A stretch of 64,000 nt of DNA from contig JAAYAL010000035.1 of the NCBI GenBank assembly GCA_012719395.1, positions 6,084 to 70,083 of the forward strand. Reading direction: 5' to 3'. Both the position numbers and the translations under genes were made by a program. Shown piece after piece: positions 1-64,000 of the stretch. Under the pieces are notes generated by a model. The model did no database searches, was not told where the DNA came from, and was given only the letters and a program-made list of their open reading frames with translations. Source of the stretch: Gaiellales bacterium. GTDB taxonomy: Bacteria > Actinomycetota > Thermoleophilia > RBG-16-64-13. How positions within the stretch are numbered: position 1 is the first letter of the stretch; every line of letters starts with the position of its first letter.

Positions 1-1892
1 GGGGCCAGGTCAAGCAGCGGCTGGCGGGCACGGAGAATCCGCGACTTGACACCGGGACCACTGAGGTGATGGTCACGGAGTTGACGGTGCTGGCCGAGTC
101 GGACGCGTTGCCGTTCGCGGTGTCGGAGAAGGCCATGGTGGCGGGGGCGCCCTCGGCGGAGGCCGAGCAGGTGGCCGAGGACCTGCGGCTGCAGTATCGC
201 TACCTCGACATCCGCCGCCCCTCCATGCTGGACAACCTGGCGCTGCGCCACCGCATCTTCCAGACCGTTCGCCAGTTCTTGGACGAACGAGGCTTTTTGG
301 AGATCGAGACGCCCGTGCTGACCATGAGCACCCCGGAGGGCGCCCGCGACTATCTGGTGCCCAGCCGTGTCCACCCTCAGAACTTTTACGCGCTGCCCCA
401 GTCGCCCCAGCTCTTCAAGCAGTTGCTCATGATCGGCGGCGTGGAGCGCTACTTCCAGCTGGCACGCTGCTTCCGTGACGAGGATCTGCGTCCCAACCGG
501 CAGCCGGAGTTCACGCAGCTGGACCTGGAGGCCTCCTTTATCGACGAGGAGTTCCTCTACGAGCTGGTCGAGGAGCTCACCGTCAAGATGTTCGCCGTGG
601 GGGAGATCGAGCTCGCCCGGCCCTTCCCGCGCATGACCTACGCCGAGGCCATGGACACCACCGGCTCCGATCGCCCGGACCTGCGCTTCGGCCTGCGCTT
701 CGTGGACGTGACCGACGTGTTCGCCCACACCGACTACGCCATCTTCCGCCAGATCCTGCAGCGCGGTGGCTGTATCAAGGGCCTCAATCTCAAGGGCCAG
801 TCCCCGCGCCTGAGCAAGAACGTGCTGCAGAACGAGTACGCCAAGGAGATCGCTCCCTCCTTCGGGGCCAAGGGCATGACCTGGATGCGGGCGGAGAACG
901 GCGGGCTGGAGTCCAACATCGTCCAGTTCTTCAGCGCGGAGGAGTTGGAGGAGCTGCGGCGGCGCTTCGACGCTGCCGACGGCGACGTCCTCATCATGGT
1001 GGCCGACCCCTCCTACGAGGTGGTCACCTCGGCTCTGGGCCAGCTGCGCCTGCATTTGGCCCACCGGCTGGGGCTCATTCCTGCCGGCAGCTTCTGCCCG
1101 GTGTGGATCACCGAGTTCCCGCTCTTCGACCCCACCGACGAGGGCGGTGTGACCTCCAGCCACCATCCCTTCACGGCGCCTGATCGCACCGATTTCGATC
1201 CCACCAACATCGAGGAGCTGTTGGCCCTGCGCTCGCGGGCCTACGACCTGGTGGTCAACGGCGAGGAGCTGGGCGGTGGGAGCATTCGCATCAACAACCG
1301 GGACGTGCAGCGCAAGATCTTCGCGGCGCTGGGGCTCTCGGACGAGGACGTGCGCGAACGCTTCGGCTTCTTCCTGCGCGCTTTCGACTTCGGGGCGCCG
1401 CCGCACGGCGGGCTGGCGCTGGGCATGGATCGCACGGTGGCGATGATCCTGCAGACGTCCTCCATACGCGAGGTGATCGCCTTTCCCAAGAACCGCAGCG
1501 CCGCCTGTCCGCTGACGGGGGCGCCGTCGGCGGTGAAGCGCGAGCAACTGGCGGAGCTGGAACTGCTGAACCTGGGCGGCCAGGACCTGCTGCCGGGGAC
1601 GGCGGAGAAGGAGGACTGGATCGACCGGTTGTCGTGGGTGTCGCGCATCGGGATAGGGGCGGAGGAGCGGTCGGTCATGGAGGAGACGGTGCGGCGGGCA
1701 GAGGCGCTGGCGGCGCTGGCGGCCGAGAAAGCGGGCGGCGAGAAGCCGATGTACAGCGTGGTGCCCGTGGCCAATCGCATGCGTCCCGGAATCGAGGCGC
1801 GGCGGTCGGAGCTTGCCCAAAGCGGTCGTCTGCTGAAAAACGCGCCGTCAACCAAGGGCGACTACTTCAGAGTCGCCGGCATCCTGGAATAA
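1..1892 (+). CDS. aspS: Aspartyl-tRNA synthetase (5'-truncated by window edge) with C-terminal GatC-like domain fusion
   Basis: The reading frame is open to position 1, and the first Met sits at 66. The translation carries class II aaRS AspRS motifs (LRLQYRYLDIRRP, FYALPQSPQLFKQLLMIGG, FQLARCFRDED, GGGSIRI, GLALGMDR). The last ~95 aa (DWIDRLSWVSRIG...LLKNAPSTKGDYFRVAGILE) align to GatC, e.g. the B. subtilis GatC tail KNAPDHKDGYIRVPSILD. Confidence 0.85.
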   Translation, partial: GQVKQRLAGTENPRLDTGTTEVMVTELTVLAESDALPFAVSEKAMVAGAPSAEAEQVAEDLRLQYRYLDIRRPSMLDNLALRHRIFQTVRQFLDERGFLEIETPVLTMSTPEGARDYLVPSRVHPQNFYALPQSPQLFKQLLMIGGVERYFQLARCFRDEDLRPNRQPEFTQLDLEASFIDEEFLYELVEELTVKMFAVGEIELARPFPRMTYAEAMDTTGSDRPDLRFGLRFVDVTDVFAHTDYAIFRQILQRGGCIKGLNLKGQSPRLSKNVLQNEYAKEIAPSFGAKGMTWMRAENGGLESNIVQFFSAEELEELRRRFDAADGDVLIMVADPSYEVVTSALGQLRLHLAHRLGLIPAGSFCPVWITEFPLFDPTDEGGVTSSHHPFTAPDRTDFDPTNIEELLALRSRAYDLVVNGEELGGGSIRINNRDVQRKIFAALGLSDEDVRERFGFFLRAFDFGAPPHGGLALGMDRTVAMILQTSSIREVIAFPKNRSAACPLTGAPSAVKREQLAELELLNLGGQDLLPGTAEKEDWIDRLSWVSRIGIGAEERSVMEETVRRAEALAALAAEKAGGEKPMYSVVPVANRMRPGIEARRSELAQSGRLLKNAPSTKGDYFRVAGILE

Positions 1893-1898
1893 GGGGAC

Positions 1899-3116
1899 GT
1901 GGCCATGGATCCCATCTTCTTCCATCGCAATCCGGATCCCGCCACGGCGGAGGGCCCACGGCAGGGACTGCGGGTGGCCCTCCAGCCCAACCTGGCCGTC
2001 GCGGGCTGGCCCATGGAAGCCGGCTCCCGGGCCTTGGCAGGTTACGCGGCGCCGGAGGACGCCACCATCGTGCGGCGGCTGCGAGCGTCCGGCGCCCATC
2101 TCTCCGGCTCCACTCATATGAGCGAGTTCGGCTTGGGTCTGGCCGGCAATGGGACGGGGGCGGCGCTGCGGGCCGGCGAGGCCGACGTGGAGCTGGTGCT
2201 GGACCTCATGGGGGAGAGCCGGCTGGCCGCGGCCGGTGCCGCCGTCTGCGGCTTCAAGCCCAGCTACGGACTGGTATCGCGGTTCGGCCTGGTGGGGCTC
2301 ATTCCCTCCATGGAGTGCTGCGGCATCATGTCTGAGAGCCTGGGCGGCATCCGTGCCGTGCTGCAGGTCGTGGCCGGTCAGGACGGCCTTGATTTCTCGC
2401 TTCCCGAGGAGCCGGTGCCGGACTTCGCGCCCGAGACCGTCGATCCGGCGCGGATCACGGTCGGCGTGGTGGGGGAGGCGCAGCACGACCTCGGCGTTAC
2501 GCAGGAGGAGGCATTTCGTTCGGCGATCGACGGCATGGCCGGGGCGGGATTCGCCGTCCGGCAGGTGTCGCTGCCGGAGTGGCCTCTCTTTGCCTTGGTG
2601 CATAGGATCGTGGGCTCGGTGGAGGCTTCGTCCGCGGCCGGCCGTTACGATTCCGTTCGCTACGGCCGACGAGCATCGGGCGCCAAGAACTGGAACGAGA
2701 TGTATCTGCTGTCGCGTGGCGCGGCGTTTGGGACGCTGCTCAAGAGCTACCTCATCCAGGGTGCCTACTTCCAGTTCGAGCGCTACGGTGCGTTTGAGGA
2801 CGCGTGTCGCATCCGCGCGCGGCTCGTGGGGGAGATGCGGCGGCTGATGGCGGAGGTGGACGTCCTGGCACTGCCGGCGGTGGTTTCGGGGCCGAGAGGG
2901 GGCGAGGCTGCCGATGACGCTTCGGATGCGCCGGACGGCGTGTACGCTCAGTTCGCCTTGACGCTGTTCGCCAATGTGACCGGCCAGCCGGCCCTGTGTC
3001 TCCCGTCGACCATGGCGTCGCACACGGGGCTCCAGCTGGTAGGTCCGCGCCTCAGTGACGGGCGGCTCCTGGCGCTTGCCGAGTACCTGCAAAAGACGGG
3101 CCGGGGAGGCAACTGA
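1899..3116 (+). CDS. gatA: GatA-like amidase-signature protein (shortened, catalytic triad degenerate)
   Basis: It lies between aspS-gatC and gatB with 3-6 nt gaps. Amidase-signature motifs are present (CGFKPSYGLVSRFGLVG, EASSAAGRYDSVRYG) and the C-terminal tail resembles GatA. At 405 aa it is shorter than the ~485 aa typical of GatA. Gln replaces the catalytic Lys (VALQPNL), and GNGTG replaces the GGSSGG cis-Ser region. Confidence 0.7.
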   Translation: MAMDPIFFHRNPDPATAEGPRQGLRVALQPNLAVAGWPMEAGSRALAGYAAPEDATIVRRLRASGAHLSGSTHMSEFGLGLAGNGTGAALRAGEADVELVLDLMGESRLAAAGAAVCGFKPSYGLVSRFGLVGLIPSMECCGIMSESLGGIRAVLQVVAGQDGLDFSLPEEPVPDFAPETVDPARITVGVVGEAQHDLGVTQEEAFRSAIDGMAGAGFAVRQVSLPEWPLFALVHRIVGSVEASSAAGRYDSVRYGRRASGAKNWNEMYLLSRGAAFGTLLKSYLIQGAYFQFERYGAFEDACRIRARLVGEMRRLMAEVDVLALPAVVSGPRGGEAADDASDAPDGVYAQFALTLFANVTGQPALCLPSTMASHTGLQLVGPRLSDGRLLALAEYLQKTGRGGN

Positions 3117-3118
3117 CC

Positions 3119-4549
3119 ATGGAATTCGAAGCGGTCATCGGCCTGGAGATCCACGTGGAGCTGAACTGCACCACCAAGCTGTTCTGCGACTGCCCCAATC
3201 GCCCCGGGGATGATCCCAATGCCAATACCTGTCCCACCTGCCTTTGGCTGCCGGGCGCCATGCCGCGGCTCAGCGAGCAGGCGCTGGAGAAGGCGTCGCT
3301 GCTCTGTCTGGCCCTGGGCGCCGAGCTGCAGCCTCGCAGCGCCTTCGACCAGAAGGTGTACTACTACCCGGACCTGCCCAAGGGCTACCAGCTTTCTCAG
3401 GCCCATCTGCCGCTGGCGCGCGGCGGAGGCGTCGACATCATCGATGAGGACGGCTCCCCTTGCCGGCTGCGCATCCACCACGTCCACATGGAAGAGGACG
3501 TAGCCAAGCTGGTGCACGAGATGGAGGGCCGGGTGCCCATCAGCCTGGTGGACTTCAATCGCGCGGGGGCACCGTTGGTGGAGATCGTCACGGAGCCGGA
3601 TTTCCGCGCGCCGCACCAGGCCATGGAGTTCCTCAAGGCGCTGCGCACCCAGGTTCGCTACGTGGGCGCTTCCGAGTGCAGCATGGAGAACGGCACCATG
3701 CGCTGCGACGCCAACATCTCCGTCCGTCCCCGCGGCACCACACAGATGAACACCAAGGTGGAAGTCAAGAACATGAACTCGGTGCGGCACGTGGGCGACG
3801 CCATCGCCTACGAGATCGAGCGGCAGGGCGCGTCCGTGCAGGCGGGTGAGGCGGTGGTGCTGCACACGCGGCTGTGGGACCCGGACAAGAAGGCCACTTT
3901 GCCCATGCGTGCCAAGTTCGAGGGACCCACCGTGCCCGATCCGTCCGTGTCCGCCATTGAGCTGTCGCGGGAATGGATCGAGCGGATGCGGGCGCAGCTG
4001 CCGGAGATGCCGGCGGCGCGGGCCGAGCGGTTGGTGGAGCAGCATGGGCTGACGCGAGACGAAGCGCTCTCGTTGAGCGCCGACCCGGAGTCGGCCGACT
4101 TCCTCGAGGCCCTGGTGGCCGAGGGCGTGGCGCCGCGCATGGCCATGCACTGGCTGACCACGCAGCTGCTGCCCGCAGTGAGGGAGCGGCGGCAGGGACT
4201 GGGGACCTCACCTGTGTCTCCCGTGCGGCTGGCCGGGCTGTTGCACATGCTGGCCAAGGAGGAGGTCAACGCCAAGGCGGCGCGCGATGTGCTGGCGCAG
4301 ATGTTTGAGAGCGACCGGAGGCCGGAGGCGATCGTGCAGGCCTGCGGCTTCTCCCAGATCTCAGACCGTGGAGCCCTTGACGACCTGATCGATCAGGTGA
4401 TCCGCGGGCAGGAATCAGCCGTGGCCAACTACCGCGCCGGGCAGGAGAAGGCGCTGGGCTTCCTGGTGGGTCAAGTGATGCAGGCCTCGCGGGGGAAGGC
4501 CAACCCCAAGGTGATCAGGGAGCTGTTGGTGGAGAGACTGGGCGCGTAG
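3119..4549 (+). CDS. gatB: Asp-tRNA(Asn)/Glu-tRNA(Gln) amidotransferase subunit B
   Basis: The translation has the GatB N-terminus MEFEAVIGLEIHVEL and the Cys cluster CDCPNRPGDDPNANTCPTCLWLPG. It has a YqeY-like C-terminal tail and is 476 aa. Confidence 0.9.
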   Translation: MEFEAVIGLEIHVELNCTTKLFCDCPNRPGDDPNANTCPTCLWLPGAMPRLSEQALEKASLLCLALGAELQPRSAFDQKVYYYPDLPKGYQLSQAHLPLARGGGVDIIDEDGSPCRLRIHHVHMEEDVAKLVHEMEGRVPISLVDFNRAGAPLVEIVTEPDFRAPHQAMEFLKALRTQVRYVGASECSMENGTMRCDANISVRPRGTTQMNTKVEVKNMNSVRHVGDAIAYEIERQGASVQAGEAVVLHTRLWDPDKKATLPMRAKFEGPTVPDPSVSAIELSREWIERMRAQLPEMPAARAERLVEQHGLTRDEALSLSADPESADFLEALVAEGVAPRMAMHWLTTQLLPAVRERRQGLGTSPVSPVRLAGLLHMLAKEEVNAKAARDVLAQMFESDRRPEAIVQACGFSQISDRGALDDLIDQVIRGQESAVANYRAGQEKALGFLVGQVMQASRGKANPKVIRELLVERLGA

Positions 4550-4591
4550 TCGCGCCACAGGCCGATCGTCGCGCGAGGCCAAGCTCTCCCC

Positions 4592-4610
4592 GCGCCCCAC
4601 AACGGGGCGC
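4592..4610. terminator. GC-rich hairpin between convergent gatB and carD-like genes
   Basis: It forms a 7-bp stem gcgcccc/ggggcgc with loop acaac, followed by a second copy of the aacggggcgc half. It lies in the 70-nt gap between two convergent stops. No U-tract follows it. Confidence 0.35.
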
Positions 4611-4620
4611 AACGGGGCGC

Positions 4621-5160
4621 TCAGCCGCCGGGATGCTCCGACTCATCCATCTGCTGCACCAGCTGGTCCACTCTGGAAGAGATGTAGCTCTGTACTTCCT
4701 CGCGAGGGATATCGAGCGCTACGGCCAGCTCCCCGAAAAGGAGGCCCTCCGCCCGCCTCATGTACCTCTCCTCCACAGCGCCCAGTTTGCGCTTCTGTTG
4801 CTCCGCAAGCCTCTTCTTCCTGTAGATGGACATGGTCAACTCGATCAGGTCGCGGCAATCATGGCTTGCCGTGCACTCCTCGTATCGAGCCGCCCATTGC
4901 TGAGGCGTGAGATCGCAGCAATCCGTGGGCTGAAGAGAGGGAATGATCTCGATGAGACGCTCGGCCTCCTCCCTGGAGAGAGCGGGCCGCGTGAATACGG
5001 TGGTGTTACTAACTGGAATGGATATAGAGCAGTTGTGATAGAAGGGTTTGAGCAAATAGCAAAGTTCTTGACTGTCACCGGAGGATCCGTCAGGATCAAT
5101 GCTCTCTACGGTGCAGACCCCCATCTTGCCGTAAACGATGACGTCCCCGACCTGGTACAT
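4621..5160 (-). CDS. CarD/CdnL family transcriptional regulator (RNAP-interacting domain)
   Basis: The N-terminus MYQVGDVIVYGKMGVCTVESI fits the CarD_CdnL_TRCF pattern (VGD.VVY...G.VE.I). The gene is locally lower in GC than its neighbours. Confidence 0.6.
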   Translation of the reverse strand: MYQVGDVIVYGKMGVCTVESIDPDGSSGDSQELCYLLKPFYHNCSISIPVSNTTVFTRPALSREEAERLIEIIPSLQPTDCCDLTPQQWAARYEECTASHDCRDLIELTMSIYRKKRLAEQQKRKLGAVEERYMRRAEGLLFGELAVALDIPREEVQSYISSRVDQLVQQMDESEHPGG

Positions 5161-5496
5161 GTCACGTAACCTTCAGATCTATTATCGGTGGTGGTCTACG
5201 CGTTTTGCTTGGTAGGACGGTAGTGAAGGGAGCCCGAGCCAAGGACGTGAAAACGGAGCGATACAAGACCACGTACGCTTCACAAATTGACGTCGCGGAT
5301 TTGGCCGGTGCTCAGAAAAGTAGTGACCGCGTAGCGATGATAGCACATGAGTTCCCGCAAAGCTCGGCCGAAGGATCTTCGCGGACCGGAAACGTCGAAT
5401 GGAGGTCTGCTCTGGTGCTCCACAGGAGGCAGCCCGGCCCGGGGGTAGCAGTGCCGCTGAGTGGTTTGGCCTAGACCTCGTTTCCTGATAAGGTGA

Positions 5497-5505
5497 TGGT
5501 ATAAG
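5497..5505 (+). promoter_or_regulatory. Extended -10 element (TGgTATAAG) upstream of aldolase gene
   Basis: The motif TGGTATAAG sits ~50 nt upstream of ATG 5558. The gene has a perfect SD, AAAGGAGGA at 5542-5550. Confidence 0.35.
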
Positions 5506-5557
5506 AGTCTGTCCCCCGGACTCCCCCACTTCTCCGTTCCCAAAGGAGGATAGCCGC

Positions 5558-6853
5558 ATGAGCACCGCTGCCCTGCCGGTCTCCGAAAAGTTCGAACAGG
5601 CCCTGAAGATCGGCCGTCCGCCGAGTGTGGCCAAGCTCTTCCCCAACTCCCGGGCGCTCATCGTCAGCGGCAAGGTTGTGGACCGGGCTATGATCGCCAA
5701 GGGCAAGGCCATGGCCATTGCTGCCAACGCCCGCAACCGCTTCGTCATCTACGGTGCCCTGCGCGCCGCGCAGAAGGCGGATGCGGCGCTCATCATCGAG
5801 ATCGCCAAGTCAGAAGGCGGCACCGGCGCCTACTGCGCCGTCAACTACTGGAACATGGCGGCACTGGTGGACGCGGCGGCCAACGAGTTGGGCATCACCG
5901 TGCCCGTGGCCCTCCACGCGGACCACTACACCATCAAGAACCCGGCGGACGTGGACAGAGCGAAGGTGGAGATCCCCACCATGTTTGAGGCGGGGCTCAC
6001 TTCTATCGCCATCGATGCTTCCCACATGCCGGATGAGGAGAACCTCTTTGCCTGCGAGACCCTGAAGACCTTCGTCCCGGATTGGGCCGGTCTTGAGGTG
6101 GAAGTGGGGGAGATCAAGGGGAAGGAAGGTCTCTCCACCCCTGATGAAGCCCTCTTCCTCATCCAGGGTCTGAACGCCCGGGGCATCTCGCCCGACTGGA
6201 TCGCCCTGAACAACGGCACCACCCACGGCATCGAGGAGAGCGACGCCGGCATCCAAGTGGATCTCACCGCCCAGATCCACAAGGTACTCGAACCCTACCG
6301 GGTGTCCGGTGCACAGCACGGCACATCGGGCAACAGTTTCGAGCGTCTGGGTCGGATTGTGCGGGAGACCCGCACCACCAAGGCGAACGTGGCCACCGCG
6401 CTGCAGATGCTGTCCTGGGGCGTCAAGGTCAATGATTACGGCAACGCCTTCGTGGACGAAGCCGGTGAGTTCGTGCGCCTGCCCGGCGCGGGCGTGAGCG
6501 ACGAGCTGTGGACCGACATGGTGGCCTACGCCACGGACAAGAAGTGGAAGAAGGGCGACTACAAGAAGCTCAACCTCCCCTTTGAGAACAAGCTGTGGGC
6601 CGAGCCGGCCGCGGTGCGGGCGCGCATGATCTCGGCGGTGGAGGACTTTGTCTATCACCTGCTGACCGATGTGTTCAATGCCTCCGGTACCGGCAGTCTG
6701 GGCATCGACGCCATCTTGGCCGCGGGTTCCCATGATCTGGGCGCCAAGGCAGGTCGCATCGAGGATCCGGCGGAGTGGGGCAGGGACAAGGCCATCGCCA
6801 GAGCCAAGGCCCTGCACAGAGAGGATGCCACCAAGGGGAGCTTCGACGACTGA
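5558..6853 (+). CDS. Class II (metal-dependent) fructose/ketose-bisphosphate aldolase family protein
   Basis: The motifs VALHADHY, SIAIDASH, LEVEVGEIKG, ALNNGTTHG and GAQHGTSG align to class II FBA zinc/substrate-binding motifs. At 431 aa it is long for this family. Confidence 0.7.
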   Translation: MSTAALPVSEKFEQALKIGRPPSVAKLFPNSRALIVSGKVVDRAMIAKGKAMAIAANARNRFVIYGALRAAQKADAALIIEIAKSEGGTGAYCAVNYWNMAALVDAAANELGITVPVALHADHYTIKNPADVDRAKVEIPTMFEAGLTSIAIDASHMPDEENLFACETLKTFVPDWAGLEVEVGEIKGKEGLSTPDEALFLIQGLNARGISPDWIALNNGTTHGIEESDAGIQVDLTAQIHKVLEPYRVSGAQHGTSGNSFERLGRIVRETRTTKANVATALQMLSWGVKVNDYGNAFVDEAGEFVRLPGAGVSDELWTDMVAYATDKKWKKGDYKKLNLPFENKLWAEPAAVRARMISAVEDFVYHLLTDVFNASGTGSLGIDAILAAGSHDLGAKAGRIEDPAEWGRDKAIARAKALHREDATKGSFDD

Positions 6854-7016
6854 AGGCGGTTGCGGCCGGGATCAGGCCGGGGGGGATTGAGCCGGATGTG
6901 GGGGGGCGCCGCCTCCGGGGGAGGCGGCGCCCCCTTGTCTCACGCTCAACCCCGTGTGGGAGCACGTGGCGCGTCTTGTCCTGGAACGTGAGAGAGTTCC
7001 CGCCGCGCCGTACGTC

Positions 7017-7652
7017 TCATTGCTGAGGGGCAGGCTGCGGCGCGGCGAGCAGGTACCCTCCAACCCCTGTGAGCCACACCAGTACCGGGTACGCTATCCA
7101 ACGCTCAAGGCCGCCTAGACCCAAGGCGGTCATGAACCACTTGTCTTGCAGCACCATATATCCCAGCAGGTTGACGAGAGCGATGGCGCCGAACGCCACG
7201 GATATGTAGCGCAACGGACCGGCCAGTGAACGGAAGGAGAGGAGGGCTGCCACGGCTCCCCCAATGAACGTGATCTGGGCGGAGATGGCGTGCATGGTGC
7301 CTGTGTGGCCGGGGAAGATGCCCACACCCAGAGCGCCGATGCCGAAGAAAGCCAGGGGGATGCTGAGCGAGGGGCGATGAAAGCCCACGTACGCACACAG
7401 TGCCCCTACGATGATGAGGAGGCCGGTGATCACCATGGCGGTGTCGAAGATAGCGGCGGACGGCTGCAGCACAACGCTGTTGGGAGGCTCAGTGCCGCCC
7501 AGGTCGCTGATCATGTTGGCTCCGGTGCTGTAGCCGGCGGGATACAATGCCTCAGCGGTGATGATGCCCATCAGGGCCACGGCGCCGGCAAGGAAGAGTA
7601 GTGCGCCGGCGGTGCGTGTCAACCCGGAGGCCGCCGATCTGATGCGGGCCAT
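7017..7652 (-). CDS. DUF998 family integral membrane protein
   Basis: It is a multi-TM hydrophobic protein with an EALYPAGYS...ISDLG motif typical of DUF998. Confidence 0.55.
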   Translation of the reverse strand: MARIRSAASGLTRTAGALLFLAGAVALMGIITAEALYPAGYSTGANMISDLGGTEPPNSVVLQPSAAIFDTAMVITGLLIIVGALCAYVGFHRPSLSIPLAFFGIGALGVGIFPGHTGTMHAISAQITFIGGAVAALLSFRSLAGPLRYISVAFGAIALVNLLGYMVLQDKWFMTALGLGGLERWIAYPVLVWLTGVGGYLLAAPQPAPQQ

Positions 7653-7759
7653 TCTTGTACCTCCCCCTTGGTGGCTTCAGTGTAGCAGCGTGGGTGGAAG
7701 CGCGGGACACCCGGTGAACGACGACGTGCCTGTTGTGTTCATGAGCTAAGGTAGACGTC

Positions 7760-8095
7760 ATGACCAATGGCGGAAGACAACGCGGCAGCTGTGCTGCCTG
7801 CTCGCTGCAGGGGGCGGGCGAGTCGTCGCGCCCCAACGAGGAGGGTTACGTGCAGCTCGAGCTGAGCCCGACTGTCACCGGCCCGCGGCGGCGGACGGAA
7901 GATCCCTTGGAGCCCGGCACTGAGGTCAGGATCAAGGGTGAGCAGGGCACGTTCACGTATCGCTACGCCACCGTGAGCCGGGCCGGCCTGGTGAGCCTGC
8001 ACCTGATGGGGACCCATGGGTTCCGAGCGGTTCGGCCTGAGCAGGTGGTGGCCGTGAGGAAACGCCGCCGTGGTGGGGATGGGGGTGCCCGGTGA
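7760..8095 (+). CDS. Hypothetical protein
   Basis: This ORF has an ATG start, and its stop overlaps the next gene's GTG start (GTGA), which suggests coupling. No motif was recognised. Confidence 0.35.
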   Translation: MTNGGRQRGSCAACSLQGAGESSRPNEEGYVQLELSPTVTGPRRRTEDPLEPGTEVRIKGEQGTFTYRYATVSRAGLVSLHLMGTHGFRAVRPEQVVAVRKRRRGGDGGAR

Positions 8096-8595
8096 GAAGG
8101 CTGCGGGTGGCAATCCCCCTGCTTCTGCTGTGCCTCTTCATGGCCCTTCTCTGCGGCTGCGCGGCAGATCTCAGTCCGGTTGCCACCGCCACCGCTCCGG
8201 CGGCAACGGATGCCGGCTCGGTCCAAGTGGACGCTGAGAACGAGGCCGCCTCAGTCGGCGTCGGTGATGACATCCTGGCGCGGGCCTTCGCCGAGCAGGC
8301 CGAGGACCTGTCGGTGGAGGGGACGGGCACGGTCACGAAGATCCTGGCCGACGACAACGAGGGGGACAGGCACCAGCGGTTCATCATTGCCCTCTCCTCG
8401 GGTCAGACCCTTCTCGTCTCGCACAACATCGACGTGGCTCCGCGGATCAAGGATCTGCAGGTGGGTGACACCGTCTCCTTCAGGGGCGAGTATGTCTGGA
8501 ACCAGCAGGGCGGTCTCATCCACTGGACGCATCATGACCCCGCTGGTGACCATTTCGCGGGATGGCTCGAGCACCGGGGGCAGAGGTACCAGTGA
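8092..8595 (+). CDS. DUF3465 family lipoprotein
   Basis: It has a signal peptide with the lipobox LLCGCAA. The DUF3465 signature GDRHQRFII...GQTLLVSHNIDVAPRI...GEYVWNQQGGLIHWTHHDP is present. Confidence 0.7.
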   Translation: MRRLRVAIPLLLLCLFMALLCGCAADLSPVATATAPAATDAGSVQVDAENEAASVGVGDDILARAFAEQAEDLSVEGTGTVTKILADDNEGDRHQRFIIALSSGQTLLVSHNIDVAPRIKDLQVGDTVSFRGEYVWNQQGGLIHWTHHDPAGDHFAGWLEHRGQRYQ

Positions 8596-8614
8596 GCCGG
8601 ACGGCCGGTCCGGC
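8596..8614 (+). terminator. Hairpin immediately after DUF3465 stop
   Basis: It forms a perfect 7-bp stem gccggac/gtccggc with loop ggccg, directly after the stop. No U-tract follows it. Confidence 0.35.
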
Positions 8615-8681
8615 CTTGCCCGCGCTCCTGTAGCATGCGCGAAGTATTCCATCGGTTGTCGGGAGGGCGAGGAGGACTGCC

Positions 8682-9056
8682 ATGAAGATCAAGAAACGGA
8701 GCGACGTGCCGTCATGGGAAACACCGGGATACCCTGCGGTGGGCAAGCAGGTCGTGCTCGGTCCGGAAGACGGCTCGCAGGAAATAGTGCTGCGCTACTT
8801 CACCGTGGCTACCGGTGGATCAACGCCCTACCACAGCCACGACTTCCCTCATCTGGTGAAGATCGAAAGGGGGCGGGGAGTTGCCGTGGACGCAGAGATG
8901 GAGGAGGAAGCGCTTTCCGCCGGCGACTACGTCTACGTTCCGTCAGGCGAGGTGCATTGCTTCAAGAACACCGGCACCGACGCTCTGGAGTTCATTTGTA
9001 TCGTGCCCCTCAGGGGGGAGCAGGCCGGCTCCGTGGCTTCCGGCGTCACCCCCTAG
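8682..9056 (+). CDS. Cupin domain protein
   Basis: It carries the cupin motifs G..TPYHSHDFPH and GDYVYVPSGEVHCFKNTG. The SD is GGGAGGGCGAGGAGG before the ATG. Confidence 0.7.
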   Translation: MKIKKRSDVPSWETPGYPAVGKQVVLGPEDGSQEIVLRYFTVATGGSTPYHSHDFPHLVKIERGRGVAVDAEMEEEALSAGDYVYVPSGEVHCFKNTGTDALEFICIVPLRGEQAGSVASGVTP

Positions 9057-9117
9057 CCGGCGTGGGTGTTTGGCCGCATGGTGCGGGGCAGAGGTGGGCG
9101 CCGGGACCCCAGGTCGG

Positions 9118-9419
9118 CTACACCATCCCCAAGCGCCGGAGCTCGAACCACACTCTCCAGGTGATGAGGTAGTGGCGTTGCGGTAACCGCGGCCCAGAGT
9201 CGGTTGCCACCTTCACCCAGTAGACAAAGGACCCGTGATTGACCACAGGGCGGACGATCTCCACGTGGTGGCCCCCTTGCGTGAGCGCATCCACCCAGGG
9301 GGCCGCCTCCCGGCTCTGCCCCAGGTAGGACATGTCACCCTGCTGGGCGAGGGCGTCGTTCAGGGGTTGGACGCGGGCGGATTCGTCTTCAAAGAATTCC
9401 AGTGGCAGGCCGCAGGACA
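9118..9419 (-). CDS. Hypothetical small protein (approximately 100 aa)
   Basis: The minus-strand ATG at 9419 is preceded by AAAGGAGGG. Only this 3' part of the longer track ORF 9118..10062 is credible, because the rest is antisense to the CoA-transferase. Confidence 0.45.
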
Positions 9420-9564
9420 TGGTTACCCTCCTTTGCGCACTCCGATACGGTACCAGGCCGGGGTCACCGGCGTCTTGCCGAGCGGGTGGTGCGACAAGGT
9501 GGGCGCAGGAGTCGTGGGCGCTCCATGCTACCTTTGAGGAGCCCGTATTCAGCAACCACGCCGA

Positions 9565-10770
9565 GTGAGTGCCATGAGTGACCCATTTGAACATCTCACG
9601 TTCCTGTCGTTGGAACAGGCCACCATCCTGCCGTACCTTTCCTGGCGCTTTGCACAGGAGGGCGTGCGCGTCATACGCATCGAGCATCCCACGCAATGCG
9701 ATCCGAACCGTCGCATTGGCTCGCCGTACCGCGAGGGGGAGGATCTGATGTGTGACTACTTCCTGGCCGGCAACGCCGGGAAGGAGGCCATCACCCTCAA
9801 TCTCAAAGATCCGCGGGCTCGGCGGCTGCTGGGCGAGTTGCTGGTGCGCTTGGACGTCGACATCTTTGCCGCCAACACTCTCCCCAAGCACATGAAGGCC
9901 CTGGGCGTTGGCTACGAGGAGCTCAGCGCGGTGAAGAAGGACCTCATCTGGGTGGGGCTGACCGGCTTTGGCCCCGACAGTGACGAGCCCGCCTACGATC
10001 CTATCCTCCAGGCTCGCGGCGGGATCATGGACATGACCGGCGAGGCCGAAGGGGAGCCACAATTGGCCGGCGTCTATCTGCCCGACATCGGCACGGCCAA
10101 GGATGCGTACGGGGAGATCATGAAGGCGTTGTACCGACGGGCCGTCACCGGCCGGGGCAGCCGCATTGACGTGTCCATGCTACAGGCGACGGCCTCCTGG
10201 CTTCTGCAGCCCATCACCATGTGCAAGAGCTTCGGGCGAGTGATGCACCGCCGGGGCAACAACCACCCCTTCTTTGTGCCCTCGGGCGTCTTCCCCACCA
10301 GCGACGGCTGGCTCTATATCGCCATCGGCAACGATCTGCAATGGGGACGTTTACTGGAAATCGCGGGGTTTGAGGAGTTGGACCGCGCCGGTTGGGCCGC
10401 CAACCGGGGCCGTGCCCAGGATCGGGACCACGTGCTGCAGGCGGTGGCGGCCTGTACGGGGCGCTATGCCACGGATGCGCTGCTTGGGCGGCTGCATGCC
10501 CACTCCGTCCCTGCAGGGAAGTGTAACGATGTGACCGGTGTCTGCGAAGACCCATTCGTGGCGCCCCATCTGGTGCGCAGCTGCGAGGAGGCCACCGGCT
10601 TCGAGGTGATCATGTCGCCGCCTCCCGTCACCAGCGAGTGGCTGCGCAGACACGACATGACCATGAGTTTTCCGCCACGCTTGGGGGAGCACAACGAGCG
10701 CATCTTCATGGGCGATTTGGGTATAAGTGAGGCGGAGTACCTCACACTGCGCGCCGACGGCGTCATCTGA
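9565..10770 (+). CDS. CoA-transferase family III (CaiB/BaiF-like)
   Basis: The translation has the family III CoA-transferase architecture and motifs (LTFLSLEQATILPYLSWRFAQEGVRVIRIEHP...DVFAANTLP). It is 401 aa. Confidence 0.8.
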   Translation: MSAMSDPFEHLTFLSLEQATILPYLSWRFAQEGVRVIRIEHPTQCDPNRRIGSPYREGEDLMCDYFLAGNAGKEAITLNLKDPRARRLLGELLVRLDVDIFAANTLPKHMKALGVGYEELSAVKKDLIWVGLTGFGPDSDEPAYDPILQARGGIMDMTGEAEGEPQLAGVYLPDIGTAKDAYGEIMKALYRRAVTGRGSRIDVSMLQATASWLLQPITMCKSFGRVMHRRGNNHPFFVPSGVFPTSDGWLYIAIGNDLQWGRLLEIAGFEELDRAGWAANRGRAQDRDHVLQAVAACTGRYATDALLGRLHAHSVPAGKCNDVTGVCEDPFVAPHLVRSCEEATGFEVIMSPPPVTSEWLRRHDMTMSFPPRLGEHNERIFMGDLGISEAEYLTLRADGVI

Positions 10771-11087
10771 CCGGGCGCTGTCGACACCTTCTGACGCGTT
10801 GACATCCGTGGCCGGTGGGCGGAGCACTTGGGCACGGCTCTTGTCTCTCCAATCTTGTGTCCATGATGTGATGGACGATCCGGAGGAGGGGCACCGGCTG
10901 TGTGAGGAGCTGGGTCGTGGGGCGGTCGGCTGGGACTGCCTCAGCGTGCCCCGGCATGACTGCGACCAAGCGGAGTACTCTGTGCGCATGGAAAAGGTGG
11001 TGCCGGCGACTGCCGAGGGCGACCGCCCCTGAAGGTCACGCCGACCCTTCAGATGACCGTGATCTCCCAGGGTGTCCGGCGGGGGTG

Positions 11088-11525
11088 CTAGAACGCTTCC
11101 AACTGGCAGTGACTGATCTTGATTCCCAGGGCATCGCAGGTCGAGGCCACCGCCGCCTTCTCCACGCCCATCGTGGCGGCCACCTTCCAGCAGGACGCGC
11201 AGCTGATGTGGCCATCGGCGGCCAGACGGAGCAGACGGTCCCGGAGGTCCTCGGACACCTGCTCTACCGGCCGCACGACGGCCCTCTCGGGCCCGTAGCC
11301 GAAGAGGCCCATTTGGCACTCAACGATGCGGTACTCGAGGAGGTCGGCCGTGTTGCCGATCTGGGAGGGCGCGACCATGAGCCTCTGCGCCACGTGGTGG
11401 GCGGCCGTGCATGTCAGCCGGCCGTCCGCGGTCTCCTCATTGAGGGCCGCCACGATGGCCGGGTCGGCAACGGTCCCCGCCGGGTGCTTCGCCCTGTACT
11501 TGCCGGCCTCTTCACGTGTCATCAC
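11088..11525 (-). CDS. Hypothetical Cys-rich (putative metal-binding) protein
   Basis: This 145-aa protein has a conserved-looking Cys pattern (LTCTAAHH...ISCASCWKV...STCDALGIKISHC). No family was confidently recognised. Confidence 0.45.
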   Translation of the reverse strand: MMTREEAGKYRAKHPAGTVADPAIVAALNEETADGRLTCTAAHHVAQRLMVAPSQIGNTADLLEYRIVECQMGLFGYGPERAVVRPVEQVSEDLRDRLLRLAADGHISCASCWKVAATMGVEKAAVASTCDALGIKISHCQLEAF

Positions 11526-12051
11526 TTGCCCTCCGCGATATGGTGCGTGCGACTGTTGCTGTTTGAAAGTCCGGGCGATCGCTGCTGCGCCGGCTGCGAC
11601 AGGTCAAGGAGCGCCTGACCTCTCGACGCCAGGGCTTCTGCCCAGGACTGCAGCAGCCCACGCCCCAGGGGCGCACCATTGTGCGAGCGACGAAGGGCCG
11701 GAGGTACTCACTTCCCAGGTGGAACTGACCATCCCCGCCTCTTCCAATAGTTGCAGGATACCGTAGATGCTGCCTGGGTCAACGTGTACGAGGTCTCCGA
11801 CCACCACCTCGACATGCTCGATGAGTGCGTACCTGCGAACGCAGGAGGCTCCGCCGTCTCTCTGCGGTCCTCTTGGTGCGTTTGTGATCATCCGCCTTGT
11901 ACGGTGAATTCCTACACTTTCTGCCGCGTTCCGGGCGCCGCGCGCGGTCTGTGGCGGGCCACCATGCATGCGCGCTATTCTGTCTACAAGGGGAAGGCTG
12001 AGCGGTTGTTGCAGTCGCGGGGCATTTGCACCCTCGGGAGAAAGGGAGCAT

Positions 12052-12477
12052 ATGGGTATCCTCAGCTTGGTCGACTGCTGTAGCTGGGTCCTCATCACCG
12101 GAGGGCGTGTGCAGCCCTTCTACCACTCCGAGTACCGACAGGTTGCTACGCTGCGCAAGGTCCGCCCCGAACCTCACCTGCAGATCAACCCTGAGGCCGC
12201 GCGTGAGCTGGGCATCCCCGATGGCGAGTGCGTGTGGATAGAGACGCCGCTGGGGCGGATCACGCAAAAGGCCGCTTGCTTCCCAGGGATCGATCCCCAG
12301 GTGGTGCATGCGGAGCACACTCGGTGGTTCCCGGAGGAGGACGACGTCGAGCCCAACCTGTACGGTGTCTTTCGCTCCAACGCCAACGTCTTGGTGGACG
12401 AGGATCCGGAGATATGCAATCAGAGCAGCGGCGGCTATCCCACCCGGGGCCTGCTCTGCAAGGTCTACCGGAAGTAG
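12052..12477 (+). pseudogene. C-terminal (domain IV / Molydop_binding) fragment of a Mo/W-bisPGD oxidoreductase
   Basis: The translation MGILSL...VLITGGRVQPFYHSEY...HLQINPEAARELGIPDGECVWIETPLGRITQKAACFPGIDPQVVHAEHTRWFPE...SNANVLVDEDPEICNQSSGGYPTRGLLCKVYRK matches only the last ~140 aa of DMSO-reductase-family enzymes. The upstream ~600 aa are absent, but an ATG with a GAAAGGGAG SD is present. Confidence 0.5.
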
Positions 12478-12637
12478 CCATGAGCCGTGGCGGGTGGGGC
12501 AACGCGGGGCTGGACGTGAACGGCCGAATGCCCTCGCCGTTGGGCGTGTGTGGCAAGTGACCCTTACTGGCTGGGCTCCCGGCTTGGGAGAATAGGGTGT
12601 CAGGAAGAGCGCAGGCAGCGACAGGAGGTGGAGGGGA

Positions 12638-13438
12638 ATGAGCAACGCCGAGCGGGCGACTGGCGGCTCTGCGGTCACTCAGGATCTTGAGCCGCGGTTC
12701 CGGAATCTGCGCTGGTGGAACATCGTGGTGGGTCTGATCCTAGCCGTGCAGGCGGTGATCTTGGCCGTGCTGTCCAACGATTTCACCATCCCGGTGACGG
12801 CCGGCTACCTGCAGGGCCCCCCCGGGACTGATCCCGTCCTCACCAGGATTGGCGGCCTGCAGCTGGCCTGGGGTGTCTTCGCCTTTATGGCCATCTCGGC
12901 ACTGGCGCTACTCACCATTGCTTCGCCGGGGGTCTTTGGCTGGTACAAGCGCAATCTCACCCAGAGTCGCAACTACGGCCGCTGGATCGAGTATTCCATC
13001 AGTTCGTCACTCATGATCATGCTCATCTCCATGGTGTGCGGCATCACCGATATCGCGGCCATCCTCGCCATCTTTGGCGTGAACGCCTGCATGATCTTCT
13101 TCGGGCTCCTGGTGGAGAAGTACGAGACCCCCGGCAAGACCAACTGGGCGTCCTATCTGTTCGGCTGCTTCGCGGGCATCGTCCCGTGGATCGCCATCGT
13201 GGTGTACCTCGTCAGCCCCGGATACGACGGCGGGCGGCCCCCGGGCTTCGTGTACGCGATCCTGGTCTCCTACTTCGTGTTCTTCAACACCTTTGCCGTC
13301 AACATGGTGTTGCAGTACAAGCGGGTGGGAAAGTGGCGGGATTACCTCTTCGGCGAGAAGGTCTACATCCTGCTCAGCCTGACCTCCAAGTCGCTGCTGA
13401 CCTGGTTGGTGTTCGCGAATACGCTCATCCCTTCGTAG
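12638..13438 (+). CDS. Heliorhodopsin (7-TM retinal protein, inverted topology family)
   Basis: There is near-colinear similarity to heliorhodopsin 48C12 (LSNDF.IP.T.GYL.GPPGT; RWIEYSISSSLMIMLI..VCGI.DIAAILAIFGVNA.MIFFG.L.EKY; GCFAGIVPWIAIVVY; PGFVYAILVSYFVFFNTFA; QYKRVGKWRDYL.GEKVYILLSLTSKS). The Schiff-base Lys lies in the last helix. The SD is GGAGG. Confidence 0.85.
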   Translation: MSNAERATGGSAVTQDLEPRFRNLRWWNIVVGLILAVQAVILAVLSNDFTIPVTAGYLQGPPGTDPVLTRIGGLQLAWGVFAFMAISALALLTIASPGVFGWYKRNLTQSRNYGRWIEYSISSSLMIMLISMVCGITDIAAILAIFGVNACMIFFGLLVEKYETPGKTNWASYLFGCFAGIVPWIAIVVYLVSPGYDGGRPPGFVYAILVSYFVFFNTFAVNMVLQYKRVGKWRDYLFGEKVYILLSLTSKSLLTWLVFANTLIPS

Positions 13439-13450
13439 GGGCGACGTTGA

Positions 13451-13489
13451 GGTGAGTGAGGGGGCGCCCACCCGGCAGAACCTGCCGGG
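13451..13489 (+). terminator. Long near-perfect hairpin after heliorhodopsin
   Basis: It forms an 18-bp stem ggggcgcccacccggcag / ctgccgggcgggcgcccc (one mismatch) with an aac loop, 13 nt after the stop. Confidence 0.5.
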
Positions 13490-13595
13490 CGGGCGCCCCG
13501 CGACGTCCTGACCACCTTTTGCGCGGTTCCCAGGCGCGCATGGGCGCGCTATGGTGCACAGGGCGTTGTTGTGTTTCCCGAAGGGCGGTGGTGTG

Positions 13596-14003
13596 ATGGC
13601 TTGTCTCTCGATGATCGGCGTGGCCCGGATGGGCGTGCGCGTGGGCGACATCAACTACGGTGGCCACATGGGGAACGACAAAGCGCTGCTGGCCTTCCAT
13701 GATGCCCGACTGGCCTATCTGGAGGCGTTGGGCTTCTCCGAGGGCGATATCGGCGGCGCCGGCATCATCATGCGGGATGCCTACGTTCTCTTTCACCGGG
13801 AGGTGTGGCGGCGGGACGTGCTGGTGGTGGATGTGGGTATTGAGGACGTGAGGAATTCCTCCTTCACCATGACCTACACCGTGAGACGGGAGAGCGACGA
13901 TGAGGTGGTCTTCACGGGGCGGACCGTCCTGGTGGCCTTCGACTACGGCAGCCGCAGACCGGTGCGGGTCCCCGAGGTGTTTCGGGAGAAGATAGGGGCA
14001 TAG
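13596..14003 (+). CDS. Hotdog-fold acyl-CoA thioesterase (4HBT/YbgC-like)
   Basis: The motifs VRVGDINYGGHMGNDKALLAFHDARLAYL and FTMTYTV...VVFTGRTVLVAFDY are present. The start is uncertain: the track ORF begins at 13551, and Met codons lie at 13596, 13611 and 13629. Confidence 0.65.
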   Translation: MACLSMIGVARMGVRVGDINYGGHMGNDKALLAFHDARLAYLEALGFSEGDIGGAGIIMRDAYVLFHREVWRRDVLVVDVGIEDVRNSSFTMTYTVRRESDDEVVFTGRTVLVAFDYGSRRPVRVPEVFREKIGA

Positions 14004-14227
14004 TCAAGGGTGCCGGAGCGCTGTCCTTGCTGCCGTGGTGGCGCCCCTCACGGGGCGGGGCGCAACGAGCGCGCTTTCGCCCTTGGCCCCGCTCTGTCAG
14101 GCCGGCGGGCAGTTTGACTGTCGTTGCGTCCCTGGTTAGTCTGGAGGTGACGGTTGCTCGCGCTCGCCGTCGTCGCGGGGCGGGTGATCTTCCTCCACAT
14201 CGTCCACGCCACCGGATTGGGGGTTCC

Positions 14228-15415
14228 ATGGAAGCTCGTGATCATCGATCGGCCACGCTCCGAGGCCTGCGCGTCCGCCCGGTGCTGCTGTTGGCGCTGA
14301 CCCTGGTGCTGGTGGTGCTGATCGTGGGGCCGGCTCTGGCTTTCCCCGACGTTGCCGGCCATCCTTATGCCGAGGCCATCCAGGAGATGGCAGACCGGGG
14401 CATCGTCAACGGGTACGGCAACGGGAACTTCGGCCCTGACGGCCACGTGCTTCGCCAGCACTTCGCCAAGATGGTCTCGCTGACGCTGGATCTCCCCGCC
14501 GCCGAGTACGAGTGCTACTTCACGGACGTCGACAGGGGTCTCAGCCCCACGGATCCGCTTTTCCCCGACCGCTACATCGCCGTATGCGCGGCGTGGGGTA
14601 TCACCACCGGTGTCACGGATACCACCTTCGCGCCCTACGACAACATGAGTCGGGCGCAACTCATCACCATGGTGGCCCGGGCTGCGGAATTGCCTGATAC
14701 ACCACCCGCGTACTCGCCGCCGTTCGGCAACTTCGACAATACTCACTATCCCTGGGCGGCTCGGGCCTACCGCGCCGGCATGCTGGACGACCTGCTGGGG
14801 ATGGGGGCCGGCTACGACTTCTGGAAGCCGGCCACGCGCGCTGAGGCGTGCCAGATGCTGAGCAGTCTGCTCGCGTGGAAGGCTTCGGATCTGGTGGCAG
14901 TGATGAGGGCCCTTGAGGATTCGGGACTGATTGCCGAGGACTTCTTCGTGGAGGACTTCCTCATCACGGGTGACTGGGCGGGCGTCATCATCAGTGCTCA
15001 CGCCGTCGACACCGCCTCCGCGGGCCTGCAGCGGACGGTCGGCGGCTGGCAAGTGGTGCGCATCGGCACAGACCTGTCTTACGAGGGCTGGCTGACTCTG
15101 GGTGCGCCGGAGAACATCGCCGGTTTCCTGTCTGAGTACTCGGAGCTGGACATCATCCGCGATGTGCTGGCACAGTCTGATGCAATAGATGTGGACTTCG
15201 AGATACGTGACTCCCTGATTCTGGGCAGGTGGGCCGGGGTGGTTATCGGGAGCCCGGGACTGGACGACCTGTCGATTCTGCTGTACAAGAGTGGCTTGGT
15301 GGGCTGGGCCATCCTGGACCTGGGCACCGGGCTCTCCCAGGCGGACTGGCTGGCCTGGGAAGTGGCCGGGGAGTTCTGTCCGCTGGCCATTGCGCAATTT
15401 CTGACACCGTGCTGA
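14228..15415 (+). CDS. S-layer homology (SLH) domain protein with N-terminal TM/signal segment
   Basis: There are two SLH repeats (FPDVAGHPYAEAIQEMADRGIVNGYGNGNFGPD; YFTDVDRGL...IAVCAAWGITTGVTDTTFAPYDNMSRAQLITMVARA). The internal Met at 14228 precedes a hydrophobic stretch. The 5' part of the track ORF is Arg-rich and probably not coding. Confidence 0.7.
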   Translation: MEARDHRSATLRGLRVRPVLLLALTLVLVVLIVGPALAFPDVAGHPYAEAIQEMADRGIVNGYGNGNFGPDGHVLRQHFAKMVSLTLDLPAAEYECYFTDVDRGLSPTDPLFPDRYIAVCAAWGITTGVTDTTFAPYDNMSRAQLITMVARAAELPDTPPAYSPPFGNFDNTHYPWAARAYRAGMLDDLLGMGAGYDFWKPATRAEACQMLSSLLAWKASDLVAVMRALEDSGLIAEDFFVEDFLITGDWAGVIISAHAVDTASAGLQRTVGGWQVVRIGTDLSYEGWLTLGAPENIAGFLSEYSELDIIRDVLAQSDAIDVDFEIRDSLILGRWAGVVIGSPGLDDLSILLYKSGLVGWAILDLGTGLSQADWLAWEVAGEFCPLAIAQFLTPC

Positions 15416-15558
15416 GGAGGCTGACGGGCCGGCAGTTGCCGGCTGGAGCGCAGCCTCTTCTCCGTGTGATCTCGCGCTCCGGGTGCCTCGCACTCGGAGC
15501 GCCGCTCTTTGTGGTGAGATTCCCTTTCCGGTGGAGTGCGCCCCCGCGTGGCGGGTGC

Positions 15559-18500
15559 CTACGGCCGGCTCAGTTCCTCATACGCGTTGCGGAACATGCG
15601 CAGCCAGGGGCTGTTATGGTGGCGCCACCGCGGTGGGACCCAGGGCCACTGCCGTAGCTGGAAGCAACGCTCCGGGTGGGGCATGAGGGCCAGGTGCCGT
15701 CCATTCGGTGAGCACAGGGCGGCGATGCCCAGCGGGCTGCCGTTGGGGTTGAAGGGGTAGGCGATGGTGGGCTCACCCTCCGGGTCCACGTAGCGGATGG
15801 GTGCCAGGCGATTGGCCACGATCCAGTCCAGCGTGGCCGGATCCGGCACGTGCAACCGGCCTTCGCCGTGTGCCACCCAGATGCCCAGGATCGAATCCTC
15901 CATGCCCTGCAGCATGACGGCGGGGCTGGGCCCGATGCGCACCGTGCTGAAGCGGGACTCGAAGCGCTCCGAGGTGTTGCGGATGAAGCGCGGCTGCCGG
16001 TGGTCCGGTAGGTCGAAGCCGGGGATGCCCAGCAGGGCCATGAGCTGGCAGCCGTTGCAGACGCCCAGGGACAGCGTGTCCGGGCGGGAGAAGAACGTGG
16101 TGAACTCCTCAGAGAGACGCTCATGGTTGCGGATCACCGAGGCCCAGCCCTTGGCTGAATCCAGGACGTCCCCGAAGGAGAAGCCGCCCACGAAGGCCGC
16201 GAGCTGGAAATCCTGCAGGTCCACGGAGCCGTTGAGGAGGTCGGTGGTGGTGACGTCCCAGGGCTCGAAGCCGGCCGCCAGGAAGGCGGCGGCCATCTCG
16301 CGGTCGCCGTTGCTGCCCTCCTCGCGCAGAATGGCGGCGCGGGGGTGGGAACCACGAGTACGGCGTCGCTCCGGGGAGGGCGCCGCGGCCCGACTACCCG
16401 GAAAGGTGCCGTGGGGGCCGGGATCGGCGTCGGGGTCGAAGCTGAGGCGGTAGGGTGTGGTGACCGGGGGTAGGTGGTGTGATTGCCATTCCTGCTCGGC
16501 GCACCCGGGGTTGGCCTGCAGGCGCTCGAGGCGGTAGGCCGTCTCCTCCCAGGCCAGGTGGAGATCCCGGAGCGGCTTCCGCAGGAGCGGCTCCCTGTTG
16601 AAAGCGAGTTCCAGCGTGGGCGCATCCTGCACGGTGCCGAGATCCACTGCCGTCACCCCGTGGCACTCAAGGACAGCCGCTGCCTGTGCTTCGGCGCCTT
16701 GCGCCACCTCCACCACCACAGCTGCCTCTTCGGCAAACAGGGCGTGGTAGGGGTCCTCTCCGGCCACGTCCACCCGCCAGCCACGGTCGCCGGCGAAGGC
16801 CATTTCCAGCAGGGTGACGATCAGCCCACCATCGCTCACGTCGTGGCAGGACACGATGGCCCCGCGTCGCACCAGTTCCTGCACGGCGTGGAAGACGGCC
16901 TTGAGCGTGGCCGCCTCCTCGATGTCCGGTGTTTCGTCGCCCAAGGCGCCCAGCACCTGGGCCAGCGCGCTGCCGCCCAGCCGCTGCCGCCCTCCCACGG
17001 GGAGCAGCAGCAGACGGTCGCCGGCAGCCTTGAGGTCCGGCGTTACCCGCACCTCCACGTCCTCCACCAGGGCGTAGGGGGCGATCACCAGCTGCGGTGG
17101 CGACAGCACCAGCTCGGAGCTACCGTCCGGCGCCACGCCCTGGCTGGCCATGGACAGGCTGTCCTTGCCGCCGTCGACGGCCACGCCCAGCTCCGACAGA
17201 AGATCGCGTAGGGCGCAGGCGGCGTCGTAGAGCCAGGCTCCCTCGCCGGGCTGCTTGGCGGCCAGCATCCAGTTGGCGGAGCATTTGATGTCACTGAGGT
17301 CGGTGACGACGACCCCGGCCATGTTGAGCAGGGCCTCGGCCACGGCCATGCGCGCGCCGGGACCGGGCGAGAGCAGGCCCTTCAGGGGCTGCTCGCCCAG
17401 GCTGAGGGCGGTACCGGAGGGGTCGGCGTAGCTCTGGGCGATGACGGCGTGGTCGGAGAGGGGTAGATGCCGTGGCCCCACCAATTGCCGCTGCATGACC
17501 AGCCCGGTGACGTCCAGGTCCACCTTGTTGGTGAGGAAGCGCTTGGAGCAGACGCTGGGGAGGCGGAGCACCAGGTCCAGCAGGCGGCCGAAGCCGGAGG
17601 CCGGGGGGAGGGACAGGGGCCGCGCAATGCGGGGGCGCCGGTCGAAATCGAAGCGCTTGGGTGGCAGCTGGCCAAGAATGTCGTCCAGGGGGAGTTCCAC
17701 CGGGCGCGAACCGTCGCGCGTGTCCTGGAGAACCAGGAGCCCCTCGCCGGTTACGCGCCCCACCACGGCCAGTGGCACGTTCTCGCGCGCGGCCACAGCC
17801 TCCAGCACCGCGAGATTCTGGGGGCGGATGAGAAGGGCGTTGCGCTCCTGCGATTCGTTGCCCCAGATCTCCAGCACGGACAGTGTCTGATCACCCACGG
17901 GGATGGCACGGAGGTCGATCACCGCTCCCGCCGGCTCCACGATCTCCGGCAGGGCGTTGCAGTCACCGCCGGCGCCCAGGTCGTGGGCGGAGACGACGGG
18001 GTTGGCCTCTCCCAACTCGGCGCAGGCCCGCATGAGGCGGTTCATGCGCTGTTCCATCTCCGGGTCGCCGCGCTGCACGGCGTTGAAATCCAGCTCCTGC
18101 ACATTCCGGCCCTGCTCCATGCTGCTGGCCGCGCCGCCGCCCATGCCGATGCGGTAGGCGGGGCCGCCCACCTGCACCACCAGCATGCCGGCCTCCGGTG
18201 CGCCCTTGACCGTGTGCTGGTCCCGGATCTGACCGGCGCCCACGCTGTACATGAGGGGCTTGTACCAGGAACGGTAGCCCTCGGGGAGGTGCAGACCGAA
18301 GCTGCGGGTGAAGCCGTAGATGAGGGGCTCGCCGAAACAGTTGCCGTAGTCGGAGGCGCCGTTGCTGGCCTGGATGAGGATGTCCAGGGGCGAGGCCAAG
18401 TCCGGCGGGTGGGCCCAGCCGTCCTCCTCCCAGGGCAGCTCGTAGCCGGGGATGTGCAGGTTGCCGGTGCAGTAGGCGGCGCCGGCTGCGCATACCAGAC

Positions 18501-19524
18501 CGCTGCGTCCCACCGCCTGGTTGTCGCGGATGCGCCCGCCGGCGCCGGTGGCCGCGCCGGGATAGGGTGCCACGCCCGAGGGGAAGTTGTGGGTCTCGGC
18601 GGTCAGCGTGGGGTGGAGCAGGACCGGCTGTGGTGCCAGGGGCGACGGGCCCAGCGGCTGCGCGGCGGCGAGAAGGGACACACGGCGGCCGGCGATGGCC
18701 GAGCTGTCGTCGCGGAAGGCGATCACCGAGTTGGGCGCCGAAGCTTCCAGCGGCTGCCGCACGATGTCCATGAGGTGCTTCTCGGGCACGCGCACGCCGT
18801 CCACCCACAGCCGGCCCCGAAAGACCCAGTGGCGCGAGTGCTCCGAGTTGGCCTGGGCGATCTGGAAGAGCTCCACGTCTGTGGGATCCCGGCCCAGGCG
18901 GCCGTAGATGGAGGCGATAAGCGCCAGGTCATCGCCATCCCAGCTGCAGCCGTAGTCGCGGTTGAAGCGCTGCAGGGCGCCGATGCCCAGGGCGGCCAGC
19001 GGGATCACTTCCACCGGCTGGGGCGTGAGGCCGGTCTCGAAGGAGGTCAGCGGCTGGCGGTAGCGCATCTCCGTCATGCGGTCGCGCAGGATGTTGACCA
19101 GTGCCTCGGCCTGCTCCTCGGTGACTGTCAGTGGCAACCCCAGCCGCATTGAGCGCTCCAGGCGCCACACCGCCCCCACGCCTGATCTCCTGCAGATCTC
19201 CACGGCGGCGGAGGACCACGCCGTTTCGAAGTTGAGGCGGGGGCCGTACTCGAGCACGGTGGGGAAGCGGCCTTCCAGGAAGCTGCCGTCCCCGAACCTG
19301 TCGGGTTCGAAGGTCTCGGAGAGGACGTAGCGCAGGATGTCCGCGTCACGGTCGGTGAGCGCGGTGCCCGCGTGGTGTCCTGTCTCCGCGTAGAAACAGT
19401 GCTCGGTGGCCACCTGTCCTACCGGTTTGCCCAGGATGGCCTCAGCGGTCGAGACGAAGGCCTCGACCCTGGTCGCGGTCATGCCCGGGGTACGGAAGAA
19501 ACGCCACATGCTCATAGGCCACAA
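15559..19524 (-). CDS. purL: Phosphoribosylformylglycinamidine synthase, large single-chain form
   Basis: The 1321-aa protein has an FGAM synthase N-domain, AIR-synthase-related domains and a C-terminal class I glutaminase domain in one polypeptide. Confidence 0.9.
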   Translation of the reverse strand: MWPMSMWRFFRTPGMTATRVEAFVSTAEAILGKPVGQVATEHCFYAETGHHAGTALTDRDADILRYVLSETFEPDRFGDGSFLEGRFPTVLEYGPRLNFETAWSSAAVEICRRSGVGAVWRLERSMRLGLPLTVTEEQAEALVNILRDRMTEMRYRQPLTSFETGLTPQPVEVIPLAALGIGALQRFNRDYGCSWDGDDLALIASIYGRLGRDPTDVELFQIAQANSEHSRHWVFRGRLWVDGVRVPEKHLMDIVRQPLEASAPNSVIAFRDDSSAIAGRRVSLLAAAQPLGPSPLAPQPVLLHPTLTAETHNFPSGVAPYPGAATGAGGRIRDNQAVGRSGLVCAAGAAYCTGNLHIPGYELPWEEDGWAHPPDLASPLDILIQASNGASDYGNCFGEPLIYGFTRSFGLHLPEGYRSWYKPLMYSVGAGQIRDQHTVKGAPEAGMLVVQVGGPAYRIGMGGGAASSMEQGRNVQELDFNAVQRGDPEMEQRMNRLMRACAELGEANPVVSAHDLGAGGDCNALPEIVEPAGAVIDLRAIPVGDQTLSVLEIWGNESQERNALLIRPQNLAVLEAVAARENVPLAVVGRVTGEGLLVLQDTRDGSRPVELPLDDILGQLPPKRFDFDRRPRIARPLSLPPASGFGRLLDLVLRLPSVCSKRFLTNKVDLDVTGLVMQRQLVGPRHLPLSDHAVIAQSYADPSGTALSLGEQPLKGLLSPGPGARMAVAEALLNMAGVVVTDLSDIKCSANWMLAAKQPGEGAWLYDAACALRDLLSELGVAVDGGKDSLSMASQGVAPDGSSELVLSPPQLVIAPYALVEDVEVRVTPDLKAAGDRLLLLPVGGRQRLGGSALAQVLGALGDETPDIEEAATLKAVFHAVQELVRRGAIVSCHDVSDGGLIVTLLEMAFAGDRGWRVDVAGEDPYHALFAEEAAVVVEVAQGAEAQAAAVLECHGVTAVDLGTVQDAPTLELAFNREPLLRKPLRDLHLAWEETAYRLERLQANPGCAEQEWQSHHLPPVTTPYRLSFDPDADPGPHGTFPGSRAAAPSPERRRTRGSHPRAAILREEGSNGDREMAAAFLAAGFEPWDVTTTDLLNGSVDLQDFQLAAFVGGFSFGDVLDSAKGWASVIRNHERLSEEFTTFFSRPDTLSLGVCNGCQLMALLGIPGFDLPDHRQPRFIRNTSERFESRFSTVRIGPSPAVMLQGMEDSILGIWVAHGEGRLHVPDPATLDWIVANRLAPIRYVDPEGEPTIAYPFNPNGSPLGIAALCSPNGRHLALMPHPERCFQLRQWPWVPPRWRHHNSPWLRMFRNAYEELSRP

Positions 19525-19707
19525 ACCATATCACGCCGACCGCCTGTGCGGGCACGCCGGCATGTCGGCGTGCCGGTCCTGTCGCGTCGGCCAGGAGGTG
19601 CCAAACGGCGCCCTGTTTGCTCGCGGGGGAGACACGCAATCCGGTATCCTGTTGCGGGCCGCCCACATCCCCGGGACGGTCGGGAGAGGAGGACCGTCAC
19701 GGGCACC

Positions 19708-21210
19708 GTGGGTTTCGACAACCAGAAGTACCTGGAGGAGCAGAGCCGCGCCATCGTGAGCCGCGCCGGGCGCATCGGCGGCAGGCTCTATCTGGAGTTC
19801 GGCGGGAAGATCACCTACGACTTCCACGCCGCGCGCGTGCTGCCGGGCTATGACCCCAACGTCAAGATCCGGCTGCTGCAGCAGCTCAAGGACCAGGTGG
19901 AAATCATCGTCTGCATCTACGCTGGTGCCATCGAGCAGCGCAAGGTGCGCGCCGATTTCGGCATCCCCTACGACGTGGATGCGCAGAAGCTCATCGACGA
20001 CCTGCGCGACTGGGGTCTCCCCGTGCGCGCCGTGGTCATCACCCGCTTCGAGGATCAGCCCTCGGCCCGCGTCTTTCGGGCGCGGCTGGAGCGCCGCAGC
20101 ATTGCCGTCTACACCCATCGCTTCACCAGCGGTTACCCCACTGATGTGGACCGCATCGTCAGCCGGGAGGGCTACGGTGCCAACGATTACATCCCCACCG
20201 AACGGCCGGTGGTGGTGGTGGCCGGCCCGGGGCCGGGGAGCGGCAAGCTGGCCACCTGCCTGTCCCAGCTCTACCACGAGCATCGGCGCGGCAACGCTGC
20301 CGGCTACGCCAAGTTCGAGACCTTTCCCATCTGGGACCTGCCGCTCAAGCACCCGGTCAACGTGGCCTACGAAGCGGCCACGGTGGAGCTCCACGACGTT
20401 AACCAGATCGACCCCTACCACCTGGCGGCCTACGGCGAGCAGGCGGTGAACTACAATCGGGACATCGAGGCCTTCCCCCTGCTGGCGCGCATCCTGCAGC
20501 GGGTGGGGGGAGCCGCTTTCTACCGGTCGCCCACCGACATGGGCGTCAACCGCGCCGGCTCCGCCATTGTGGATGACGGCGTGGTGCGTGTCGCCGCCGA
20601 GCAGGAGGTCATCCGCCGCCACTTCCGCTATGCCTGCGAGTACGCCGTGGGCTTGGTGGAGCGCGAGGATGCGGAGCGCGCTCAGCTCATCATGCACGAG
20701 TTGGGCTTGGACGAGGAGCAACGAGTGGTGGTCCTGCCGGCCCGGCAGGCGGCTGCCGAGGGGGAAGCCAAGGGCAAAGGCAACGACGGCGTCTACTGTG
20801 GAGCGGCCATCGCTCTGCCGGACGGCCAGATCGTCACCGGCAAGAACTCCACGCTCATGCATGCCGCCTCCGCGGTGGTGCTGAACGCTGTGAAGCACCT
20901 CTCCCGGATCCCGGACGAGATGCCGTTACTCACCCCGGCGGTGATGGAGTCCATCGCCGCTCTCAAGAAGAACGTGCTGCGCATGAAGTCGGTGAGCCTG
21001 GATCTGGACGAGATGTTGATCGCCCTGGGCATCAGCAGCGCCACCAATCCGGCCGCGGCTGCCGCGGTGGGCCATCTCACCGACCTGGCGGGGTGCGAGT
21101 TCCACACCACCCACCTGCCCACCGCCGGCGACGAAGCCGGCCTCCGGCGCCTCGGTCTCAACGCCACCAGCGATCCGCAGTTCGCCACCCAGTCGCTGGT
21201 CATCGGTTAG
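19708..21210 (+). CDS. DUF1846 (UPF0371) family protein
   Basis: The N-terminus GFDNQKYLEEQSRAIVSRAGRIGGRLYLEFGGKITYDFHAARVLPGYDPNVKIRLLQQLKDQVEIIVCIYAG matches UPF0371. The likely start is the GTG near 19708, downstream of GGAGAGGAGGA. The track ORF start at 19372 overlaps the divergent purL. Confidence 0.7.
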   Translation: MGFDNQKYLEEQSRAIVSRAGRIGGRLYLEFGGKITYDFHAARVLPGYDPNVKIRLLQQLKDQVEIIVCIYAGAIEQRKVRADFGIPYDVDAQKLIDDLRDWGLPVRAVVITRFEDQPSARVFRARLERRSIAVYTHRFTSGYPTDVDRIVSREGYGANDYIPTERPVVVVAGPGPGSGKLATCLSQLYHEHRRGNAAGYAKFETFPIWDLPLKHPVNVAYEAATVELHDVNQIDPYHLAAYGEQAVNYNRDIEAFPLLARILQRVGGAAFYRSPTDMGVNRAGSAIVDDGVVRVAAEQEVIRRHFRYACEYAVGLVEREDAERAQLIMHELGLDEEQRVVVLPARQAAAEGEAKGKGNDGVYCGAAIALPDGQIVTGKNSTLMHAASAVVLNAVKHLSRIPDEMPLLTPAVMESIAALKKNVLRMKSVSLDLDEMLIALGISSATNPAAAAAVGHLTDLAGCEFHTTHLPTAGDEAGLRRLGLNATSDPQFATQSLVIG

Positions 21211-21427
21211 GGCGGTGCGGCCGGCGCGAAGGAGGCGGCAAGGGCTGTGGGAGCCGGTGCTGCTCAGTCAGGCGCTGAGCGCGTCTCGCCGAGGAGCGCC
21301 GCCCGCATCGCCCGCTGCAGGTGGACGGCGCGCTCGCTCCCTGACGGCCGCGCTTTGACCTGCTACAGTGAGGGGCCGGTGGCAGCGTCTGCTGCCCCCG
21401 GCCCCTGCATTTCACGGAAGGAGCCGG

Positions 21428-22012
21428 ATGCTGAGCTTCACGGAGGATCTGGAGGCGGCTCGCCGCGTGCACGGTGGCCGTCACTACTGCCACGGTCTGG
21501 TGCTGGGTGTGCGCTTGGCTCGTGTAGGCTGTCGGCTTCTGGGCTTGGAGGACCCGGCCCACTATCGGGATCTAATGGTGTATGCGGAGACGGATCGTTG
21601 TGCCGCCGATGCCGTGAGCGGCGTTACCGGTGCCACCCTGGGTCGTCGCCGCCTCAAATGGGTGGACTACGGCAAGTTCGCTGCCACGTTCCTGGACTTG
21701 GCTACAGGCAGGGCGGTGCGGGTGTGGGCACGCTCCGACGTCCCCCACGGGCGCCCGGAGCAGGACGCCGTGGAGATGTGGGCTGGCTTCACGGACGATG
21801 AGCTCTTCGGCTGGGACTGGGTGGAGGTGGAGGTGCCGGTCTGCGACCTCCCGGGCCGGCCCCGTTGCCGGGTGCGGTGTGAGGCCTGTGGGGAAGAGGT
21901 GCGTGATGGCCGTCATCGCCGGGTGGAGGGCCGCAACCTGTGCCGGGCCTGCGCCGGAGGCGCATACTATTCGGTCAAGAGGCTGCAGCGGGATGGGGCT
22001 TCGGCGGCCTAG
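21428..22012 (+). CDS. FmdE/FwdE family protein with C-terminal zinc ribbon
   Basis: It carries MLSFTEDLEAARRVHGGRHYCHGLVLGVRLA...YRDLMVYAETDRCAADAVSGVTGATLGRRRLKWVDYGKFAATF, followed by CRVRCEACGE...CRACAG. Confidence 0.65.
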   Translation: MLSFTEDLEAARRVHGGRHYCHGLVLGVRLARVGCRLLGLEDPAHYRDLMVYAETDRCAADAVSGVTGATLGRRRLKWVDYGKFAATFLDLATGRAVRVWARSDVPHGRPEQDAVEMWAGFTDDELFGWDWVEVEVPVCDLPGRPRCRVRCEACGEEVRDGRHRRVEGRNLCRACAGGAYYSVKRLQRDGASAA

Positions 22013-22069
22013 GCGCAGGGGCGAATCGCAGGGGCGAATCGGATACCCAGCAGGAGGAAACAGCCCGGG

Positions 22070-23317
22070 ATGAGCAGCGCATTGGGACAGATCTCGTTGG
22101 CCGTGCTGGTGGGCGGCGAATCCCGGCGTATGGGCTCTGACAAGGCCTTCGCGCCCTTCGCGGGTACAACACTGTTGGCGTGGATGCTGGAGCGCTTTGG
22201 TCCCGCCTTTGCCCACACCTTCATCGTGGCCAACGACGCGTCGCGGTACGCGGATACGGGGGTCCCGGTGGTGAGCGATGCTCTCGCGGAGAGAGGCTCC
22301 ATCGTGGGCGTGTATTCGGCTGCGCTGGCCTCGCCCACGGAGCGTGTTCTCTGCCTGGGCTGCGACATGCCGTTCGTGACGCTGGAGGTCCTGCGCTGCC
22401 TCGCGGCCGAGTCTCAAGGTCACGACATCTGCGTGCCTCGCCACGACGGCGTTATGGAGCCCCTGTGTGCCGTGTATTCGCGCTCGGCTCTACCGGCACT
22501 GCGTTCGGTGGTGGAGGGGGGCGAGCGACGCATCTATGCCTCCTATCCGCTGGTGGACACGGGGTATTGGGATATGGACCCTGTGCGCTTCGCCGATGCT
22601 GATCGCCTCTTCTCCAACATCAATCGCCCGGAGCAGCTGAGGGAGGCGGAGGAGCTGCTTGCGCGTGAGGGCGGCCCTCGGGGGGATCACGGCGATCCGC
22701 TGCGGCGGCTGGCGCCTCGGGTGAGGGCTTTCGTGGAAGCGGTGCCGCTCCCGGTGGTGTCCTTCGTGGGAAAGAAGAAGACCGGCAAGACCACTGTGCT
22801 GGTGCGTGTGGTGGCTGAGCTCGTGGCCCGTGGATACCGCGTGGCCGTGATCAAGCACGACATGCACGGCTTCGACGCCGACGTGCCGGGGCGTGACACC
22901 TACCGCCTGCGCCAGGCGGGGGCCACGGTCACAGGCATATCCTCGCCGGACAAGCAGATGTGGATTGTGATCACGAACCACGAGCCGGAACTGCGGGGGC
23001 TCATCGGCAAGGTGGACGAGCCGGTGGACCTCATTATCACGGAGGGCTTCAAGCGCCAGGCTTCGCCCAAGATCGAGGTCGCCAGGCGGGAACGTAGCGA
23101 GCAGCTGATCTGTGAGGAGAACGAGTTGCTGGGCATCGTCAGCGATATGACCTTCCCCTCGCACCGGGTGCCGCAGCTCTCAGTGGGTGATACTTCCGGC
23201 ATCTGCGACCTGTTGGAGGCGACCGTTCTGGGGCGCGCCGGCGTGGCGTGCATGGAGCCGGCTCCTGACCTCCAGGTGAGGCCGCGGGTGGAACGCGTTG
23301 ACCAGGGGGAATCGTGA
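22070..23317 (+). CDS. mobA: Molybdenum cofactor guanylyltransferase MobA fused to MobB
   Basis: The N-terminus has LAVLVGGESRRMGSDKAF (MobA). The C-terminal half has the P-loop VSFVGKKKTGKTTVLVRVVAELVARGYRVAVIKHDMHGFD (MobB). Confidence 0.8.
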   Translation: MSSALGQISLAVLVGGESRRMGSDKAFAPFAGTTLLAWMLERFGPAFAHTFIVANDASRYADTGVPVVSDALAERGSIVGVYSAALASPTERVLCLGCDMPFVTLEVLRCLAAESQGHDICVPRHDGVMEPLCAVYSRSALPALRSVVEGGERRIYASYPLVDTGYWDMDPVRFADADRLFSNINRPEQLREAEELLAREGGPRGDHGDPLRRLAPRVRAFVEAVPLPVVSFVGKKKTGKTTVLVRVVAELVARGYRVAVIKHDMHGFDADVPGRDTYRLRQAGATVTGISSPDKQMWIVITNHEPELRGLIGKVDEPVDLIITEGFKRQASPKIEVARRERSEQLICEENELLGIVSDMTFPSHRVPQLSVGDTSGICDLLEATVLGRAGVACMEPAPDLQVRPRVERVDQGES

Positions 23318-23637
23318 GATCAGGGTGTGCCTGCAGGGCTGAAAGGGGTGGGCACTGTGCGCACCACGTACCTCGGCCGCACGACCTGGTGGTGAACTTG
23401 GACGCGGTCGTGTGTTCGCCCCTCGGCTGTCTGCCGTGGAGTGCCACGAGGCCATCACCCGCCTCGAGGCCGCGCTCAGGTGTGCCGACGGTGACACCAA
23501 GAGCGTCTACCTCGAGGTAGAGTCGGCCGAGCGCTACGTCCAGGCGGGTGACCTGGTTCACCCGGCCTGAATCCGAGCGGGACCCGGCTGCCCGTGTCGT
23601 CTGGAGTCTCAGGCGGCCGGCGGGCGCGGCCGAGTCT

Positions 23638-25176
23638 CTAGGCCTGGAACTTCTCGCGCAGTAGGGCGCGTCCCTGGCGCCGGAGGGCGCTCATGAGGTC
23701 GTCCAGGTGGGAGGGCGTGGTGAGAGGGTTGATGATGGTCACCCGCAGCGCGCCCACTCCGTCCTTCTTGAAGGGCACGATGTAGAACTCGCCTGACTCG
23801 ATGAGGCGGCGTCGTAGTTCCAGCTGGAAGGCGCCTATTTGCTCGGCCGAAGCACGGCGCAACTCGTCCGGTAGGTGGCGGAAGGCCACGATGTTGCACT
23901 GCGGCTCGTGGAGCGGCTCGAAGTCGTCGGCCGCCGAGAGCTTCTCGTAGAAGGTGCGGCCCAGGGCAAAGGTGACGTCCACCATGTCGGCGAAGAGCTC
24001 TCGCCCGAACAGCGACCAGACGCCCCAGAGCCCGAATGCCGCCGCCCGCTTGGTGCACTCCACCGTCTTCATCCCGCTGTCGTACTCTGCCAAGCCGGGG
24101 GCGGCGGGGTCAAACAGGTAGGGCGCGTCCTGGCGAAAGGCCTCGAAACGGTGACGCCGGTCGCGGTAGAGGACGAAGGCGCAGAGGCTGGGGACGAAGA
24201 GCATTTTGTGAGCGTCCCATACCACGCTGTCCGCCTTCTCCAGACCGGTCAGCAGGTGGCGGTGCCGTGGACTCAGGACCGCCGCCCCACCGTGGGCCGC
24301 GTCCACGTGCAGCCAGACAGCGTGGCGGCGACAGACCTCCGCGATGTCCTCCAGCGGGTCGAACGCTCCAGTGGGCGTGGCGCAGGCGCAGGCAACGACG
24401 GCCACCACCGGTTGGCCATGCCCCCGCAGGTTCGCCAGTTCGTCGTCCAGTTGCGCCGGGTCCATGCGACCTCGCTCATCCAAGCCCACCCGCACGATGC
24501 TGCGGCTGCCCAGGCCCAGGATGCCAGCCGAGCGTGCCACGCTGTAGTGGGCGTCGGCATGCGCCAGGAGTGCGGGCGGAGGGCCTTGACGACTGACGCC
24601 GCTCTCCCACACGTTCCCCAGAGCAACGTTGCGGGCGGTGAGCAGGGCGGTGAGATTGGCGAGGGAGCCGCCATGCGTCACCAGGCCCGCGAAGCTCCCC
24701 GGCTCCCAGCCGATGGCCGTGCCCAACTCTCCCACCAGTGCCTGCTCCGCGGCTGTGGCCCATGGCCCCATCTCGTACACGGCCATGACCTGATTGGTGA
24801 CCGAGCCGATGGCGTCGAACAGCCCGGCGAGGGGCACGGGCGCAGGTACCTGATGGCCGATGTAGCGGGGATCATGGAGGTTGAGCCCTTGGTCCAGCAT
24901 AAGCTGGGCCAAGGCCGCGAACCGCTCGGTTACCGGGGCGGACTCGCTCTCACCCTGTATCTGAGCTCCTCGGTTCTGGAGCAGCGCCGCCGCGCGGCGG
25001 ATGGCGTCTTGGGGATCCGTCCAGGGCAGTACCGCACCCTCAGACCTTTCGGCTTTGGCCAGATGGTTGGCCAGCAGTGCGGCGAGACGATGGCCGGCCT
25101 GCTCCAACAGACACGGGTCATAGGCGGAGACGATTCGTGTGCGGGCGGCGGCGAGGTCATCCGGATGGGAAGCCAT
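23638..25176 (-). CDS. PLP-dependent group II amino-acid decarboxylase family protein
   Basis: The translation carries SVVWDAHKMLFVPSLCAFVLYRD (PLP-Lys motif) and ALLAHADAHYSVARSAGILG. Start is taken at the internal MASHPDD (25176) to avoid overlap with the STAS gene; the track ORF extends to 25236. Confidence 0.7.
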   Translation of the reverse strand: MASHPDDLAAARTRIVSAYDPCLLEQAGHRLAALLANHLAKAERSEGAVLPWTDPQDAIRRAAALLQNRGAQIQGESESAPVTERFAALAQLMLDQGLNLHDPRYIGHQVPAPVPLAGLFDAIGSVTNQVMAVYEMGPWATAAEQALVGELGTAIGWEPGSFAGLVTHGGSLANLTALLTARNVALGNVWESGVSRQGPPPALLAHADAHYSVARSAGILGLGSRSIVRVGLDERGRMDPAQLDDELANLRGHGQPVVAVVACACATPTGAFDPLEDIAEVCRRHAVWLHVDAAHGGAAVLSPRHRHLLTGLEKADSVVWDAHKMLFVPSLCAFVLYRDRRHRFEAFRQDAPYLFDPAAPGLAEYDSGMKTVECTKRAAAFGLWGVWSLFGRELFADMVDVTFALGRTFYEKLSAADDFEPLHEPQCNIVAFRHLPDELRRASAEQIGAFQLELRRRLIESGEFYIVPFKKDGVGALRVTIINPLTTPSHLDDLMSALRRQGRALLREKFQA

Positions 25177-25213
25177 GATGATGAGGTGCTTTCTCTTGGC
25201 GGTTACGGGCGCC

Positions 25214-25663
25214 TCATTCTCCACCTCCGGCCGCATGATCGCAAGCCGCGCCCGCCAGGGCGGCGGGAATGGCCTGCAGGTTGTCCAAGAAGCGAAAACC
25301 CGGACGATTCGTCAGCCCTGTCATCTCCGCCAGGCGCTGCACATTGGGGTTGGCATTCACCATCCCCAGCCACGTGGCGCCTTTGAGTGTCGCCACCGTG
25401 TCGAACAGGAGAGACAGCCCCCGGCTGTCCACGAAGGCGAGTCGGCTGCATTCCAGCAGCAGGGCGGGGGGCTCGGTGCTGAGCTCTTCAGCCATCGCCT
25501 CCCTCAGCATGTCAACTGTCTCCAGATCCAACTCGCCACTCACATAGATCAGGGGGGCGCCGAAGCGATAGGAGATCTGGATGTCGAAAGCGGGCGGCGC
25601 GCCGTCCGTGAGATGAAGCACCTGTTCCGGCACGCGAGGTGGTCGATGTGACGGCTTGGGCAT
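25214..25663 (-). CDS. STAS-domain protein (anti-sigma-factor antagonist-like)
   Basis: The SpoIIAA-like pattern GAPLIYVSGELDLETVDMLREAM...LLLECSRLAFVDSRGLSLLFDTVATLKG...ANPNVQRLAEMTGLT is present. The start is taken at MPKPSH. Confidence 0.6.
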   Translation of the reverse strand: MPKPSHRPPRVPEQVLHLTDGAPPAFDIQISYRFGAPLIYVSGELDLETVDMLREAMAEELSTEPPALLLECSRLAFVDSRGLSLLFDTVATLKGATWLGMVNANPNVQRLAEMTGLTNRPGFRFLDNLQAIPAALAGAACDHAAGGGE

Positions 25664-25837
25664 GAGCGTCCCCCTGTGGCATTTTGTCTCTGGAGGTGTG
25701 TACCCATACTGAGGGCGTCGTAGTCGGAAACAGGGGCGAGCGACGGCCGGCCGCCGGGCGTTGCGGGATCGGCATGATGCTGCTCCCATTGCGGGGGGGG
25801 GCGGGATGAATGACCCCGCGGTCCCCCAATGAGTTTC

Positions 25838-26485
25838 TCAGCACGAGCGCTCTGCGAGACCTCGAGCATGGTCGCGTACGTCGGCCGGCCATTGTGCCGT
25901 CTCCTCCTGGAAGCGTTCGCAGTTCCCGGCGAAAAGGGCGCGCACGGCCTCCTCATAGCCGGGTTCGTTCCCGGCCATGGCGGTCATGAAGCGGTAGCAG
26001 GATTCACGAGCCTCGCGTACCCGCACCTCGTCTGCCGTGGAGCGCCGGGCTTCCTCCACCAGCCTGCGCAGGGTGGCCGAGGCTCCTCCCGGCTGCCGGC
26101 TGAGCCAGTCCCAATGGCGTGGGAAGAGCGTCACCTCGCGCGCCACCACACCCAGTTTGGGCCGACCGGGGGACCGACGCGTCGGGTTGGGGGATGCTCC
26201 CTCCGAAGTGGTGGCCGGGGCGGTATCCGTTGCCGTGGTGAGGTGGAGCGACGCCTTGCTGGCTTGGGCGCCCGTCGCCCGTGTCGGCCCTGGTACCTGG
26301 GGGAGCGGGTCGCGGAAGTCCACGTCCACGGGGTGGCTGGTGTTGGCATCGAAGATGATGATCATGTCGTGCCCGCCCCGCTCGATGAGGGCCCTGGCTT
26401 CCATTGCCACCTGCTGCAGGTCGCCGGTGGCCAAGCGCGTGCTACCGGCGAAGGCGATGTAGGATTGGTTGGAGTCCTGGCCCAT
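25838..26485 (-). CDS. DUF2239-like hypothetical protein
   Basis: This 215-aa ORF starts SYIAFAGSTRLATGDLQQVA. Confidence 0.5.
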   Translation of the reverse strand: MGQDSNQSYIAFAGSTRLATGDLQQVAMEARALIERGGHDMIIIFDANTSHPVDVDFRDPLPQVPGPTRATGAQASKASLHLTTATDTAPATTSEGASPNPTRRSPGRPKLGVVAREVTLFPRHWDWLSRQPGGASATLRRLVEEARRSTADEVRVREARESCYRFMTAMAGNEPGYEEAVRALFAGNCERFQEETAQWPADVRDHARGLAERSC

Positions 26486-26529
26486 GTGTTGCCCCCTCTG
26501 TGGTTGGCGTGATCGGTCTGCAGCATTCT

Positions 26530-26567
26530 ACCCGGGTAATATCACCCTGTCAATAAGACCCGGGTAA
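26530..26567. promoter_or_regulatory. Direct repeat ACCCGGGTAA x2 (28-bp spacing) in divergent intergenic region
   Basis: Two exact 10-mers, at 26530-26539 and 26558-26567, flank an AT-richer spacer. They lie between the divergently transcribed DUF2239 and aminopeptidase genes. Confidence 0.3.
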
Positions 26568-26677
26568 AACCACGGCACACTCGGGAACAAGGCGCTGGGG
26601 GCGAGTCGTCCTGCGTGAACACGCGGGGTGCTAGTCTAGGTGAGCACGTCCCCGTTCCGGCCGTGGGAGGGCCGTCG

Positions 26678-27784
26678 ATGGCAGATGCAGGGATGGAAGC
26701 GTTGGCCCGTAACGTTCTCGACTATGCTCTGGCGCTCCGGCCGGGCGAGAAGTTGCTGATCGAAGGCGAGGCCGGCTGCGAGCCTCTGGTGGGAGGCCTG
26801 ATCGAAGAGGCGTACCGGCGGGGGGCCGTGCCGTACTTCGACGTCCAGGTTCCCCGGTTGCGCCGAGCCTGGCTCATGGGCTCCACTCGGGAGCAGATGG
26901 ATCTGCAGACAGGCTGGCACCTGGCACGTGCACAGCAGATGGATGCCTTCCTGTGGATCTTGGCCGGCGACAACTACTTCGAGTACGCTGATGTGCCCGG
27001 GAAGACCATGCAGGAGTGGAACCTGGCGGCCAAGCCGGTGTTGGACTTCAAGCTGACCAAGAAATGGTCCCTGCTGCGCTTTCCCACACCGGCCGGTGCC
27101 CAGGCTGCGGGTATGTCCAGCGAGGCCTTCGAGGAGTTCGTCTATCGGGTTTCCACCATGGACTACTCGCGGATGGACAAGGCCATGGAGCCTCTGGTGG
27201 CGTTGATGGAGCGCACCAACCGCGTGGACATCAAGGGCCCCGGCACCGATCTTTCCTTCTCCATCAAGGACATACCGGTAGTCAAGTGCGCCGGAAGACT
27301 CAACATCCCGGACGGCGAGGTGTTCACTGCGCCGGTCAGGGACTCTGTGAACGGCCGTATCACCTACAACGCACCCTCGCTCTACGACGGCACGGTGTAC
27401 GAGCGGGTGTCGCTGCTGTTCCGAGAGGGGAAGGTGATCGAGGCCACCGGCAACCTGCCCGAGAGGATCAACGAGATCCTGGACACGGATGAAGGGGGTC
27501 GGTATGTGGGCGAGTTTGCCCTGGGAGTCAATCCCTGGGTGGAGAAGCCCATGCAGGACATCCTTTTCGACGAGAAGATTCGCGGCAGTCTCCACTTCAC
27601 TCCCGGGGAGGCCTATGAGGACGCCGACAACGGGAACAAGTCGGCGGTGCATTGGGACCTGGTGCTCATCCAGACTCCGGAGTGGGGCGGCGGCGAGATC
27701 TGGTTCGACGGCGTGCTGGTGCGCAAGGACGGGCGTTTCGTGCTCCCAGAGTTGGAGGCGCTGAATCCGGAGCGGCTGGTTTAG
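26678..27784 (+). CDS. Aminopeptidase, M29 (AmpS/aminopeptidase T) family
   Basis: The M29 layout is present (LIEGEAGCEPLV...; LRFPTPAGAQAAGMS; DIPDGEVFTAPV; GEFALGVNPWV). An SD GGGAGG precedes the ATG at 26678. Confidence 0.75.
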   Translation: MADAGMEALARNVLDYALALRPGEKLLIEGEAGCEPLVGGLIEEAYRRGAVPYFDVQVPRLRRAWLMGSTREQMDLQTGWHLARAQQMDAFLWILAGDNYFEYADVPGKTMQEWNLAAKPVLDFKLTKKWSLLRFPTPAGAQAAGMSSEAFEEFVYRVSTMDYSRMDKAMEPLVALMERTNRVDIKGPGTDLSFSIKDIPVVKCAGRLNIPDGEVFTAPVRDSVNGRITYNAPSLYDGTVYERVSLLFREGKVIEATGNLPERINEILDTDEGGRYVGEFALGVNPWVEKPMQDILFDEKIRGSLHFTPGEAYEDADNGNKSAVHWDLVLIQTPEWGGGEIWFDGVLVRKDGRFVLPELEALNPERLV

Positions 27785-27819
27785 ACGCCGCCTTCGGTGG
27801 GATTGCTGAAGGAGGGGCC

Positions 27820-28209
27820 GTGGGGGAGTACGTGGAGGTGGCGGAGGTTGCCGAACTGGCCGACGGGGCTATGGGAGCGGTGCGGTCCGCCGGCAGGGAC
27901 CTCCTGCTGGCGCGCGTGGGCGAAGCCTACTACGCCACACAGCTTCGCTGCCCGCACATAGGCGCAGACCTGGCCCGGGGCAGCCTGCAAGGCACCGTGG
28001 TGACCTGTCCACGCCACGGGTCGCAGTTCGATCTGCGGGATGGGCACGTGGTTCGCTGGACGGACCGAGGCGGTGTGGCGCTGGCCGTGGCCAAGCGCAT
28101 CAGATCTCCGCGGCCGCTCAGCGTCTACCCGGTCAAGATCGAGGGAGAGCGCGTGCTGGTGGATCCAGGATTGGATGGGCCCAGCGACCGGACGCCGTCT
28201 CCCGCCTAG
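27820..28209 (+). CDS. Rieske [2Fe-2S] domain protein
   Basis: The motifs CPHIGADL and CPRHGSQFDLRDG are present. The start is GTG 27820 after AAGGAGG. The track ORF starts at 27652 and overlaps the aminopeptidase end. Confidence 0.7.
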   Translation: MGEYVEVAEVAELADGAMGAVRSAGRDLLLARVGEAYYATQLRCPHIGADLARGSLQGTVVTCPRHGSQFDLRDGHVVRWTDRGGVALAVAKRIRSPRPLSVYPVKIEGERVLVDPGLDGPSDRTPSPA

Positions 28210-29063
28210 GAGCACAGCCAGGTGACCGTGTACTCCAGGCTGGCGTCCGGCGTCAAGGGCTCGGAGTTCAGGAGCGCCCAGCGGCCGGATAGGCCGGCCT
28301 CGCGGGCCGCAAGTTCGAAGTGGCACATGGCGATCCCTAGGTCCACTCGTGGCAGATCGGCGATTCGCGTCAGTGCGAAGAGCAGAGAGCCTTTGCCGTA
28401 GCCCTTCTGACGCTTGAGGTGGAAATGCCAGGCTCCTTCCGTCCCGATCAGGCGCCAGGGCTGTTTGTTGGAAGCCGAAGGGGCCCAGCGCACCAACTCC
28501 AGGATGTGCGCGTAGGACCCGGCGACTCCCGGGGGCAGGGGCACACCCGGGCGCTCACTCCAGAACAGCTCGCCGGCGGAAAGGCGGCGGCTGCTTCCCG
28601 CGTGCGCACGGATGGGGTCGTGTGCTCTCTCCAGCGGGTACCCCGCGGCCACCACGGCCGGCATCACTTCGCCGACGCCGGGCCTGATCCGTTGCGCGAA
28701 GCGGCTCCGCGAGAACGTCCCTCCCAGCCAGCAGGTGCCCAGGCCCAGGTCGGTGGCTTCGAGCACCGCCCGCTCCATCAGGTAGCCGTAGTCCTCCAGA
28801 TTCCTTCGGCCGGACCCGGCTACTCCCACCAGGAATGCCGTCGCGCCTTTGACGAACCCGTAGGTGCCCAGGCCGCGCAGCGCTTGGGCGTCATGCGGGG
28901 ATGCCGCCAGAAGCGCGAAACGGCAGCGAGTGCCCAGGGGCCCGACCGTGTTCTCGGCCAGGATGTCCTCCAGGTGGCGGCGCGCCCCGGCCTCCAGCGG
29001 CGTGGCGCGATACGCGCGGCAGGAGTAGCGTTGTCGGATGATGTCTGCCAACGGCCGGTTCAT
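28206..29063 (-). CDS. Nitroreductase family protein
   Basis: The start MNRPLADIIRQRYSCRAY is preceded by ACGGAGGAAG. The nitroreductase fold motif LVRWAPSASNKQPW is present. Confidence 0.7.
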   Translation of the reverse strand: MNRPLADIIRQRYSCRAYRATPLEAGARRHLEDILAENTVGPLGTRCRFALLAASPHDAQALRGLGTYGFVKGATAFLVGVAGSGRRNLEDYGYLMERAVLEATDLGLGTCWLGGTFSRSRFAQRIRPGVGEVMPAVVAAGYPLERAHDPIRAHAGSSRRLSAGELFWSERPGVPLPPGVAGSYAHILELVRWAPSASNKQPWRLIGTEGAWHFHLKRQKGYGKGSLLFALTRIADLPRVDLGIAMCHFELAAREAGLSGRWALLNSEPLTPDASLEYTVTWLCS

Positions 29064-29193
29064 CGCTTCCTCCGTGTAAAGACTGGCCTGCGCTCCTGGG
29101 GGCACATAGACACATAACACATCGGCATCCAGAGGGCACGGCCCGGGCGCAGGGGTCGCGCTGCGCGGCAAGGAAGTCGATCAGGGGGATCTT

Positions 29194-30216
29194 ATGGGCG
29201 TAGGCGGGAGCGATTCAAGGGAGGCTGCATTCGCCGGCGGGGCATGGGCCGGCGACGTGGTGCTCGAGGTCCGCGAGCTGTGCAAGGCCTACGTGAAGGG
29301 CAGGCTGGTCAATGACCACCTATCGCTGGCGCTGCATCGTGGTGAGGTCTTCGGGTTGCTCGGGCCCAACGGTGCGGGCAAGACCACCTTGGTGAGCCAG
29401 GTCATCGGTTTGGCAAAGCCGGACTCGGGCCGCATCACCCTGGAGGGGGTGGACATCGTGGCCCACCCGGACCACGCCCGGCGCCAATGCTCCTACCAGG
29501 CGCAGACGCAGGTGCCCATCAGCGGGCTCACTGCCAGGCAGGCCATCGAGTTGGTGGGCCGCGTGCGCGGCGGGAGAACGCGGTCGGTGCACGAGCGTGC
29601 GGGAGCGCTGCTGGACCGGCTGGAGATGGGCGAATGGGCGGGCCGGCGGGCGGAGACCTTCTCGGGAGGCATGCGGCGCTTGGTGGCCTTCTGCATGGCG
29701 GCAGTGGCTCCCGGCCGTATCGTCATTTTGGACGAGCCCACCAACGACATTGACCCCCTGCGCCGCCGGCTGTTGTGGCAGGAGGTGAGGGAGCTGGTGA
29801 ACATGGGCTCCACCGTGCTCCTGGTCACTCACAACGTTCTGGAGGCGGAGCGGGCGGTCGATCGGCTGGCCATCATGGACCGCGGCCGGGTGGTAGGGGC
29901 GGGCACCCCGGCGTCTCTCAAGGGAGAGGGCGCGGAGGGCATGCAACTGGAGGTGGTGGTGGAGCCGCGCGGGGAGCTGCCGCCACTGCCTCCCTTCCTC
30001 CATCACACCGTGGTCACCGGCCGTCGCGTCATCGGCCGGTTGGCGGAGAGGGAGGTGGGCTCTGCCATCCAGTGGGCCCGCGGGTTGAAGGAGAGCAATG
30101 CGGTGGAGGAGTACTCCATTGGTCCCCTCACGCTGGAGGATGTGTACCTGGGCGCGATCGGGCGGGGCGGTTCTCTGCAGGGGGAGGAGGTGCAGGATGA
30201 AGCAGATCCTGCGTAG
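29194..30216 (+). CDS. ABC transporter ATP-binding protein (ABC-2/DrrA-like)
   Basis: It has Walker A GPNGAGKTT, the signature FSGGMRRLVAF and Walker B IVILDEPTNDID, plus a C-terminal extension typical of ABC-2 exporters. Confidence 0.85.
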   Translation: MGVGGSDSREAAFAGGAWAGDVVLEVRELCKAYVKGRLVNDHLSLALHRGEVFGLLGPNGAGKTTLVSQVIGLAKPDSGRITLEGVDIVAHPDHARRQCSYQAQTQVPISGLTARQAIELVGRVRGGRTRSVHERAGALLDRLEMGEWAGRRAETFSGGMRRLVAFCMAAVAPGRIVILDEPTNDIDPLRRRLLWQEVRELVNMGSTVLLVTHNVLEAERAVDRLAIMDRGRVVGAGTPASLKGEGAEGMQLEVVVEPRGELPPLPPFLHHTVVTGRRVIGRLAEREVGSAIQWARGLKESNAVEEYSIGPLTLEDVYLGAIGRGGSLQGEEVQDEADPA

Positions 30217-30934
30217 CTACGCGCTCATGCTGAAGTGGCAGGCGCTGAGCAACAGGCCCCTGCTGCCGCTCAACATCGTGGTGCAGCTCATGATTGCCGC
30301 CGGCTTCGTTATCGGCATTGGCTTCTTCTACCCGGAGATCACCCCGGCCATGGCCAAATACCTGACCACGGGCGCACCCACCATCACCCTGCTTATGATC
30401 GGCCTGGTGCTGGTGCCGCAGGTGGTGGCCATGGGGCGGATGGCGGGTACTTTCGAGTATATGTGGTCGCTGCCGGTGCCACGGTTGGTGTTCGTGGCTG
30501 CGGACGCCACCATCTGGGTGCTGGTGTCGCTCCCGGGCGTCGTCCTCTCCCTGCTCATGGGTGCCGCCTACTACGACTTCAGTCTGCACATCCAGTGGCC
30601 GGCCATTCCCGCCATCCTGCTCATCTCCGTCACCGGCATCTCCGTGGGCTACTCCATCGCCCACGGAGCGCCCAACCCGCAGATGGCGAACCTCGCCACG
30701 CAGGTCATAGTCTTCAGCGTCATGATCTTCTCGCCGGTCATGTACCCCGTGGAGCAACTGCCCGGCTGGCTGCAGGCCGTGCACCGGGCGCTGCCGGTGA
30801 TGTACATGGCGGATCTGTCGCGCGGCACGCTCACCGACCTGGAGGTAGACCTGGGCCGGGCCTTCGCCGTGGTGGGGGCATGGTGCGTGGCCGGTGTCGT
30901 GGTCACGTCACTCCTCGTGCGCCGGCGGAATTAG
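30197..30934 (+). CDS. ABC-2 type transporter permease
   Basis: It is a six-TM hydrophobic protein. The start ATG 30197 follows GGGGAGGAGG and overlaps the ATPase gene by 20 nt. Confidence 0.75.
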   Translation: MKQILRSYALMLKWQALSNRPLLPLNIVVQLMIAAGFVIGIGFFYPEITPAMAKYLTTGAPTITLLMIGLVLVPQVVAMGRMAGTFEYMWSLPVPRLVFVAADATIWVLVSLPGVVLSLLMGAAYYDFSLHIQWPAIPAILLISVTGISVGYSIAHGAPNPQMANLATQVIVFSVMIFSPVMYPVEQLPGWLQAVHRALPVMYMADLSRGTLTDLEVDLGRAFAVVGAWCVAGVVVTSLLVRRRN

Positions 30935-31786
30935 CGCTCGGCGACGGGTGCCGCGGTGACCTCCTGCTCGCGATGACCCAGGGGGGCTGTCGTTGCCGCA
31001 TGTGCTTGCGTTCCGGGAGGCGCGATGAGCTTTGTCGGTGGCCCCCGGCTGCGTCAAGAGCAAGGGAGGCAACTCCTGGAAGCTATCTATCACCGCGTCG
31101 GCTACCGGGCTGGGCGGCCAATGCGAGTAGCCCGAGTACTGAATGGTATACAGCCCACGGGCGTGTGCCGGCTCGATATCGGTGGTGGGACGATCTCCCA
31201 CCATGGCGGCCTGCCACGGGGCGATGCCTTGCTCGGCCAGATCCTGTACCAGCACGTCATAGAGCGTGCCGTCACCCTTGGTGTGCCCACGGTAGCGCTC
31301 GTCCAGCAGTGCACCGCTGGCGATGTCGAGCTTGCCAAGTGGGGTGATGAGATAGCGGAAGAAGCGCCGGAGGTGATGAGCGCTCAGGAAGCGGAGGACG
31401 ATGTTCTGATCGAGAGGCCCCACCGTGCGTTTGAGTTCCGAGACCACATCCAGTACCAGTCCTGCATCGCGCAGCGCGGTCAGGGCCTGCCGCAGGTGGG
31501 CCCCCGTGCCCAGGAGCCTGGGCTCCGCCTCCATGAAGGCGAACTGCGCCTCCTCGTTTCCGTCCAAGACGTAGGAGAGGACCTCGTGTCGGTGGCCCTC
31601 CTTGACCGTGTAATACTCACCGTAAGTGTCGCGCAGTATGCGGTAGGCGCGTGCCCTGTCCGCCGCCAGTTCGGGTTGGCCCAAGGCCTTGCACGTGTCC
31701 CCCCAGAGCAGGGTATTGCGCAGGCCCGAAGGGTCCATGAGTGTCTCGCCGTAGTCAAAGCCGCACCAGCGCATGCGGTTTCTCAT
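30908..31786 (-). CDS. HAD-superfamily hydrolase-like protein
   Basis: It starts MRNRMRWCGFDYGETLMDP, a degenerate DxDGT motif I. A C-terminal motif MVGDRPTTDIEPAHARG is present. The SD is GGAGG. Confidence 0.55.
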   Translation of the reverse strand: MRNRMRWCGFDYGETLMDPSGLRNTLLWGDTCKALGQPELAADRARAYRILRDTYGEYYTVKEGHRHEVLSYVLDGNEEAQFAFMEAEPRLLGTGAHLRQALTALRDAGLVLDVVSELKRTVGPLDQNIVLRFLSAHHLRRFFRYLITPLGKLDIASGALLDERYRGHTKGDGTLYDVLVQDLAEQGIAPWQAAMVGDRPTTDIEPAHARGLYTIQYSGYSHWPPSPVADAVIDSFQELPPLLLTQPGATDKAHRASRNASTCGNDSPPGSSRAGGHRGTRRRALIPPAHEE

Positions 31787-32033
31787 GAACACGCCCTCCG
31801 CATCCTCATCGCCAGGCCGGCACAATGGTCTCGTGTTGGAAAAGGCGCACGGCCGCACGCAGCACCAGGTAGTCGGCCCCTGCCGGCCCCGCCGCCAATG
31901 CCGGCGCGCCCGGCAGCGTGAACCATACTACCCCAGTGACCTGCAGTGCAATGAGGGCAAGCACGGGCAGGACGACGAGGATCACCAGGTTCTGGGCGTT
32001 CTTGGAATCGCGGGCTCGGGAGGACCCAGATGA

Positions 32034-32795
32034 TGCTTCGAGCCGGCCTTCCTGGCCGCGAATGAGGTGGGTGGCGTCAACGGGCGGCAGATCATCACCA
32101 AGTCGTATCCGGGCGCTTCCACCACGGCCGACAAGGTGGCCAACACCAAGAAGCTCGTGGAGCAGGACCAGGTCTTCGGCCTGCTCAACTTCGGCGGCAT
32201 GCCGGTGGCCCTGGCGTTGAGTCCCTATGTGCGGGAGCAGAAGGTGCCCTATCTCTTCCCACACACCGGCGCCGGGCAGATGGACGAGCAGCGTTACATC
32301 TTCTCCTCCTTCCCGTACTATGAAGATGAATGCCGCTACATGCTGAGCTACCTGGTCAATGATCGCGGCTACCGCAAGCTGGCCATCGTCTACGCGGACA
32401 ACGTCTACGGCTACCTCTTCCGTGACGCGTTGCAGGCGCAGAGCGAGGCGCTGGGCTACGAGGTGGTGGCCTCCCAGGTGGTGAAGGACATGAAGCCCGC
32501 CACGCTGGCCACGGAGGTGGCGGCGCTGCAGGACACCGATCCCGATGCCGTGATCATGGCCCTCTACGTGGAGCAGGCCCAGAAGTTGTTGCAGCAGAAG
32601 GGCCTGGCCGGCTGGGAGGACGTGCAGATGGTGTCCACGGGGTCCCTGACGGACGCCAACACGCTGAATGTGGCCTGCGGCTATGGCGAGGGGACCATCG
32701 GGTTGGCCTTCTACCCCGATGCCGCCACCAGCATGGAGCCCGGTGTGGTGCAGTATCGAGAGCTGATGTCGCAGTGTCACCCGGGTAGGACGTGA
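32034..32795 (+). pseudogene. Fragment of branched-chain amino acid ABC transporter substrate-binding protein (LivJ/K family)
   Basis: The frame opens right after an in-frame stop at 32031. The translation begins mid-domain (AFLAANEVGGVNGRQIITKSYPGASTTADKVANTKKLVEQDQVFGLLNFGG). It has no signal peptide and no N-terminal ~60 aa, and ends prematurely. Confidence 0.55.
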
Positions 32796-32953
32796 AGGGC
32801 TCCATCGAGCCGGGCAAGCTGGCCGACTTCTGCATCCTGGACAAGGACATCATGACCATCGACCCGCATGACCTGACAGACACCGCGGTGCTCATGACCA
32901 TTGTGGATGGTGACATCGTCTATGACAACTCGCTGGGGGCCTTCACGCACTAG
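32789..32953 (+). pseudogene. C-terminal ~54-aa tail of an amidohydrolase-family enzyme
   Basis: The translation DVKGSIEPGKLADFCILDKDIMTIDPHDLTDTAVLMTIVDGDIVYDNSLGAFTH matches the conserved amidohydrolase C-terminus (GSIEVGKxADLVVLD...V..T.V.G..VY). No upstream catalytic domain is present, and it abuts the SBP fragment. Confidence 0.5.
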
Positions 32954-33002
32954 ACCCTGCTCAGTATTTGACCGAAGTGAGGGAGGAGTTGACCTGCCTC
33001 CC

Positions 33003-33278
33003 TCACTTCCTGCGCCGCAGAGAGCCGCCGGCGCCGCCCATGGTGACGAGGGCGATGACCGCGATGAGTAGGATTCGCAACCACAATGCCCACGGGTTCT
33101 CCCAGATCCAGATGGAGACCATCCAGGGCAGGAAGACGATCCAGACGATGATCTCCAGCACCAGAGGGAGCCCCTGGGCCCAGGTCATGATGTGGCTGAA
33201 CCACGTCGGTGTGGAGATCCAAATGGCGATGAAGGCGATCCAGAGTAGGGTGGCGAGCCCGGAGCCAGCGAATCCCAT
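33003..33278 (-). CDS. Small Trp-rich membrane protein
   Basis: MGFAGSGLATLLWIAFIAIWI... has 2-3 predicted TM helices. The ATG at 33278 is preceded by TGGGGGGA. Confidence 0.45.
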   Translation of the reverse strand: MGFAGSGLATLLWIAFIAIWISTPTWFSHIMTWAQGLPLVLEIIVWIVFLPWMVSIWIWENPWALWLRILLIAVIALVTMGGAGGSLRRRK

Positions 33279-33959
33279 GGTCCCCCCAATCCGCGCAAGC
33301 GACGATCGGCTTGCGACAATTCTACGCGTCAGGCGGGGGACAGACACGGTCGTCGCCGAAAGAGGTGCGCTCGCCCCGGGAGGGCAAGCCGGGAAGTGAA
33401 CAGCAAGGGAGGGAAGGCGCCCGCTTTCCGTCCCTTGCCGATGTGGCGAGACTGAGCCTACAGCTCGGATCAGCTACCTGCCGACATGCCTCCTGAGCTT
33501 GTCGACGTCCAAGCTCAGGGCCTTGGCCTTGCCACGTCTCTCCGCTCTCCACGTGATGGGGGCTCAGGCTTTGTCTGTCCGGGCGATGCGCATGATGACG
33601 GTTAGGTGACGATCCAGGAGACTGTGCCCTTCATGCCTCTGCATGCATCGCCCGGCACCAGCAGCCGAGCAACTGTCCCTGCGACCAACCCCACGATCAA
33701 CGCCCCTATCATCCGGGCTCCTCTCAGGTAGCTTGGTCCGCAGCCCAACCGTCCACTTCAGCCCGGTCCGGAACGGCACACCGGGGCTGTCACTTCCTGA
33801 GAGCACCGCGGGCGGGACGTTTTGTGGGGGCAATTCCGTTAAACGTCTCCAGACCGTAACAGCACAGAACTTGTGCTCGCGGTACCATGTGCCCGGCCCG
33901 TGGGGGTGGCGGGCCGGTGGAGTTGGATCACAGGCGCGTCTGAGGAGCGGCATCAGCGG

Positions 33960-35807
33960 GTGGTCAAGAGGCACAGTGAGTCACAGCCCCCCGTGCCTCA
34001 GGATGTCCTGTGGCGCGTCTTCGGCTATCGGGAATTCCGATCGCAACAGGAGGAGATCATCGGCCACGTGATGGCCGGGGCCGATGCCATCGTGCTCATG
34101 CCCACCGGGGGCGGCAAGTCACTCTGCTACCAGATCCCGGCGCTGCTGCGTCCCGGAACCGGCGTAGTGGTGAGCCCCCTCATCTCTCTCATGAAGGATC
34201 AGGTGGACGGCCTGCGGGCGGCAGGTGTGGCGGCGGCCACCCTCAACTCCTCTCTGCCGCCGGCCGAGGCGCGGCAGGTGCTGACCGCGTTGCAGCGGGG
34301 TGAGGTGGACCTGCTCTACGTATCGCCAGAGAGGCTCATGCTGGACGGCTTCCTGGAGAGACTGGATGTGACGCCGCTTGCCCTGGTTGCCATTGACGAG
34401 GCCCATTGTGTCTCGCAGTGGGGGCATGACTTCCGGCCCGAGTACGCCCGTCTGGGCCAGTTGCGCGAACGATTCCCGCACGTCCCCTTCCTGGCGCTCA
34501 CCGCTACCGCGGACGAGCACACCCGCCGGGATATCGGAACGCAGCTGGGGCTTTCCCAGGCCCGCCTTTTTGCCACCGGTTTCGACAGGCCCAACATCCG
34601 CTACCTGGTGGCTGAGAAACGCACCCCCTCGGCCCAGCTGAAAGGCTTTCTGCGACGCCATCCGGGGGAAGCCGGCATCGTCTACTGCCTGAGTCGCCGG
34701 CGGGTGGAGGAAGTGGCGGCCGGGCTCAGGGCGGGGGGGTTGAACGCAGGCCACTACCACGCGGGTATGGAGGCTACGGAGCGGAGCCTGGTGCAGGAGA
34801 GGTTCCAGCGGGATGAGCTGCAGGTCATAGTGGCCACCGTGGCTTTCGGGCTGGGCATCGACAAGTCCAATGTCCGCTTCGTCGTGCACTACGACCTGCC
34901 CAAGAGCCCGGAGGCCTACTACCAGGAAACGGGCCGCGCCGGTCGGGATGGGCTGCCCGCCGAGGCCCTGCTTCTCTTTGGATGGGGGGATGTGGCGACG
35001 GCGCGTGCCTTGATCCAGGCCGGAGGGAACCAGGAGCAGGTGCGCATAGAGTTGCACAAGCTCAACGCCATGGTGGGTATCGCCCAATCGGCCACCTGCC
35101 GCCGCCGCTCCCTGCTGGGGTACTTCGGCGAGGTCCTTCAGGAGGACTGCGGCAACTGCGACGTCTGCCTGGACCCGCCCCAGACCTACGACGCCACTGT
35201 GCAGGCTCAAAAGGCTCTGTCCTGTGTGTATCGGCTGGGCCAGGGCTTCGGCGCATCCCATGTGGTCGATGTGCTGCGGGGCGCACGGACGGAACGCATA
35301 CGGGCCCGAGGCCACGATGAGCTCTCCACCTACGGTGTGGGCGCGGAGACCGGGCGGGAGGAGTGGATGAGCGTGATGCGGCAGCTCATCCACCGGGGCT
35401 ATCTGCACCAGGACGTGGGCAACTACTCTGTGGTGCGGCTGACTTCGGCGGCACGCCGGGTGCTGCGCGGGGAGGAGACGGTCATGTTGGCCCGGCCCCG
35501 CTTCCAACCGCTTCCGCCCTCACCCGCCGCCACCGCCGACCCTGCAGCGGGCGGTAGGCCCGCCGCCCAGGGGGCGTGCGGCGGCGGCACCGGCGAGCAG
35601 CAGCTGTTCAACCGGCTGCGAGCCCTGCGGCGGAGGCTGGCCGAGGAGGCCGGTGTCCCAGCCTATGTGATCTTCTCCGATGCCACACTGTGGGAGATGG
35701 CCGCCCGGCGCCCGGCCAATGCGGAGGAGTTGCTCCAGATCAACGGCGTGGGAGCGAAGAAGCTGGAGAGGTACGCAGACGTCTTTCTGGCGGAGTTGCG
35801 CCTCTGA
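33960..35807 (+). CDS. recQ: ATP-dependent DNA helicase RecQ
   Basis: The translation carries [47 protein letters not shown], an RQC zinc motif (CGNCDVC) and a C-terminal HRDC domain. The true start is probably GTG ~33960 (after GAGGAGCGG). The track ORF begins at 33873. Confidence 0.85.
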
Positions 35808-35808
35808 G

Positions 35809-36363
35809 TCAGGGTATCGGGTCGAGCCGGCGCTGTGCCAGCGTCTCCGCCACCCGCCTGTACCTCTCGTGGATCAGGGAGCTGTCGAACTTCCGGAAAC
35901 GCTGCAGCATGTCCTCCTGCTCGTGGCGCGTGAAGTAGCCCAGGGCAGGCTTGAAGAATCGCCTGTCTTCCGTGGCGATGTGGGCCGGGTAGAGCGCAAC
36001 CAGCTCGGCCAGTGTGCCCTCGACAGGGGCAGCCACCCCCTCGCCGTCTGCGCCCAGCGCCGCCACGGCCTCCGCCAGACGGCCGGTGGCGGCCCGAGCC
36101 CGCTGGTGGTCCTCTAGGAGCGTCTGCATGATGCCGGCCAGTCCAGGCTCAATCTGCCTTTCTGCCAGGTCGGCGAAGAGGATGTCCTCCTCCTTGCCGT
36201 GGTGGGTGCGATCGGCATAGGTGCGGAGGAAGTCTATGATGGTGGCCAGGTAGGGAGGGTCAAGCGCAGAGCCTGCCCGCAGGCGGCTCAACTCAGCGCC
36301 CATGTCCTGGATCACCCGTTCTATGAGCCTATGCTCGATCATGAGTGGTCCTATGGGAAGCAT
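35809..36363 (-). CDS. Hemerythrin-like (HHE cation-binding) domain protein
   Basis: It starts MLPIGPLMIEHRLIERVI, and HHGKEEDILF is present. The ATG at 36363 is preceded by GGAGGAG. Confidence 0.65.
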   Translation of the reverse strand: MLPIGPLMIEHRLIERVIQDMGAELSRLRAGSALDPPYLATIIDFLRTYADRTHHGKEEDILFADLAERQIEPGLAGIMQTLLEDHQRARAATGRLAEAVAALGADGEGVAAPVEGTLAELVALYPAHIATEDRRFFKPALGYFTRHEQEDMLQRFRKFDSSLIHERYRRVAETLAQRRLDPIP

Positions 36364-36569
36364 TGCTTCTCCTCCGGGAGCACAGCATCTGCCAGCGGTG
36401 TACCCACATGGGCGGGCGAGCATGCAGCAACCAGAGCGAGGAAGCTGCACGAGGGGGTGAAGCTGCGCCCGTGTGCCTCGTGGAAGCACTCGTCTTGGGG
36501 ATGGGATTCTTTGTGAATGCTGCTCCGGGGTGCCTGGTGCGAGCCTCAAGATGGCGATATCCTCGGCTT

Positions 36570-36761
36570 ATGCCCGACGAGATCATGATCGAAGTCGAAT
36601 GCCCCGTCTGCGGACGGAAGATCAAGCGGCCGCTCTCCCGCCTGAGACGCAGGCCACAGCTTCAATGTCCCACGTGTTACCGCACCGTCGTCCCCTCGCT
36701 GGAGCTCTGGACCAGAGACCTGACCCCTCGTGCCGGCGATGACGCAGGGGAAGAGGAGTAG
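36570..36761 (+). CDS. Small zinc-ribbon protein (CPVCG...CPTC)
   Basis: MPDEIMIEVECPVCGRKIKRPLSRLRRRPQLQCPTCYRTVVP is 63 aa. It has a weak RBS. Confidence 0.3.
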   Translation: MPDEIMIEVECPVCGRKIKRPLSRLRRRPQLQCPTCYRTVVPSLELWTRDLTPRAGDDAGEEE

Positions 36762-36828
36762 CTCGGGTTTCTGTCATCGGCGCAGTCTAGACTGGATATC
36801 ACATCCTTGGTTCGGGCGGGAGGTTATT

Positions 36829-38175
36829 GTGGCCGTTACTCTCCTGGGTGCCACGTGCGTGCTTCTGGCGGTGGCCGTGGTGGTCCTGGCTGTCATGCTG
36901 GCCGGGCAACGCCGCTTCTCGGGAGCGGAGCAACGCGTGTTGGCCGACCTGGATGCGCTGGGCAGCGGCCAGGCGGAACTGGCGCGCGTCATGAGGGAGG
37001 AGGCGGGACAGAGTAGGCGGGAGGCGGCCTCGGCCGGCGCTGAGCTGCGCATGGAACTGGCGGAGACGCTGGCCCGGTCTGACCGCGCCCTGCAGGTGGC
37101 TCTCTCAGAGATCCGCGTGGACAACGAGCGACGTCTGGACCAAATGCGCGCTGTGGTGGAGGAGAAGCTCCAGGATACGCTGGAGCGCCGGCTGGGTGAG
37201 TCCTTTCGGCAGGTGGGGGAGCGCCTGGAGCGGGTGCATGAGGGCCTGGGGGAGATGCATGCCCTGGCCGCGGGCGTGGGGGATCTGAAGCGGGTGCTCA
37301 CCAACGTCAAGACCCGCGGCGGCTGGGGGGAGGTGCAGTTGGGAGCGCTGTTGGAGCAGATACTGGCTCCGCAACAGTACGGTGCCAACGTGGCCACCAA
37401 TCCCCTGAGCGCGGAACGGGTGGAGTTCGCCATCCGCCTGCCGGGCAACGGCTCAAGTGACGGCATCTGGTTGCCGGTGGATGCCAAGTTCCCACTGGAG
37501 GACTACCAGCGGCTTCTGGAGGCCGGCGAACGCTGTGACCAGGGGCAGGCGGAAGCGGCGGCCCGAGCGCTGGATCTCCGTATCCGGGCCTGCGCGCGGG
37601 ATATCAGGGACAAGTACCTCCATCCACCTTTCACCACGGACTTCGGCATCATGTTCCTGCCCAGTGAAGGCCTGTACGCGGAGGTGCTGCGGCGCCCGGG
37701 GTTGGCCGACTCGGTGCAGCGTGAGGCCAGAGTGGTGATTGCCGGCCCCACCACGTTGGCAGCTCTCCTCAGCAGCCTCCAGATTGGCTTTCGCACGCTG
37801 GCCATCGAGGAGCGCTCGGGGCAGGTGTGGGAGTTGCTGGGAGCTGTCCGTACCCAGTTCGGCCAATTCGGGGACCTGTTGGGCAAGGTGCAAAAGAAGC
37901 TCAACCAGGCGTCCGCCTCCATTGATGACGCCGCCCGCAAGAGCCGGGGCATCGAACGAAGGTTGCGGCAGGTGGAGCAGACTCCGGCGGGCGTTGCCCC
38001 CGGGAGGCAGGTGACCGCTCTTGGAGGGGAGGCGTGGCGCATGCCCCTGGAGGCTGAGGAGAAGGAAGCCGTAGGCGTCCAGGCAGTGGGTGACCCCGAG
38101 GGAACTGAGGGCCTTCAGCGTAGTTCGCGGTTTCGGGCGGAGGCTGAAGACCCAAGTGGGCCGGACTGCGCGTGA
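36829..38175 (+). CDS. rmuC: DNA recombination protein RmuC
   Basis: It has an N-terminal TM helix, then a long coiled-coil and a RmuC nuclease-like C-domain (GGWGEVQLGALLEQIL...FLPSEGLYAEVLRRPGL). The likely start is GTG 36829 after GGGAGG. The track ORF begins at 36730. Confidence 0.75.
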   Translation: MAVTLLGATCVLLAVAVVVLAVMLAGQRRFSGAEQRVLADLDALGSGQAELARVMREEAGQSRREAASAGAELRMELAETLARSDRALQVALSEIRVDNERRLDQMRAVVEEKLQDTLERRLGESFRQVGERLERVHEGLGEMHALAAGVGDLKRVLTNVKTRGGWGEVQLGALLEQILAPQQYGANVATNPLSAERVEFAIRLPGNGSSDGIWLPVDAKFPLEDYQRLLEAGERCDQGQAEAAARALDLRIRACARDIRDKYLHPPFTTDFGIMFLPSEGLYAEVLRRPGLADSVQREARVVIAGPTTLAALLSSLQIGFRTLAIEERSGQVWELLGAVRTQFGQFGDLLGKVQKKLNQASASIDDAARKSRGIERRLRQVEQTPAGVAPGRQVTALGGEAWRMPLEAEEKEAVGVQAVGDPEGTEGLQRSSRFRAEAEDPSGPDCA

Positions 38176-38226
38176 TCCCAAGGACTACCCGTCTGGCTCA
38201 TGCGAGAGCTCGGCTGCCGGGGGCGG

Positions 38227-39645
38227 TCAGTACTCCATTTCTTCCTGTGTTGCGCTGTGGAACCGTAGGTGCCGGTCGCGGAGACGGTCCTGCAGCAGGA
38301 CGTAGTCGTGCTTCTGGGCCACCTTGTGCTCTTGGTAAACGGCGGCAGCCTCACGGGCACAGCGGGGACAGGCTTGGATGGGAACGGAGACGCAGAAGGC
38401 GGAAGGCAGCGGGTTGTAGGCCTGTTCAGCCCGGGTGCTCAGCGTGATGAAACCGGGGCACTCCCGGCACAAGCGGACCAGTTCCTCTTGGTGCTCCTCA
38501 ATCATGTCCGTGTCGTAGAAGACCATGCGTTGCCGCCGGTAGTGGTCACCCAGCTTGGCCCGCGCCGCTTCCACCATTGGCTCCCGCTGGCGCCAGATGC
38601 CCAGCAGTTGGGAGACCACGCTTTCCAAGCCACGCTTCACTGATGGCTTCAGCGTGAACTTGTCCGGCGCCCAGTCCGGTTCAATGACGTGGCTGTAGTC
38701 CAGGCCGGCCATGGCTTGGATGATAGCGGTATTGACGTAGGGCAGGGCCGTCTCCACGGCGTAACCGCCTTCTAGAACGCAGAGGTCGGGGCGCAGTTTC
38801 TCGTTGAGGTGCGCGTAACCCTGTGCGGAGAAGCACATATTGGCCAGGGGGTCTGTGAAGTGGTTGTCCTGACCGGCGGAATTGAGAACCAGTTCGGGAG
38901 CGAAGTCGGCCAGAACGGGCAGTACCAGTTCGTCCAGTACGAAATGGATACCCTCATCCGGCGTCTCCGGGGGGAGGGGGATATTGATGGTGCGCCCCAG
39001 CGCGTTGGGGCCGCCCATCTCCTCCACGAAACCGGAGCCGGGGTAGAGGGTACGGCCGTCTTGGTGGAAAGAGATGAAGAGGACATCGGGGTCGTTCCAG
39101 TAGATGTCCTGCGTGCCGTCGCCGTGGTGGACATCGGTGTCCACGATGGCGATGCGCCTGTGCCCGTAGACCGTTCGCAGGTACTCCACCATCACGGCCA
39201 TGTTGTTGATGTTGCAGAAGCCGCGATTGCCGTGGACCACCCGCATGGCGTGGTGGCCGGGGGGGCGGACCAGGGCGAAGCCGTTGGCGATGTCCGCCTT
39301 CTCCAAGGCGTCGACCAGCACCAAGGTGCTGCCGGCGGCAATGCGGTGCGCCTCGGTGGACTGGGCTTCGATGGAGGGCACGCAGAAGTGGGCCCGGGCG
39401 ATGTCGTGGTGGTCGGCCAGCCGGGGGCGGTATTCCGCCAGTTGCGGGAGGTCGAGCAGACCCTCCTCAAAGATCTGGTCGCGGGTGTAGAGGAGACGCT
39501 CTTCCCGTTCGGGGTGAGTGGGGGAGATGGCCCAGTCGAAGGCCGGGAAGAAGATGAGCCCGGTAGGGCCGGCCGCGCGCCCGCGCCCTGAGGCGCCTGG
39601 GGCCGACCGGCTGTGAGCTGAATGCCGATCGGCGCTATTCGCCAT
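38227..39645 (-). CDS. Histone deacetylase / acetoin utilization (AcuC)-type deacetylase family protein with C-terminal extension
   Basis: The motifs RPPGHHA, DTDVHHGDGTQDIYW and SFHQDGRTLYPGSG are present. A ~130-aa Cys-containing C-terminal tail follows the deacetylase domain. Confidence 0.75.
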   Translation of the reverse strand: MANSADRHSAHSRSAPGASGRGRAAGPTGLIFFPAFDWAISPTHPEREERLLYTRDQIFEEGLLDLPQLAEYRPRLADHHDIARAHFCVPSIEAQSTEAHRIAAGSTLVLVDALEKADIANGFALVRPPGHHAMRVVHGNRGFCNINNMAVMVEYLRTVYGHRRIAIVDTDVHHGDGTQDIYWNDPDVLFISFHQDGRTLYPGSGFVEEMGGPNALGRTINIPLPPETPDEGIHFVLDELVLPVLADFAPELVLNSAGQDNHFTDPLANMCFSAQGYAHLNEKLRPDLCVLEGGYAVETALPYVNTAIIQAMAGLDYSHVIEPDWAPDKFTLKPSVKRGLESVVSQLLGIWRQREPMVEAARAKLGDHYRRQRMVFYDTDMIEEHQEELVRLCRECPGFITLSTRAEQAYNPLPSAFCVSVPIQACPRCAREAAAVYQEHKVAQKHDYVLLQDRLRDRHLRFHSATQEEMEY

Positions 39646-41356
39646 GAGCCGCGCTCCAATCGTTCAGGATACCTGCGGGGATCTCCACGGTGACATCCAG
39701 CAGCCTTCCGATCGTGGAGTAACCGCGCACCATGTTGAATACTTCGCTGTGGGTGACCAGCGCGTCGCCGGCGTAGCTGCCGATCCCGGCCTCCTCCGCA
39801 CGAGCGGCGAGCATCTCCAGGGCCATGTGCTCGGCTCCGGCCAGGCTGAGCCTGAGGTCCTCCAGTCGGCCGCCCCGACCGTCTTCCTCTGCCACCCACG
39901 TGCCCTGGCTGGTGTCCATGCTCAGGGTGAGGGCCATGGTGGGGCGGGAGAGTGCAGCCCCCAGGGCATTGGCGACCGCGGCGTGCTCAGGGACCAGGCA
40001 CTTCATGCCCAAGAGCGAGGCCGCCGCCGGGGCCAGGGAGGGTGCGCCGCCGCCCACACCTACCAGGAGTGCGGGTCGTGCGTGCTCCTCTCGCAGAACC
40101 TCCCAGATGCGGTAGACGGGCTCGTCCCGCCAGTGTGCGAACATGGTCTCTACTTCCCCGGCGATTGTGGAGGCAAGCGCATCCACAACTCTGCGCGACG
40201 CTCCCTCCGGGCCGGTACCCAGCGCCACGGCCACCTCTGCCATGGCGCTTCGCGCCGCCTCCGCGTTGCCAAGATCGATGGCTCCCAACACGCGCAGGGC
40301 GTCGGTGGGAGTGGGGAAGGGGCCTCCAAGGCACGCTGGGGGACCCATACGGTCCGGGCCCACGGTCAGCACCCCCTCGTGGGCTCGCACCGCGCTGTCG
40401 CCACCTACCGGCACCGACTTCACCGCGAAGGACCGCACATGGGTGAGCAGATCGTGCACTCGTGCTCCCTTGGAGGCGAGGAGCGGTTGACCATCAAGCA
40501 CCAGGGCCAGGTCGGTGGTGGTGCCGCCCACATCCAGCATGACGAACGACTCACCCGGCGGCGCCAGGGCCACCGCCCCCATGGTGCTGGCGGCGGGTCC
40601 GGAGAAGATGGTCTCCACCGGCGTGCGCAGCGAGTAGTCGAGGGGAAGGGTGCCGCCGTCGGCCTTGAGCACGAAGATGGGGGCGCAAAGGCCACGTTCT
40701 CTGAGGGCGCGGCTCATCTCCCGGGCGTACTCACCATAGTGGTCGCGGGTGGCGAGGGTGAGGAGGGTGGTGGCCACACGGCGGGGGAAGTTGAGCCGAG
40801 CCGAGACCATGTGGCCGCATTCAACGACGGCATCCGGGCTCTCCTCCAGTAGCAGAGCCTTGGCGGAGCGCTCGTGCTGTGGGTTGCGCTGGCAGAACTT
40901 GCCCACCACTGCCACTCTGGACAGGCCCTCCGCCCGCAAGGCGGCCCCTGCGGCGCGTACGCCCGCCTCGTCCAACGGGGCGATCTCCCGACCGCGATAG
41001 TCCACAGCGCCGTGGACGATATGCGCAGGTGGCAGCCCATAGTCCGACGGGTTGGCACCTGGGCCGGGCAGCAGTATGAGGCCCACGGGCTCTGCCTTAT
41101 TCTCCGCCAGGAGATTGGTGATGACCGTGGTGCTCAGCACGATACGCTGCACTTGTGTTGGGCGGATTGACTCCAGGATGCAGTCCAAGGCCCTCAGCAC
41201 CGACCCGGCCAAGTTGTGGGGGGCGGTGGCTACGGCGGCCTCAGAGACCACACGTCGTCCATCGATCAGCACGGCGTCGGTGGTGGTTCCGCCTACGTCG
41301 ATCCCAATCAGCATACGGCCGTCCCCGGTTGCCCCTTGTGCCCTGTGTTCACTCAT
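39635..41356 (-). CDS. Hydantoinase/oxoprolinase (HyuA-like) family protein
   Basis: It carries MLIGIDVGGTTTDAVLIDG (the hydantoinase_A N-terminus) and a later DVGGTTTDLALV motif. Two start options exist, Met 41356 and Met 41314. Confidence 0.7.
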   Translation of the reverse strand: MSEHRAQGATGDGRMLIGIDVGGTTTDAVLIDGRRVVSEAAVATAPHNLAGSVLRALDCILESIRPTQVQRIVLSTTVITNLLAENKAEPVGLILLPGPGANPSDYGLPPAHIVHGAVDYRGREIAPLDEAGVRAAGAALRAEGLSRVAVVGKFCQRNPQHERSAKALLLEESPDAVVECGHMVSARLNFPRRVATTLLTLATRDHYGEYAREMSRALRERGLCAPIFVLKADGGTLPLDYSLRTPVETIFSGPAASTMGAVALAPPGESFVMLDVGGTTTDLALVLDGQPLLASKGARVHDLLTHVRSFAVKSVPVGGDSAVRAHEGVLTVGPDRMGPPACLGGPFPTPTDALRVLGAIDLGNAEAARSAMAEVAVALGTGPEGASRRVVDALASTIAGEVETMFAHWRDEPVYRIWEVLREEHARPALLVGVGGGAPSLAPAAASLLGMKCLVPEHAAVANALGAALSRPTMALTLSMDTSQGTWVAEEDGRGGRLEDLRLSLAGAEHMALEMLAARAEEAGIGSYAGDALVTHSEVFNMVRGYSTIGRLLDVTVEIPAGILNDWSAAHGE

Positions 41357-41392
41357 CCTCGTCCTGTGCCTGCCTTCCCGGCCGGAAATCAC

Positions 41393-42271
41393 CTAGAGCT
41401 TTCGTAGTTGGATATCCCGGGTGGCTTCGTGCAGAGGGCTGTAGTCACGAGGGTTGGGGATGGAGGGGAGCCCGGGCAGCACAGGGTACCCGGGAAAGGC
41501 GGGTGCGGTGTTGCGTGTGGGCTTCGCCAGAAGAAGGCGATCGTCAGGGTAGATGGTGCCCAGGTAATCGCCGTTGGGGTTGACGGCTTCTCCATCCTCC
41601 CATGGAAGCCAGCCGATCACGTCCCCATCAACGTCGAACAGGATGTTGCCGAGGCGGAAGGCGATCCAATCGCCGCGGGAATCGAAGAGATACTGATCCG
41701 GCAAGGTGGCTCCGGAGACAGCCTGGTCCTTGCGGGTCAGAGGGCCCAGCGCTTCAAGGGCCCGGAGGGCGGTCTGTGCCCTCTGCGGCGTCAGATCGGC
41801 GGCGTCCAGCCCGGCCAGAGCTTCGTTGAGGGGCGACAGGATGCCACCCAGGGATTCGTAGGCTGCGGCGAGATCACGGAATACGTGGTGTGCTCCTCTC
41901 TGGAGATACTGCGAGTCCGGGGCCGCCATGAGTCGGCGCAGCAGCGGTGGAATGGCCACCGCGCCCATGTTGATGAGAAGTCGGGCGGCCAGCCAGCGGA
42001 TCCCGGAGTCCTTGTCTTCCAGAAGGGGGAGCGCCTGCGCAGCAATGTCGTTTGGTTCCACCGGGGCGGTTTGTAGGCCCGGCATCTCGCTCAACACCTT
42101 GGCTGCCTCCCAGCGCGTGCGCTTGTCTCGGTCACTCAACAACGGCAGGATGGCGGGCACTGAGGAGGGGCCCACGTCGATGAGCCGCGAGCGGGATTCG
42201 CTCCTCTTCACCCCGTCGCGGTGGCGCAGATCCTGCACAAGCGCCTCAAGCGGGCACGCATCTGGCACCAT
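41393..42271 (-). CDS. HEAT-repeat (PBS lyase-like) protein with C-terminal beta-rich domain
   Basis: HEAT-like repeats are present (AILPLLSDRDKRTRWEAAKVL; ALPLLEDKDSGIRWLAARLL). The C-terminal segment YLFDSRGDWIAFRLGNILFDVDGDVIGWLPWEDG is beta-rich. Its stop abuts the hydantoinase start. Confidence 0.55.
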   Translation of the reverse strand: MVPDACPLEALVQDLRHRDGVKRSESRSRLIDVGPSSVPAILPLLSDRDKRTRWEAAKVLSEMPGLQTAPVEPNDIAAQALPLLEDKDSGIRWLAARLLINMGAVAIPPLLRRLMAAPDSQYLQRGAHHVFRDLAAAYESLGGILSPLNEALAGLDAADLTPQRAQTALRALEALGPLTRKDQAVSGATLPDQYLFDSRGDWIAFRLGNILFDVDGDVIGWLPWEDGEAVNPNGDYLGTIYPDDRLLLAKPTRNTAPAFPGYPVLPGLPSIPNPRDYSPLHEATRDIQLRKL

Positions 42272-42922
42272 CTAGTCCCCCTCCTCTGCACCGTTGCCGC
42301 TCAGCTTGTCGAATAGGTCCTGGAAGGTCTGCAGCGGCTGTGCCCCCACTATCTTGTAGCGATTGTTCACGATGAAGGTGGGGAGGCCGGTCAACTCATG
42401 CCGTTGCGCCTGCTCTCGGGCCGCCGACAGCCTGTTGGCATACAGTTTGTTCTCCAGGCCTGAGCGCAGCACGGCAATGTCAAGCCCGCAGCTCTCCGCG
42501 GCTTGTCGGAGCACACGGAACCGGCCCAGGTCGAGCCCTTGCCCGAAGTAGAGGCGGAAGACCTCCGCGTGGAAAGCGTCGAAGACGCCGGCGTCTCGCG
42601 CGTATTCAGCCGCCTCCAGAGCCAGGCGCGAGTTGGAGAGCAGTTCTGCCGGTTTGATGTGCAGGCCCAGCTCAGCGCCCCGGGCGATAATGGCGTCGTA
42701 CATCTTGGTGGTGTCTTGCCCCGGGAAGTGCTCGGCCATGGGGAGCCCCTGCGTGGGGGTCTCCGGGTGCAGCTCATAGCCAAGCCAGGTCACGGTCAAG
42801 TCGTAGCTCTCTGCAAGCATGTCGAGAAGACCCTTCCCGATATAGCAGAAGGGGCATATGTAGTCCGAAAAGACTCTCACCTCAATCGCCAAGGCACCGT
42901 CCTCCCGTGGGGGATCGTACAA
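42272..42922 (-). CDS. DsbA-family thiol:disulfide oxidoreductase (FrnE-like)
   Basis: The CPFC active site lies in VRVFSDYICPFCYIGK, and a GLPTFIV motif is present. It is first in the minus-strand operon with the HEAT, hydantoinase and HDAC-like genes. Confidence 0.7.
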   Translation of the reverse strand: MYDPPREDGALAIEVRVFSDYICPFCYIGKGLLDMLAESYDLTVTWLGYELHPETPTQGLPMAEHFPGQDTTKMYDAIIARGAELGLHIKPAELLSNSRLALEAAEYARDAGVFDAFHAEVFRLYFGQGLDLGRFRVLRQAAESCGLDIAVLRSGLENKLYANRLSAAREQAQRHELTGLPTFIVNNRYKIVGAQPLQTFQDLFDKLSGNGAEEGD

Positions 42923-43159
42923 TCACAAGTATGCCTCGTGCTCTCGCAACCTGCCCACGTTGCCCGCCGAGTGGGACGGCTGGTGGGGGACGAGGTGGCG
43001 CGACGAGTGGTCTCCGAGGCAGTGCCTGCCGTGACGGGGGGTGAGATGGCAGACGGGGACCGTCGCGGTGGTGGAGGCGCCGGCGGTGGCGGCCGTCGCG
43101 CCGGACGCTCGCCGGCGGCCGCGTGCCGTGTAGCCGCCAACCCGGGGCGGCGACTCTCC

Positions 43160-43609
43160 CTACTCCACGACTACCGTGACGCTGACGGTTTGGTCGTCAG
43201 GGGTGGTTTCCCACGGCCGCTTGTACAGGAAGTTGAGGACCGTCTCGCCGGGGCCCTCGGCCAGGAAATTGAAGTGATATGTGGCCGGGGCGCCGACAAC
43301 GCTGGAGTCGGTGTTCAGCACCTGCTTCACGCCCTTCTCGCTCAAGGAGTTGCCGAACGGAGGCTCAAGAGTCCACTCATAGCCTGTGCTGGGATTGCCT
43401 TCCAGCACCATCTCCAACGCCTGCCCCGTGTTGAGGGTGACAGTGGTGTCGGCGGCCTCCCGGCTGATACTGACGGTGTCGCCCCCTGAGCCGGCGGAAC
43501 CACCCTCGGTCCCCGCGGATCCGGACGCCGAACCCGAACCGCACCCTACCAGAGCCCAGCCTGCGAACAGCAGCAGGAGCACGAGGGCAATAAGGCGAGA
43601 AGCTCGCAT
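43160..43609 (-). CDS. Lipoprotein, peptidase inhibitor I42 (chagasin) family
   Basis: It has the lipobox LVGCG, a Gly/Ser linker, and then LEGNPSTGYEWTL (chagasin-like NPTTGY.W). Confidence 0.7.
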   Translation of the reverse strand: MRASRLIALVLLLLFAGWALVGCGSGSASGSAGTEGGSAGSGGDTVSISREAADTTVTLNTGQALEMVLEGNPSTGYEWTLEPPFGNSLSEKGVKQVLNTDSSVVGAPATYHFNFLAEGPGETVLNFLYKRPWETTPDDQTVSVTVVVE

Positions 43610-43755
43610 TGTGGACCCCTTCCATCGCTTGGTTGTGTCCTACGACGAAGGGCAAAGTGTATCGGTTCCCCAGAAACAGGTCCTCTGTTATGCTGGGACG
43701 AACCTGGTTGGCTGCAGACGGGCGCGCATTAGTCCACGCCCCCGAAAGGAGAAGC

Positions 43756-44052
43756 ATGAAGATCGAGAACATCGATGAAGCCCTCGAAGCGGCGCGGGCA
43801 TTGAAGGCGTGGTCCTACCAGGAGAAGTACAAGGAGCACTCGGAGGGCACCGTACTGGCCCTGGAAGTGATCCGCACCTCGGCCAGCCTTGAAGAGCAGG
43901 TCATCGAGACCGTGCAGACTGCCCTCAGGGAGGATTTCGAGCGGCATACCTGGTCGGTGCTCATGCGCAATGTGCTGGAGTACAGCAGCCAATCGGTGGC
44001 GGCCGTCAGCAAGCTGGCGTACCGCATGTTTCTCCGTCGGGGTGGTGAGTAG
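43756..44052 (+). CDS. Hypothetical protein (99 aa)
   Basis: The ATG is preceded by AAAGGAGAAG. No family was recognised. Confidence 0.45.
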   Translation: MKIENIDEALEAARALKAWSYQEKYKEHSEGTVLALEVIRTSASLEEQVIETVQTALREDFERHTWSVLMRNVLEYSSQSVAAVSKLAYRMFLRRGGE

Positions 44053-44073
44053 CCCGCCTGCTTCTGCGGGTGC

Positions 44074-44595
44074 CTAGCGGTTGGCAGGGAGCGCCCAGCA
44101 GCGCTGCAGCTGGGCCGCCCACGCGGCCACTCGTTCGTTGGTGAGGGGGGCTTGGTTGAGCTTGTCGATGACCAGGCCCACGAAGCGCTCGCCCCGAACG
44201 GCCTCGGACTTCTCGAAGGAGTAGCCCGCCAACGGCCAGAAGCCGTCCACGGTTGCGCCGGTGGCCTGCACAGCGTCATACAGCCGGCCCAGGCCTGAAG
44301 CAAAGGTCTCAGGGTATGTTTCTTGGTCGCCGAGACCGAAGAGCGCTACGTGATGCCCCCGCAGGTCCAGCGCGCGCAGGCTCGGGAGGAATTCGTTCCA
44401 ATCAGGCTGTATGTCGCCCTCTCCCCAGGTGGAGGTGCCCAGGATGAGGTGCGTGTAGCCCAGAAGGTCCTCGGGCCGGCTCAGTCGGATGTTGTGCACA
44501 GCGGAAGCGTCCAGAGCCAGCGCCACCTGTATCTTCTCCGCCACGATGTGGGTGCCGTAGCTGCTGCTGCCGAAAAATACGCCAATGGTGTTCAG
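44074..44595 (-). CDS. Flavodoxin (long-chain)
   Basis: It aligns to flavodoxins from IGVFFGSSSYGT (the FMN-phosphate loop) through LILGTSTWGEGDIQPDW and GLGDQETYPETF. The track start GTG 44544 lies inside the domain. The codon at the Met-homologous position is CTG 44593-44595, with SD GGAAGGAG 5 nt upstream. Confidence 0.7.
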   Translation of the reverse strand: MNTIGVFFGSSSYGTHIVAEKIQVALALDASAVHNIRLSRPEDLLGYTHLILGTSTWGEGDIQPDWNEFLPSLRALDLRGHHVALFGLGDQETYPETFASGLGRLYDAVQATGATVDGFWPLAGYSFEKSEAVRGERFVGLVIDKLNQAPLTNERVAAWAAQLQRCWALPANR

Positions 44596-44685
44596 GAGGA
44601 CTCCTTCCGCGGTTTGAGGTGCAGGAGGCCGCCGGGCCCCCGCACCTCCATGGGTGTAGGGCTCACTCCCAGGGCCCCAGGGCCG

Positions 44686-45198
44686 TTACTCCTGCGCCGT
44701 CGGCGGGGTGAACACGCGATTGGCGAGCTCTGAGTCCACCATCACCAGGCCGCCGGGTGCGTCTCTCAGAAGCTGCAGCTTGCGTACGATGGCTTCGGCG
44801 TGCTCTTCCTCTTCCACCTGCTCGGCGATGAACCACTGCAGCTCGTTCTCGGTGGCGTAGTCGGACAGCTCGCGTGCAGTGGTCATGAGGCCGTTGATCA
44901 GTGCGGTCACCTTCTGCTCGTGCTGGAGGACCTGCTCAAACACGGCCAGGGGGGACTCCCAGGAACGCGGCGGCTCTTCAATGGCCAACAGGTCCACCCG
45001 TCCTCCGCGGGATACCAGGTAGCGGAAGAACTTCATGCCGTGGAAGGTTTCTTCCTCGTTCTGCATGTACATCCAGTTGGCGAAGCCGGGCAGGCCCTGC
45101 TCCTCGAAATAGGTGGCCATGGAGAGATAAAGGTAAGCTGAGTACAACTCGGCATTGATTTGCTGGTTGATCTCATCGCGCATGCGTTGGCTGATCAT
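44686..45198 (-). CDS. ftn: Ferritin (non-heme bacterial ferritin)
   Basis: The translation has the ferritin diiron-site pattern (ELYSAYLYLSMATYFEE...ETFHGMKFFRYL...QHEQKVT). It is 170 aa. Confidence 0.8.
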   Translation of the reverse strand: MISQRMRDEINQQINAELYSAYLYLSMATYFEEQGLPGFANWMYMQNEEETFHGMKFFRYLVSRGGRVDLLAIEEPPRSWESPLAVFEQVLQHEQKVTALINGLMTTARELSDYATENELQWFIAEQVEEEEHAEAIVRKLQLLRDAPGGLVMVDSELANRVFTPPTAQE

Positions 45199-45225
45199 AT
45201 GGGGTTCTCCTCCGGCTCGCGTGAT

Positions 45226-45405
45226 TTAGCGTGGTTTCAGTGCCTGCTCCACCTTGGCGATGGCCTGGGCGCCATAGTAGCCACACCGACCCTTCGTGAC
45301 ATCGGGCTGGATGCCCTGTTCTCTAAGGTACTTGGCCACCTTGCCCGCGGACACCCCGATCTTCTCCGCGAGCTTCGCGGAAGTGAGCAACTCCTGTTCG
45401 GCCAT
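45226..45405 (-). CDS. Small HTH protein upstream of ferritin
   Basis: MAEQELLTSAKLAEKIGVSAGKVAKYLREQG is a helix-turn-helix. It is ~58 aa, co-directional with ferritin and 27 nt upstream of it. Confidence 0.4.
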   Translation of the reverse strand: MAEQELLTSAKLAEKIGVSAGKVAKYLREQGIQPDVTKGRCGYYGAQAIAKVEQALKPR

Positions 45406-45615
45406 CCGTGTCCTCCGTTTCATCGAGACGTTGCGTGCCGTTTGCCCAATTCGTAAGCCGGGGCAGGTAGGGCGTCAGCGGTGTGGGTATGGTGACAACA
45501 CCGGACCGGCCATCTATCATCTACCCGCATGGTTGCCGATGTAGGCGCAGCGGCATGGGCGAGTGGGTGGTGACTCAGTACTGTTGCCGGCACCGAGAGG
45601 GATGGTGAGAGAGCG

Positions 45616-46305
45616 ATGATCCTGTGGGGTAGGATTCAGGATTTCCCCATCTTTGCTGTCCTGCAGTTCCTGGCAGCCTATAGGAAGACGGGCGTTCTGG
45701 AAATCCAGGACTTCGAGGAGGTGGGGTCCGTCTTCGTTACCGGAGGGCGGGTCGATGCCATTTCTCTCCCCACGTCGGACGATCTACTGGGCCGGCGCCT
45801 GGTGAAGGCCGGCGTGCTGACAGAGGAGCAGTTGAGGGAGTGTTTGCTGGATTCCGTTGATGAAGATGATCCGGCGCCGCTGGGCGTGATCCTGCTGCGG
45901 CGCGGTGCCACCGATCAGGACACTCTGCAGACCATCGTCAACCAGCAGATCCACGACCAGGCGCTGGAACTGGCCAACTGGAAGTCGGGAACCTTCAAAT
46001 TCGTCGTTCCGCCGGAGCCGATTGTGTTCGCGGTCACGCCGTCCGTGGACGTGCAGACGTTGTTGCTGGAAGCCGCAAGGCGCATGGATGAAGGGGACCG
46101 GCCTCGACGGGAGAAGGTGGTGGTGGAGGACGAGGTCTGTCTCACCTGCACTCTGGAATGCAACGACGCCATCAAGAGCCGGTTCCTCAAGTCCGACGTC
46201 TGCCTGTGGCGGGGGATGCCGGCCATTGCCAAGGACCATGCCTTCCGCGGCGCACGGCAGCCTCACCCCGACCAGGACGACCGCGAAGAGCTTCCGTTCC
46301 TGTAG
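45616..46305 (+). CDS. DUF4388 domain-containing protein
   Basis: The motif GRIQDFPIFAVLQFLAAYRKTGVLEI matches the DUF4388 signature (DL.Q.L...KTG.L). Confidence 0.55.
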   Translation: MILWGRIQDFPIFAVLQFLAAYRKTGVLEIQDFEEVGSVFVTGGRVDAISLPTSDDLLGRRLVKAGVLTEEQLRECLLDSVDEDDPAPLGVILLRRGATDQDTLQTIVNQQIHDQALELANWKSGTFKFVVPPEPIVFAVTPSVDVQTLLLEAARRMDEGDRPRREKVVVEDEVCLTCTLECNDAIKSRFLKSDVCLWRGMPAIAKDHAFRGARQPHPDQDDREELPFL

Positions 46306-46308
46306 CTC

Positions 46309-46770
46309 GTGCGTGTCGGCCTGGTATGTGTGGGGCGAATGTCCCGGGAGAGCGCCCCGTTGGCCGATCATTACCTGCGCCTGCTCCTGCCCTACGCGTC
46401 GGTGGAGATCCAAGAAGTAGGCGGGGTACCGCTGTCTCGGGGCCCGGCCAGAGTGATGGCGCAAGAAGGCGTTGATATCATGAAGCGTTTGCGCGCCGGG
46501 GCCTTCGTGATCGCACTGGATCGCACGGGCCGCCAGATGTCGTCCGAGCACTTCAGTGCCACCTTGGCTTCACTCAAGCTGGCCGGATACAGCGATTTTC
46601 AGTTCATCGTCGGTGGAGCGCTGGGGCTGGGGGCCGACGTGCTTGCCGCGGCACAGGAGAGATTGTCGTTCGGCCCCATGACCTTCCCGCACCAGCTTGC
46701 CCGCTGCATGCTGCTGGAGCAGCTGTACCGGGCGTTTCGCATCGAGAAGGGTGAGCCCTACCACTACTGA
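46309..46770 (+). CDS. rlmH: 23S rRNA (pseudouridine1915-N3)-methyltransferase RlmH
   Basis: It starts MRVGLVCVGRM and is a 153-aa SPOUT-fold protein, with RlmH pattern motifs (GAFVIALDRTG and DFQFIVGGALGL). Confidence 0.75.
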   Translation: MRVGLVCVGRMSRESAPLADHYLRLLLPYASVEIQEVGGVPLSRGPARVMAQEGVDIMKRLRAGAFVIALDRTGRQMSSEHFSATLASLKLAGYSDFQFIVGGALGLGADVLAAAQERLSFGPMTFPHQLARCMLLEQLYRAFRIEKGEPYHY

Positions 46771-46924
46771 TGGCCGCATGATCCTCCGAGGCGCCGGTAT
46801 CATTGCGTACGGTTTGGGCACGTCGATTGAATACCTGGCAGGAGAGAGCGAGCCGGGAGCGATTGGTCGGTGGTCGTCCGGGGCCTCATGGGGGGAAGCT
46901 TTCCAACCCAACAAGGAGTGAGCA

Positions 46925-48598
46925 GTGCTGGCAGCAAACGTGGCAAGGGTGGTGGACGAGTGGGTCGCGGAGAAGGGCTGGGAAGGCGTTCCCACCTTCG
47001 GCATGGAGCGCCCGGCTGAAGCCGGTCACGGCGACTATGCCACGAATTACGCCATGCAACTCGCCCGTGTGGCTCGGACCGCTCCGCGGGCGCTGGCGGA
47101 GGAGTTGCGCCTGCGTCTGCTGGCGGACTCGGCCCTGTCCCCCTACGTTGAGTCCGTGGAGGTGGCGGGACCGGGCTTCCTCAACTTCCGCCTCTCGGGC
47201 CTGGCCTTCTGTCGGGCGGCTGAATCGCTGCTCACGCAGGGCGAGAACGTAGGACAGGGCACCCGCAGCAGGCCACTCCACATCAATCTGGAGTACGTGT
47301 CGGTCAACCCCAATGGGCCGTTGCATGTGGGGCACGCCCGCTACGCGGCCTTCGGCGACTCTCTCCAGCGCCTGCTGGCCTTCTCCGGGCATGTCGTCAC
47401 CACCGAGTTCTACATCAATGACTTCGGGCGGCAGATGGAGATGTTCGGCCGGTCGGTGGCGGCGCGCTACGCGCAGCACCTGGGAGTGAACCTGCCTGTG
47501 CCGGAGGACGGCTACCAGGGCGATTACGTGAAGGACATCGCGCGGGCCATTGCGGAGGCGGAAGGGGAGCGTTGGTTGGAGGCCCTGCAGCAGGGCGGTT
47601 TGGAGGACCCGGACAGTGAGGGCTTGCTCTTCTTCCGGCGGGAGGGCTACACGCGTATGCTGGCCGAGATGCAGCGGGAGCTGGCCCACTTCCGGGTGGA
47701 GTTCGATGTCTGGTTCTCTGAGACCCAGCTTCACACCGAGGGCAAGGTGCAGGGGGCCATCAACGAGCTGCTGGAACATGGGGTGGCCTACGTGCAGGAT
47801 GACGCCGTGTGGCTGCGCACCACGGACTACGGGGATGACAAGGATCGGGTGCTGGTGCGGAGCAACGAGCGCCCCACCTACTTCGCCGCCGATATCGCCT
47901 ACCACGAGAACAAGCTGGCCAGGGGCTTCGACCACCTCATCAACATCTGGGGGGCGGACCACCACGGCTATGTGCCACGGATGAAGGCGGCCATCGGGCT
48001 GCTGTGCGGGGATCCGGACCGGCTGGAGGTGGTGATAGGTCAACTGGTGAACCTCACCGAGGAGGGTGAGGCCCGGCAGATGTCCACGCGCCGGGGGGAG
48101 ATGGTGACACTGGGCGAGCTGGTCGACGCCATAGGCGTGGACGCGGCCCGCTTCTTCTTGGTCATGCGCTCCAATGACCAGACGTTGGACCTGGACATGG
48201 CCCTGGCCAAGCGCCAGTCGCAGGAGAACCCTGTGTATTACGTGCAGTATGCGCACGCACGCATCGCCAGCATCCTGCGCAACCTGCCGGAGGGTCTGGA
48301 GCCGGCGGTGGAGCCGGGGGAGGGTGTGTTCGACACGGTGCAGGAGCGCAACCTCATCAAGAAGCTTGCCGAGTTCAGCGCCGTGGTGATGGAGGCGGCC
48401 GACCGACGGGCGCCGCACCGCATCGTGGCCTACGCGCAAGAGCTGGCCGGCGAGTTCCACCCCTTCTACAAGCACTGCCGGGTCATCGGCTCCGAGCCGA
48501 AGGTGGCGTCCTCCCGGCTGGCCCTGTGCCTTATCACCAAGCGGGTGGCGGCCCGCTGCTTGGAACTGCTGGGCGTGGCGGCACCCGAGGCGATGTGA
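46925..48598 (+). CDS. argS: Arginyl-tRNA synthetase
   Basis: The translation is a class I aaRS with ArgS domains (PNGPLHVGHARYAAFGD; DHHGYVPRMKAA; a QMSTRRG KMSK-like motif; DALR anticodon domain). The start is GTG after AAGGAG. Confidence 0.9.
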   Translation: MLAANVARVVDEWVAEKGWEGVPTFGMERPAEAGHGDYATNYAMQLARVARTAPRALAEELRLRLLADSALSPYVESVEVAGPGFLNFRLSGLAFCRAAESLLTQGENVGQGTRSRPLHINLEYVSVNPNGPLHVGHARYAAFGDSLQRLLAFSGHVVTTEFYINDFGRQMEMFGRSVAARYAQHLGVNLPVPEDGYQGDYVKDIARAIAEAEGERWLEALQQGGLEDPDSEGLLFFRREGYTRMLAEMQRELAHFRVEFDVWFSETQLHTEGKVQGAINELLEHGVAYVQDDAVWLRTTDYGDDKDRVLVRSNERPTYFAADIAYHENKLARGFDHLINIWGADHHGYVPRMKAAIGLLCGDPDRLEVVIGQLVNLTEEGEARQMSTRRGEMVTLGELVDAIGVDAARFFLVMRSNDQTLDLDMALAKRQSQENPVYYVQYAHARIASILRNLPEGLEPAVEPGEGVFDTVQERNLIKKLAEFSAVVMEAADRRAPHRIVAYAQELAGEFHPFYKHCRVIGSEPKVASSRLALCLITKRVAARCLELLGVAAPEAM

Positions 48599-48613
48599 TC
48601 CCGGGAATAGGCT

Positions 48614-49438
48614 GTGCCTGAGCTGCCTGAGGTTGAGACCGTCCGCCGCCAGTTGGAGGAGGTGATCCCGGGCTGGACCATCACCTCCGTGCCCCTGGCC
48701 GAGCCCTCCATGCTGCGCGGCCTCGGCGTCCGGGACTTCGAGCGGCGGCTGTCAGGCAACAGCTTCAGCCTTCCTCGGCGCCACGGCAAGTTTCTGCTGC
48801 TGCCCCTGTCCGGGGGCTTCTGGTTGACTGTGCACCTGGGCATGACCGGCCGTATCCTGGTGCCCACGGGGCCACGCTCCCGCGATCCCCATGACCGCTT
48901 TGTTCTGGCGCTCACCCGCGACGGTTGCAGGGCCTGGTTCGTGTTTCGCGACGTGCGCAAGTTCGGGAGGGTGGAGCTCAGCGCGGGGACGCCGGCGCCG
49001 CGCGTGGCCGGGCTGGGCCCGGACGGCTGGACCGGTGTGTGGGACAGCGGCTACTTGGCGCGTCGGCTGGCGGGACGGAGGGCGGCGGTGAAGGCCCTCC
49101 TACTGGATCAACACATCCTGGCCGGGGTGGGGAATATCTACGCGGACGAGGCGCTGTTTGAGGCTCAGATCCTGCCCTTCCGGCCCGCCGGCAGTCTGGG
49201 GCCCGAGGAACTGGAGCGGTTGGCGGCGGCGGTGCGGGCCACCCTGGAGAGGGGCGTGCGCGCCCTGGGCTGCTCCATCTCCGATTTCGCCCACGTGGAC
49301 GGGCGGCTGGGTTCCATGCAACAGGAGTTGCGTGCGTACCAACGCCAGGGACAGAGGTGCGAGCGCTGCGGCGGTACTCTGGAGCGGACCATTATCGCCG
49401 GGCGGGGGACGGCCTACTGCCCGGGCTGCCAGGTGTGA
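48614..49438 (+). CDS. mutM: Formamidopyrimidine-DNA glycosylase
   Basis: It starts MPELPEVETVRRQL (catalytic Pro2 and Glu3). A C-terminal zinc finger CERCGGTLERTIIAGRGTAYCPGCQ is present. Confidence 0.9.
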   Translation: MPELPEVETVRRQLEEVIPGWTITSVPLAEPSMLRGLGVRDFERRLSGNSFSLPRRHGKFLLLPLSGGFWLTVHLGMTGRILVPTGPRSRDPHDRFVLALTRDGCRAWFVFRDVRKFGRVELSAGTPAPRVAGLGPDGWTGVWDSGYLARRLAGRRAAVKALLLDQHILAGVGNIYADEALFEAQILPFRPAGSLGPEELERLAAAVRATLERGVRALGCSISDFAHVDGRLGSMQQELRAYQRQGQRCERCGGTLERTIIAGRGTAYCPGCQV

Positions 49439-49801
49439 GAGATGTGAGGTCGCGGTGACGGGGGAGGGCAATCATGGCAAACGGCGAGTCCCGAGTGAAC
49501 TCGCTTTCCGATCTATCATCGACTCTCCACTTACCGCTGCTTCTCGTACTCTTCGGAACCTCAGTTCCGTTTTCCTTCTACAGCGTTCCCGTGGTGAGTC
49601 TCCAGTTCGGTGCGTCTGAACTCTCGGGACTCTACTTGTATTGTAATCGACCGACCGGGCCTGTCAACCGTCCCTCCTGTCGAAAGATGCCGCAAAATGG
49701 GGCAACCGGGGGCGGACGGCCGTGCGCCGGCAGCGGACAGTCAGCCTTGCGGCTGAGGTGTTGACGCCCGCATGGCGTGAGGTTCCCGGCCCGGAGACGT
49801 G

Positions 49802-49810
49802 TGTTACAAT
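49802..49810 (+). promoter_or_regulatory. Extended -10 promoter element TGTTACAAT upstream of tRNA-Gly
   Basis: The TGn + TACAAT motif sits 18 nt upstream of the mature tRNA 5' end. Confidence 0.4.
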
Positions 49811-49827
49811 CCGGGCAGTCTTCGCGG

Positions 49828-49903
49828 GCGGAGTTAACTCAGCTGGTAGAGTGCCAGCTTCCCAAGCTGGATGTCGCGGGTTCGATCCCCGTACTCCGCT
49901 CCA
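49828..49903 (+). tRNA. tRNA-Gly (anticodon CCC)
   Basis: A cloverleaf was folded by hand. It has a 7-bp acceptor stem GCGGAGT/ACTCCGC, a D-arm ACTC/GAGT, an anticodon stem CCAGC/GCTGG with loop TTCCCAA, a T-arm GCGGG-TTCGATC-CCCGT, a discriminator T and an encoded CCA. Confidence 0.85.
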
Positions 49904-50069
49904 TTCTTTCTTCGCCCTTGCCCTCAGTAACCCAGCGGCGTTGCTCCGAAAGCCACGGTCCCCGCCGCCGTGCCCGGGTGTTCGAGTACCACTCTTCTCT
50001 GGCTTTACCCCCTCCGGTATACTCTGCGCGCCGCTGAGCGGCTCTGAAAACCGGGAAGTGGGTGACGAG

Positions 50070-50366
50070 GTGGATACACAGCCTGCCGAGCATGCAAAGC
50101 AGGCGGATACTACGCAGGTCCTGCACCGTTTGCGGCGCATCGAGGGCCAGGTCCGCGGACTGCAGAGGATGATCCAGGAGGGTCAGGAGTGTGAGGCCGT
50201 GCTGACGCAACTGTCGGCCGTCAAGTCGGCTCTGGACCGGGTGGGCGTGTTCCTCATCACGCATCGCATGAGGGAGTGCCTGCAGTCGTCCGATCAGACG
50301 CTGGATGAGCGGTCCCTGGAGCAGGCTTTTGAAGTCTTTCTCCGATACTCGCAATCTTTCAGGTGA
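50070..50366 (+). CDS. CsoR/RcnR/FrmR-family metal-sensing transcriptional repressor
   Basis: LRRIEGQVRGLQRMIQEGQECEAVLTQLSAVKSALDRVGVFLITHRMRECL carries the C-H-C metal ligand pattern. Its stop overlaps the trxB start. Confidence 0.7.
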   Translation: MDTQPAEHAKQADTTQVLHRLRRIEGQVRGLQRMIQEGQECEAVLTQLSAVKSALDRVGVFLITHRMRECLQSSDQTLDERSLEQAFEVFLRYSQSFR

Positions 50367-51340
50367 CGGGGGTCACGGTGGGTGCTGAGCCGGTGGCAAC
50401 GACTGATCTGCTCATCCTTGGTGGAGGGCCGGCCGGTTTGACGGCCGCCATCTATGCTGCGCGTGCCGGTGTGAAGACATTGGTGCTGGAAAGGCAGATG
50501 ACGGGCGGGCAAATCGCGACGTCGGAGCGGGTGGAGAATTTCCCCGGCTTCCCCGATGGTGTGGGTGGCATGGAGTTGTTGGAACTCTTCAAGCAGCAGG
50601 CGCTGCATTTCGGGGCGGAGATAAGGGAGATTGAGGAGGCGGAGGACTTTGTCCCCGGCGCTCCGCACCGCGTGGTGACTGGGTCGGGTACCTACGGCGG
50701 GCATGCAGTCATCATCGCCACCGGTCTGGACCCGCAGGGGCTCGGCTGTGACGGAGAGGATCGCTTTCGGGGCCGCGGGGTCTCGTACTGTGCCACCTGT
50801 GACGGCGCGTTCTTCCGCGATCGCACGGTGGCGGTGGTGGGAGGGGGGAATTCGGCGGTGGAGGAAGCGCTTTTCCTCACACGCTTTGCCCGCAAGGTCT
50901 ATCTCATCCACAGGCGCGACAAGCTGCGCGCGGATTTCGTGTTGCAGAAGCGGGCGCTTGAGAATCCCAAGATCGAGGCCCTGTGGACCGCTCAGGTGCG
51001 TGAGGTGCGAGGCGAGGACAAGGTCGAAGCGGTCTTGGTGGATTTCGCGGATCGCCAGGAGACCCGGGAGATCCCGGTGGATGGAGTCTTCCTGTATGTG
51101 GGGCAGAGACCGAACACCGGCTTTGTCAAGGAAGTGCTACAGATGGACCAGAGCGGCTTCATCATGACCACCCACCTGCTGGCCACCAACCTGGCCGGCG
51201 TGTACGCGGCCGGCGACTGCCGGTTCAATCCCATGAAGCAGGTAGTGTGGGCCGCGGCGGAAGGAGCGCTGGCGGCGCAGCAGGCCGGCAAGTACCTGGA
51301 AGAGGCGGGGGTGTGCCGTCTCGACGTGGAGCACGACTGA
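50363..51340 (+). CDS. trxB: Thioredoxin-disulfide reductase
   Basis: The redox motif CATCDG lies in GVSYCATCDGAFFRD. FAD-binding (ILGGGPAGLTAAIYAARAG) and NADPH-binding (VVGGGNSAVEEALFL) motifs are present. Confidence 0.9.
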   Translation: MTGVTVGAEPVATTDLLILGGGPAGLTAAIYAARAGVKTLVLERQMTGGQIATSERVENFPGFPDGVGGMELLELFKQQALHFGAEIREIEEAEDFVPGAPHRVVTGSGTYGGHAVIIATGLDPQGLGCDGEDRFRGRGVSYCATCDGAFFRDRTVAVVGGGNSAVEEALFLTRFARKVYLIHRRDKLRADFVLQKRALENPKIEALWTAQVREVRGEDKVEAVLVDFADRQETREIPVDGVFLYVGQRPNTGFVKEVLQMDQSGFIMTTHLLATNLAGVYAAGDCRFNPMKQVVWAAAEGALAAQQAGKYLEEAGVCRLDVEHD

Positions 51341-51581
51341 CGGTACTGGTGTGAGCACATGGTCTCGCTATGGATGGGTGGTGATCCTGCTCGTCGTTCT
51401 GGAGGTAGTGATGGGCGTGGGTGGGGCGTTGAGCGGCGCCCTCCTGCTGGCCGATCCGGAGAACGGGCTGGGCATGGCAACCGAAATCCTGCAGGGCAGT
51501 CCCTTCGGGGACTTCGCGATCCCCGGCATCATCCTGTTCCTGGCCATCGGCGTGCGGGCCGTGGCGGCACGGCCCGCACGG

Positions 51582-52406
51582 TCAGGCCAGCCGCTCAGTC
51601 AGCCAGGCCAGCACCCGCCGGTGTACCAGCGGCGAGCTCTGCAGGGAGGTGTGACTGCCCTCGGGGAACAGCCAGAGGTCGGCTTCATCACCGAGCGCTG
51701 CGGCCAAGTCCAGGGAGTGTTGGAAGGGGACTCTTTCATCGCCCCGGGCATGGGCGATCAGTACGGGGTTCCTCACCATCTCGGCGTCATCCGCCAGCCG
51801 ATGGTGACGGTAGAACTCGATGAGCGCCTCGTCGTCCAGCCGGGCCTCCAACCCATCGTTGGAGCGAGTGGACCACTCATGCTTCCTCTCCATGGCCCGC
51901 AGCAGGACCTCTTCGTTGGCGGGGCACAGCACGGCCACAGCGGCGAAGTCCGCATCGACGGCTGCCCTGACACCGTAGTAGCCACCCATGCTGGATCCGC
52001 GATAGCCGATGCGGTGGGGATCGACCAGCGGGTGGGTGCGCAGCAGGTTGACCGCGGCCAGGATGTCGCATTCCAAGGGACCGTCCGCCAGTCCTCCGCT
52101 GTCCCCGTGGCCTCGGAAGTCAATGCCCAGGACGGCAAAGCCCGCGTGACAGGCGTCAAAACAGAAGCCGCGATGGCGTGCGCGACAACTGCCTGCGCCA
52201 TGTGCCACGAGGAGGCCGGGCAGACGCGCGGGGCCGGGGTGGGCGTTTGCCGGCAGAAAAAGGGTAGCAGCCAGAAGTGGGGGCCTGCCCGCGTCGTCCG
52301 GCCGGCGGCCGGCGGTGTGCCGGTGCGCTGCCAAGCTGAGAAAGCGTAGGTCCTCGCAGAAGATGTCCGGCGGGCAGGGAAGGAAGCTATGGGCCTGGGA
52401 GGTCAT
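51582..52406 (-). CDS. Alpha/beta hydrolase (dienelactone hydrolase/peptidase S9-like)
   Basis: The nucleophile elbow GSSMGG lies in IGYRGSSMGGYYGV. GIDFRGHGDSGG is present. The hydrolase fold is 274 aa. Confidence 0.65.
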   Translation of the reverse strand: MTSQAHSFLPCPPDIFCEDLRFLSLAAHRHTAGRRPDDAGRPPLLAATLFLPANAHPGPARLPGLLVAHGAGSCRARHRGFCFDACHAGFAVLGIDFRGHGDSGGLADGPLECDILAAVNLLRTHPLVDPHRIGYRGSSMGGYYGVRAAVDADFAAVAVLCPANEEVLLRAMERKHEWSTRSNDGLEARLDDEALIEFYRHHRLADDAEMVRNPVLIAHARGDERVPFQHSLDLAAALGDEADLWLFPEGSHTSLQSSPLVHRRVLAWLTERLA

Positions 52407-52939
52407 ACGTTCAACTCCGCCAGGTGGGGGAGATTGCGGTGGAGTTGGCGGTAGTCGAAGCCATAGCCCACAAAGTACGTGTCTGGAACCGTGAAGCCGC
52501 GGTAACGGACGTCAAGGTCCACCAGCCGGCGGTAGGGGCGGTCCAGCAGGGTGCAGACTTCCAGGGAGCGAGGCTGCTTGGCGGCCAAGAAGCGCAGGAT
52601 GTAGTAGAGCGTGAGGCCTGTATCAATGATGTCCTCCACCACCAACACGTCCTTGTCGAAAAGAGGCATGCCGGCGTCTTTGGTGATCTGGATGTTGGAG
52701 GCTCCGGGAACGTCGTGGTCCTGTTGGTACGAGGATATGGCGACGTAGTCCATCTCCAGAGGCAGGGAGACCGCCCGGGCCAGGTCCGCCATGAAGAAGA
52801 CGGTGCCTTTGAGCACTGAAAGGAGCAGCAGGTTCCCTCCCTCGTAGTCCTGAGTGATCTCCCGGCCCATCTCGGTCACCCGCGCGGCGATGGCCTTGCC
52901 GTCCAGGTAAACGGGGCCGATCACTCCTTGCTGAATCAT
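52403..52939 (-). CDS. hpt: Hypoxanthine phosphoribosyltransferase
   Basis: The PRPP-binding motif lies in VLVVEDIIDTGLTLYYI. A flexible-loop motif is present, and the protein is 178 aa. Confidence 0.85.
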   Translation of the reverse strand: MIQQGVIGPVYLDGKAIAARVTEMGREITQDYEGGNLLLLSVLKGTVFFMADLARAVSLPLEMDYVAISSYQQDHDVPGASNIQITKDAGMPLFDKDVLVVEDIIDTGLTLYYILRFLAAKQPRSLEVCTLLDRPYRRLVDLDVRYRGFTVPDTYFVGYGFDYRQLHRNLPHLAELNV

Positions 52940-52961
52940 GTCCTGCCTCTTGCCTTGGCTC

Positions 52962-53330
52962 TCAGGAGGTCATGCTGAGGTTGTATTTCTTGGCCAGTTG
53001 CACGAAGTCCCGTTTCTGGAACAGCTTGACGTGGATGTCCGGGTACTTCTCCTGGAGCTTGCGCACTTTGCGATGCTTGGCTGTGGTGAGCGACTGCTTC
53101 ATCTCCGTCACCTCCAGATAGAGGTCAAGCTCCGGCAGGTAGAAATCCGGAGTGAACGCTTCCAGGATGTTACCGCGGTCATCTTGATCCAGGATGAAGG
53201 TGCGGGGCTCGTAGAGCCAGGGAACACGATAGTAGTCCAGGATTCGTGCTGCCTGGATCTCAGAGGCGGTAGCGAACCGTGGCGGCTTGTGGCCACGGTA
53301 GTACGAGAAAGGCAGTCTGTCTTCACTCAT
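52962..53330 (-). CDS. Hypothetical protein (lower-GC segment)
   Basis: MSEDRLPFSYYRGHKPPRF... is 122 aa with no recognised family. Start is taken at the internal ATG 53330; the track ORF extends to 53483. Confidence 0.4.
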   Translation of the reverse strand: MSEDRLPFSYYRGHKPPRFATASEIQAARILDYYRVPWLYEPRTFILDQDDRGNILEAFTPDFYLPELDLYLEVTEMKQSLTTAKHRKVRKLQEKYPDIHVKLFQKRDFVQLAKKYNLSMTS

Positions 53331-53429
53331 TCTCTGACGTAGTCTAGCAGAGCGGAAAGCGCGTCGGGGTGGGGCTCCTGTGCTACCGTTACTCGATTCA
53401 AATCGTACATCTCTCGTGGGGAACGCAGC

Positions 53430-54749
53430 ATGACGCATACGCTTATCTACCCTGTTCACTCGGCCCACAACACCGTGGGGCACTTGGAGATAGACGGCTG
53501 CGACGTGGTGTCACTGGCGCGGCAGTACGGTACCCCACTGGTTATCTACGAGGAGAAGACACTCCGTGACCAGTGCCGGCGGTTCGTGGAGGCGTTTCGA
53601 TTGCGCACGGCTGAATCGGAGATCATCTACGCCAGCAAGGCGTTACCGATCGTGGCCCTGTTCCAGCTGGTGGAGGAGGAGGGGCTGTCTCTGGATGTGG
53701 CGTCCGGGGGCGAGTACCACACGGCTTTGGCGGCCGGTTTTCCCACTGAACGGATTTTCTTCCACGGCAACAACAAGTCCCCCTGGGAGCTGGAGTACGC
53801 GCTGCAGCACGGCATCGGCACCGTGGTGGTGGACAGCGTGGACGAGATGGAACTGTTGGAGCGGTTGCTGCAGGTGCGTGGCGCTAGGCAGCGTGTCCTG
53901 CTGCGTATCACGCCCGGCATCGAGGCTCACACGCACGAGTACATCCAGACCGGGCAGATTGACTCCAAATTCGGCTTCGGCTTGGCGGGGGGAGCGGCGT
54001 TGGAATCCATCGGCCGGGCCATGGGCTCACCGTCGCTGGATCTGTGGGGTCTCCATGCGCACATTGGCAGTCAAATCTTCGAGCTGGATTCCTATCGGGG
54101 TGAGATTCGTGTGCTGGCGGACCTGATGCGGGAAGCGAAGGATCGCTTTGGCTTCGATTGCCGCTGGCTCAACGCGGGTGGCGGCTTGGGCGTACGCTAC
54201 ACGCCTGATGATTCGCCCGCCCCCATAGACTCCTACGCGGAGGTGGTCTGTCGCGGTGTGGAGGAGGAGATGGCTCGGGTGGGGCTGCCAATGCCGCGGA
54301 TCCTCATTGAGCCGGGGCGCTCGGTGGTGGCCAAAGCGGGAGTGACGGCGTACACCATCGGAACGGTCAAGCAACTACCGGGCATCCGCACCTACGTCAG
54401 CGTCGACGGCGGCATGAGCGACAATATTCGGCCCATGTTGTACGGGGCCAAGTACGAGGCCATGCTTGCCAACAAGGTGGAGCAGCAGCCGGACACCATG
54501 GTGACGGTGGCAGGCAAGCACTGCGAGAGCTCCGATATCCTGGCGCGGGATGTGGAGCTGCCTTCGCCGCAAGTGGGTGACACGCTGGTGATTCCGGCCA
54601 CGGGTGCCTACTGCTATGCCATGGCCTCCAACTACAACGGGAACCTGCGTCCCGCCGTGGTGATGGTGGAGGACGGGAAGGCCCGTATCATCGTCGAGAG
54701 GGAGAGCTTTGAGGACCTGGTGAAACGTCAGCGTCCTCTGCATGGATAG
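53430..54749 (+). CDS. lysA: Diaminopimelate decarboxylase
   Basis: The translation has a fold-III PLP decarboxylase layout (YASKALPIVALFQLVEEEGLSLDVASGGEY; HIGSQI; EPGRSVVA; CESSD). Confidence 0.9.
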   Translation: MTHTLIYPVHSAHNTVGHLEIDGCDVVSLARQYGTPLVIYEEKTLRDQCRRFVEAFRLRTAESEIIYASKALPIVALFQLVEEEGLSLDVASGGEYHTALAAGFPTERIFFHGNNKSPWELEYALQHGIGTVVVDSVDEMELLERLLQVRGARQRVLLRITPGIEAHTHEYIQTGQIDSKFGFGLAGGAALESIGRAMGSPSLDLWGLHAHIGSQIFELDSYRGEIRVLADLMREAKDRFGFDCRWLNAGGGLGVRYTPDDSPAPIDSYAEVVCRGVEEEMARVGLPMPRILIEPGRSVVAKAGVTAYTIGTVKQLPGIRTYVSVDGGMSDNIRPMLYGAKYEAMLANKVEQQPDTMVTVAGKHCESSDILARDVELPSPQVGDTLVIPATGAYCYAMASNYNGNLRPAVVMVEDGKARIIVERESFEDLVKRQRPLHG

Positions 54750-56043
54750 GATCCAGAGGAGCGTGCCGACTGTGGAGAAGGTGAAGATCGGACTGCTGGG
54801 GTACGGCGTGGTGGGCTCGAGCGTGTACCGCCTGCTCACCAAGGAGCGTGTTCGCATCCTGGAGGGCACGGGTGTGGACCTGGAGGTCACCCGCATCGCG
54901 GAGATGGATACCACCAAGCACGGTGCGGACGCCCCGGCCTCTCTCTTCACCACCGATGGCTCGGCTGTGGTGGAGGACCCGAGCATCGATGTGGTGGTGG
55001 AGCTGTTCGGCGGCGTGGATGCCGCCTTTGAGCTGATCAGCTGCGCCCTGCGGAACGGCAAGAACGTGGTCACCGCCAACAAGCAACTGCTGGCCAATCG
55101 GGGGGCGGCCCTCTTCGAGTTGGCACGGGAGAAGGGGCGCCAGATCCGGTTTGAGGCGTCGGTAGGGGGTGCCATCCCGATCATCAAGGTGATGCGGGAG
55201 AGTATGTTTGCGGCGGAACTCCACACCGTGTACGGCATCGTGAACGGCACCACCAACTACATCCTCACGGCCATGCTCCGGGGAGAAGGAGACTACGCGG
55301 CAACGCTGGCCCGCGCCCAGGAATTGGGCTACGCAGAGGCGGATCCCACCGCGGATGTGAACGGTGCCGACGCGGCCGCCAAAATGGCCATCCTGGCCTC
55401 CATCGCCTTCCATTCGCGCGTCACGCTGCAGGACGTGACCTTCGAAGGGATCGCCTCCATCCAGCCCGAGGACATCGCCTATGCGCGAGACCTGGGTTTC
55501 GTGATCAAGCTGGTGGGCTCAGCGCGTCTGCTGGATGAGCAGGTCAACGTGCGTGTGGCTCCCACTCTGGTACCGGCCGGGCACCCGCTGGCCGGCATCA
55601 ATGGCTCCTACAACGCGGTGCTGCTGGTGGGCCACGCCATCGATGAGATCATGCTGTCCGGCCCCGGCGCCGGCGGCCTGCAGACATCAACCGCCGTCAT
55701 CAGCGATATCGTCTCCATCGTCAGCACCAAGACCACCGGTTTCATGCAGAACTGCTCCTGTTACCGCGCGCTGCCGCTGCTGGCGGAGGAGGAGATGCGC
55801 TCCGCCTTCTTCATACGCGTGCGGGTGGAGGACCGGCCGGGGGTGCTGGCGCAGCTGGCCTCCATCTTCGGCGAGCGGGACGTCTCCATCGAGAGTCTTA
55901 TCCAAAAGGGCCACGGGGACCAGGCGGAGCTGGTCCTCATCACGCATCCTTCGCCGGAGAAGGACTTCCGTGCCGCCCTGGAGGCCATTGCCGGGTTGAG
56001 CAGCGTGCGCAGCCGGCCCATGACAATCCGTGTATTGGGGTAG
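54742..56043 (+). CDS. hom: Homoserine dehydrogenase with C-terminal ACT domain
   Basis: It has a Rossmann motif IGLLGYGVVGS, a catalytic region, and an ACT-like C-terminus (FFIRVRVEDRPGVLAQLASIFGERDVSIESL). It overlaps the lysA end by 8 nt. Confidence 0.9.
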   Translation: MDRIQRSVPTVEKVKIGLLGYGVVGSSVYRLLTKERVRILEGTGVDLEVTRIAEMDTTKHGADAPASLFTTDGSAVVEDPSIDVVVELFGGVDAAFELISCALRNGKNVVTANKQLLANRGAALFELAREKGRQIRFEASVGGAIPIIKVMRESMFAAELHTVYGIVNGTTNYILTAMLRGEGDYAATLARAQELGYAEADPTADVNGADAAAKMAILASIAFHSRVTLQDVTFEGIASIQPEDIAYARDLGFVIKLVGSARLLDEQVNVRVAPTLVPAGHPLAGINGSYNAVLLVGHAIDEIMLSGPGAGGLQTSTAVISDIVSIVSTKTTGFMQNCSCYRALPLLAEEEMRSAFFIRVRVEDRPGVLAQLASIFGERDVSIESLIQKGHGDQAELVLITHPSPEKDFRAALEAIAGLSSVRSRPMTIRVLG

Positions 56044-56066
56044 CACCCGCCTCGTCGCTGGGACGG

Positions 56067-57401
56067 ATGGGATGTCCCGTGTTGTGTGTCATCAAGGAGG
56101 TCAAGAAGCAGATGTGCAGTGACGCCGTGTTCAATCCTTTCGTCGTGGCCCAGCGACAGTTCGATCGAGTAGCCGACCTGCTGGAGCTGGACGAGGCTAC
56201 CAGAGCCCTGTTGCGGGAGCCCATGCGTGAGTACCATGTCAGTATCCCCGTGCGCATGGATGACGGCCGGGTGAAGGTGTTTCGCGGCTTCCGCTGTCAG
56301 CACAATGATGCGCTGGGACCCAGCAAGGGCGGCATACGCTTCCACCCGCAGGAGACGGTGGACACCATCAGGGCGCTGTCTATGTGGATGACGTGGAAAT
56401 GTGCTGTGGTTGGCATCCCCTTGGGAGGGGCCAAAGGCGGCGTTATCTGTGACCCTCACGACCTGAGTGCCCGGGAGCAGGAAGGTATCTGCCGTGGCTG
56501 GGTGCGGCAACTGGCCAAGGTGGTGGGACCGCTCGCCGATGTGCCGGCGCCGGACGTGATGACCAATGCCGAGCACATGCTGTGGATGCTTGACGAGTAT
56601 GAGGCCATCCATGGGGGTCGCTTTCCCGGGTTCATCACCGGTAAACCGGTGGGGATGGGTGGCTCGCTGGGCCGTACGGAGGCCACCGGCTACGGGCTCA
56701 TCTTCACGGTGCGGGAAGCCCTCAAGGAAATGGGCATGGACATCGCTGAGACCACAGCCAGCGTGCAGGGTTTCGGCAACGTGGCCCAGTATGCCGTTGA
56801 GCTTTACCAAATGATGGGGGGCAAGGTCACGGCCATCTCCTGCTGGGACCAGGTGGCCTGCACTCCCTTCGCCTACCGCAAGACGGCCGGTGTGGACCTG
56901 GGGGAGTTGCGTGGTGTCACCGATCGTTTCGGCGGGATAGACCAGGAGAAGGCCGCGGCGCTTGGCTACGAGCCCATCCCGGGCGAGAAGTGGCTGGAGC
57001 AGGACGTGGACATCCTGATCCCGGCTGCCATGGAGAACCAGATCACGGCGGAAGCCGTGGGTCGCATCTCCGGCCGCGTGAAGCTGATTGCCGAAGGGGC
57101 CAATGGGCCCACGGCTCCCGAGGCCGATCCGCTCCTGGTTGAGCGGGGCATCGTGAATATCCCGGACTTCCTGGCCAACGCCGGTGGAGTCACCTGCAGC
57201 TACTTTGAGCAGGTCCAGAGCAACATGAACTTCTACTGGCCGCGAGATGAGGTCCTGGGGCGGCTGGACACCAAGATGACCGACGCCTTCCTGGCGGTCA
57301 GCGAGTTGGCGCGGAGGCGCAACCTGTCATTGCGTGACGCGGCGTACGTCATCGCCGTGGATCGAGTGGCAAAGGCCAGCAAGGACCGTGGCTGGGTCTG
57401 A
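56067..57401 (+). CDS. gdhA: Glutamate dehydrogenase (Glu/Leu/Phe/Val dehydrogenase family)
   Basis: The catalytic Lys region GPSKGGIRFHPQ is present, together with GIPLGGAKGGV and the NAD(P) motif QGFGNVAQ. A possible alternative start lies at Met 56114. Confidence 0.85.
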   Translation: MGCPVLCVIKEVKKQMCSDAVFNPFVVAQRQFDRVADLLELDEATRALLREPMREYHVSIPVRMDDGRVKVFRGFRCQHNDALGPSKGGIRFHPQETVDTIRALSMWMTWKCAVVGIPLGGAKGGVICDPHDLSAREQEGICRGWVRQLAKVVGPLADVPAPDVMTNAEHMLWMLDEYEAIHGGRFPGFITGKPVGMGGSLGRTEATGYGLIFTVREALKEMGMDIAETTASVQGFGNVAQYAVELYQMMGGKVTAISCWDQVACTPFAYRKTAGVDLGELRGVTDRFGGIDQEKAAALGYEPIPGEKWLEQDVDILIPAAMENQITAEAVGRISGRVKLIAEGANGPTAPEADPLLVERGIVNIPDFLANAGGVTCSYFEQVQSNMNFYWPRDEVLGRLDTKMTDAFLAVSELARRRNLSLRDAAYVIAVDRVAKASKDRGWV

Positions 57402-59142
57402 CAAGGAGCACCGGGGGCTGTTCCCCCCGTTCGATCGTCGCTTCTTTGAGAGTGACGCCACATTCACGCGCGTAGGTACCGGAGTGCTCGGGGGCAAGGC
57501 CGAAGGCCTTGCCTTCGTGCATGCGGAGGTCATCTCCCTGCTTAGCGGCGGCTGCCCGAACGGTGTTGAGGTGTCCGTTCCTCGGATGATGGTCATTGCC
57601 TCCGACATGTTTGACGCCTTCATGCAGCGCAACCGCCTGGAGGAGTCGGCCGCCGACGGTGCGCCGGATGAGCGGGTGGCTCACGCGTTCATGCAGGGTG
57701 AGCTTCCGGCCGAGATGCTGGGTGACCTGCAGGCGCTGGTGGAATCGGTACGTTCACCCTTGGCTGTGCGCTCCTCTTCGCTGCTGGAAGACGCACTCGC
57801 GCATCCTTTCGCCGGTGTCTACGGGACCAAGATGATCCCCAATCACCAGCCGGCGGCCTCCGACCGTTTCGCCAAGCTGACGGAGGCGGTCAAGTTCGTG
57901 TACGCCTCTACCTACTTCTCGGCGGCCAAGGCGTATCGTCAGGGTCTGAGGATACCGGAGGGTCAGGAGAAGATGGCCGTCATTGTGCAGGAGGTCATAG
58001 GGGAACGGCACGGGTCGCGCTTCTACCCGGAGGTCTCGGGGGTGGCCCGCTCTTACAGCTACTACCCACTCCCCGGCGCGCGGTCGGAGGAAGGGATGGT
58101 GAGCTTGGCGCTGGGTTTGGGTAAGACCGTGGTCGACGGTGGGACCTGCTGGACGTACACGCCGTCTCGCCCTTCCGCGCCGCCGCCTGTGGGTTCGGGC
58201 CGGGCGCTGCTCGACGCAACACAGACGAACTTCTGGGCGGTCAACATGGGGGCGGCTCCATACGATCCTGCACGGGAGACGGAATACCTGTTCCAGCCCT
58301 CTCTTCAGGAGGCGGAAGGCGACGGCACACTGCTCCACCTGGCATCCACGTATGATGCGGTCTCGGACCGGGTGAGGCCGGGAATCGGCCGGCCGGGCCC
58401 GCGGGTCCTCAACTTCGGGCCCATGCTGGAGCTGAGCACGATTCCTCTCAACGACTGCGTGAGGGCCATGCTCGCCTGCTCGCGGGAGAGGCTGGGTTGC
58501 GAGGTGGAGGTGGAGTTCGCCGCTTGTCTGGCCGGGCGCCGGCGGGAGACCACCAAACTGGGGTTCCTGCAGTTGCGTCCCATGGCCTCTCCCGGTTCCT
58601 ACGTGACGGTGGACGTGGAGGACCTGTGGGGCGACGAAGTGCTGCTGGCCTCCGAGCGCTGCCTGGGCAACGCTGTGGTGAGCGACATCCGCGATGTGGT
58701 GTATGTGAAGCCCGGCAGCTTCGATGCGGGCAAGACCGGGAGGATTGCGCAGGAAGTGGGAGCGATGAACCGGGCTTTGCTGGCGGAGGGAAGGAAGTAC
58801 GTGCTCATAGGCTTCGGTCGCTGGGGGACGTCGGACCCCTGGCTGGGCATCCCCGTGGAATGGGGACAGATCTCAGGGGCGGGTGTGCTGGTTGAGGCGG
58901 CGCTGGACACCATGCAGCCGGAGATGAGCCAGGGTTCCCACTTCTTCCACAATCTCGTCAGCACCCACACGCTGTTCTTCTCCGTGCCACTGGGCGCCGG
59001 TCCGCAGGTGGACTGGCAGTGGCTCAAGCGGCAGGAAGTGGTGCGGGAATCGGACCATGTCCGGCATGTGCGGGCCGCAACTCCCCTGTCCGCCCATGTC
59101 GATGGCAGAAGCGGCCGGGGAGTGGTCATGCACCATGGCTAG
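57334..59142 (+). CDS. PEP/pyruvate-binding (PPDK_N / PEP synthase N-terminal ATP-grasp-like) domain protein, paralog 1
   Basis: The motifs VGTGVLGGKAEGL and AVRSSSLLEDALAHPFAGVYGT match PPDK_N motifs (GGKAANL; AVRSSAT.ED...SFAGQ). A conserved C-terminal block is present: GFGRWGTSDP...SQGSHFFHNLV. There is no PEP-utilizer C-domain. The start is ambiguous: no ATG/GTG/TTG lies between the gdhA stop and the GGK motif, and CTG ~57418 is preceded by AAGGAG. Confidence 0.65.
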   Translation: MTRRTSSPWIEWQRPARTVAGSDKEHRGLFPPFDRRFFESDATFTRVGTGVLGGKAEGLAFVHAEVISLLSGGCPNGVEVSVPRMMVIASDMFDAFMQRNRLEESAADGAPDERVAHAFMQGELPAEMLGDLQALVESVRSPLAVRSSSLLEDALAHPFAGVYGTKMIPNHQPAASDRFAKLTEAVKFVYASTYFSAAKAYRQGLRIPEGQEKMAVIVQEVIGERHGSRFYPEVSGVARSYSYYPLPGARSEEGMVSLALGLGKTVVDGGTCWTYTPSRPSAPPPVGSGRALLDATQTNFWAVNMGAAPYDPARETEYLFQPSLQEAEGDGTLLHLASTYDAVSDRVRPGIGRPGPRVLNFGPMLELSTIPLNDCVRAMLACSRERLGCEVEVEFAACLAGRRRETTKLGFLQLRPMASPGSYVTVDVEDLWGDEVLLASERCLGNAVVSDIRDVVYVKPGSFDAGKTGRIAQEVGAMNRALLAEGRKYVLIGFGRWGTSDPWLGIPVEWGQISGAGVLVEAALDTMQPEMSQGSHFFHNLVSTHTLFFSVPLGAGPQVDWQWLKRQEVVRESDHVRHVRAATPLSAHVDGRSGRGVVMHHG

Positions 59143-61897
59143 GCCTCCGTCCGAGGGTCGTAACGGAGAGCGCCGTGCACGTGCGCGGCGCGCATCGCCC
59201 GCCAAGAGAGTCATGCGCTCCCTGCAGGAACGTGCCAAGGAGCTCAACTGTCTCTATCGGGTGGAGGAGGTACTGAGCAAGCCGGACCTGCCGGTGGAGA
59301 AGGCTCTGCAGGAGATCATCGAGGCTCTGCCGGCCGGGCTGCAGTACCCGGAGCCCTCGCAGGCTCTGATCCGTTTGGACAGTCGGGAGTACAGCTCCTC
59401 GGGCTACGGCGTGAGCCCCTGGCGCGTGGCGGTTCCTCTGCGGCGTGGGCGCGAGGTGGTGGGCGAGATTGAGGTCTCGTACTCGCAGCAGGTGCCCCAG
59501 GCCGACAGCGGGCCGTTCCTGCGGGAAGAGGTGCGCCTGGTCAACGCCATCGCCGACAGGCTGGGCATCTACCTGGAGAGGCGTGCTCCGGGGCCGGCCT
59601 CTGAACAGTGGAGAGGCGCGATCAACCTTCTGCGGGAGGCGGACCGTGATCTCTTCGTTCGTGTGGCGCGGCGCATGATCCGTCATCTGTACTGGGTGAA
59701 CGTGGAGGATGCCCGCGAGGTGCTCGAGCGCACCGGGCACCGGCAGGTCTCGGACGCCGAGGGAGCAGGATGGTCTGAGAACCGGCCGGAGGAGAAGGCC
59801 ACCTGGGACGACGCCTACTACATGACCAATGCGCCCTTTGATCTGGCTGCACGTCACCTGAGCGGCGATGAGATCCTTCACCTGGTGCAGACCTGGATGG
59901 CGGAGGAGAGGTCCAGCCTGTTGGCCAAGATCGTCAGCAACCGGCAGACCTCGATCGTGGATATCACCCGGGCCTTACGACGGTACAAAGAGCAGATGCC
60001 GGATGAGGGCCGTCTGCCCGCCGTTGCCCAGAAGGGCACGGTGGTGTCGTTGATCCGGCGCTTTCTCAGTGAAGACCTGGAGTTCATTGGCAAGGCCAAG
60101 AGGAATCTGAAGGCCACCGACTTCCTGGAAATCACCGAGAAGACCGTGTACTCGCGGGAGAGCCGGGGGAGGATCGGGGGCAAGAGCACGGGACTCTTCC
60201 TGGCCGGCAGGATCATGGGGCCCAACCAGCACCTGCTGCAGGGCGATTTCGAGATCAAGGTGCCCAACTCTTGGTATGTTGCTTCCGAGAGCATCGTGGA
60301 GTTCATGGAGCACAACGACCTCCATGACTGGACGCTGGAACAGAAGTACAAGGACTCCGACCGTATCCGGCGCGAGTACCCCATACTGGTGCAGTTGTTC
60401 AAACACTCCCAGTTTCCCCCCGACCTGGTCACCGGCCTGTCCATGGCGCTGGATGATTTTCAGAACCGACCCATCATCGCGCGCAGCTCCAGCCTGGGAG
60501 AGGACAGGCAGGGCACCGCTTTCTCCGGCAAGTACAAGAGCCTCTTCTTGGCCAACCAGGGGTCCAAGAAGGTCCGTCTGGATGCGCTGCTGGATGCCAT
60601 TGCCGAGATCTACGCCTCTATCTTCGGCCCCGATCCTATCGAGTACCGGCGCGAGCGAGGTCTCCTCGACTTCGACGAGGAGATGGGGATTCTGCTGCAG
60701 GAGGTGGTCGGCACCCGCGTGGGGCATTACTACTTCCCTACCTTCTCCGGGGTGGCTTTCACCAACAACGAGTTCAGTTGGTCGCCGCGTATCGCGCGCA
60801 GCGATGGGTTGCTGCGACTGGTGCCCGGGCTTGGGACCAGGGCGGTGGACAGGGTGGGCGATGACTATCCTGTCCTCATCGCGCCCGGCAAACCCGGGTT
60901 GCGCGCCAACGCATCGCTGGACGAGAAAATCAAATATGCACCGCGCATGATCGATGTCATGGATCTGGAAGTGGGATCCTTCAAGACGCTCTCACTGGAA
61001 GGGCTGTTGAAGGAGGAGGGCCTTTCCTATCCCGACTTCCGACTGGTGTTCTCCACGCTACAGCGTGACCGGTTGGTACCGCCGTCGCCGGTGCTGGCGG
61101 ATCCGCGTCGGGAGAATATGGTTGCCACTTTCGAGGGGTTGCTGGGCAGCACCACTTTCGTGAAGCAGATCTCCACGCTGATGCGGTTGCTGGAGGAGGG
61201 TCTGGAGTCGGCGGTTGACGTGGAGTTCGCGTGTGAGGGGCGCAGTCTCTATGTGCTGCAGTGTCGCGCGCAGAGCTACGCGGCCAACGAGGCGCCGGCG
61301 CCCATCCCCTCCGACATCGCAGAGGCGGACGTCCTCTTTCGAGGCCACAAGCACATCAGCAACGGCACGCTCCCCGATATCCGCTACGTGGTGTACGTGG
61401 ATCCGCTCGCCTATGCCGGCCTGGCAAGCTTGGCGGAGCTCAAGGCGGTGGGTGAGGCCGTGGGCCGGCTCAACCAAACGCTGCCGCACCGTCGCTTCAT
61501 CCTCATGGGCCCCGGTCGCTGGGGGAGCCGGGGCGACATCAAACTAGGGGTCAGCGTCACCTACTCCGACATCAACAACACCGCCATGCTCGTGGAGATC
61601 GCCCGCCGGAAGGCCGGTTACTCCCCCGACCTCTCCTTCGGCACCCATTTCTTCCAGGATCTGGTGGAGTCATCCATTCGCTACCTCCCCCTCTACCCGG
61701 ATGAGGACCAAGGTGTGCTGAACGAGCGGCTGCTGCTGGAGGCGCCCAACCAACTCGCCACCTTCGCGTCGGCATTCGCGGCGCTGGGACGCGTGGTGCG
61801 GGTGGTCGACATTGCCGAAGTCACGGGGGGAGGGCGGCTGCGGGTGGCCATGAATGGAGAGCGGCAGGAGGCACTGGGCTACCTGGTGCGCGTTTGA
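59135..61897 (+). CDS. PEP/pyruvate-binding (PPDK_N-like) domain protein, paralog 2, with ~400-aa N-terminal extension
   Basis: The motifs GRIGGKSTGLF and IIARSSSLGEDRQGTAFSGKY are present. The C-terminal block GPGRWGSRGD...SFGTHFFQDLV is paralogous to the upstream gene. The ATG at 59135 overlaps the upstream stop (ATGGCTAG). The track ORF starts at 59057. Confidence 0.65.
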   Translation: MARPPSEGRNGERRARARRASPAKRVMRSLQERAKELNCLYRVEEVLSKPDLPVEKALQEIIEALPAGLQYPEPSQALIRLDSREYSSSGYGVSPWRVAVPLRRGREVVGEIEVSYSQQVPQADSGPFLREEVRLVNAIADRLGIYLERRAPGPASEQWRGAINLLREADRDLFVRVARRMIRHLYWVNVEDAREVLERTGHRQVSDAEGAGWSENRPEEKATWDDAYYMTNAPFDLAARHLSGDEILHLVQTWMAEERSSLLAKIVSNRQTSIVDITRALRRYKEQMPDEGRLPAVAQKGTVVSLIRRFLSEDLEFIGKAKRNLKATDFLEITEKTVYSRESRGRIGGKSTGLFLAGRIMGPNQHLLQGDFEIKVPNSWYVASESIVEFMEHNDLHDWTLEQKYKDSDRIRREYPILVQLFKHSQFPPDLVTGLSMALDDFQNRPIIARSSSLGEDRQGTAFSGKYKSLFLANQGSKKVRLDALLDAIAEIYASIFGPDPIEYRRERGLLDFDEEMGILLQEVVGTRVGHYYFPTFSGVAFTNNEFSWSPRIARSDGLLRLVPGLGTRAVDRVGDDYPVLIAPGKPGLRANASLDEKIKYAPRMIDVMDLEVGSFKTLSLEGLLKEEGLSYPDFRLVFSTLQRDRLVPPSPVLADPRRENMVATFEGLLGSTTFVKQISTLMRLLEEGLESAVDVEFACEGRSLYVLQCRAQSYAANEAPAPIPSDIAEADVLFRGHKHISNGTLPDIRYVVYVDPLAYAGLASLAELKAVGEAVGRLNQTLPHRRFILMGPGRWGSRGDIKLGVSVTYSDINNTAMLVEIARRKAGYSPDLSFGTHFFQDLVESSIRYLPLYPDEDQGVLNERLLLEAPNQLATFASAFAALGRVVRVVDIAEVTGGGRLRVAMNGERQEALGYLVRV

Positions 61898-62057
61898 AGC
61901 CCCGGTCCTGGAGCAAGGGTCCGCATGGCGGTCGCTTTCGCACGGGCGGGCAGTCGTGCTATAGCTTGAAAGAGAGGGTCGGGCGGCAGAGCCGGGCTCT
62001 CGTGCTCGTCCCACGCATCCACCGGTCCTGACAAGTCAGTGCGGCAGGGGAGGGCGT

Positions 62058-63482
62058 ATGAGTCAGCACAGGCCGAGGGCCGTGGCCCTCATTGACGGCG
62101 AACACTATCCGGATGTGGTGGCTCAATCTCTGCGGAGCCTGAGTGATCGCTACCAGATGGTGGCGGCGGTATTCCTGGGAGGTACGGAGAAGATCCGGGG
62201 AACGGACCTGGGGGCGGTGGCGCAGGAACTGTACGGCCTCCCCGTGGTGATTGGAGCCGAACCGTTGGCGGCAATGGAGCAGGCCCTGTCGCAGTACGAA
62301 CCGGACTGTGTCGTTGACGTCAGCGACGAGCCGGTGGTAGGATACGCAGAGCGGTTCCGGTACGCCAGCTTCGCGCTTGCCCGGGGCGTCGCCTATTTGG
62401 GTTCTGACTTCCGCTTCTCACCCCCGCTATTTGAGCACCTCGCGTCGGCGCCCTCGCTTTCCATCATTGGAACGGCGAAACGGGTGGGTAAGACGGCCCT
62501 GAGCGGGTATGTCGCGCGTGTGCTGCAACGAGAGCTGTTCGGTGGGGAAGGTTCGGGACGAGGGGTCGTCATTGTGCCCATGGGTCGAGGTGGCCCGGTG
62601 GAGCCTGAGACCATCGACGGCCTGCAGCGCCAGATATCATCCCGTGAACTGCTGGCCTGGAGCAGGCAAGGTCGCCACGCGGCTTCGGATCACTTTGAAG
62701 ACGCGGTGCTCAGCCGAGTGACCACGGTAGGGTGCCGGCGTTGCGGCGGGGGTCTGGCCGGGCAGGTCTTTGTGAGCAATGTGGCGCAGGGTGTGCGGGT
62801 AGCGAACCGGCTGGATCCGGGTCTGTTGATTGTGGAGGGGAGTGGGAGCGCCATTCCGCCGGTGTATGCGGACGCGCGCATATGCCTGGCTGGGGCGCAC
62901 CAACCGTTGGAGTATGTCGTGGGCTACTTCGGGACCTACCGGCTCCTGGTGAGCGACGCGGTGGTGGTGGCCATGGCGGAGGAGCCTCTGGCCTCCAAGG
63001 AGAAGGTGGAGAGACTTATTGAAGGCATCCGGGAATTGAAGCCCAACATGCCGGTGGTGCCGGTGGTGTTCCGGCCACGGCCGTTGGAGGATGTGCGCGG
63101 CCGCCGGGTGGCGCTGTTCTCCACCACCCCGCCGTCCATGGAATGGGTGGTGCGCCGGCACCTGGAGGCAGAGTATGGCTGCAGCGTGCGCCTGTTCTCA
63201 CCCAATCTCTCTCGCCGCCCTCTGCTGAAGCAGGACCTGGAACGGCAGGAGATGGAGGAGGTGGACGTGGTCTTGACGGAGATCAAGGCTGCGGCCATTG
63301 ACGTGGTGGCGGAGGCGGCGGACTCCAGGGGGCGGCCGGTGGTCTTCGTAGACAACGATCCGGTGGAGGTGGCGCCGGCGCAGCCGGGAGACCTGGTGGC
63401 CATGTGCGTGCAGGCGGCAGCCACGGCCCAAGCACGATTCGCCGCGGGTGCGGGTCGCCATGATGGCGGGTGGGCGCAATGA
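62058..63482 (+). CDS. Cyclic 2,3-diphosphoglycerate synthetase-like protein (P-loop)
   Basis: It is 474 aa with the Walker A motif IIGTAKRVGKTA. Its size and P-loop resemble archaeal cDPGS (~460 aa). Its stop overlaps the start of a 2-phosphoglycerate-kinase-like gene (ATGA), giving archaeal cpgS/pgk2-like pairing. This is called from memory of the family and context, not from a database search. Confidence 0.55.
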   Translation: MSQHRPRAVALIDGEHYPDVVAQSLRSLSDRYQMVAAVFLGGTEKIRGTDLGAVAQELYGLPVVIGAEPLAAMEQALSQYEPDCVVDVSDEPVVGYAERFRYASFALARGVAYLGSDFRFSPPLFEHLASAPSLSIIGTAKRVGKTALSGYVARVLQRELFGGEGSGRGVVIVPMGRGGPVEPETIDGLQRQISSRELLAWSRQGRHAASDHFEDAVLSRVTTVGCRRCGGGLAGQVFVSNVAQGVRVANRLDPGLLIVEGSGSAIPPVYADARICLAGAHQPLEYVVGYFGTYRLLVSDAVVVAMAEEPLASKEKVERLIEGIRELKPNMPVVPVVFRPRPLEDVRGRRVALFSTTPPSMEWVVRRHLEAEYGCSVRLFSPNLSRRPLLKQDLERQEMEEVDVVLTEIKAAAIDVVAEAADSRGRPVVFVDNDPVEVAPAQPGDLVAMCVQAAATAQARFAAGAGRHDGGWAQ

Positions 63483-64000
63483 GCTCCTCCGGCGGCTCAC
63501 CACCTGTGGTCGGCTCCTTCTCTCACGGCTTCCCGGAACACATCCGGATTGTGAGCCAGGAGCACTCGCTCCCGTTCTCCAAAGGCATTCTCTCCGAATC
63601 GCTCACGGCCACCGGCCTCCCGCCGCAGCGCGCCTATGCCGTGGCGCAGTTGGTGGAAGGGAGTCTTCGCCGGAGGGAATCGCTGGAGATAGCCCTGGAT
63701 GACCTGCGGAGCCTGGTGATGGCCAGTCTGGCCGAGAATGAGGAGCCGCTCTTTGTTGATCGGTACCAGAAGTGGCAGGAATTGACCGCATCCAACAGGC
63801 CTCTCATCATCGTGATAGGCGGTGCCACCGGAGTGGGCAAGAGCACGCTGGCCTCGCAGGTAGCGGCTCGGCTGGGCATTGTCCGGCTCATCTCCACCGA
63901 CACCATCCGCCAGGTGATGCGCGCTTTCTTCTCCTCCACACTCATGCCTTCCATCCATTGCTCTTCCTTCGATGCCGAGAAGGCGGTGCGCGTGCCGTTG
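63479..64000 (+). CDS. 2-phosphoglycerate kinase-like protein (ATP-cone + P-loop kinase), 3'-truncated by window edge
   Basis: The N-terminus has an ATP-cone-like segment (IRIVSQEHSLPFSKGILSESLTATGLPPQRAYAVAQLVEGSL). This is followed by IIVIGGATGVGKSTLASQVAARLGIVRLISTDTIRQVMR, which resembles the 2PGK P-loop and STD.IRE motif. Confidence 0.6.
   Translation, partial: MSSSGGSPPVVGSFSHGFPEHIRIVSQEHSLPFSKGILSESLTATGLPPQRAYAVAQLVEGSLRRRESLEIALDDLRSLVMASLAENEEPLFVDRYQKWQELTASNRPLIIVIGGATGVGKSTLASQVAARLGIVRLISTDTIRQVMRAFFSSTLMPSIHCSSFDAEKAVRVPL

Follow-up and report, generated by a model that had tools for sequence, protein, structure and literature searches.

PPDK_N paralogs encoded with a glutamate dehydrogenase in a Gaiellales bacterium: domain composition, gene context and a tentative function

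Gene layout and start sites

The locus lies on contig JAAYAL010000035.1 of a Gaiellales bacterium; the whole stretch of 64,000 nucleotides that was analysed is referred to as the window. A glutamate dehydrogenase (GDH) gene and two genes for PPDK_N-type ATP-grasp proteins, paralogs A and B, follow one another on the forward strand (Table 1).

Table 1. Coordinates of the GDH-A-B unit in the window
Feature	Position	Strand	Description
GDH gene	56067..57401	+	opens the conserved GDH-A-B unit
Paralog A	57388..59142	+	584 aa; PPDK_N ATP-grasp domain and family-specific C-domain
A, ATP-grasp (PPDK_N) domain	57484..58587	+	Pfam match, motifs, invariant columns
A, C-domain	58585..59139	+	~185 aa, alpha/beta
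Paralog B	59135..61897	+	920 aa; GAF-like domain, helical linker, PPDK_N ATP-grasp domain, C-domain
B, GAF-like N-terminal sensor domain	59213..59584	+	holds the LQERAKELNCLY motif
B, all-helical linker	59597..60142	+	from the secondary structure of the AlphaFold model
B, ATP-grasp (PPDK_N) domain	60170..61315	+	Pfam, motifs, structural matches
B, C-domain	61310..61894	+	GPGRWG and SFGTHFFQD motifs
Spacer B/cpgS	61898..62057	none	160 nt; end of the GDH-A-B cassette

The start of A was most likely the GTG at 57388 and not position 57334, from which the feature had initially been taken to run; the GTG fits the N-termini of homologues, gives the 584 aa protein and places the start in a 14-nt overlap with the end of the GDH gene, stop codon included. 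B most likely starts with the ATG at 59135 (920 aa) and not at 59057; this ATG overlaps the A stop by 8 nt (ATGGCTAG), an overlap found identically in loci L001 and L005. The true start of the GDH gene is probably near 56112, a few codons within the ORF. Judged from the sequence, GDH, A and B are carried on one translationally coupled message in the window.

The GDH gene product matched PF02812 (E 4e-54) and PF00208 (E 2e-67) in Pfam, its nearest PDB entry was GDH 1euz (E 5e-121), and it is assigned by this similarity to the hexameric, Thermococcus/Pyrococcus-like type. This conserved partner, immediately upstream of A, had been overlooked in the initial annotation.

Domain composition of A and B

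PPDK_N (PF01326; cutoff 27) was matched by A with 113 bits (E 2e-32) and by B with 171 bits (E 6e-50); no match to the swivel domain PF00391 or the PEP/pyruvate-binding domain PF02896 was obtained in either protein by using Pfam, and the initial description of two PPDK_N-only ORFs on the forward strand was thus borne out. The tandem paralogy claimed at the same time was likewise upheld: A and B were aligned by BLASTP with 26% identity over 535 aa (E 5e-34), including the C-terminal block (GFGRWGT...SQGSHFFHNLV in A; GPGRWGS...SFGTHFFQDLV in B), and are regarded on this similarity as true paralogs. The ATP-grasp motifs were located in A (GGK, aa 35-37; RSSS..ED, aa 128-135; VEVEF, aa 373-377; LQLR, aa 394-397) and in B (GGK, aa 348; RSSS..EDR, aa 450-458; VEFA, aa 696; LQCR, aa 708); GGK, RSS..ED, E.EF and LQ.R were invariant throughout both families. 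Each protein is predicted to hold a complete nucleotide-binding domain of the PEPS/PPDK/RPH ATP-grasp type. A is identical to protein P0121 (584 aa), its orthologs share 48-67% identity across phyla, and full-length conservation of A and B across phyla was 45-58%.

The top Foldseek match of the B ATP-grasp domain was the ATP-binding domain of rifampin phosphotransferase (5hv3, E 3.5e-14; 5hv6, TMt 0.73-0.76); PEP synthase 2ols and HpeI 9goj (E 6e-9) were also matched. Partial NCBIfam matches of A and B were to PEPS, RPH and the prodigiosin ligases PigC/RedH. The top PEPS model scored 50-60 bits against cutoffs of 598-883, over the ATP-grasp part only, and with the RPH model NF041857 (cutoff 999) the scores were 24.5 and 30.7 bits, only the ATP-grasp domain being aligned. 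An ordinary PEPS, PPDK or RPH identity of A and B is ruled out by domain content.

The C-domain that follows (~185 aa) is characterised by two near-invariant motifs, GxGRWG and S[QF]G[ST]HFF. They were found in A as GFGRWG (nt 58810-58827) and SQGSHFFHN, which holds His518 (nt 58939-58941), and in B as GPGRWG (nt 61508-61525) and SFGTHFFQD, which holds His838 (nt 61646-61648). The conserved His initially noted in this common block was confirmed as near-invariant, likewise GxGRWG, in 147 segments from family representatives; a single Arg exception at the His occurred among the 40 commonest variants listed. The domain is contained in 2313 representative clusters and was fused after PPDK_N in 10/10 differently sized representatives checked with Pfam.

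A degenerate swivel domain, as had been suggested for this block, found no support in any comparison made. Isolated C-domains gave no Pfam match even at E<=10; a profile search of the PDB returned no PEPS, PPDK, EI or RPH match; and hhalign against the swivel-domain profile gave a probability of 0.2%. The AlphaFold model of the A C-domain (pLDDT 90, alpha/beta) matched nothing in the PDB better than E 0.01 / TM 0.28 by Foldseek, and no dikinase was among the 50 matches listed. By profile and model, no relation between the C-domain and the phospho-His swivel domain could be detected, and a single alpha/beta domain would stand in for the canonical swivel and substrate-binding domains. Since swivel homology was not detected, the putative role of the His as phosphate carrier is argued from its invariance and by analogy.

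The N-terminal region of B scored 19.5 bits with Pfam GAF, below the cutoff of 22.4; its model matched GAF structures with a Foldseek probability of 1.0 but with E 0.03-0.15 and TMt of about 0.3-0.5 (for example 3p01_B, TMt 0.52). A segment homologous to this domain was found in locus L005 inside a TetR/HisKA_3 sensor kinase, and the helical linker had no family match. With the start of B moved to 59135, the extra N-terminal region comes to about 310-345 aa instead of the ~400 aa first estimated. In locus L097, it is the A-type partner that carries the N-terminal extension, and the B-type partner has no GAF domain; other subfamilies gave weak REC-like matches, below Pfam thresholds and not confirmed against the PDB.

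Conserved and lineage-specific neighbours

A and B belong to an uncharacterised GDH-linked family of PPDK_N plus C-domain proteins, which is defined in the present analysis. Its pattern is a GDH gene followed by A (~580 aa) and B (~900-1060 aa), with genes overlapping or closely spaced; the window has this order with overlapping genes, and both of its paralogs combine PPDK_N with a C-domain carrying GxGRWG and S[QF]G[STA]H[FL]F[HQ][ND]. Among the 73 species loci with enough flank, a GDH ortholog (66-78% identity) lay directly upstream of A on the same strand in 64, and in 3 further loci it was close by or divergently oriented; B lay directly downstream of A in 71. The gene order spans >10 phyla and was also found on metagenomic contigs, among them those of Myxococcota and Thermoleophilia, and the three-gene unit is present in hundreds of bacterial species. 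Proteins of about 1500-1650 aa fuse an A-like module to B; from these fusions and the domain arrangement at L097, A and B are predicted to act together as two subunits of one module. Other PPDK_N plus C-domain subfamilies adjoin a second GDH class (NADP-GDH, NF006929, 768 bits against a cutoff of 536), which shares only 31-34% identity with the window GDH; at locus L091, a gene with a GltB-like glutamate synthase domain was also nearby. A literature search yielded no publication and no biochemical data on the GDH-A-B module.

The ORF downstream of B belongs to PF27272, a family that sources name cDPG synthetase (cpgS); a P-loop 2PGK-like ORF comes next. The initial annotation had described these genes as co-directional and closely spaced with A and B and had proposed a common function. 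Co-direction and adjacency were confirmed, but B and cpgS are 160 nt apart, in contrast to the overlapping GDH/A and A/B pairs. The proposed common function did not survive comparison: cpgS was present in 0/80 species loci holding the A/B pair; apart from the window's own lineage (L004), it came after B in an 87%-identical relative alone and not in a 69% relative. In a syntenic relative, the trxB-hpt-lysA-hom-...-cpgS-2PGK backbone was found without GDH-A-B, and the cpgS-2PGK-glpX-rho block was present on this backbone. Comparative gene order thus points to the upstream GDH, not the downstream cDPG genes, as the real conserved partner of A and B, and to cpgS/2PGK as a separate, older neighbour of the cassette, the association apparently being a lineage-specific accident.

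Most B orthologs carry an additional C-terminal minimal nucleotidyltransferase (NTase; ~110 aa, PF01909, weak match to 1wot), and most members of the family have a downstream, convergent metallophosphoesterase gene; presence of the two strictly co-varied (50 / 9 / 0 / 10; Fisher p 3e-7). Neither was found in the window, nor at L005, L086 and L087, and the window accordingly represents a minimal variant of the family.

Proposed function and comparison with known systems

Among the readings considered, the likeliest, although given less than even confidence, is that A and B may form a phosphotransfer module that is driven by ATP, is controlled by a sensor and has GDH or the ligands of GDH as its target. 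The ATP-grasp domains of A and B would bind and cleave ATP; a phosphoryl or pyrophosphoryl group would pass to the invariant His in the S[QF]G[ST]HFF loop of the C-domain and from there to GDH itself or a GDH-bound ligand, so that GDH activity would be switched at the carbon/nitrogen branch point. A metabolite signal received by the GAF-like domain of B would set module activity and, in most lineages other than that of the window, the NTase and the co-varying metallophosphoesterase would form a second write/erase layer. Beyond the domain anatomy, ATP-grasp residue conservation, gene order, coupling, co-variation and fusions, which were observed, we infer phosphotransfer through the His, GDH as its target and a regulatory purpose. 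The regulatory flavour comes from the GAF-like domain, the weak REC-like matches and the NTase/metallophosphoesterase co-variation. Protein recognition accounts for linkage to the two GDH classes (~32% identity) no better than a shared metabolite would, and translational coupling would be equally expected of an enzyme complex and of a regulator. We know of no characterised PPDK_N-family enzyme that phosphorylates a protein.

In a second reading, rather unlikely in our estimate, A and B would be a metabolic small-molecule dikinase or kinase, not a regulator, and would phosphorylate a substrate or product of GDH. The carbonyl or enol of 2-oxoglutarate might be activated for ATP-driven amination, or a glutamate-derived compound might be phosphorylated; the substrate would bind in the C-domain, with GDH as supplier or consumer of the compound. 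All relatives characterised so far O-phosphorylate small molecules or glucans, and those matched by A and B are PEPS, RPH and PigC/RedH in NCBIfam and RPH, PEPS and HpeI by structure; A and B are translationally coupled with GDH, the two divergent GDH classes have only their reaction in common, and the densely packed invariant residues of the C-domain suggest an active site. However, PF02896, a RIF-binding domain and an HpeH-like component are missing from A and B, no pathway is known to us in which a phosphorylated form of 2-oxoglutarate or glutamate is required as an intermediate beside GDH, and signalling is the more usual setting for N-terminal domains of the sensor type and for an accessory NTase/metallophosphoesterase pair. 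An obligate complex without phosphotransfer, with A and B as nucleotide-binding energy-charge sensors and allosteric or scaffolding subunits of GDH hexamers, would fit the full-length conservation, the coupled translation and a C-domain that matches no known catalytic fold; it is considered improbable because the ATP-grasp catalytic residues, the His and GxGRWG are invariant in both paralogs, which argues for chemistry over mere binding.

Participation of A and B with cpgS/2PGK in phosphotransfer in the cyclic 2,3-diphosphoglycerate pathway, or on a related substrate, is very improbable: the co-directional, adjacent genes in the window and in the 87%-identical relative and the identity of the two downstream ORFs speak for it, but the cpgS distribution, the separate backbone block and the spacer given above all speak against it. 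It is scarcely credible that A and B are a mis-split or truncated PEP synthase, PPDK or rifamycin-type antibiotic phosphotransferase. The PPDK_N domain, the partial PEPS/RPH matches and RPH as best structural match would agree with such an origin, but the scores lie far under the equivalog cutoffs (60 versus 883 bits, 31 versus 999 bits), neither PF00391, PF02896 nor the RIF-binding domain is present, and the full length of both proteins is conserved in thousands of homologues, which rules out truncation.

With PEPS and PPDK, A and B share a homologous N-terminal ATP-grasp domain (PF01326), in which the GGK Lys and the LQxR Gln/Arg are kept; PDB entries of the PPDK mutants K22A and R337A mark these residues as functional. 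The [ST]-His dipeptide at a helix start recalls the T-S-H motif, but the swivel domain (PF00391; GG-x-T-S-H-AA motif) and TIM-barrel (PF02896) of PEPS and PPDK are both lacking, and the GDH-linked module consists of two paralogous subunits, with sensor and NTase. RPH (5hv1, 5hv3, 5fbs) provides the closest solved ATP-grasp domain to that of B and has a similar order, with the ATP-grasp domain first and the His-bearing domain last; A and B differ in having neither the RIF-binding domain nor the PF00391 swivel domain and in standing outside an antibiotic-resistance context.

HpeHI of Rhodococcus is a two-component dikinase with one ATP-grasp subunit, HpeI, homologous to RPH, and another subunit that provides the swivel His and the substrate site (PMC12167813). 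As would be the case for A and B, dikinase-family activity is split over two adjacent gene products; however, A and B both carry an ATP-grasp domain and the same novel C-domain, neither has a swivel domain, and the context is GDH instead of aromatic catabolism. Phenylphosphate synthase is another two-component small-molecule dikinase.

Enzyme I-Ntr (PtsP), a GAF-containing, His- and PEP-dependent phosphotransferase of the PEP-utilizer superfamily, is tied to nitrogen status through glutamine and 2-oxoglutarate sensing. It would resemble B, on the reading proposed above, in placing a GAF or GAF-like sensor at the N-terminus of a His-dependent phosphotransfer enzyme, the relation being the GAF-like fold only; PtsP uses PEP, has swivel and TIM-barrel domains and no ATP-grasp domain, and phosphorylates NPr, not GDH. 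GlnE and GlnD are Pol-beta-type nucleotidyltransferases that exert covalent write/erase control over glutamine synthetase, a central enzyme of ammonium assimilation, and over PII. The NTase of B orthologs is minimal by comparison and is lacking from B of the window; the likeness lies in the NTase and co-varying phosphoesterase that accompany most B orthologs.

Domain structure of the paralogous pair

Pfam analysis assigned a PPDK_N domain (PF01326) to the two co-directional ORFs, A and B, with 113 bits (E 2e-32) and 171 bits (E 6e-50), respectively (cutoff 27), in agreement with the initial annotation; the only further match was a sub-threshold GAF match at the N terminus of B. NCBIfam models of PEP synthase, PPDK, rifampin phosphotransferase and prodigiosin ligases were aligned over ca. 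150–200 residues, in the ATP-grasp part only, with 13–60 bits against cutoffs of 456–1350. A and B are real paralogs, as had been proposed: BLASTP aligned them with E 5e-34 and 26 % identity over 535 aa, through the common C-terminal block (GFGRWGT...SQGSHFFHNLV in A, GPGRWGS...SFGTHFFQDLV in B). Likely starts were assigned by using homolog N termini and the DNA sequence (see table). A and the 3' end of the upstream gene share 14 nt, including the stop; A and B share 8 nt in the same manner (ATGGCTAG), an arrangement that matches the orthologous loci. Scans for promoters and terminators in this region yielded no signal above chance level.

Homologs of A and B number thousands each (45–67 % identity, many phyla), and the same contigs appear in both match lists. 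The ATP-grasp motifs GGK, RSS..ED, E.EF and LQ.R are invariant in both families, and include a Lys and an Arg that are marked as functional by PPDK mutant structures (K22A, R337A).

The AlphaFold model of B (pLDDT 84) consisted of four parts, numbered by an 894-aa gene call starting at nt 59213 (+26 for the 920-aa protein). The extra N-terminal region of B described earlier is present, but by the start assigned here comprises ca. 310–345 aa rather than ca. 400 aa. The best Foldseek match of the ATP-grasp domain was rifampin phosphotransferase (5hv3, E 3.5e-14; TMt 0.73–0.76 for its isolated ATP-binding domain), followed by Neisseria PEP synthase and HpeI. The N terminus matched GAF domains with a Foldseek probability of 1.0. 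Homologs of this GAF-like domain (LQERAKELNCLY) were found elsewhere in two loci at 34–36 % identity; one of them lies within a TetR/HisKA_3 sensor kinase (locus L005), which supports a sensor role, and by this placement the domain is a putative mobile sensor module.

The C-terminal domain shared by A and B (C-domain) had been taken for a degenerate swivel domain. This was rejected, as four tests were negative: the isolated domain had zero Pfam matches at E≤10, a profile search of all PDB sequences gave noise only (longin/VAMP7 and IL-2R ranked highest, at E>0.6), a comparison by hhalign with a swivel profile of five sequences, two of them from fetched loci, gave a probability of 0.2 %, and Foldseek with an AlphaFold model of pLDDT 90 gave no dikinase among the 50 matches listed. 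A profile search of 1.84 billion representatives placed the C-domain in 2313 clusters at 50 % identity, and in 10 of 10 differently sized members PPDK_N directly precedes it (Pfam). Some C-domain proteins have weak REC-like or DUF5752 N-terminal regions; for the REC domain of these other subfamilies Pfam matches were sub-threshold and a PDB search gave no confirmation, so that it is kept as weak evidence. The conserved His noted earlier in the shared block held up: it is near-invariant across 147 segments, with one Arg exception among the 40 commonest variants listed, and is therefore functionally important; a phosphocarrier role may be suggested for it. The C-domain constitutes a large unnamed family with an invariant His and without a recognisable fold relative.

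Features of the window and of the comparison loci (B domains in 894-aa numbering; AlphaFold model)
Feature	Source	Position	Strand	Remark
tRNA-Gly(CCC)	window	49828..49903	+	sole RNA gene in the 64-kb window (ARAGORN, Rfam)
Thioredoxin-reductase-like	window	50363..51340		syntenic with L092 (Thermoleophilia-type relative)
Alpha/beta hydrolase	window	51582..52406	-	syntenic with L092
hpt	window	52403..52939	-	syntenic with L092
lysA/DAP decarboxylase	window	53430..54749		syntenic with L092
Homoserine dehydrogenase (hom)	window	54742..56043		syntenic with L092
Glutamate dehydrogenase (GDH)	window	56067..57401	+	PF02812, PF00208
A	window	57388..59142	+	likely start GTG 57388 (584 aa)
B	window	59135..61897	+	likely start ATG 59135 (920 aa)
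cpgS-like ORF	window	62058..63482		PF27272 (CpgS_N)
2-phosphoglycerate-kinase-like (2PGK) ORF	window	63479..64000		P-loop; continues past window end
GAF-like domain	B	1-124
All-helical linker	B	129-310
ATP-grasp domain	B	320-686
C-domain	B	700-894
GAF-like homolog	L005	4057..5733		segment 4678..5109; protein with TetR_N/TetR_C and HisKA_3/HATPase_c
GAF-like homolog	L030	5448..5813
A-like/B fusion gene	L002	10001..14965
A-like/B fusion proteins	P0011-P0021, P0361, P0362, P0422
Metallophosphoesterase	L053	11078..11926	-
Metallophosphoesterase	L002	14962..15834	-

Linkage to glutamate dehydrogenase

The gene directly upstream of A (nearest PDB relative 1euz, E 5e-121) is, as judged from its sequence, a bona fide hexameric GDH. 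On individual contigs the order ELFV-type dehydrogenase, A, B recurs in Myxococcota and an actinobacterial-type lineage, among others, with different downstream genes. A scan of one genome per GTDB species with the alignment of A gave at least 585 confirmed matches, including Acidobacteriota, Gemmatimonadota, Ignavibacteriota, Planctomycetota, Myxococcota, Chloroflexota, Actinomycetota and others; record titles name the first four (with Melioribacter among the Ignavibacteriota) as well as Calditrichota, Zixibacteria, Eisenbacteria, Latescibacterota, Bacteroidota, Anaerolineales and Alphaproteobacteria. Neighbourhoods were counted in the best 80 of these at least 585 loci, each fetched with flanks of up to 10 kb on both sides of A. 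GDH was located directly upstream of A on the same strand in 64 of the 73 loci whose upstream flank reached 1.5 kb or more (66–78 % identity to the window GDH), and nearby or divergent in three more; B was located directly downstream of A in 71 of 73 loci with enough downstream sequence. It is well supported that A and B, each an ATP-grasp subunit, form one module with a functional tie to GDH. In the 87 %-identical relative L086 (GCA_032942435.1, 1059..4129) the gene caller splits GDH and A each into fragments; these are probably frameshifts or assembly errors and not real pseudogenes.

A-like paralogs and REC/DUF5752-type members also adjoin a second GDH class (loci L017, L029, L032, L047, L054, L065, L078, L088, L089 and L091), an NADP-GDH of ca. 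450 aa (NF006929, 768 bits against a cutoff of 536) with only 31–34 % identity to the window GDH. The adjoining proteins are either A-like (ca. 580 aa, 36–44 % identity) or forms of ca. 720–1040 aa with weak REC-like or DUF5752 N termini. A GltB-like Glu_synthase gene and a small Lrp/AsnC-like ORF are located nearby in L091. In L098 a GAF-less B-type protein is convergent with a window-type GDH.

In proteins of ca. 1480–1654 aa an A-like module is joined to the N terminus of B (with a nucleotidyltransferase, NTase). The Polyangia loci L002 and L003 keep a separate A gene beside the fusion protein, and thus contain three ATP-grasp plus C-domain modules per locus; plain A+B fusions replacing A were therefore rejected for the ca. 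1650-aa proteins, which are A'-B fusions. In L097 the A-type partner has a long N-terminal extension and its B-type counterpart has no GAF domain, with the two genes overlapping by 8 nt as in the window. A fourth component, a metallophosphoesterase of ca. 282 aa (PF00149), follows B convergently in 50 loci (within L006-L085, and in L002), and only where B carries a C-terminal minimal NTase domain (PF01909); per-locus counts were 50 with both, nine with NTase only, none with metallophosphoesterase only and ten with neither (Fisher p 3e-7). The two look like a write/erase or synthase/hydrolase pair; NCBIfam and PDB searches with the metallophosphoesterase gave no relative naming a substrate. Both are absent from the window and its closest relatives, which accordingly represent a minimal version of the system. 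The fusions, the domain swapping in L097, the repeated GDH linkage and the fourth component speak for joint action of A, B and GDH. A role in anti-phage defence was rejected, since PADLOC gave zero matches for A and B; it matched an ortholog only in the NTase domain (PDC-S09).

The cpgS neighbourhood

The initial annotation had also placed cpgS- and 2PGK-like genes downstream of the pair and proposed a shared phosphotransfer function. The genes are present: the first ORF belongs to the family called cyclic 2,3-diphosphoglycerate (cDPG) synthetase, with very numerous homologs, mostly in Thermoleophilia and other Actinobacteria, and the 2PGK-like ORF is translationally coupled to it by a 4-nt overlap. 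The shared function was not borne out, as a cpgS homolog was found in 0 of the best 80 of at least 585 loci (flanks of A up to 10 kb), and the cpgS block occurs on the same backbone without the pair. Adjacency of B and cpgS was confined to the window's own lineage (L004) and the 87 %-identical relative; a 69 % relative does not show it. A relative with a 65 %-identical cpgS has the order trxB-like, hpt, lysA, hom, metallophosphoesterase, cpgS, 2PGK-like, glpX and rho, without GDH-A-B; the window backbone has the same order (57–71 % amino-acid identity) with GDH-A-B between hom and cpgS. This backbone, the restricted adjacency and the 160-nt spacer between B and cpgS indicate that GDH-A-B arrived as a three-gene cassette next to a cpgS block that was there before. 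Between hom and the GDH ORF there are only 23 nt, and GDH-A-B may thus be read through from the lysA-hom operon.

In L092-L096 cpgS is directly preceded by a coupled gene for a 300-aa metallophosphoesterase; in the syntenic relative this enzyme is not the B-linked one (no HMM match). The cpgS/2PGK-like pair was noted in L086 and L092-L096 as well, and in relatives it is followed by glpX (FBPase) and rho. As cDPG is best known from methanogens, the widespread actinobacterial cpgS/2PGK pair is noteworthy in itself.

Possible functions and known systems

GDH is a junction of carbon and nitrogen metabolism, and the main deamination route in bacteria living on amino acids or protein. Our preferred reading, put forward tentatively, is that A and B switch GDH by phosphotransfer: the ATP-grasp domains would cleave ATP and pass a phosphoryl group to the invariant C-domain His, from which GDH or a GDH-bound ligand would receive it. 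The GAF-like sensor of B would control this transfer, and GDH would thereby be switched in response to nitrogen, carbon or energy status. The chief competing reading is a metabolic enzyme phosphorylating a substrate or product of GDH; it is rather unlikely in our estimate. It agrees with the chemistry of all characterised relatives and with the finding that the two linked GDH classes have nothing but their reaction in common. Since none of the catalytic residues varies, a purely allosteric or scaffolding role is less likely; a cDPG role and an ordinary PEPS/PPDK/RPH identity are effectively excluded.

Improbable, even with its two versions taken jointly, is a bolder proposal in which PPDK_N and the C-domain form an unrecognised enzyme system that makes GDH ATP dependent. 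It would be either a new protein dikinase that works through the His and switches GDH covalently (a GlnE-like layer, with NTase and metallophosphoesterase as second write/erase pair) or a dikinase that activates the carbonyl of 2-oxoglutarate by phosphorylation, at or near the active site of GDH. The latter would allow amination at low ammonium, an ATP-driven GDH route alongside GS-GOGAT; either would add a new control point of central nitrogen metabolism in more than ten bacterial phyla, with a novel C-terminal domain fold.

A unit of GDH and two ATP-grasp proteins, with a sensor domain and, in most lineages, an NTase/phosphoesterase pair, would point to an undescribed control or energising of GDH; full-text literature searches found no description of a GDH-A-B operon or of DUF5752. 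Current database labels ("PEP/pyruvate-binding domain protein", "pyruvate, water dikinase", "nucleotidyltransferase") are misleading for metagenome-based metabolic reconstruction.

By function, A and B may be likened to PtsP (GAF and phosphotransfer, nitrogen sensing) and to GlnE/GlnD (nucleotidyl control of ammonium assimilation), in both cases as analogies. By their ATP-grasp domain they belong to the PEPS/PPDK/RPH superfamily; the swivel and substrate-binding domains of every characterised family of this type were looked for in A and B and not found. The nearest known split dikinase is the two-component HpeHI, in which the His and substrate domains reside on the non-ATP-grasp subunit (PMC12167813), whereas A and B are both ATP-grasp proteins.

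Follow-up and report, generated by a model that had tools for sequence, protein, structure and literature searches.

Does a bacterium carry its own route to cyclic 2,3-diphosphoglycerate (cDPG), a compound that has been described as exclusive to hyperthermophilic methanogens (PMC10690619)? We addressed this question for two adjacent genes, cpgS and a 2-phosphoglycerate kinase-like gene (2pgk), at the 3′ end of a stretch of 64,000 nucleotides (hereafter the window; Table 1). A sequence-only reading had taken them for a cDPG synthetase (cDPGS) gene translationally coupled to a 2-phosphoglycerate kinase (2PGK) gene, and had regarded the pair as notable in a high-GC bacterium, pointing either to horizontal acquisition or to an unrecognised bacterial system. 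The bacterial host was confirmed, as the Rho protein encoded at this locus is 84-91% identical to those of Actinomycetota MAGs, and the exact CpgS protein is deposited in GenBank as that of a Gaiellales bacterium, under the name "2,3-diphosphoglycerate synthetase".

Table 1. Positions in the window of the cpgS-2pgk features discussed in the text.
Feature	Position	Strand	Basis or remark
cpgS, cDPG synthetase homologue, 474 aa	62058..63482	+	PDB match, ligand residues, AF2/Foldseek, PF27272; identical to NLT35361.1
Shine-Dalgarno-like purine-rich GGGGAGGG, shortly 5′ of the cpgS ATG	62047..62054	+	inferred from sequence reading
GGTEK-motif codons T43-E44-K45, CpgS_N domain of cpgS	62184..62192	+	E44/K45 correspond to M. 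fervidus E45/K46
cpgS Walker A / P-loop GTAKRVGKTA, aa 138-147	62469..62498	+	K141, R142, K145, T146 correspond to M. fervidus K145, R146, K149, T150
ATGA start/stop overlap, cpgS and 2pgk-like gene	63479..63482	+	sequence
2-phosphoglycerate kinase-like gene, 5′ part (173/324 codons), cut at window end	63479..64000	+	NF003259
ATP-cone-like N-terminal domain of the kinase, aa 32-101	63572..63781	+	PF03477, E 1.3e-4, sub-threshold
Kinase P-loop GGATGVGKST, aa 114-123	63818..63847	+	sequence reading

The product of cpgS, whose N-terminus reads MSQHRPRAVALIDGEHY, matched the solved cDPGS of Methanothermus fervidus (PDB 8ORK) in a phmmer search with an E value of 1.5e-116, with aa 7-440 aligned to chain residues 6-436, and a second solved cDPGS (9SXB) with an E value of 9e-104. 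No significant match to CpgS came from local Pfam-A and NCBIfam libraries, which do not include PF27272, and its identity was settled by the PDB sequence search and by precomputed Pfam labels, which place PF27272 (CpgS_N) on the cpgS product. By sequence comparison, CpgS is related to the crystallised M. fervidus enzyme at orthologue grade over its full length, and the sequence-only reading, which had recognised a cDPGS-type P-loop protein from its size and motif, was right on this point. A CobQ/DTB-synthetase-like ATPase, the alternative named in that reading, was rejected, since AAA_26 reached an E value of only 0.25 on this protein, compared to 1.5e-116 for the solved cDPGS.

We then compared the residues that bind 2,3-DPG, Mg2+ and ADP. 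In M. fervidus these are E45, K46, K145, R146, K149, T150, D208, E305, T353, E404 and K406, of which E45 and K46 extend into the 2,3-DPG site of the other subunit, D208 is the Mg ligand, and E305, T353, E404 and K406 bind the nucleotide beyond the P-loop (PMC10690619). All of them are kept in the window protein (E44, K45, K141, R142, K145, T146, D211, E308, T356, E408 and K410, respectively). The named residues, the equivalent of the Mg ligand (D211) and the E44/K45 pair included, are invariant in alignment A2; in the wider alignment A4 (59 sequences) they are invariant or at least 90% conserved, with K45 in the former class and E44 in the latter. The AF2 model of CpgS (pLDDT 94.7, pTM 0.92) was placed by Foldseek best on the ligand-bound structure 8ORU (TM 0.90/0.93, rmsd 1.9 Å, E 3e-51), and the runner-up had an E value of only 1e-5. 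Hence, the window protein and M. fervidus cDPGS (8ORK/8ORU; De Rose et al. 2023, PMC10690619) share a similar length (474 compared to ~460 aa), a two-domain plan of a unique N-terminal domain and a P-loop core, the ligand residues, the predicted fold and 44% identity over the full length (A2). They differ in the host, here a Gaiellales bacterium of 66% GC, in a short Gly-rich insertion of lower pLDDT after the P-loop helix of the window protein (aa ~160-168), and in its 30-aa C-terminal tail, which has no counterpart in the PDB chain.

The downstream kinase gene is cut at the window end, and its full 324-aa product was taken from a near-identical contig (L003:1521-2495), which differs from the window by one nucleotide in 2001. 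The partial product matched the NCBIfam 2-phosphoglycerate kinase model NF003259 with an E value of 2.4e-49, and the full-length protein matched it with an E value of 5e-90 (301.9 bits, model positions 5-295 of 306), ahead of a second 2-phosphoglycerate kinase model, NF008994 (E 2e-86, 290.4 bits). The next-best NCBIfam family lies far behind these two equivalogs at 134 bits, which argues against the generic P-loop kinase that had been named as the alternative, and with E values of 1e-116 and 5e-90 against families that are characterised or curated, a chance match is excluded for both genes. The two scores of the kinase are under the curated equivalog cut-offs (343 bits for NF003259 and 603 bits for NF008994). 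Because 301.9 bits fall short of the former, NCBI leaves the kinase unnamed as a 2PGK, and its orthologues appear there as "hypothetical", "zeta toxin family" or "ATP cone domain-containing", and at JGI as "2-phosphoglycerate kinase". The best family thus supports a putative 2-phosphoglycerate kinase, in agreement with the first reading of its P-loop and STD-IR motif.

This agreement extends to the architecture of the protein. Compared to archaeal 2PGK (NF003259/PRK04220; COG2074), the alignment spans almost the entire model, the ATP-cone and P-loop kinase arrangement and the ISTD-IR motif are kept, and the substrate of the window kinase is a predicted one. Across 52 orthologues, nine of the ten P-loop residues are invariant, the exception being A116, as are I138, D141 and R144 in the motif LISTDTIRQ (aa 137-145). 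In the AF2 model (pLDDT 87.8), a beta-hairpin/helical domain at the N-terminus (aa 23-104) precedes an NMP-kinase-like P-loop domain, for which Foldseek found CMP, UMP and adenylate kinases. The ATP-cone, which had been claimed for this gene, stood at the level of the family: PF03477 matched 44 of the 52 orthologues (best E 2.4e-10) and the predicted fold agrees with it, whereas the window sequence itself scored 22.2-22.8 bits, under the gathering score of 25.8. Sequence and model together support an ATP-cone plus P-loop kinase architecture for the 2PGK-like family. There is no solved structure for the 2PGK family, so the comparison of the kinase rests on sequence and fold.

The two genes overlap by four nucleotides, as had been read from the sequence: the stop codon of cpgS (TGA, 63480-63482) shares two nucleotides with an ATG (63479-63481) that opens the kinase frame. 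Translational coupling, which had been deduced from this overlap, is less firm, as the kinase start is ambiguous, with GenBank using a GTG at 63551 (300 aa, NLT35362.1) and ENA/JGI the overlapping ATG (324 aa). An in-frame start within -17 to +15 nt of the cpgS stop is found in 48 of 52 bacterial loci, and the overlapping ATG appears to be the more likely start codon; it would give the kinase an N-terminal extension of ~20 non-conserved aa relative to NF003259. In the same genome, glpX follows 2pgk after 13 nt (TIGR00330, 269 bits, over the cut-off), and is itself followed by rho. Between 61700 and 64000 we found no terminator and two promoter-like matches, both within coding sequence, and an Rfam search of the whole window gave one tRNA-Gly only and nothing near the cpgS-2pgk locus. 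In view of the start/stop overlap, cpgS, 2pgk and the downstream class II fructose-1,6-bisphosphatase gene (glpX) may form one expression unit.

Among the bacterial loci retrieved, a 2pgk homologue adjoins cpgS in 53 of 56, as the next gene in 51 of them and as the preceding gene in two (L078 and L081), and it lies directly 3′ of cpgS in 51 of the 53 actinobacterial loci. It also adjoins cpgS in Methanolliviera (L052). This adjacency points to a functional partnership of the kinase with cDPGS. The core locus reads hom – (metallophosphoesterase) – cpgS – 2pgk – glpX/fsa – rho, and the flanking core genes of the window stand in the conserved order lysA-hom ... cpgS-2pgk-glpX-rho. Relatives carry fsa/tal and/or glpX behind 2pgk, and those in Anaerolineae carry iPGM, which supplies 2PG. 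An example of the metallophosphoesterase gene is L005:5197-5937. The actinobacterial operons with a metallophosphoesterase, cpgS, 2pgk, an optional fsa and glpX (MAGs of Thermoleophilia, Gaiellales, Aquicultor and Geothermocultor; L005-L051, L053, L055, L060, L061, L073 and L083) share with the window the order cpgS-2pgk between hom and rho, with glpX downstream. Unlike them, the window and an 80%-identical relative have no metallophosphoesterase directly upstream of cpgS; no match to this enzyme at E<1e-5 was found in the 64-kb window, which instead has a glutamate dehydrogenase gene and two PPDK_N-domain genes at that position. These three genes were rejected as members of the system, since none of the best 80 related loci has a counterpart to them, and since cpgS directly follows hom in the 80%-identical relative.

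The co-location of the two genes also bears on whether they could be neofunctionalised paralogues that make no cDPG, the synthetase homologue catalysing another ATP-dependent reaction or the kinase taking another acid. A precedent is ArcE (TK2200) of Thermococcus kodakarensis, a demonstrated distant relative of cDPGS in the same P-loop superfamily, widespread in bacteria, whose substrate is altogether different (PMC11032458). Functions vary within the 2PGK superfamily as well, where the model of an enzyme with another substrate, mevalonate-3-phosphate 5-kinase (NF008996), scores 89.7 bits on the window kinase, and this kinase is below the curated cut-offs. However, the similarity of ArcE to cDPGS is reported to be "low" (PMC11032458), whereas the 44% identity seen here spans the full length, including the N-terminal domain and its E/K pair, and probably puts the window protein on the cDPGS side. 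ArcE is found in the genomic company of arcB and arcC, while neither ornithine transcarbamylase (OTC) nor carbamate kinase genes were present among the flanking genes scanned. The presence of both genes side by side in 53 of 56 bacterial loci argues for linked substrates. We consider neofunctionalisation very unlikely.

We also asked whether the pair could be a methanogen island newly acquired by this bacterium. Methanogens are where the pathway was discovered, an archaeal cDPGS is the only one that we found characterised both biochemically and structurally, and Methanobacteriales nest beside some bacterial sequences in a midpoint-rooted neighbour-joining (NJ) tree built from the best 80 loci by similarity to the query. 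In this same tree, however, the actinobacterial cpgS genes form deep clades of their own, and the window CpgS is 40-48% identical to archaeal proteins, compared to up to 65% to other Actinomycetota (best tblastn segment) and 95% and 80% in metagenome protein clusters. The Methanobacteriales moreover keep the genes apart, with no 2pgk within 6 kb of cpgS, while the window has both in one operon. The codon-position GC of cpgS (0.73/0.47/0.77) is coding-like and close to that of the rest of the window (65.6% GC), and its core flanks stand in conserved order, with Rho highly similar across the same loci. The syntenic core locus across dozens of actinobacterial species, together with the deep cpgS clades, makes a recent archaeal island extremely unlikely. 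Hence, the pair is not a one-off recent import; judged from the sequences, the operon is an old one that has been passed on vertically within a large clade of actinobacteria, Thermoleophilia/Gaiellales and relatives among them. An inter-domain transfer of cpgS did happen at some point, and the midpoint-rooted tree of the best 80 loci cannot give its direction. Of the two options in the sequence-only reading, the bacterial system is thus favoured over recent acquisition.

The pair proved less rare than had been assumed. Relatives of cpgS amount to more than 7,998 database homologues at E<1e-10, with about 218 representative clusters at E<=1e-30 and at least 446 species genomes, and GenBank and JGI already name proteins of this type cDPG synthetase. 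The pair is already partly annotated in GenBank and is shared by many uncultured actinobacteria. The genome of the window is also carried by the digester samples ERZ778039 and ERZ764825. Among the named cluster members and the best 80 genome loci, all of them MAGs, there was no cultured bacterial carrier, and the genome paper of Gaiella occulta does not mention cpgS or 2pgk. Our literature searches returned no paper that links the cDPG pathway to Bacteria, and bacterial cDPG production is a candidate put forward from the genes.

Taken together, the pair is real and probably functional, and we consider it likely that both genes, in a vertically inherited operon with glpX, encode an ATP-dependent route from 2-PG via 2,3-DPG to cDPG. 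The 2PGK-like kinase would convert 2-PG and ATP to 2,3-DPG and ADP, and cDPGS would then convert 2,3-DPG and ATP to cDPG, ADP and Pi, the 3-phosphate attacking, Pi leaving and the phosphoanhydride ring closing. The active site of cDPGS would span the dimer, one subunit contributing its P-loop domain and the other E44/K45 of its N-terminal domain. The pathway could also end at, or mainly serve, 2,3-DPG, either to provide phosphoglycerate mutase with a cofactor or regulator or with the synthetase running in reverse (cDPG/2,3-DPG to ATP) as a phosphagen-like buffer. The neighbouring genes belong to central carbon metabolism (glpX, fsa/tal and, in Anaerolineae, iPGM), and the metallophosphoesterase upstream in relatives could recycle phosphates. 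An older proposal, reportedly made by Gorkovenko and Roberts in 1993 for Methanobacterium thermoautotrophicum, of cDPG as a phosphate and energy store on a gluconeogenic branch would suit such a role. However, the cyclising enzyme is retained with intact catalytic residues everywhere the kinase is, which would be unnecessary were 2,3-DPG the end product, and this reading is in our view improbable.

We infer that cDPG is made in this bacterium, where it may act as a polyanionic stress-protective solute and as a phosphate and carbon reserve feeding into gluconeogenesis, rather than as a dedicated thermoprotectant of hyperthermophiles. A purely thermoprotective role is doubtful, as the isolate names of the operon-bearing MAGs point to soil, groundwater, permafrost and bioreactors, suggesting non-thermal habitats. 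On a more tentative level, the Thermoleophilia/Gaiellales radiation and its relatives might run a full cDPG cycle from a single operon, in which 2PGK and cDPGS make cDPG, the upstream metallophosphoesterase breaks it down and glpX/fsa lead on to gluconeogenesis, the hydrolase having been lost or moved in the lineage of the window; we think this possible but rather unlikely. If true, the metallophosphoesterase would be the long-missing cDPG (or 2,3-DPG) phosphohydrolase, mesophilic soil and groundwater members would carry the cycle too, and cDPG would be a widespread bacterial buffer of phosphate, carbon and energy and a stress solute, instead of an archaeal trait confined to hyperthermophiles.

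Bacterial cDPG would add to the phospho-solutes known from Bacteria, and would make cpgS questionable as a genomic marker of thermophily, papers on ammonia-oxidising archaea listing cDPG synthetase among thermophilic traits. Enzymes from high-GC bacteria and a compact natural operon would also become available for the biotechnological production of cDPG, which groups are now trying to engineer with the enzyme of M. fervidus. The conserved operon partners (metallophosphoesterase, FBPase and F6P aldolase/transaldolase) are candidates for steps in cDPG turnover. Regarding growth temperature, the IVYWREL fraction over three shared genes did not discriminate habitats between loci; for the window proteome as a whole the fraction is 0.413, which, with a formula said to come from Zeldovich et al. 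2007, corresponds to a rough optimal growth temperature of ~52 °C.

By every sequence and structure feature tested, the product of cpgS is a cDPG synthetase (cDPGS), with predicted catalytic activity. Its residues 7-440 matched two Methanothermus fervidus cDPG synthetase entries among the PDB sequences (E about 1.5e-116), and a third solved cDPGS was matched at E 9e-104. The residues that contact 2,3-DPG, Mg2+ and ADP in the M. fervidus enzyme (K145, R146, K149, T150, D208, E305, T353, E404 and K406, with E45 and K46 contributed by the partner subunit; PMC10690619) are all kept in the alignments. An AlphaFold model, with 59 homologues in the alignment, was very confident (pLDDT 94.7, pTM 0.92), and its top PDB match was ligand-bound 8ORU (TM 0.90/0.93, rmsd 1.9 Å, E 3e-51), the next unrelated match lying at E 1e-5. 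The local Pfam and NCBIfam profiles gave no match to the 474-aa protein because the sets used lacked the newer family PF27272 (CpgS_N), which is the precomputed label of every database homologue. The protein is less likely to work as an arginine synthetase of the ArcE kind, since ArcE is only distantly similar to cDPGS (PMC11032458) and the cpgS product keeps the cDPGS-specific N-domain and the 2,3-DPG contacts. The sequence-only reading, which had proposed a 474-aa P-loop ORF with cDPG synthetase identity, thus stands on both points.

Features of the locus and of related loci (window positions unless a locus is named)
Feature	Position	Strand	Remarks
argS, lysA, hom	46925-56043		upstream of the pair; lysA 53430-54749, hom 54742-56043
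tRNA-Gly(CCC)	49828-49903		
Insertion between hom and cpgS	56079-61897	+	GDH gene and two overlapping PPDK_N-only genes
Glutamate dehydrogenase (GDH) gene	56079-57401	+	
First PPDK_N-only gene	57388-59142	+	584 aa
Second PPDK_N-only gene	59135-61897	+	920 aa, weak GAF-like N-region
cpgS	62058..63482	+	474 aa; codon-position GC pattern that of genuine genes in the 65.6% GC window
cpgS Walker A motif GTAKRVGKTA	aa 138-147		from sequence
Equivalents of M. fervidus E45, K46, K145, R146, K149, T150	E44, K45, K141, R142, K145, T146		from alignments
Equivalents of M. fervidus D208, E305, T353, E404, K406	D211, E308, T356, E408, K410		from alignments
cpgS stop TGA	63480-63482		overlapped by ATG 63479-63481 opening the 2pgk frame
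glpX, then rho, after 2pgk	L003:2509-3513 and 3556-4824		
Reversed 2pgk-cpgS loci	L078:4781-5977; L081 pgk2 match 5075-5932		
iPGM after cpgS	L054:7398-9029; L056:4397-5974		in place of 2pgk
Metallophosphoesterase gene, examples	L005:5197-5937, L030:5099-5992, L047:5153-5995		calcineurin-like; 50 further loci

The second gene, 2pgk, runs for 173 codons before the window ends; the remainder of the locus is supplied by contig L003, which differs by 1 nt in 2001 and encodes a full-length product of 324 aa. The 2-phosphoglycerate kinase (2PGK) identity claimed for it was supported by NCBIfam model NF003259 ('2-phosphoglycerate kinase'), which matched the window fragment at E 2.4e-49 and the full-length product at E 5e-90, with a score of 301.9 bits and coverage of positions 5-295 of the 306 in the model, and by a second 2PGK model (290.4 bits), the following families being far lower (134 bits, then mevalonate-3-phosphate 5-kinase at 89.7 bits). 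Both leading scores are under their curated cut-offs (343 and 603, respectively), which explains the GenBank name of the gene, 'hypothetical protein GXX83_05645', and the labels 'zeta toxin family' and 'ATP cone domain-containing' given there to its orthologues; in the JGI annotation the orthologues are 2-phosphoglycerate kinase. The proposed ATP-cone N-domain was detected in 44/52 kinase orthologues, and in a confident AF2 model (pLDDT 87.8) a hairpin/helix domain at the N-terminus precedes a P-loop domain like that of NMP kinases, but in the window sequence the ATP-cone is sub-threshold (22.8 vs 25.8 bits). No solved 2PGK structure exists for a comparison of substrate-binding residues.

The ATGA overlap said to couple the two genes is present (63479-63482), but the kinase start is disputed: the ENA and JGI calls use the ATG overlapping the cpgS stop (324 aa), whereas the GenBank protein NLT35362.1, 300 aa long, would begin 24 codons further on, at GTG 63551. 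The NCBIfam 2PGK alignment starts at residue 21, so a functional protein could result from either start. For 48 of 52 loci an in-frame start codon was located between -17 and +15 nt relative to the cpgS stop (most commonly at -8, -4 and +4), an undemanding test where GC content is high.

Synteny was examined by tblastn of the window proteins against the 80 loci with the highest similarity to the query. Bacteria account for 56 of these (53 from Actinomycetota and one each from an Anaerolineae, a Gemmatimonadetes-labelled and an unclassified genome) and archaea, mostly Methanobacteriales, for 24. A 2pgk homologue adjoins cpgS in 53/56 bacterial loci. In 51 of these it comes immediately after cpgS, and in the Gemmatimonadetes-labelled MAG (L078, with a 4-nt overlap) and the unclassified MAG (L081) it comes immediately before, so the pairing is kept even where gene order varies. 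Two of the three other loci are contigs ending at or inside cpgS, and the third, Anaerolineae MAG L054, has an iPGM (cofactor-independent phosphoglycerate mutase) in the 2pgk position. Judged by sequence, a kinase acting on a substrate other than 2-PG is possible, but it is hard to square with this strict pairing. No 2pgk was found within 6 kb of cpgS in the Methanobacteriales loci. An iPGM also takes the place of 2pgk in a 'Thorarchaeota' MAG (L056); the L054 and L056 iPGMs share 58% identity, and the two cpgS genes group together in the tree, suggesting inter-domain transfer or a mis-binned contig.

On L003, a gap of 13 nt separates 2pgk from glpX (class II fructose-1,6-bisphosphatase, TIGR00330, 269 bits, above the cut-off), and rho comes next; the full order hom ... 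cpgS-2pgk-glpX-rho is common to about 25 loci. In other loci, a gene for a fructose-6-phosphate aldolase/transaldolase (TIGR00875, 295 bits) replaces glpX or is added to it. Junctions are 1-13 nt in the operon of 2pgk, glpX and, in many relatives, the aldolase/transaldolase gene, before rho (L003 and the JGI contig carrying P0004). This continuation of the operon ties the cDPG genes to gluconeogenic and pentose-phosphate metabolism.

Upstream, a metallophosphoesterase gene (PF00149; 50-80% identical among loci) abuts or overlaps the cpgS start in 53/53 actinobacterial loci, and none was found within the 64-kb window. Judged by its gene neighbourhood, the conserved enzyme is a candidate cDPG or 2,3-DPG phosphohydrolase, and on the same ground it might, as a less probable reading, be the missing hydrolase of a bacterial cDPG cycle in relatives of the window. 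In the window, cpgS is instead preceded by the GDH gene and the two PPDK_N genes, both of the latter without a phospho-histidine or PEP-binding domain. These three genes have no counterpart in the 80 related loci, and in an 80%-identical relative cpgS directly follows hom; the block is thus a species-level (lineage-specific) insertion, and its membership of the cDPG system was rejected.

The exact cpgS protein is GenBank NLT35361.1, on an 85-kb contig, correctly named by automated annotation ('MAG: 2,3-diphosphoglycerate synthetase [Gaiellales bacterium]'), and an exact-protein look-up placed it on seven metagenome contigs. Rho shares 84-91% identity with its counterparts in Thermoleophilia/Gaiellales MAGs. 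With argS, lysA and hom upstream and rho downstream (on L003), the locus resembles the argS-lysA-thrA-thrC-thrB-rho backbone of mycobacteria. Between hom and rho, neither thrC nor thrB was seen. In a neighbour-joining tree, the window cpgS groups with the genes of two MAGs, one from Gaiellales and the other an Actinomycetota MAG from a digester, inside deep actinobacterial clades and apart from the Methanobacteriales/M. fervidus clade; the tree is midpoint-rooted on a biased sample (the 80 loci closest to the query), so the direction of transfer is not readable from it. Together with the synteny across actinobacterial loci, this placement indicates that the pair forms a long-standing operon in a core locus, passed on vertically, and is not a recent island. 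Of the two options in the sequence-only reading, horizontal acquisition is therefore disfavoured as a recent event, and an unrecognised bacterial system is favoured. An inter-domain transfer must have occurred at some time.

The cDPG synthetase family and the pathway are already known. The protein database contains more than 7,998 homologues of the cpgS product with E<1e-10, and many of them bear the name cDPG synthetase. A 50%-identity representative library has 218 clusters at E<=1e-30, and at least 446 genomes with a relative were found when each species was represented by a single genome. In the literature searched, we found no recognition of the two-gene pathway as a conserved Actinomycetota operon and no evidence of cDPG in Bacteria, and recent papers call cDPG exclusive to hyperthermophilic methanogens (PMC10690619). 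This gap is probably because the bacterial carriers, among the loci and named relatives examined, are all uncultured MAGs.

The classical two-step route is the best-supported reading; homology, fold, a conserved active site and the operon arrangement are shown. By this route 2-PG would be converted to 2,3-DPG and this to cDPG, the presumed product, using two ATP overall, with the synthetase chemistry put forward for M. fervidus (PMC10690619). It is also possible that 2,3-DPG is the end product, or that the route operates in reverse as an energy buffer. The thermoprotectant label is the weakest part of the reading. The IVYWREL fraction of 58 predicted proteins in the window (0.413) gives, by the Zeldovich formula, a rough optimal growth temperature of about 50-52 C with a large error, consistent with a moderately thermophilic digester organism; however, the operon also occurs in MAGs from soil, permafrost, groundwater and deep mines, judged by isolate names. 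The constant gluconeogenic and pentose-phosphate neighbours, and the iPGM in Anaerolineae, suggest a link of the two-step route to lower glycolysis and gluconeogenesis. The same neighbours hint at a phosphate/carbon-reserve function, an idea reportedly raised long ago for Methanobacterium.
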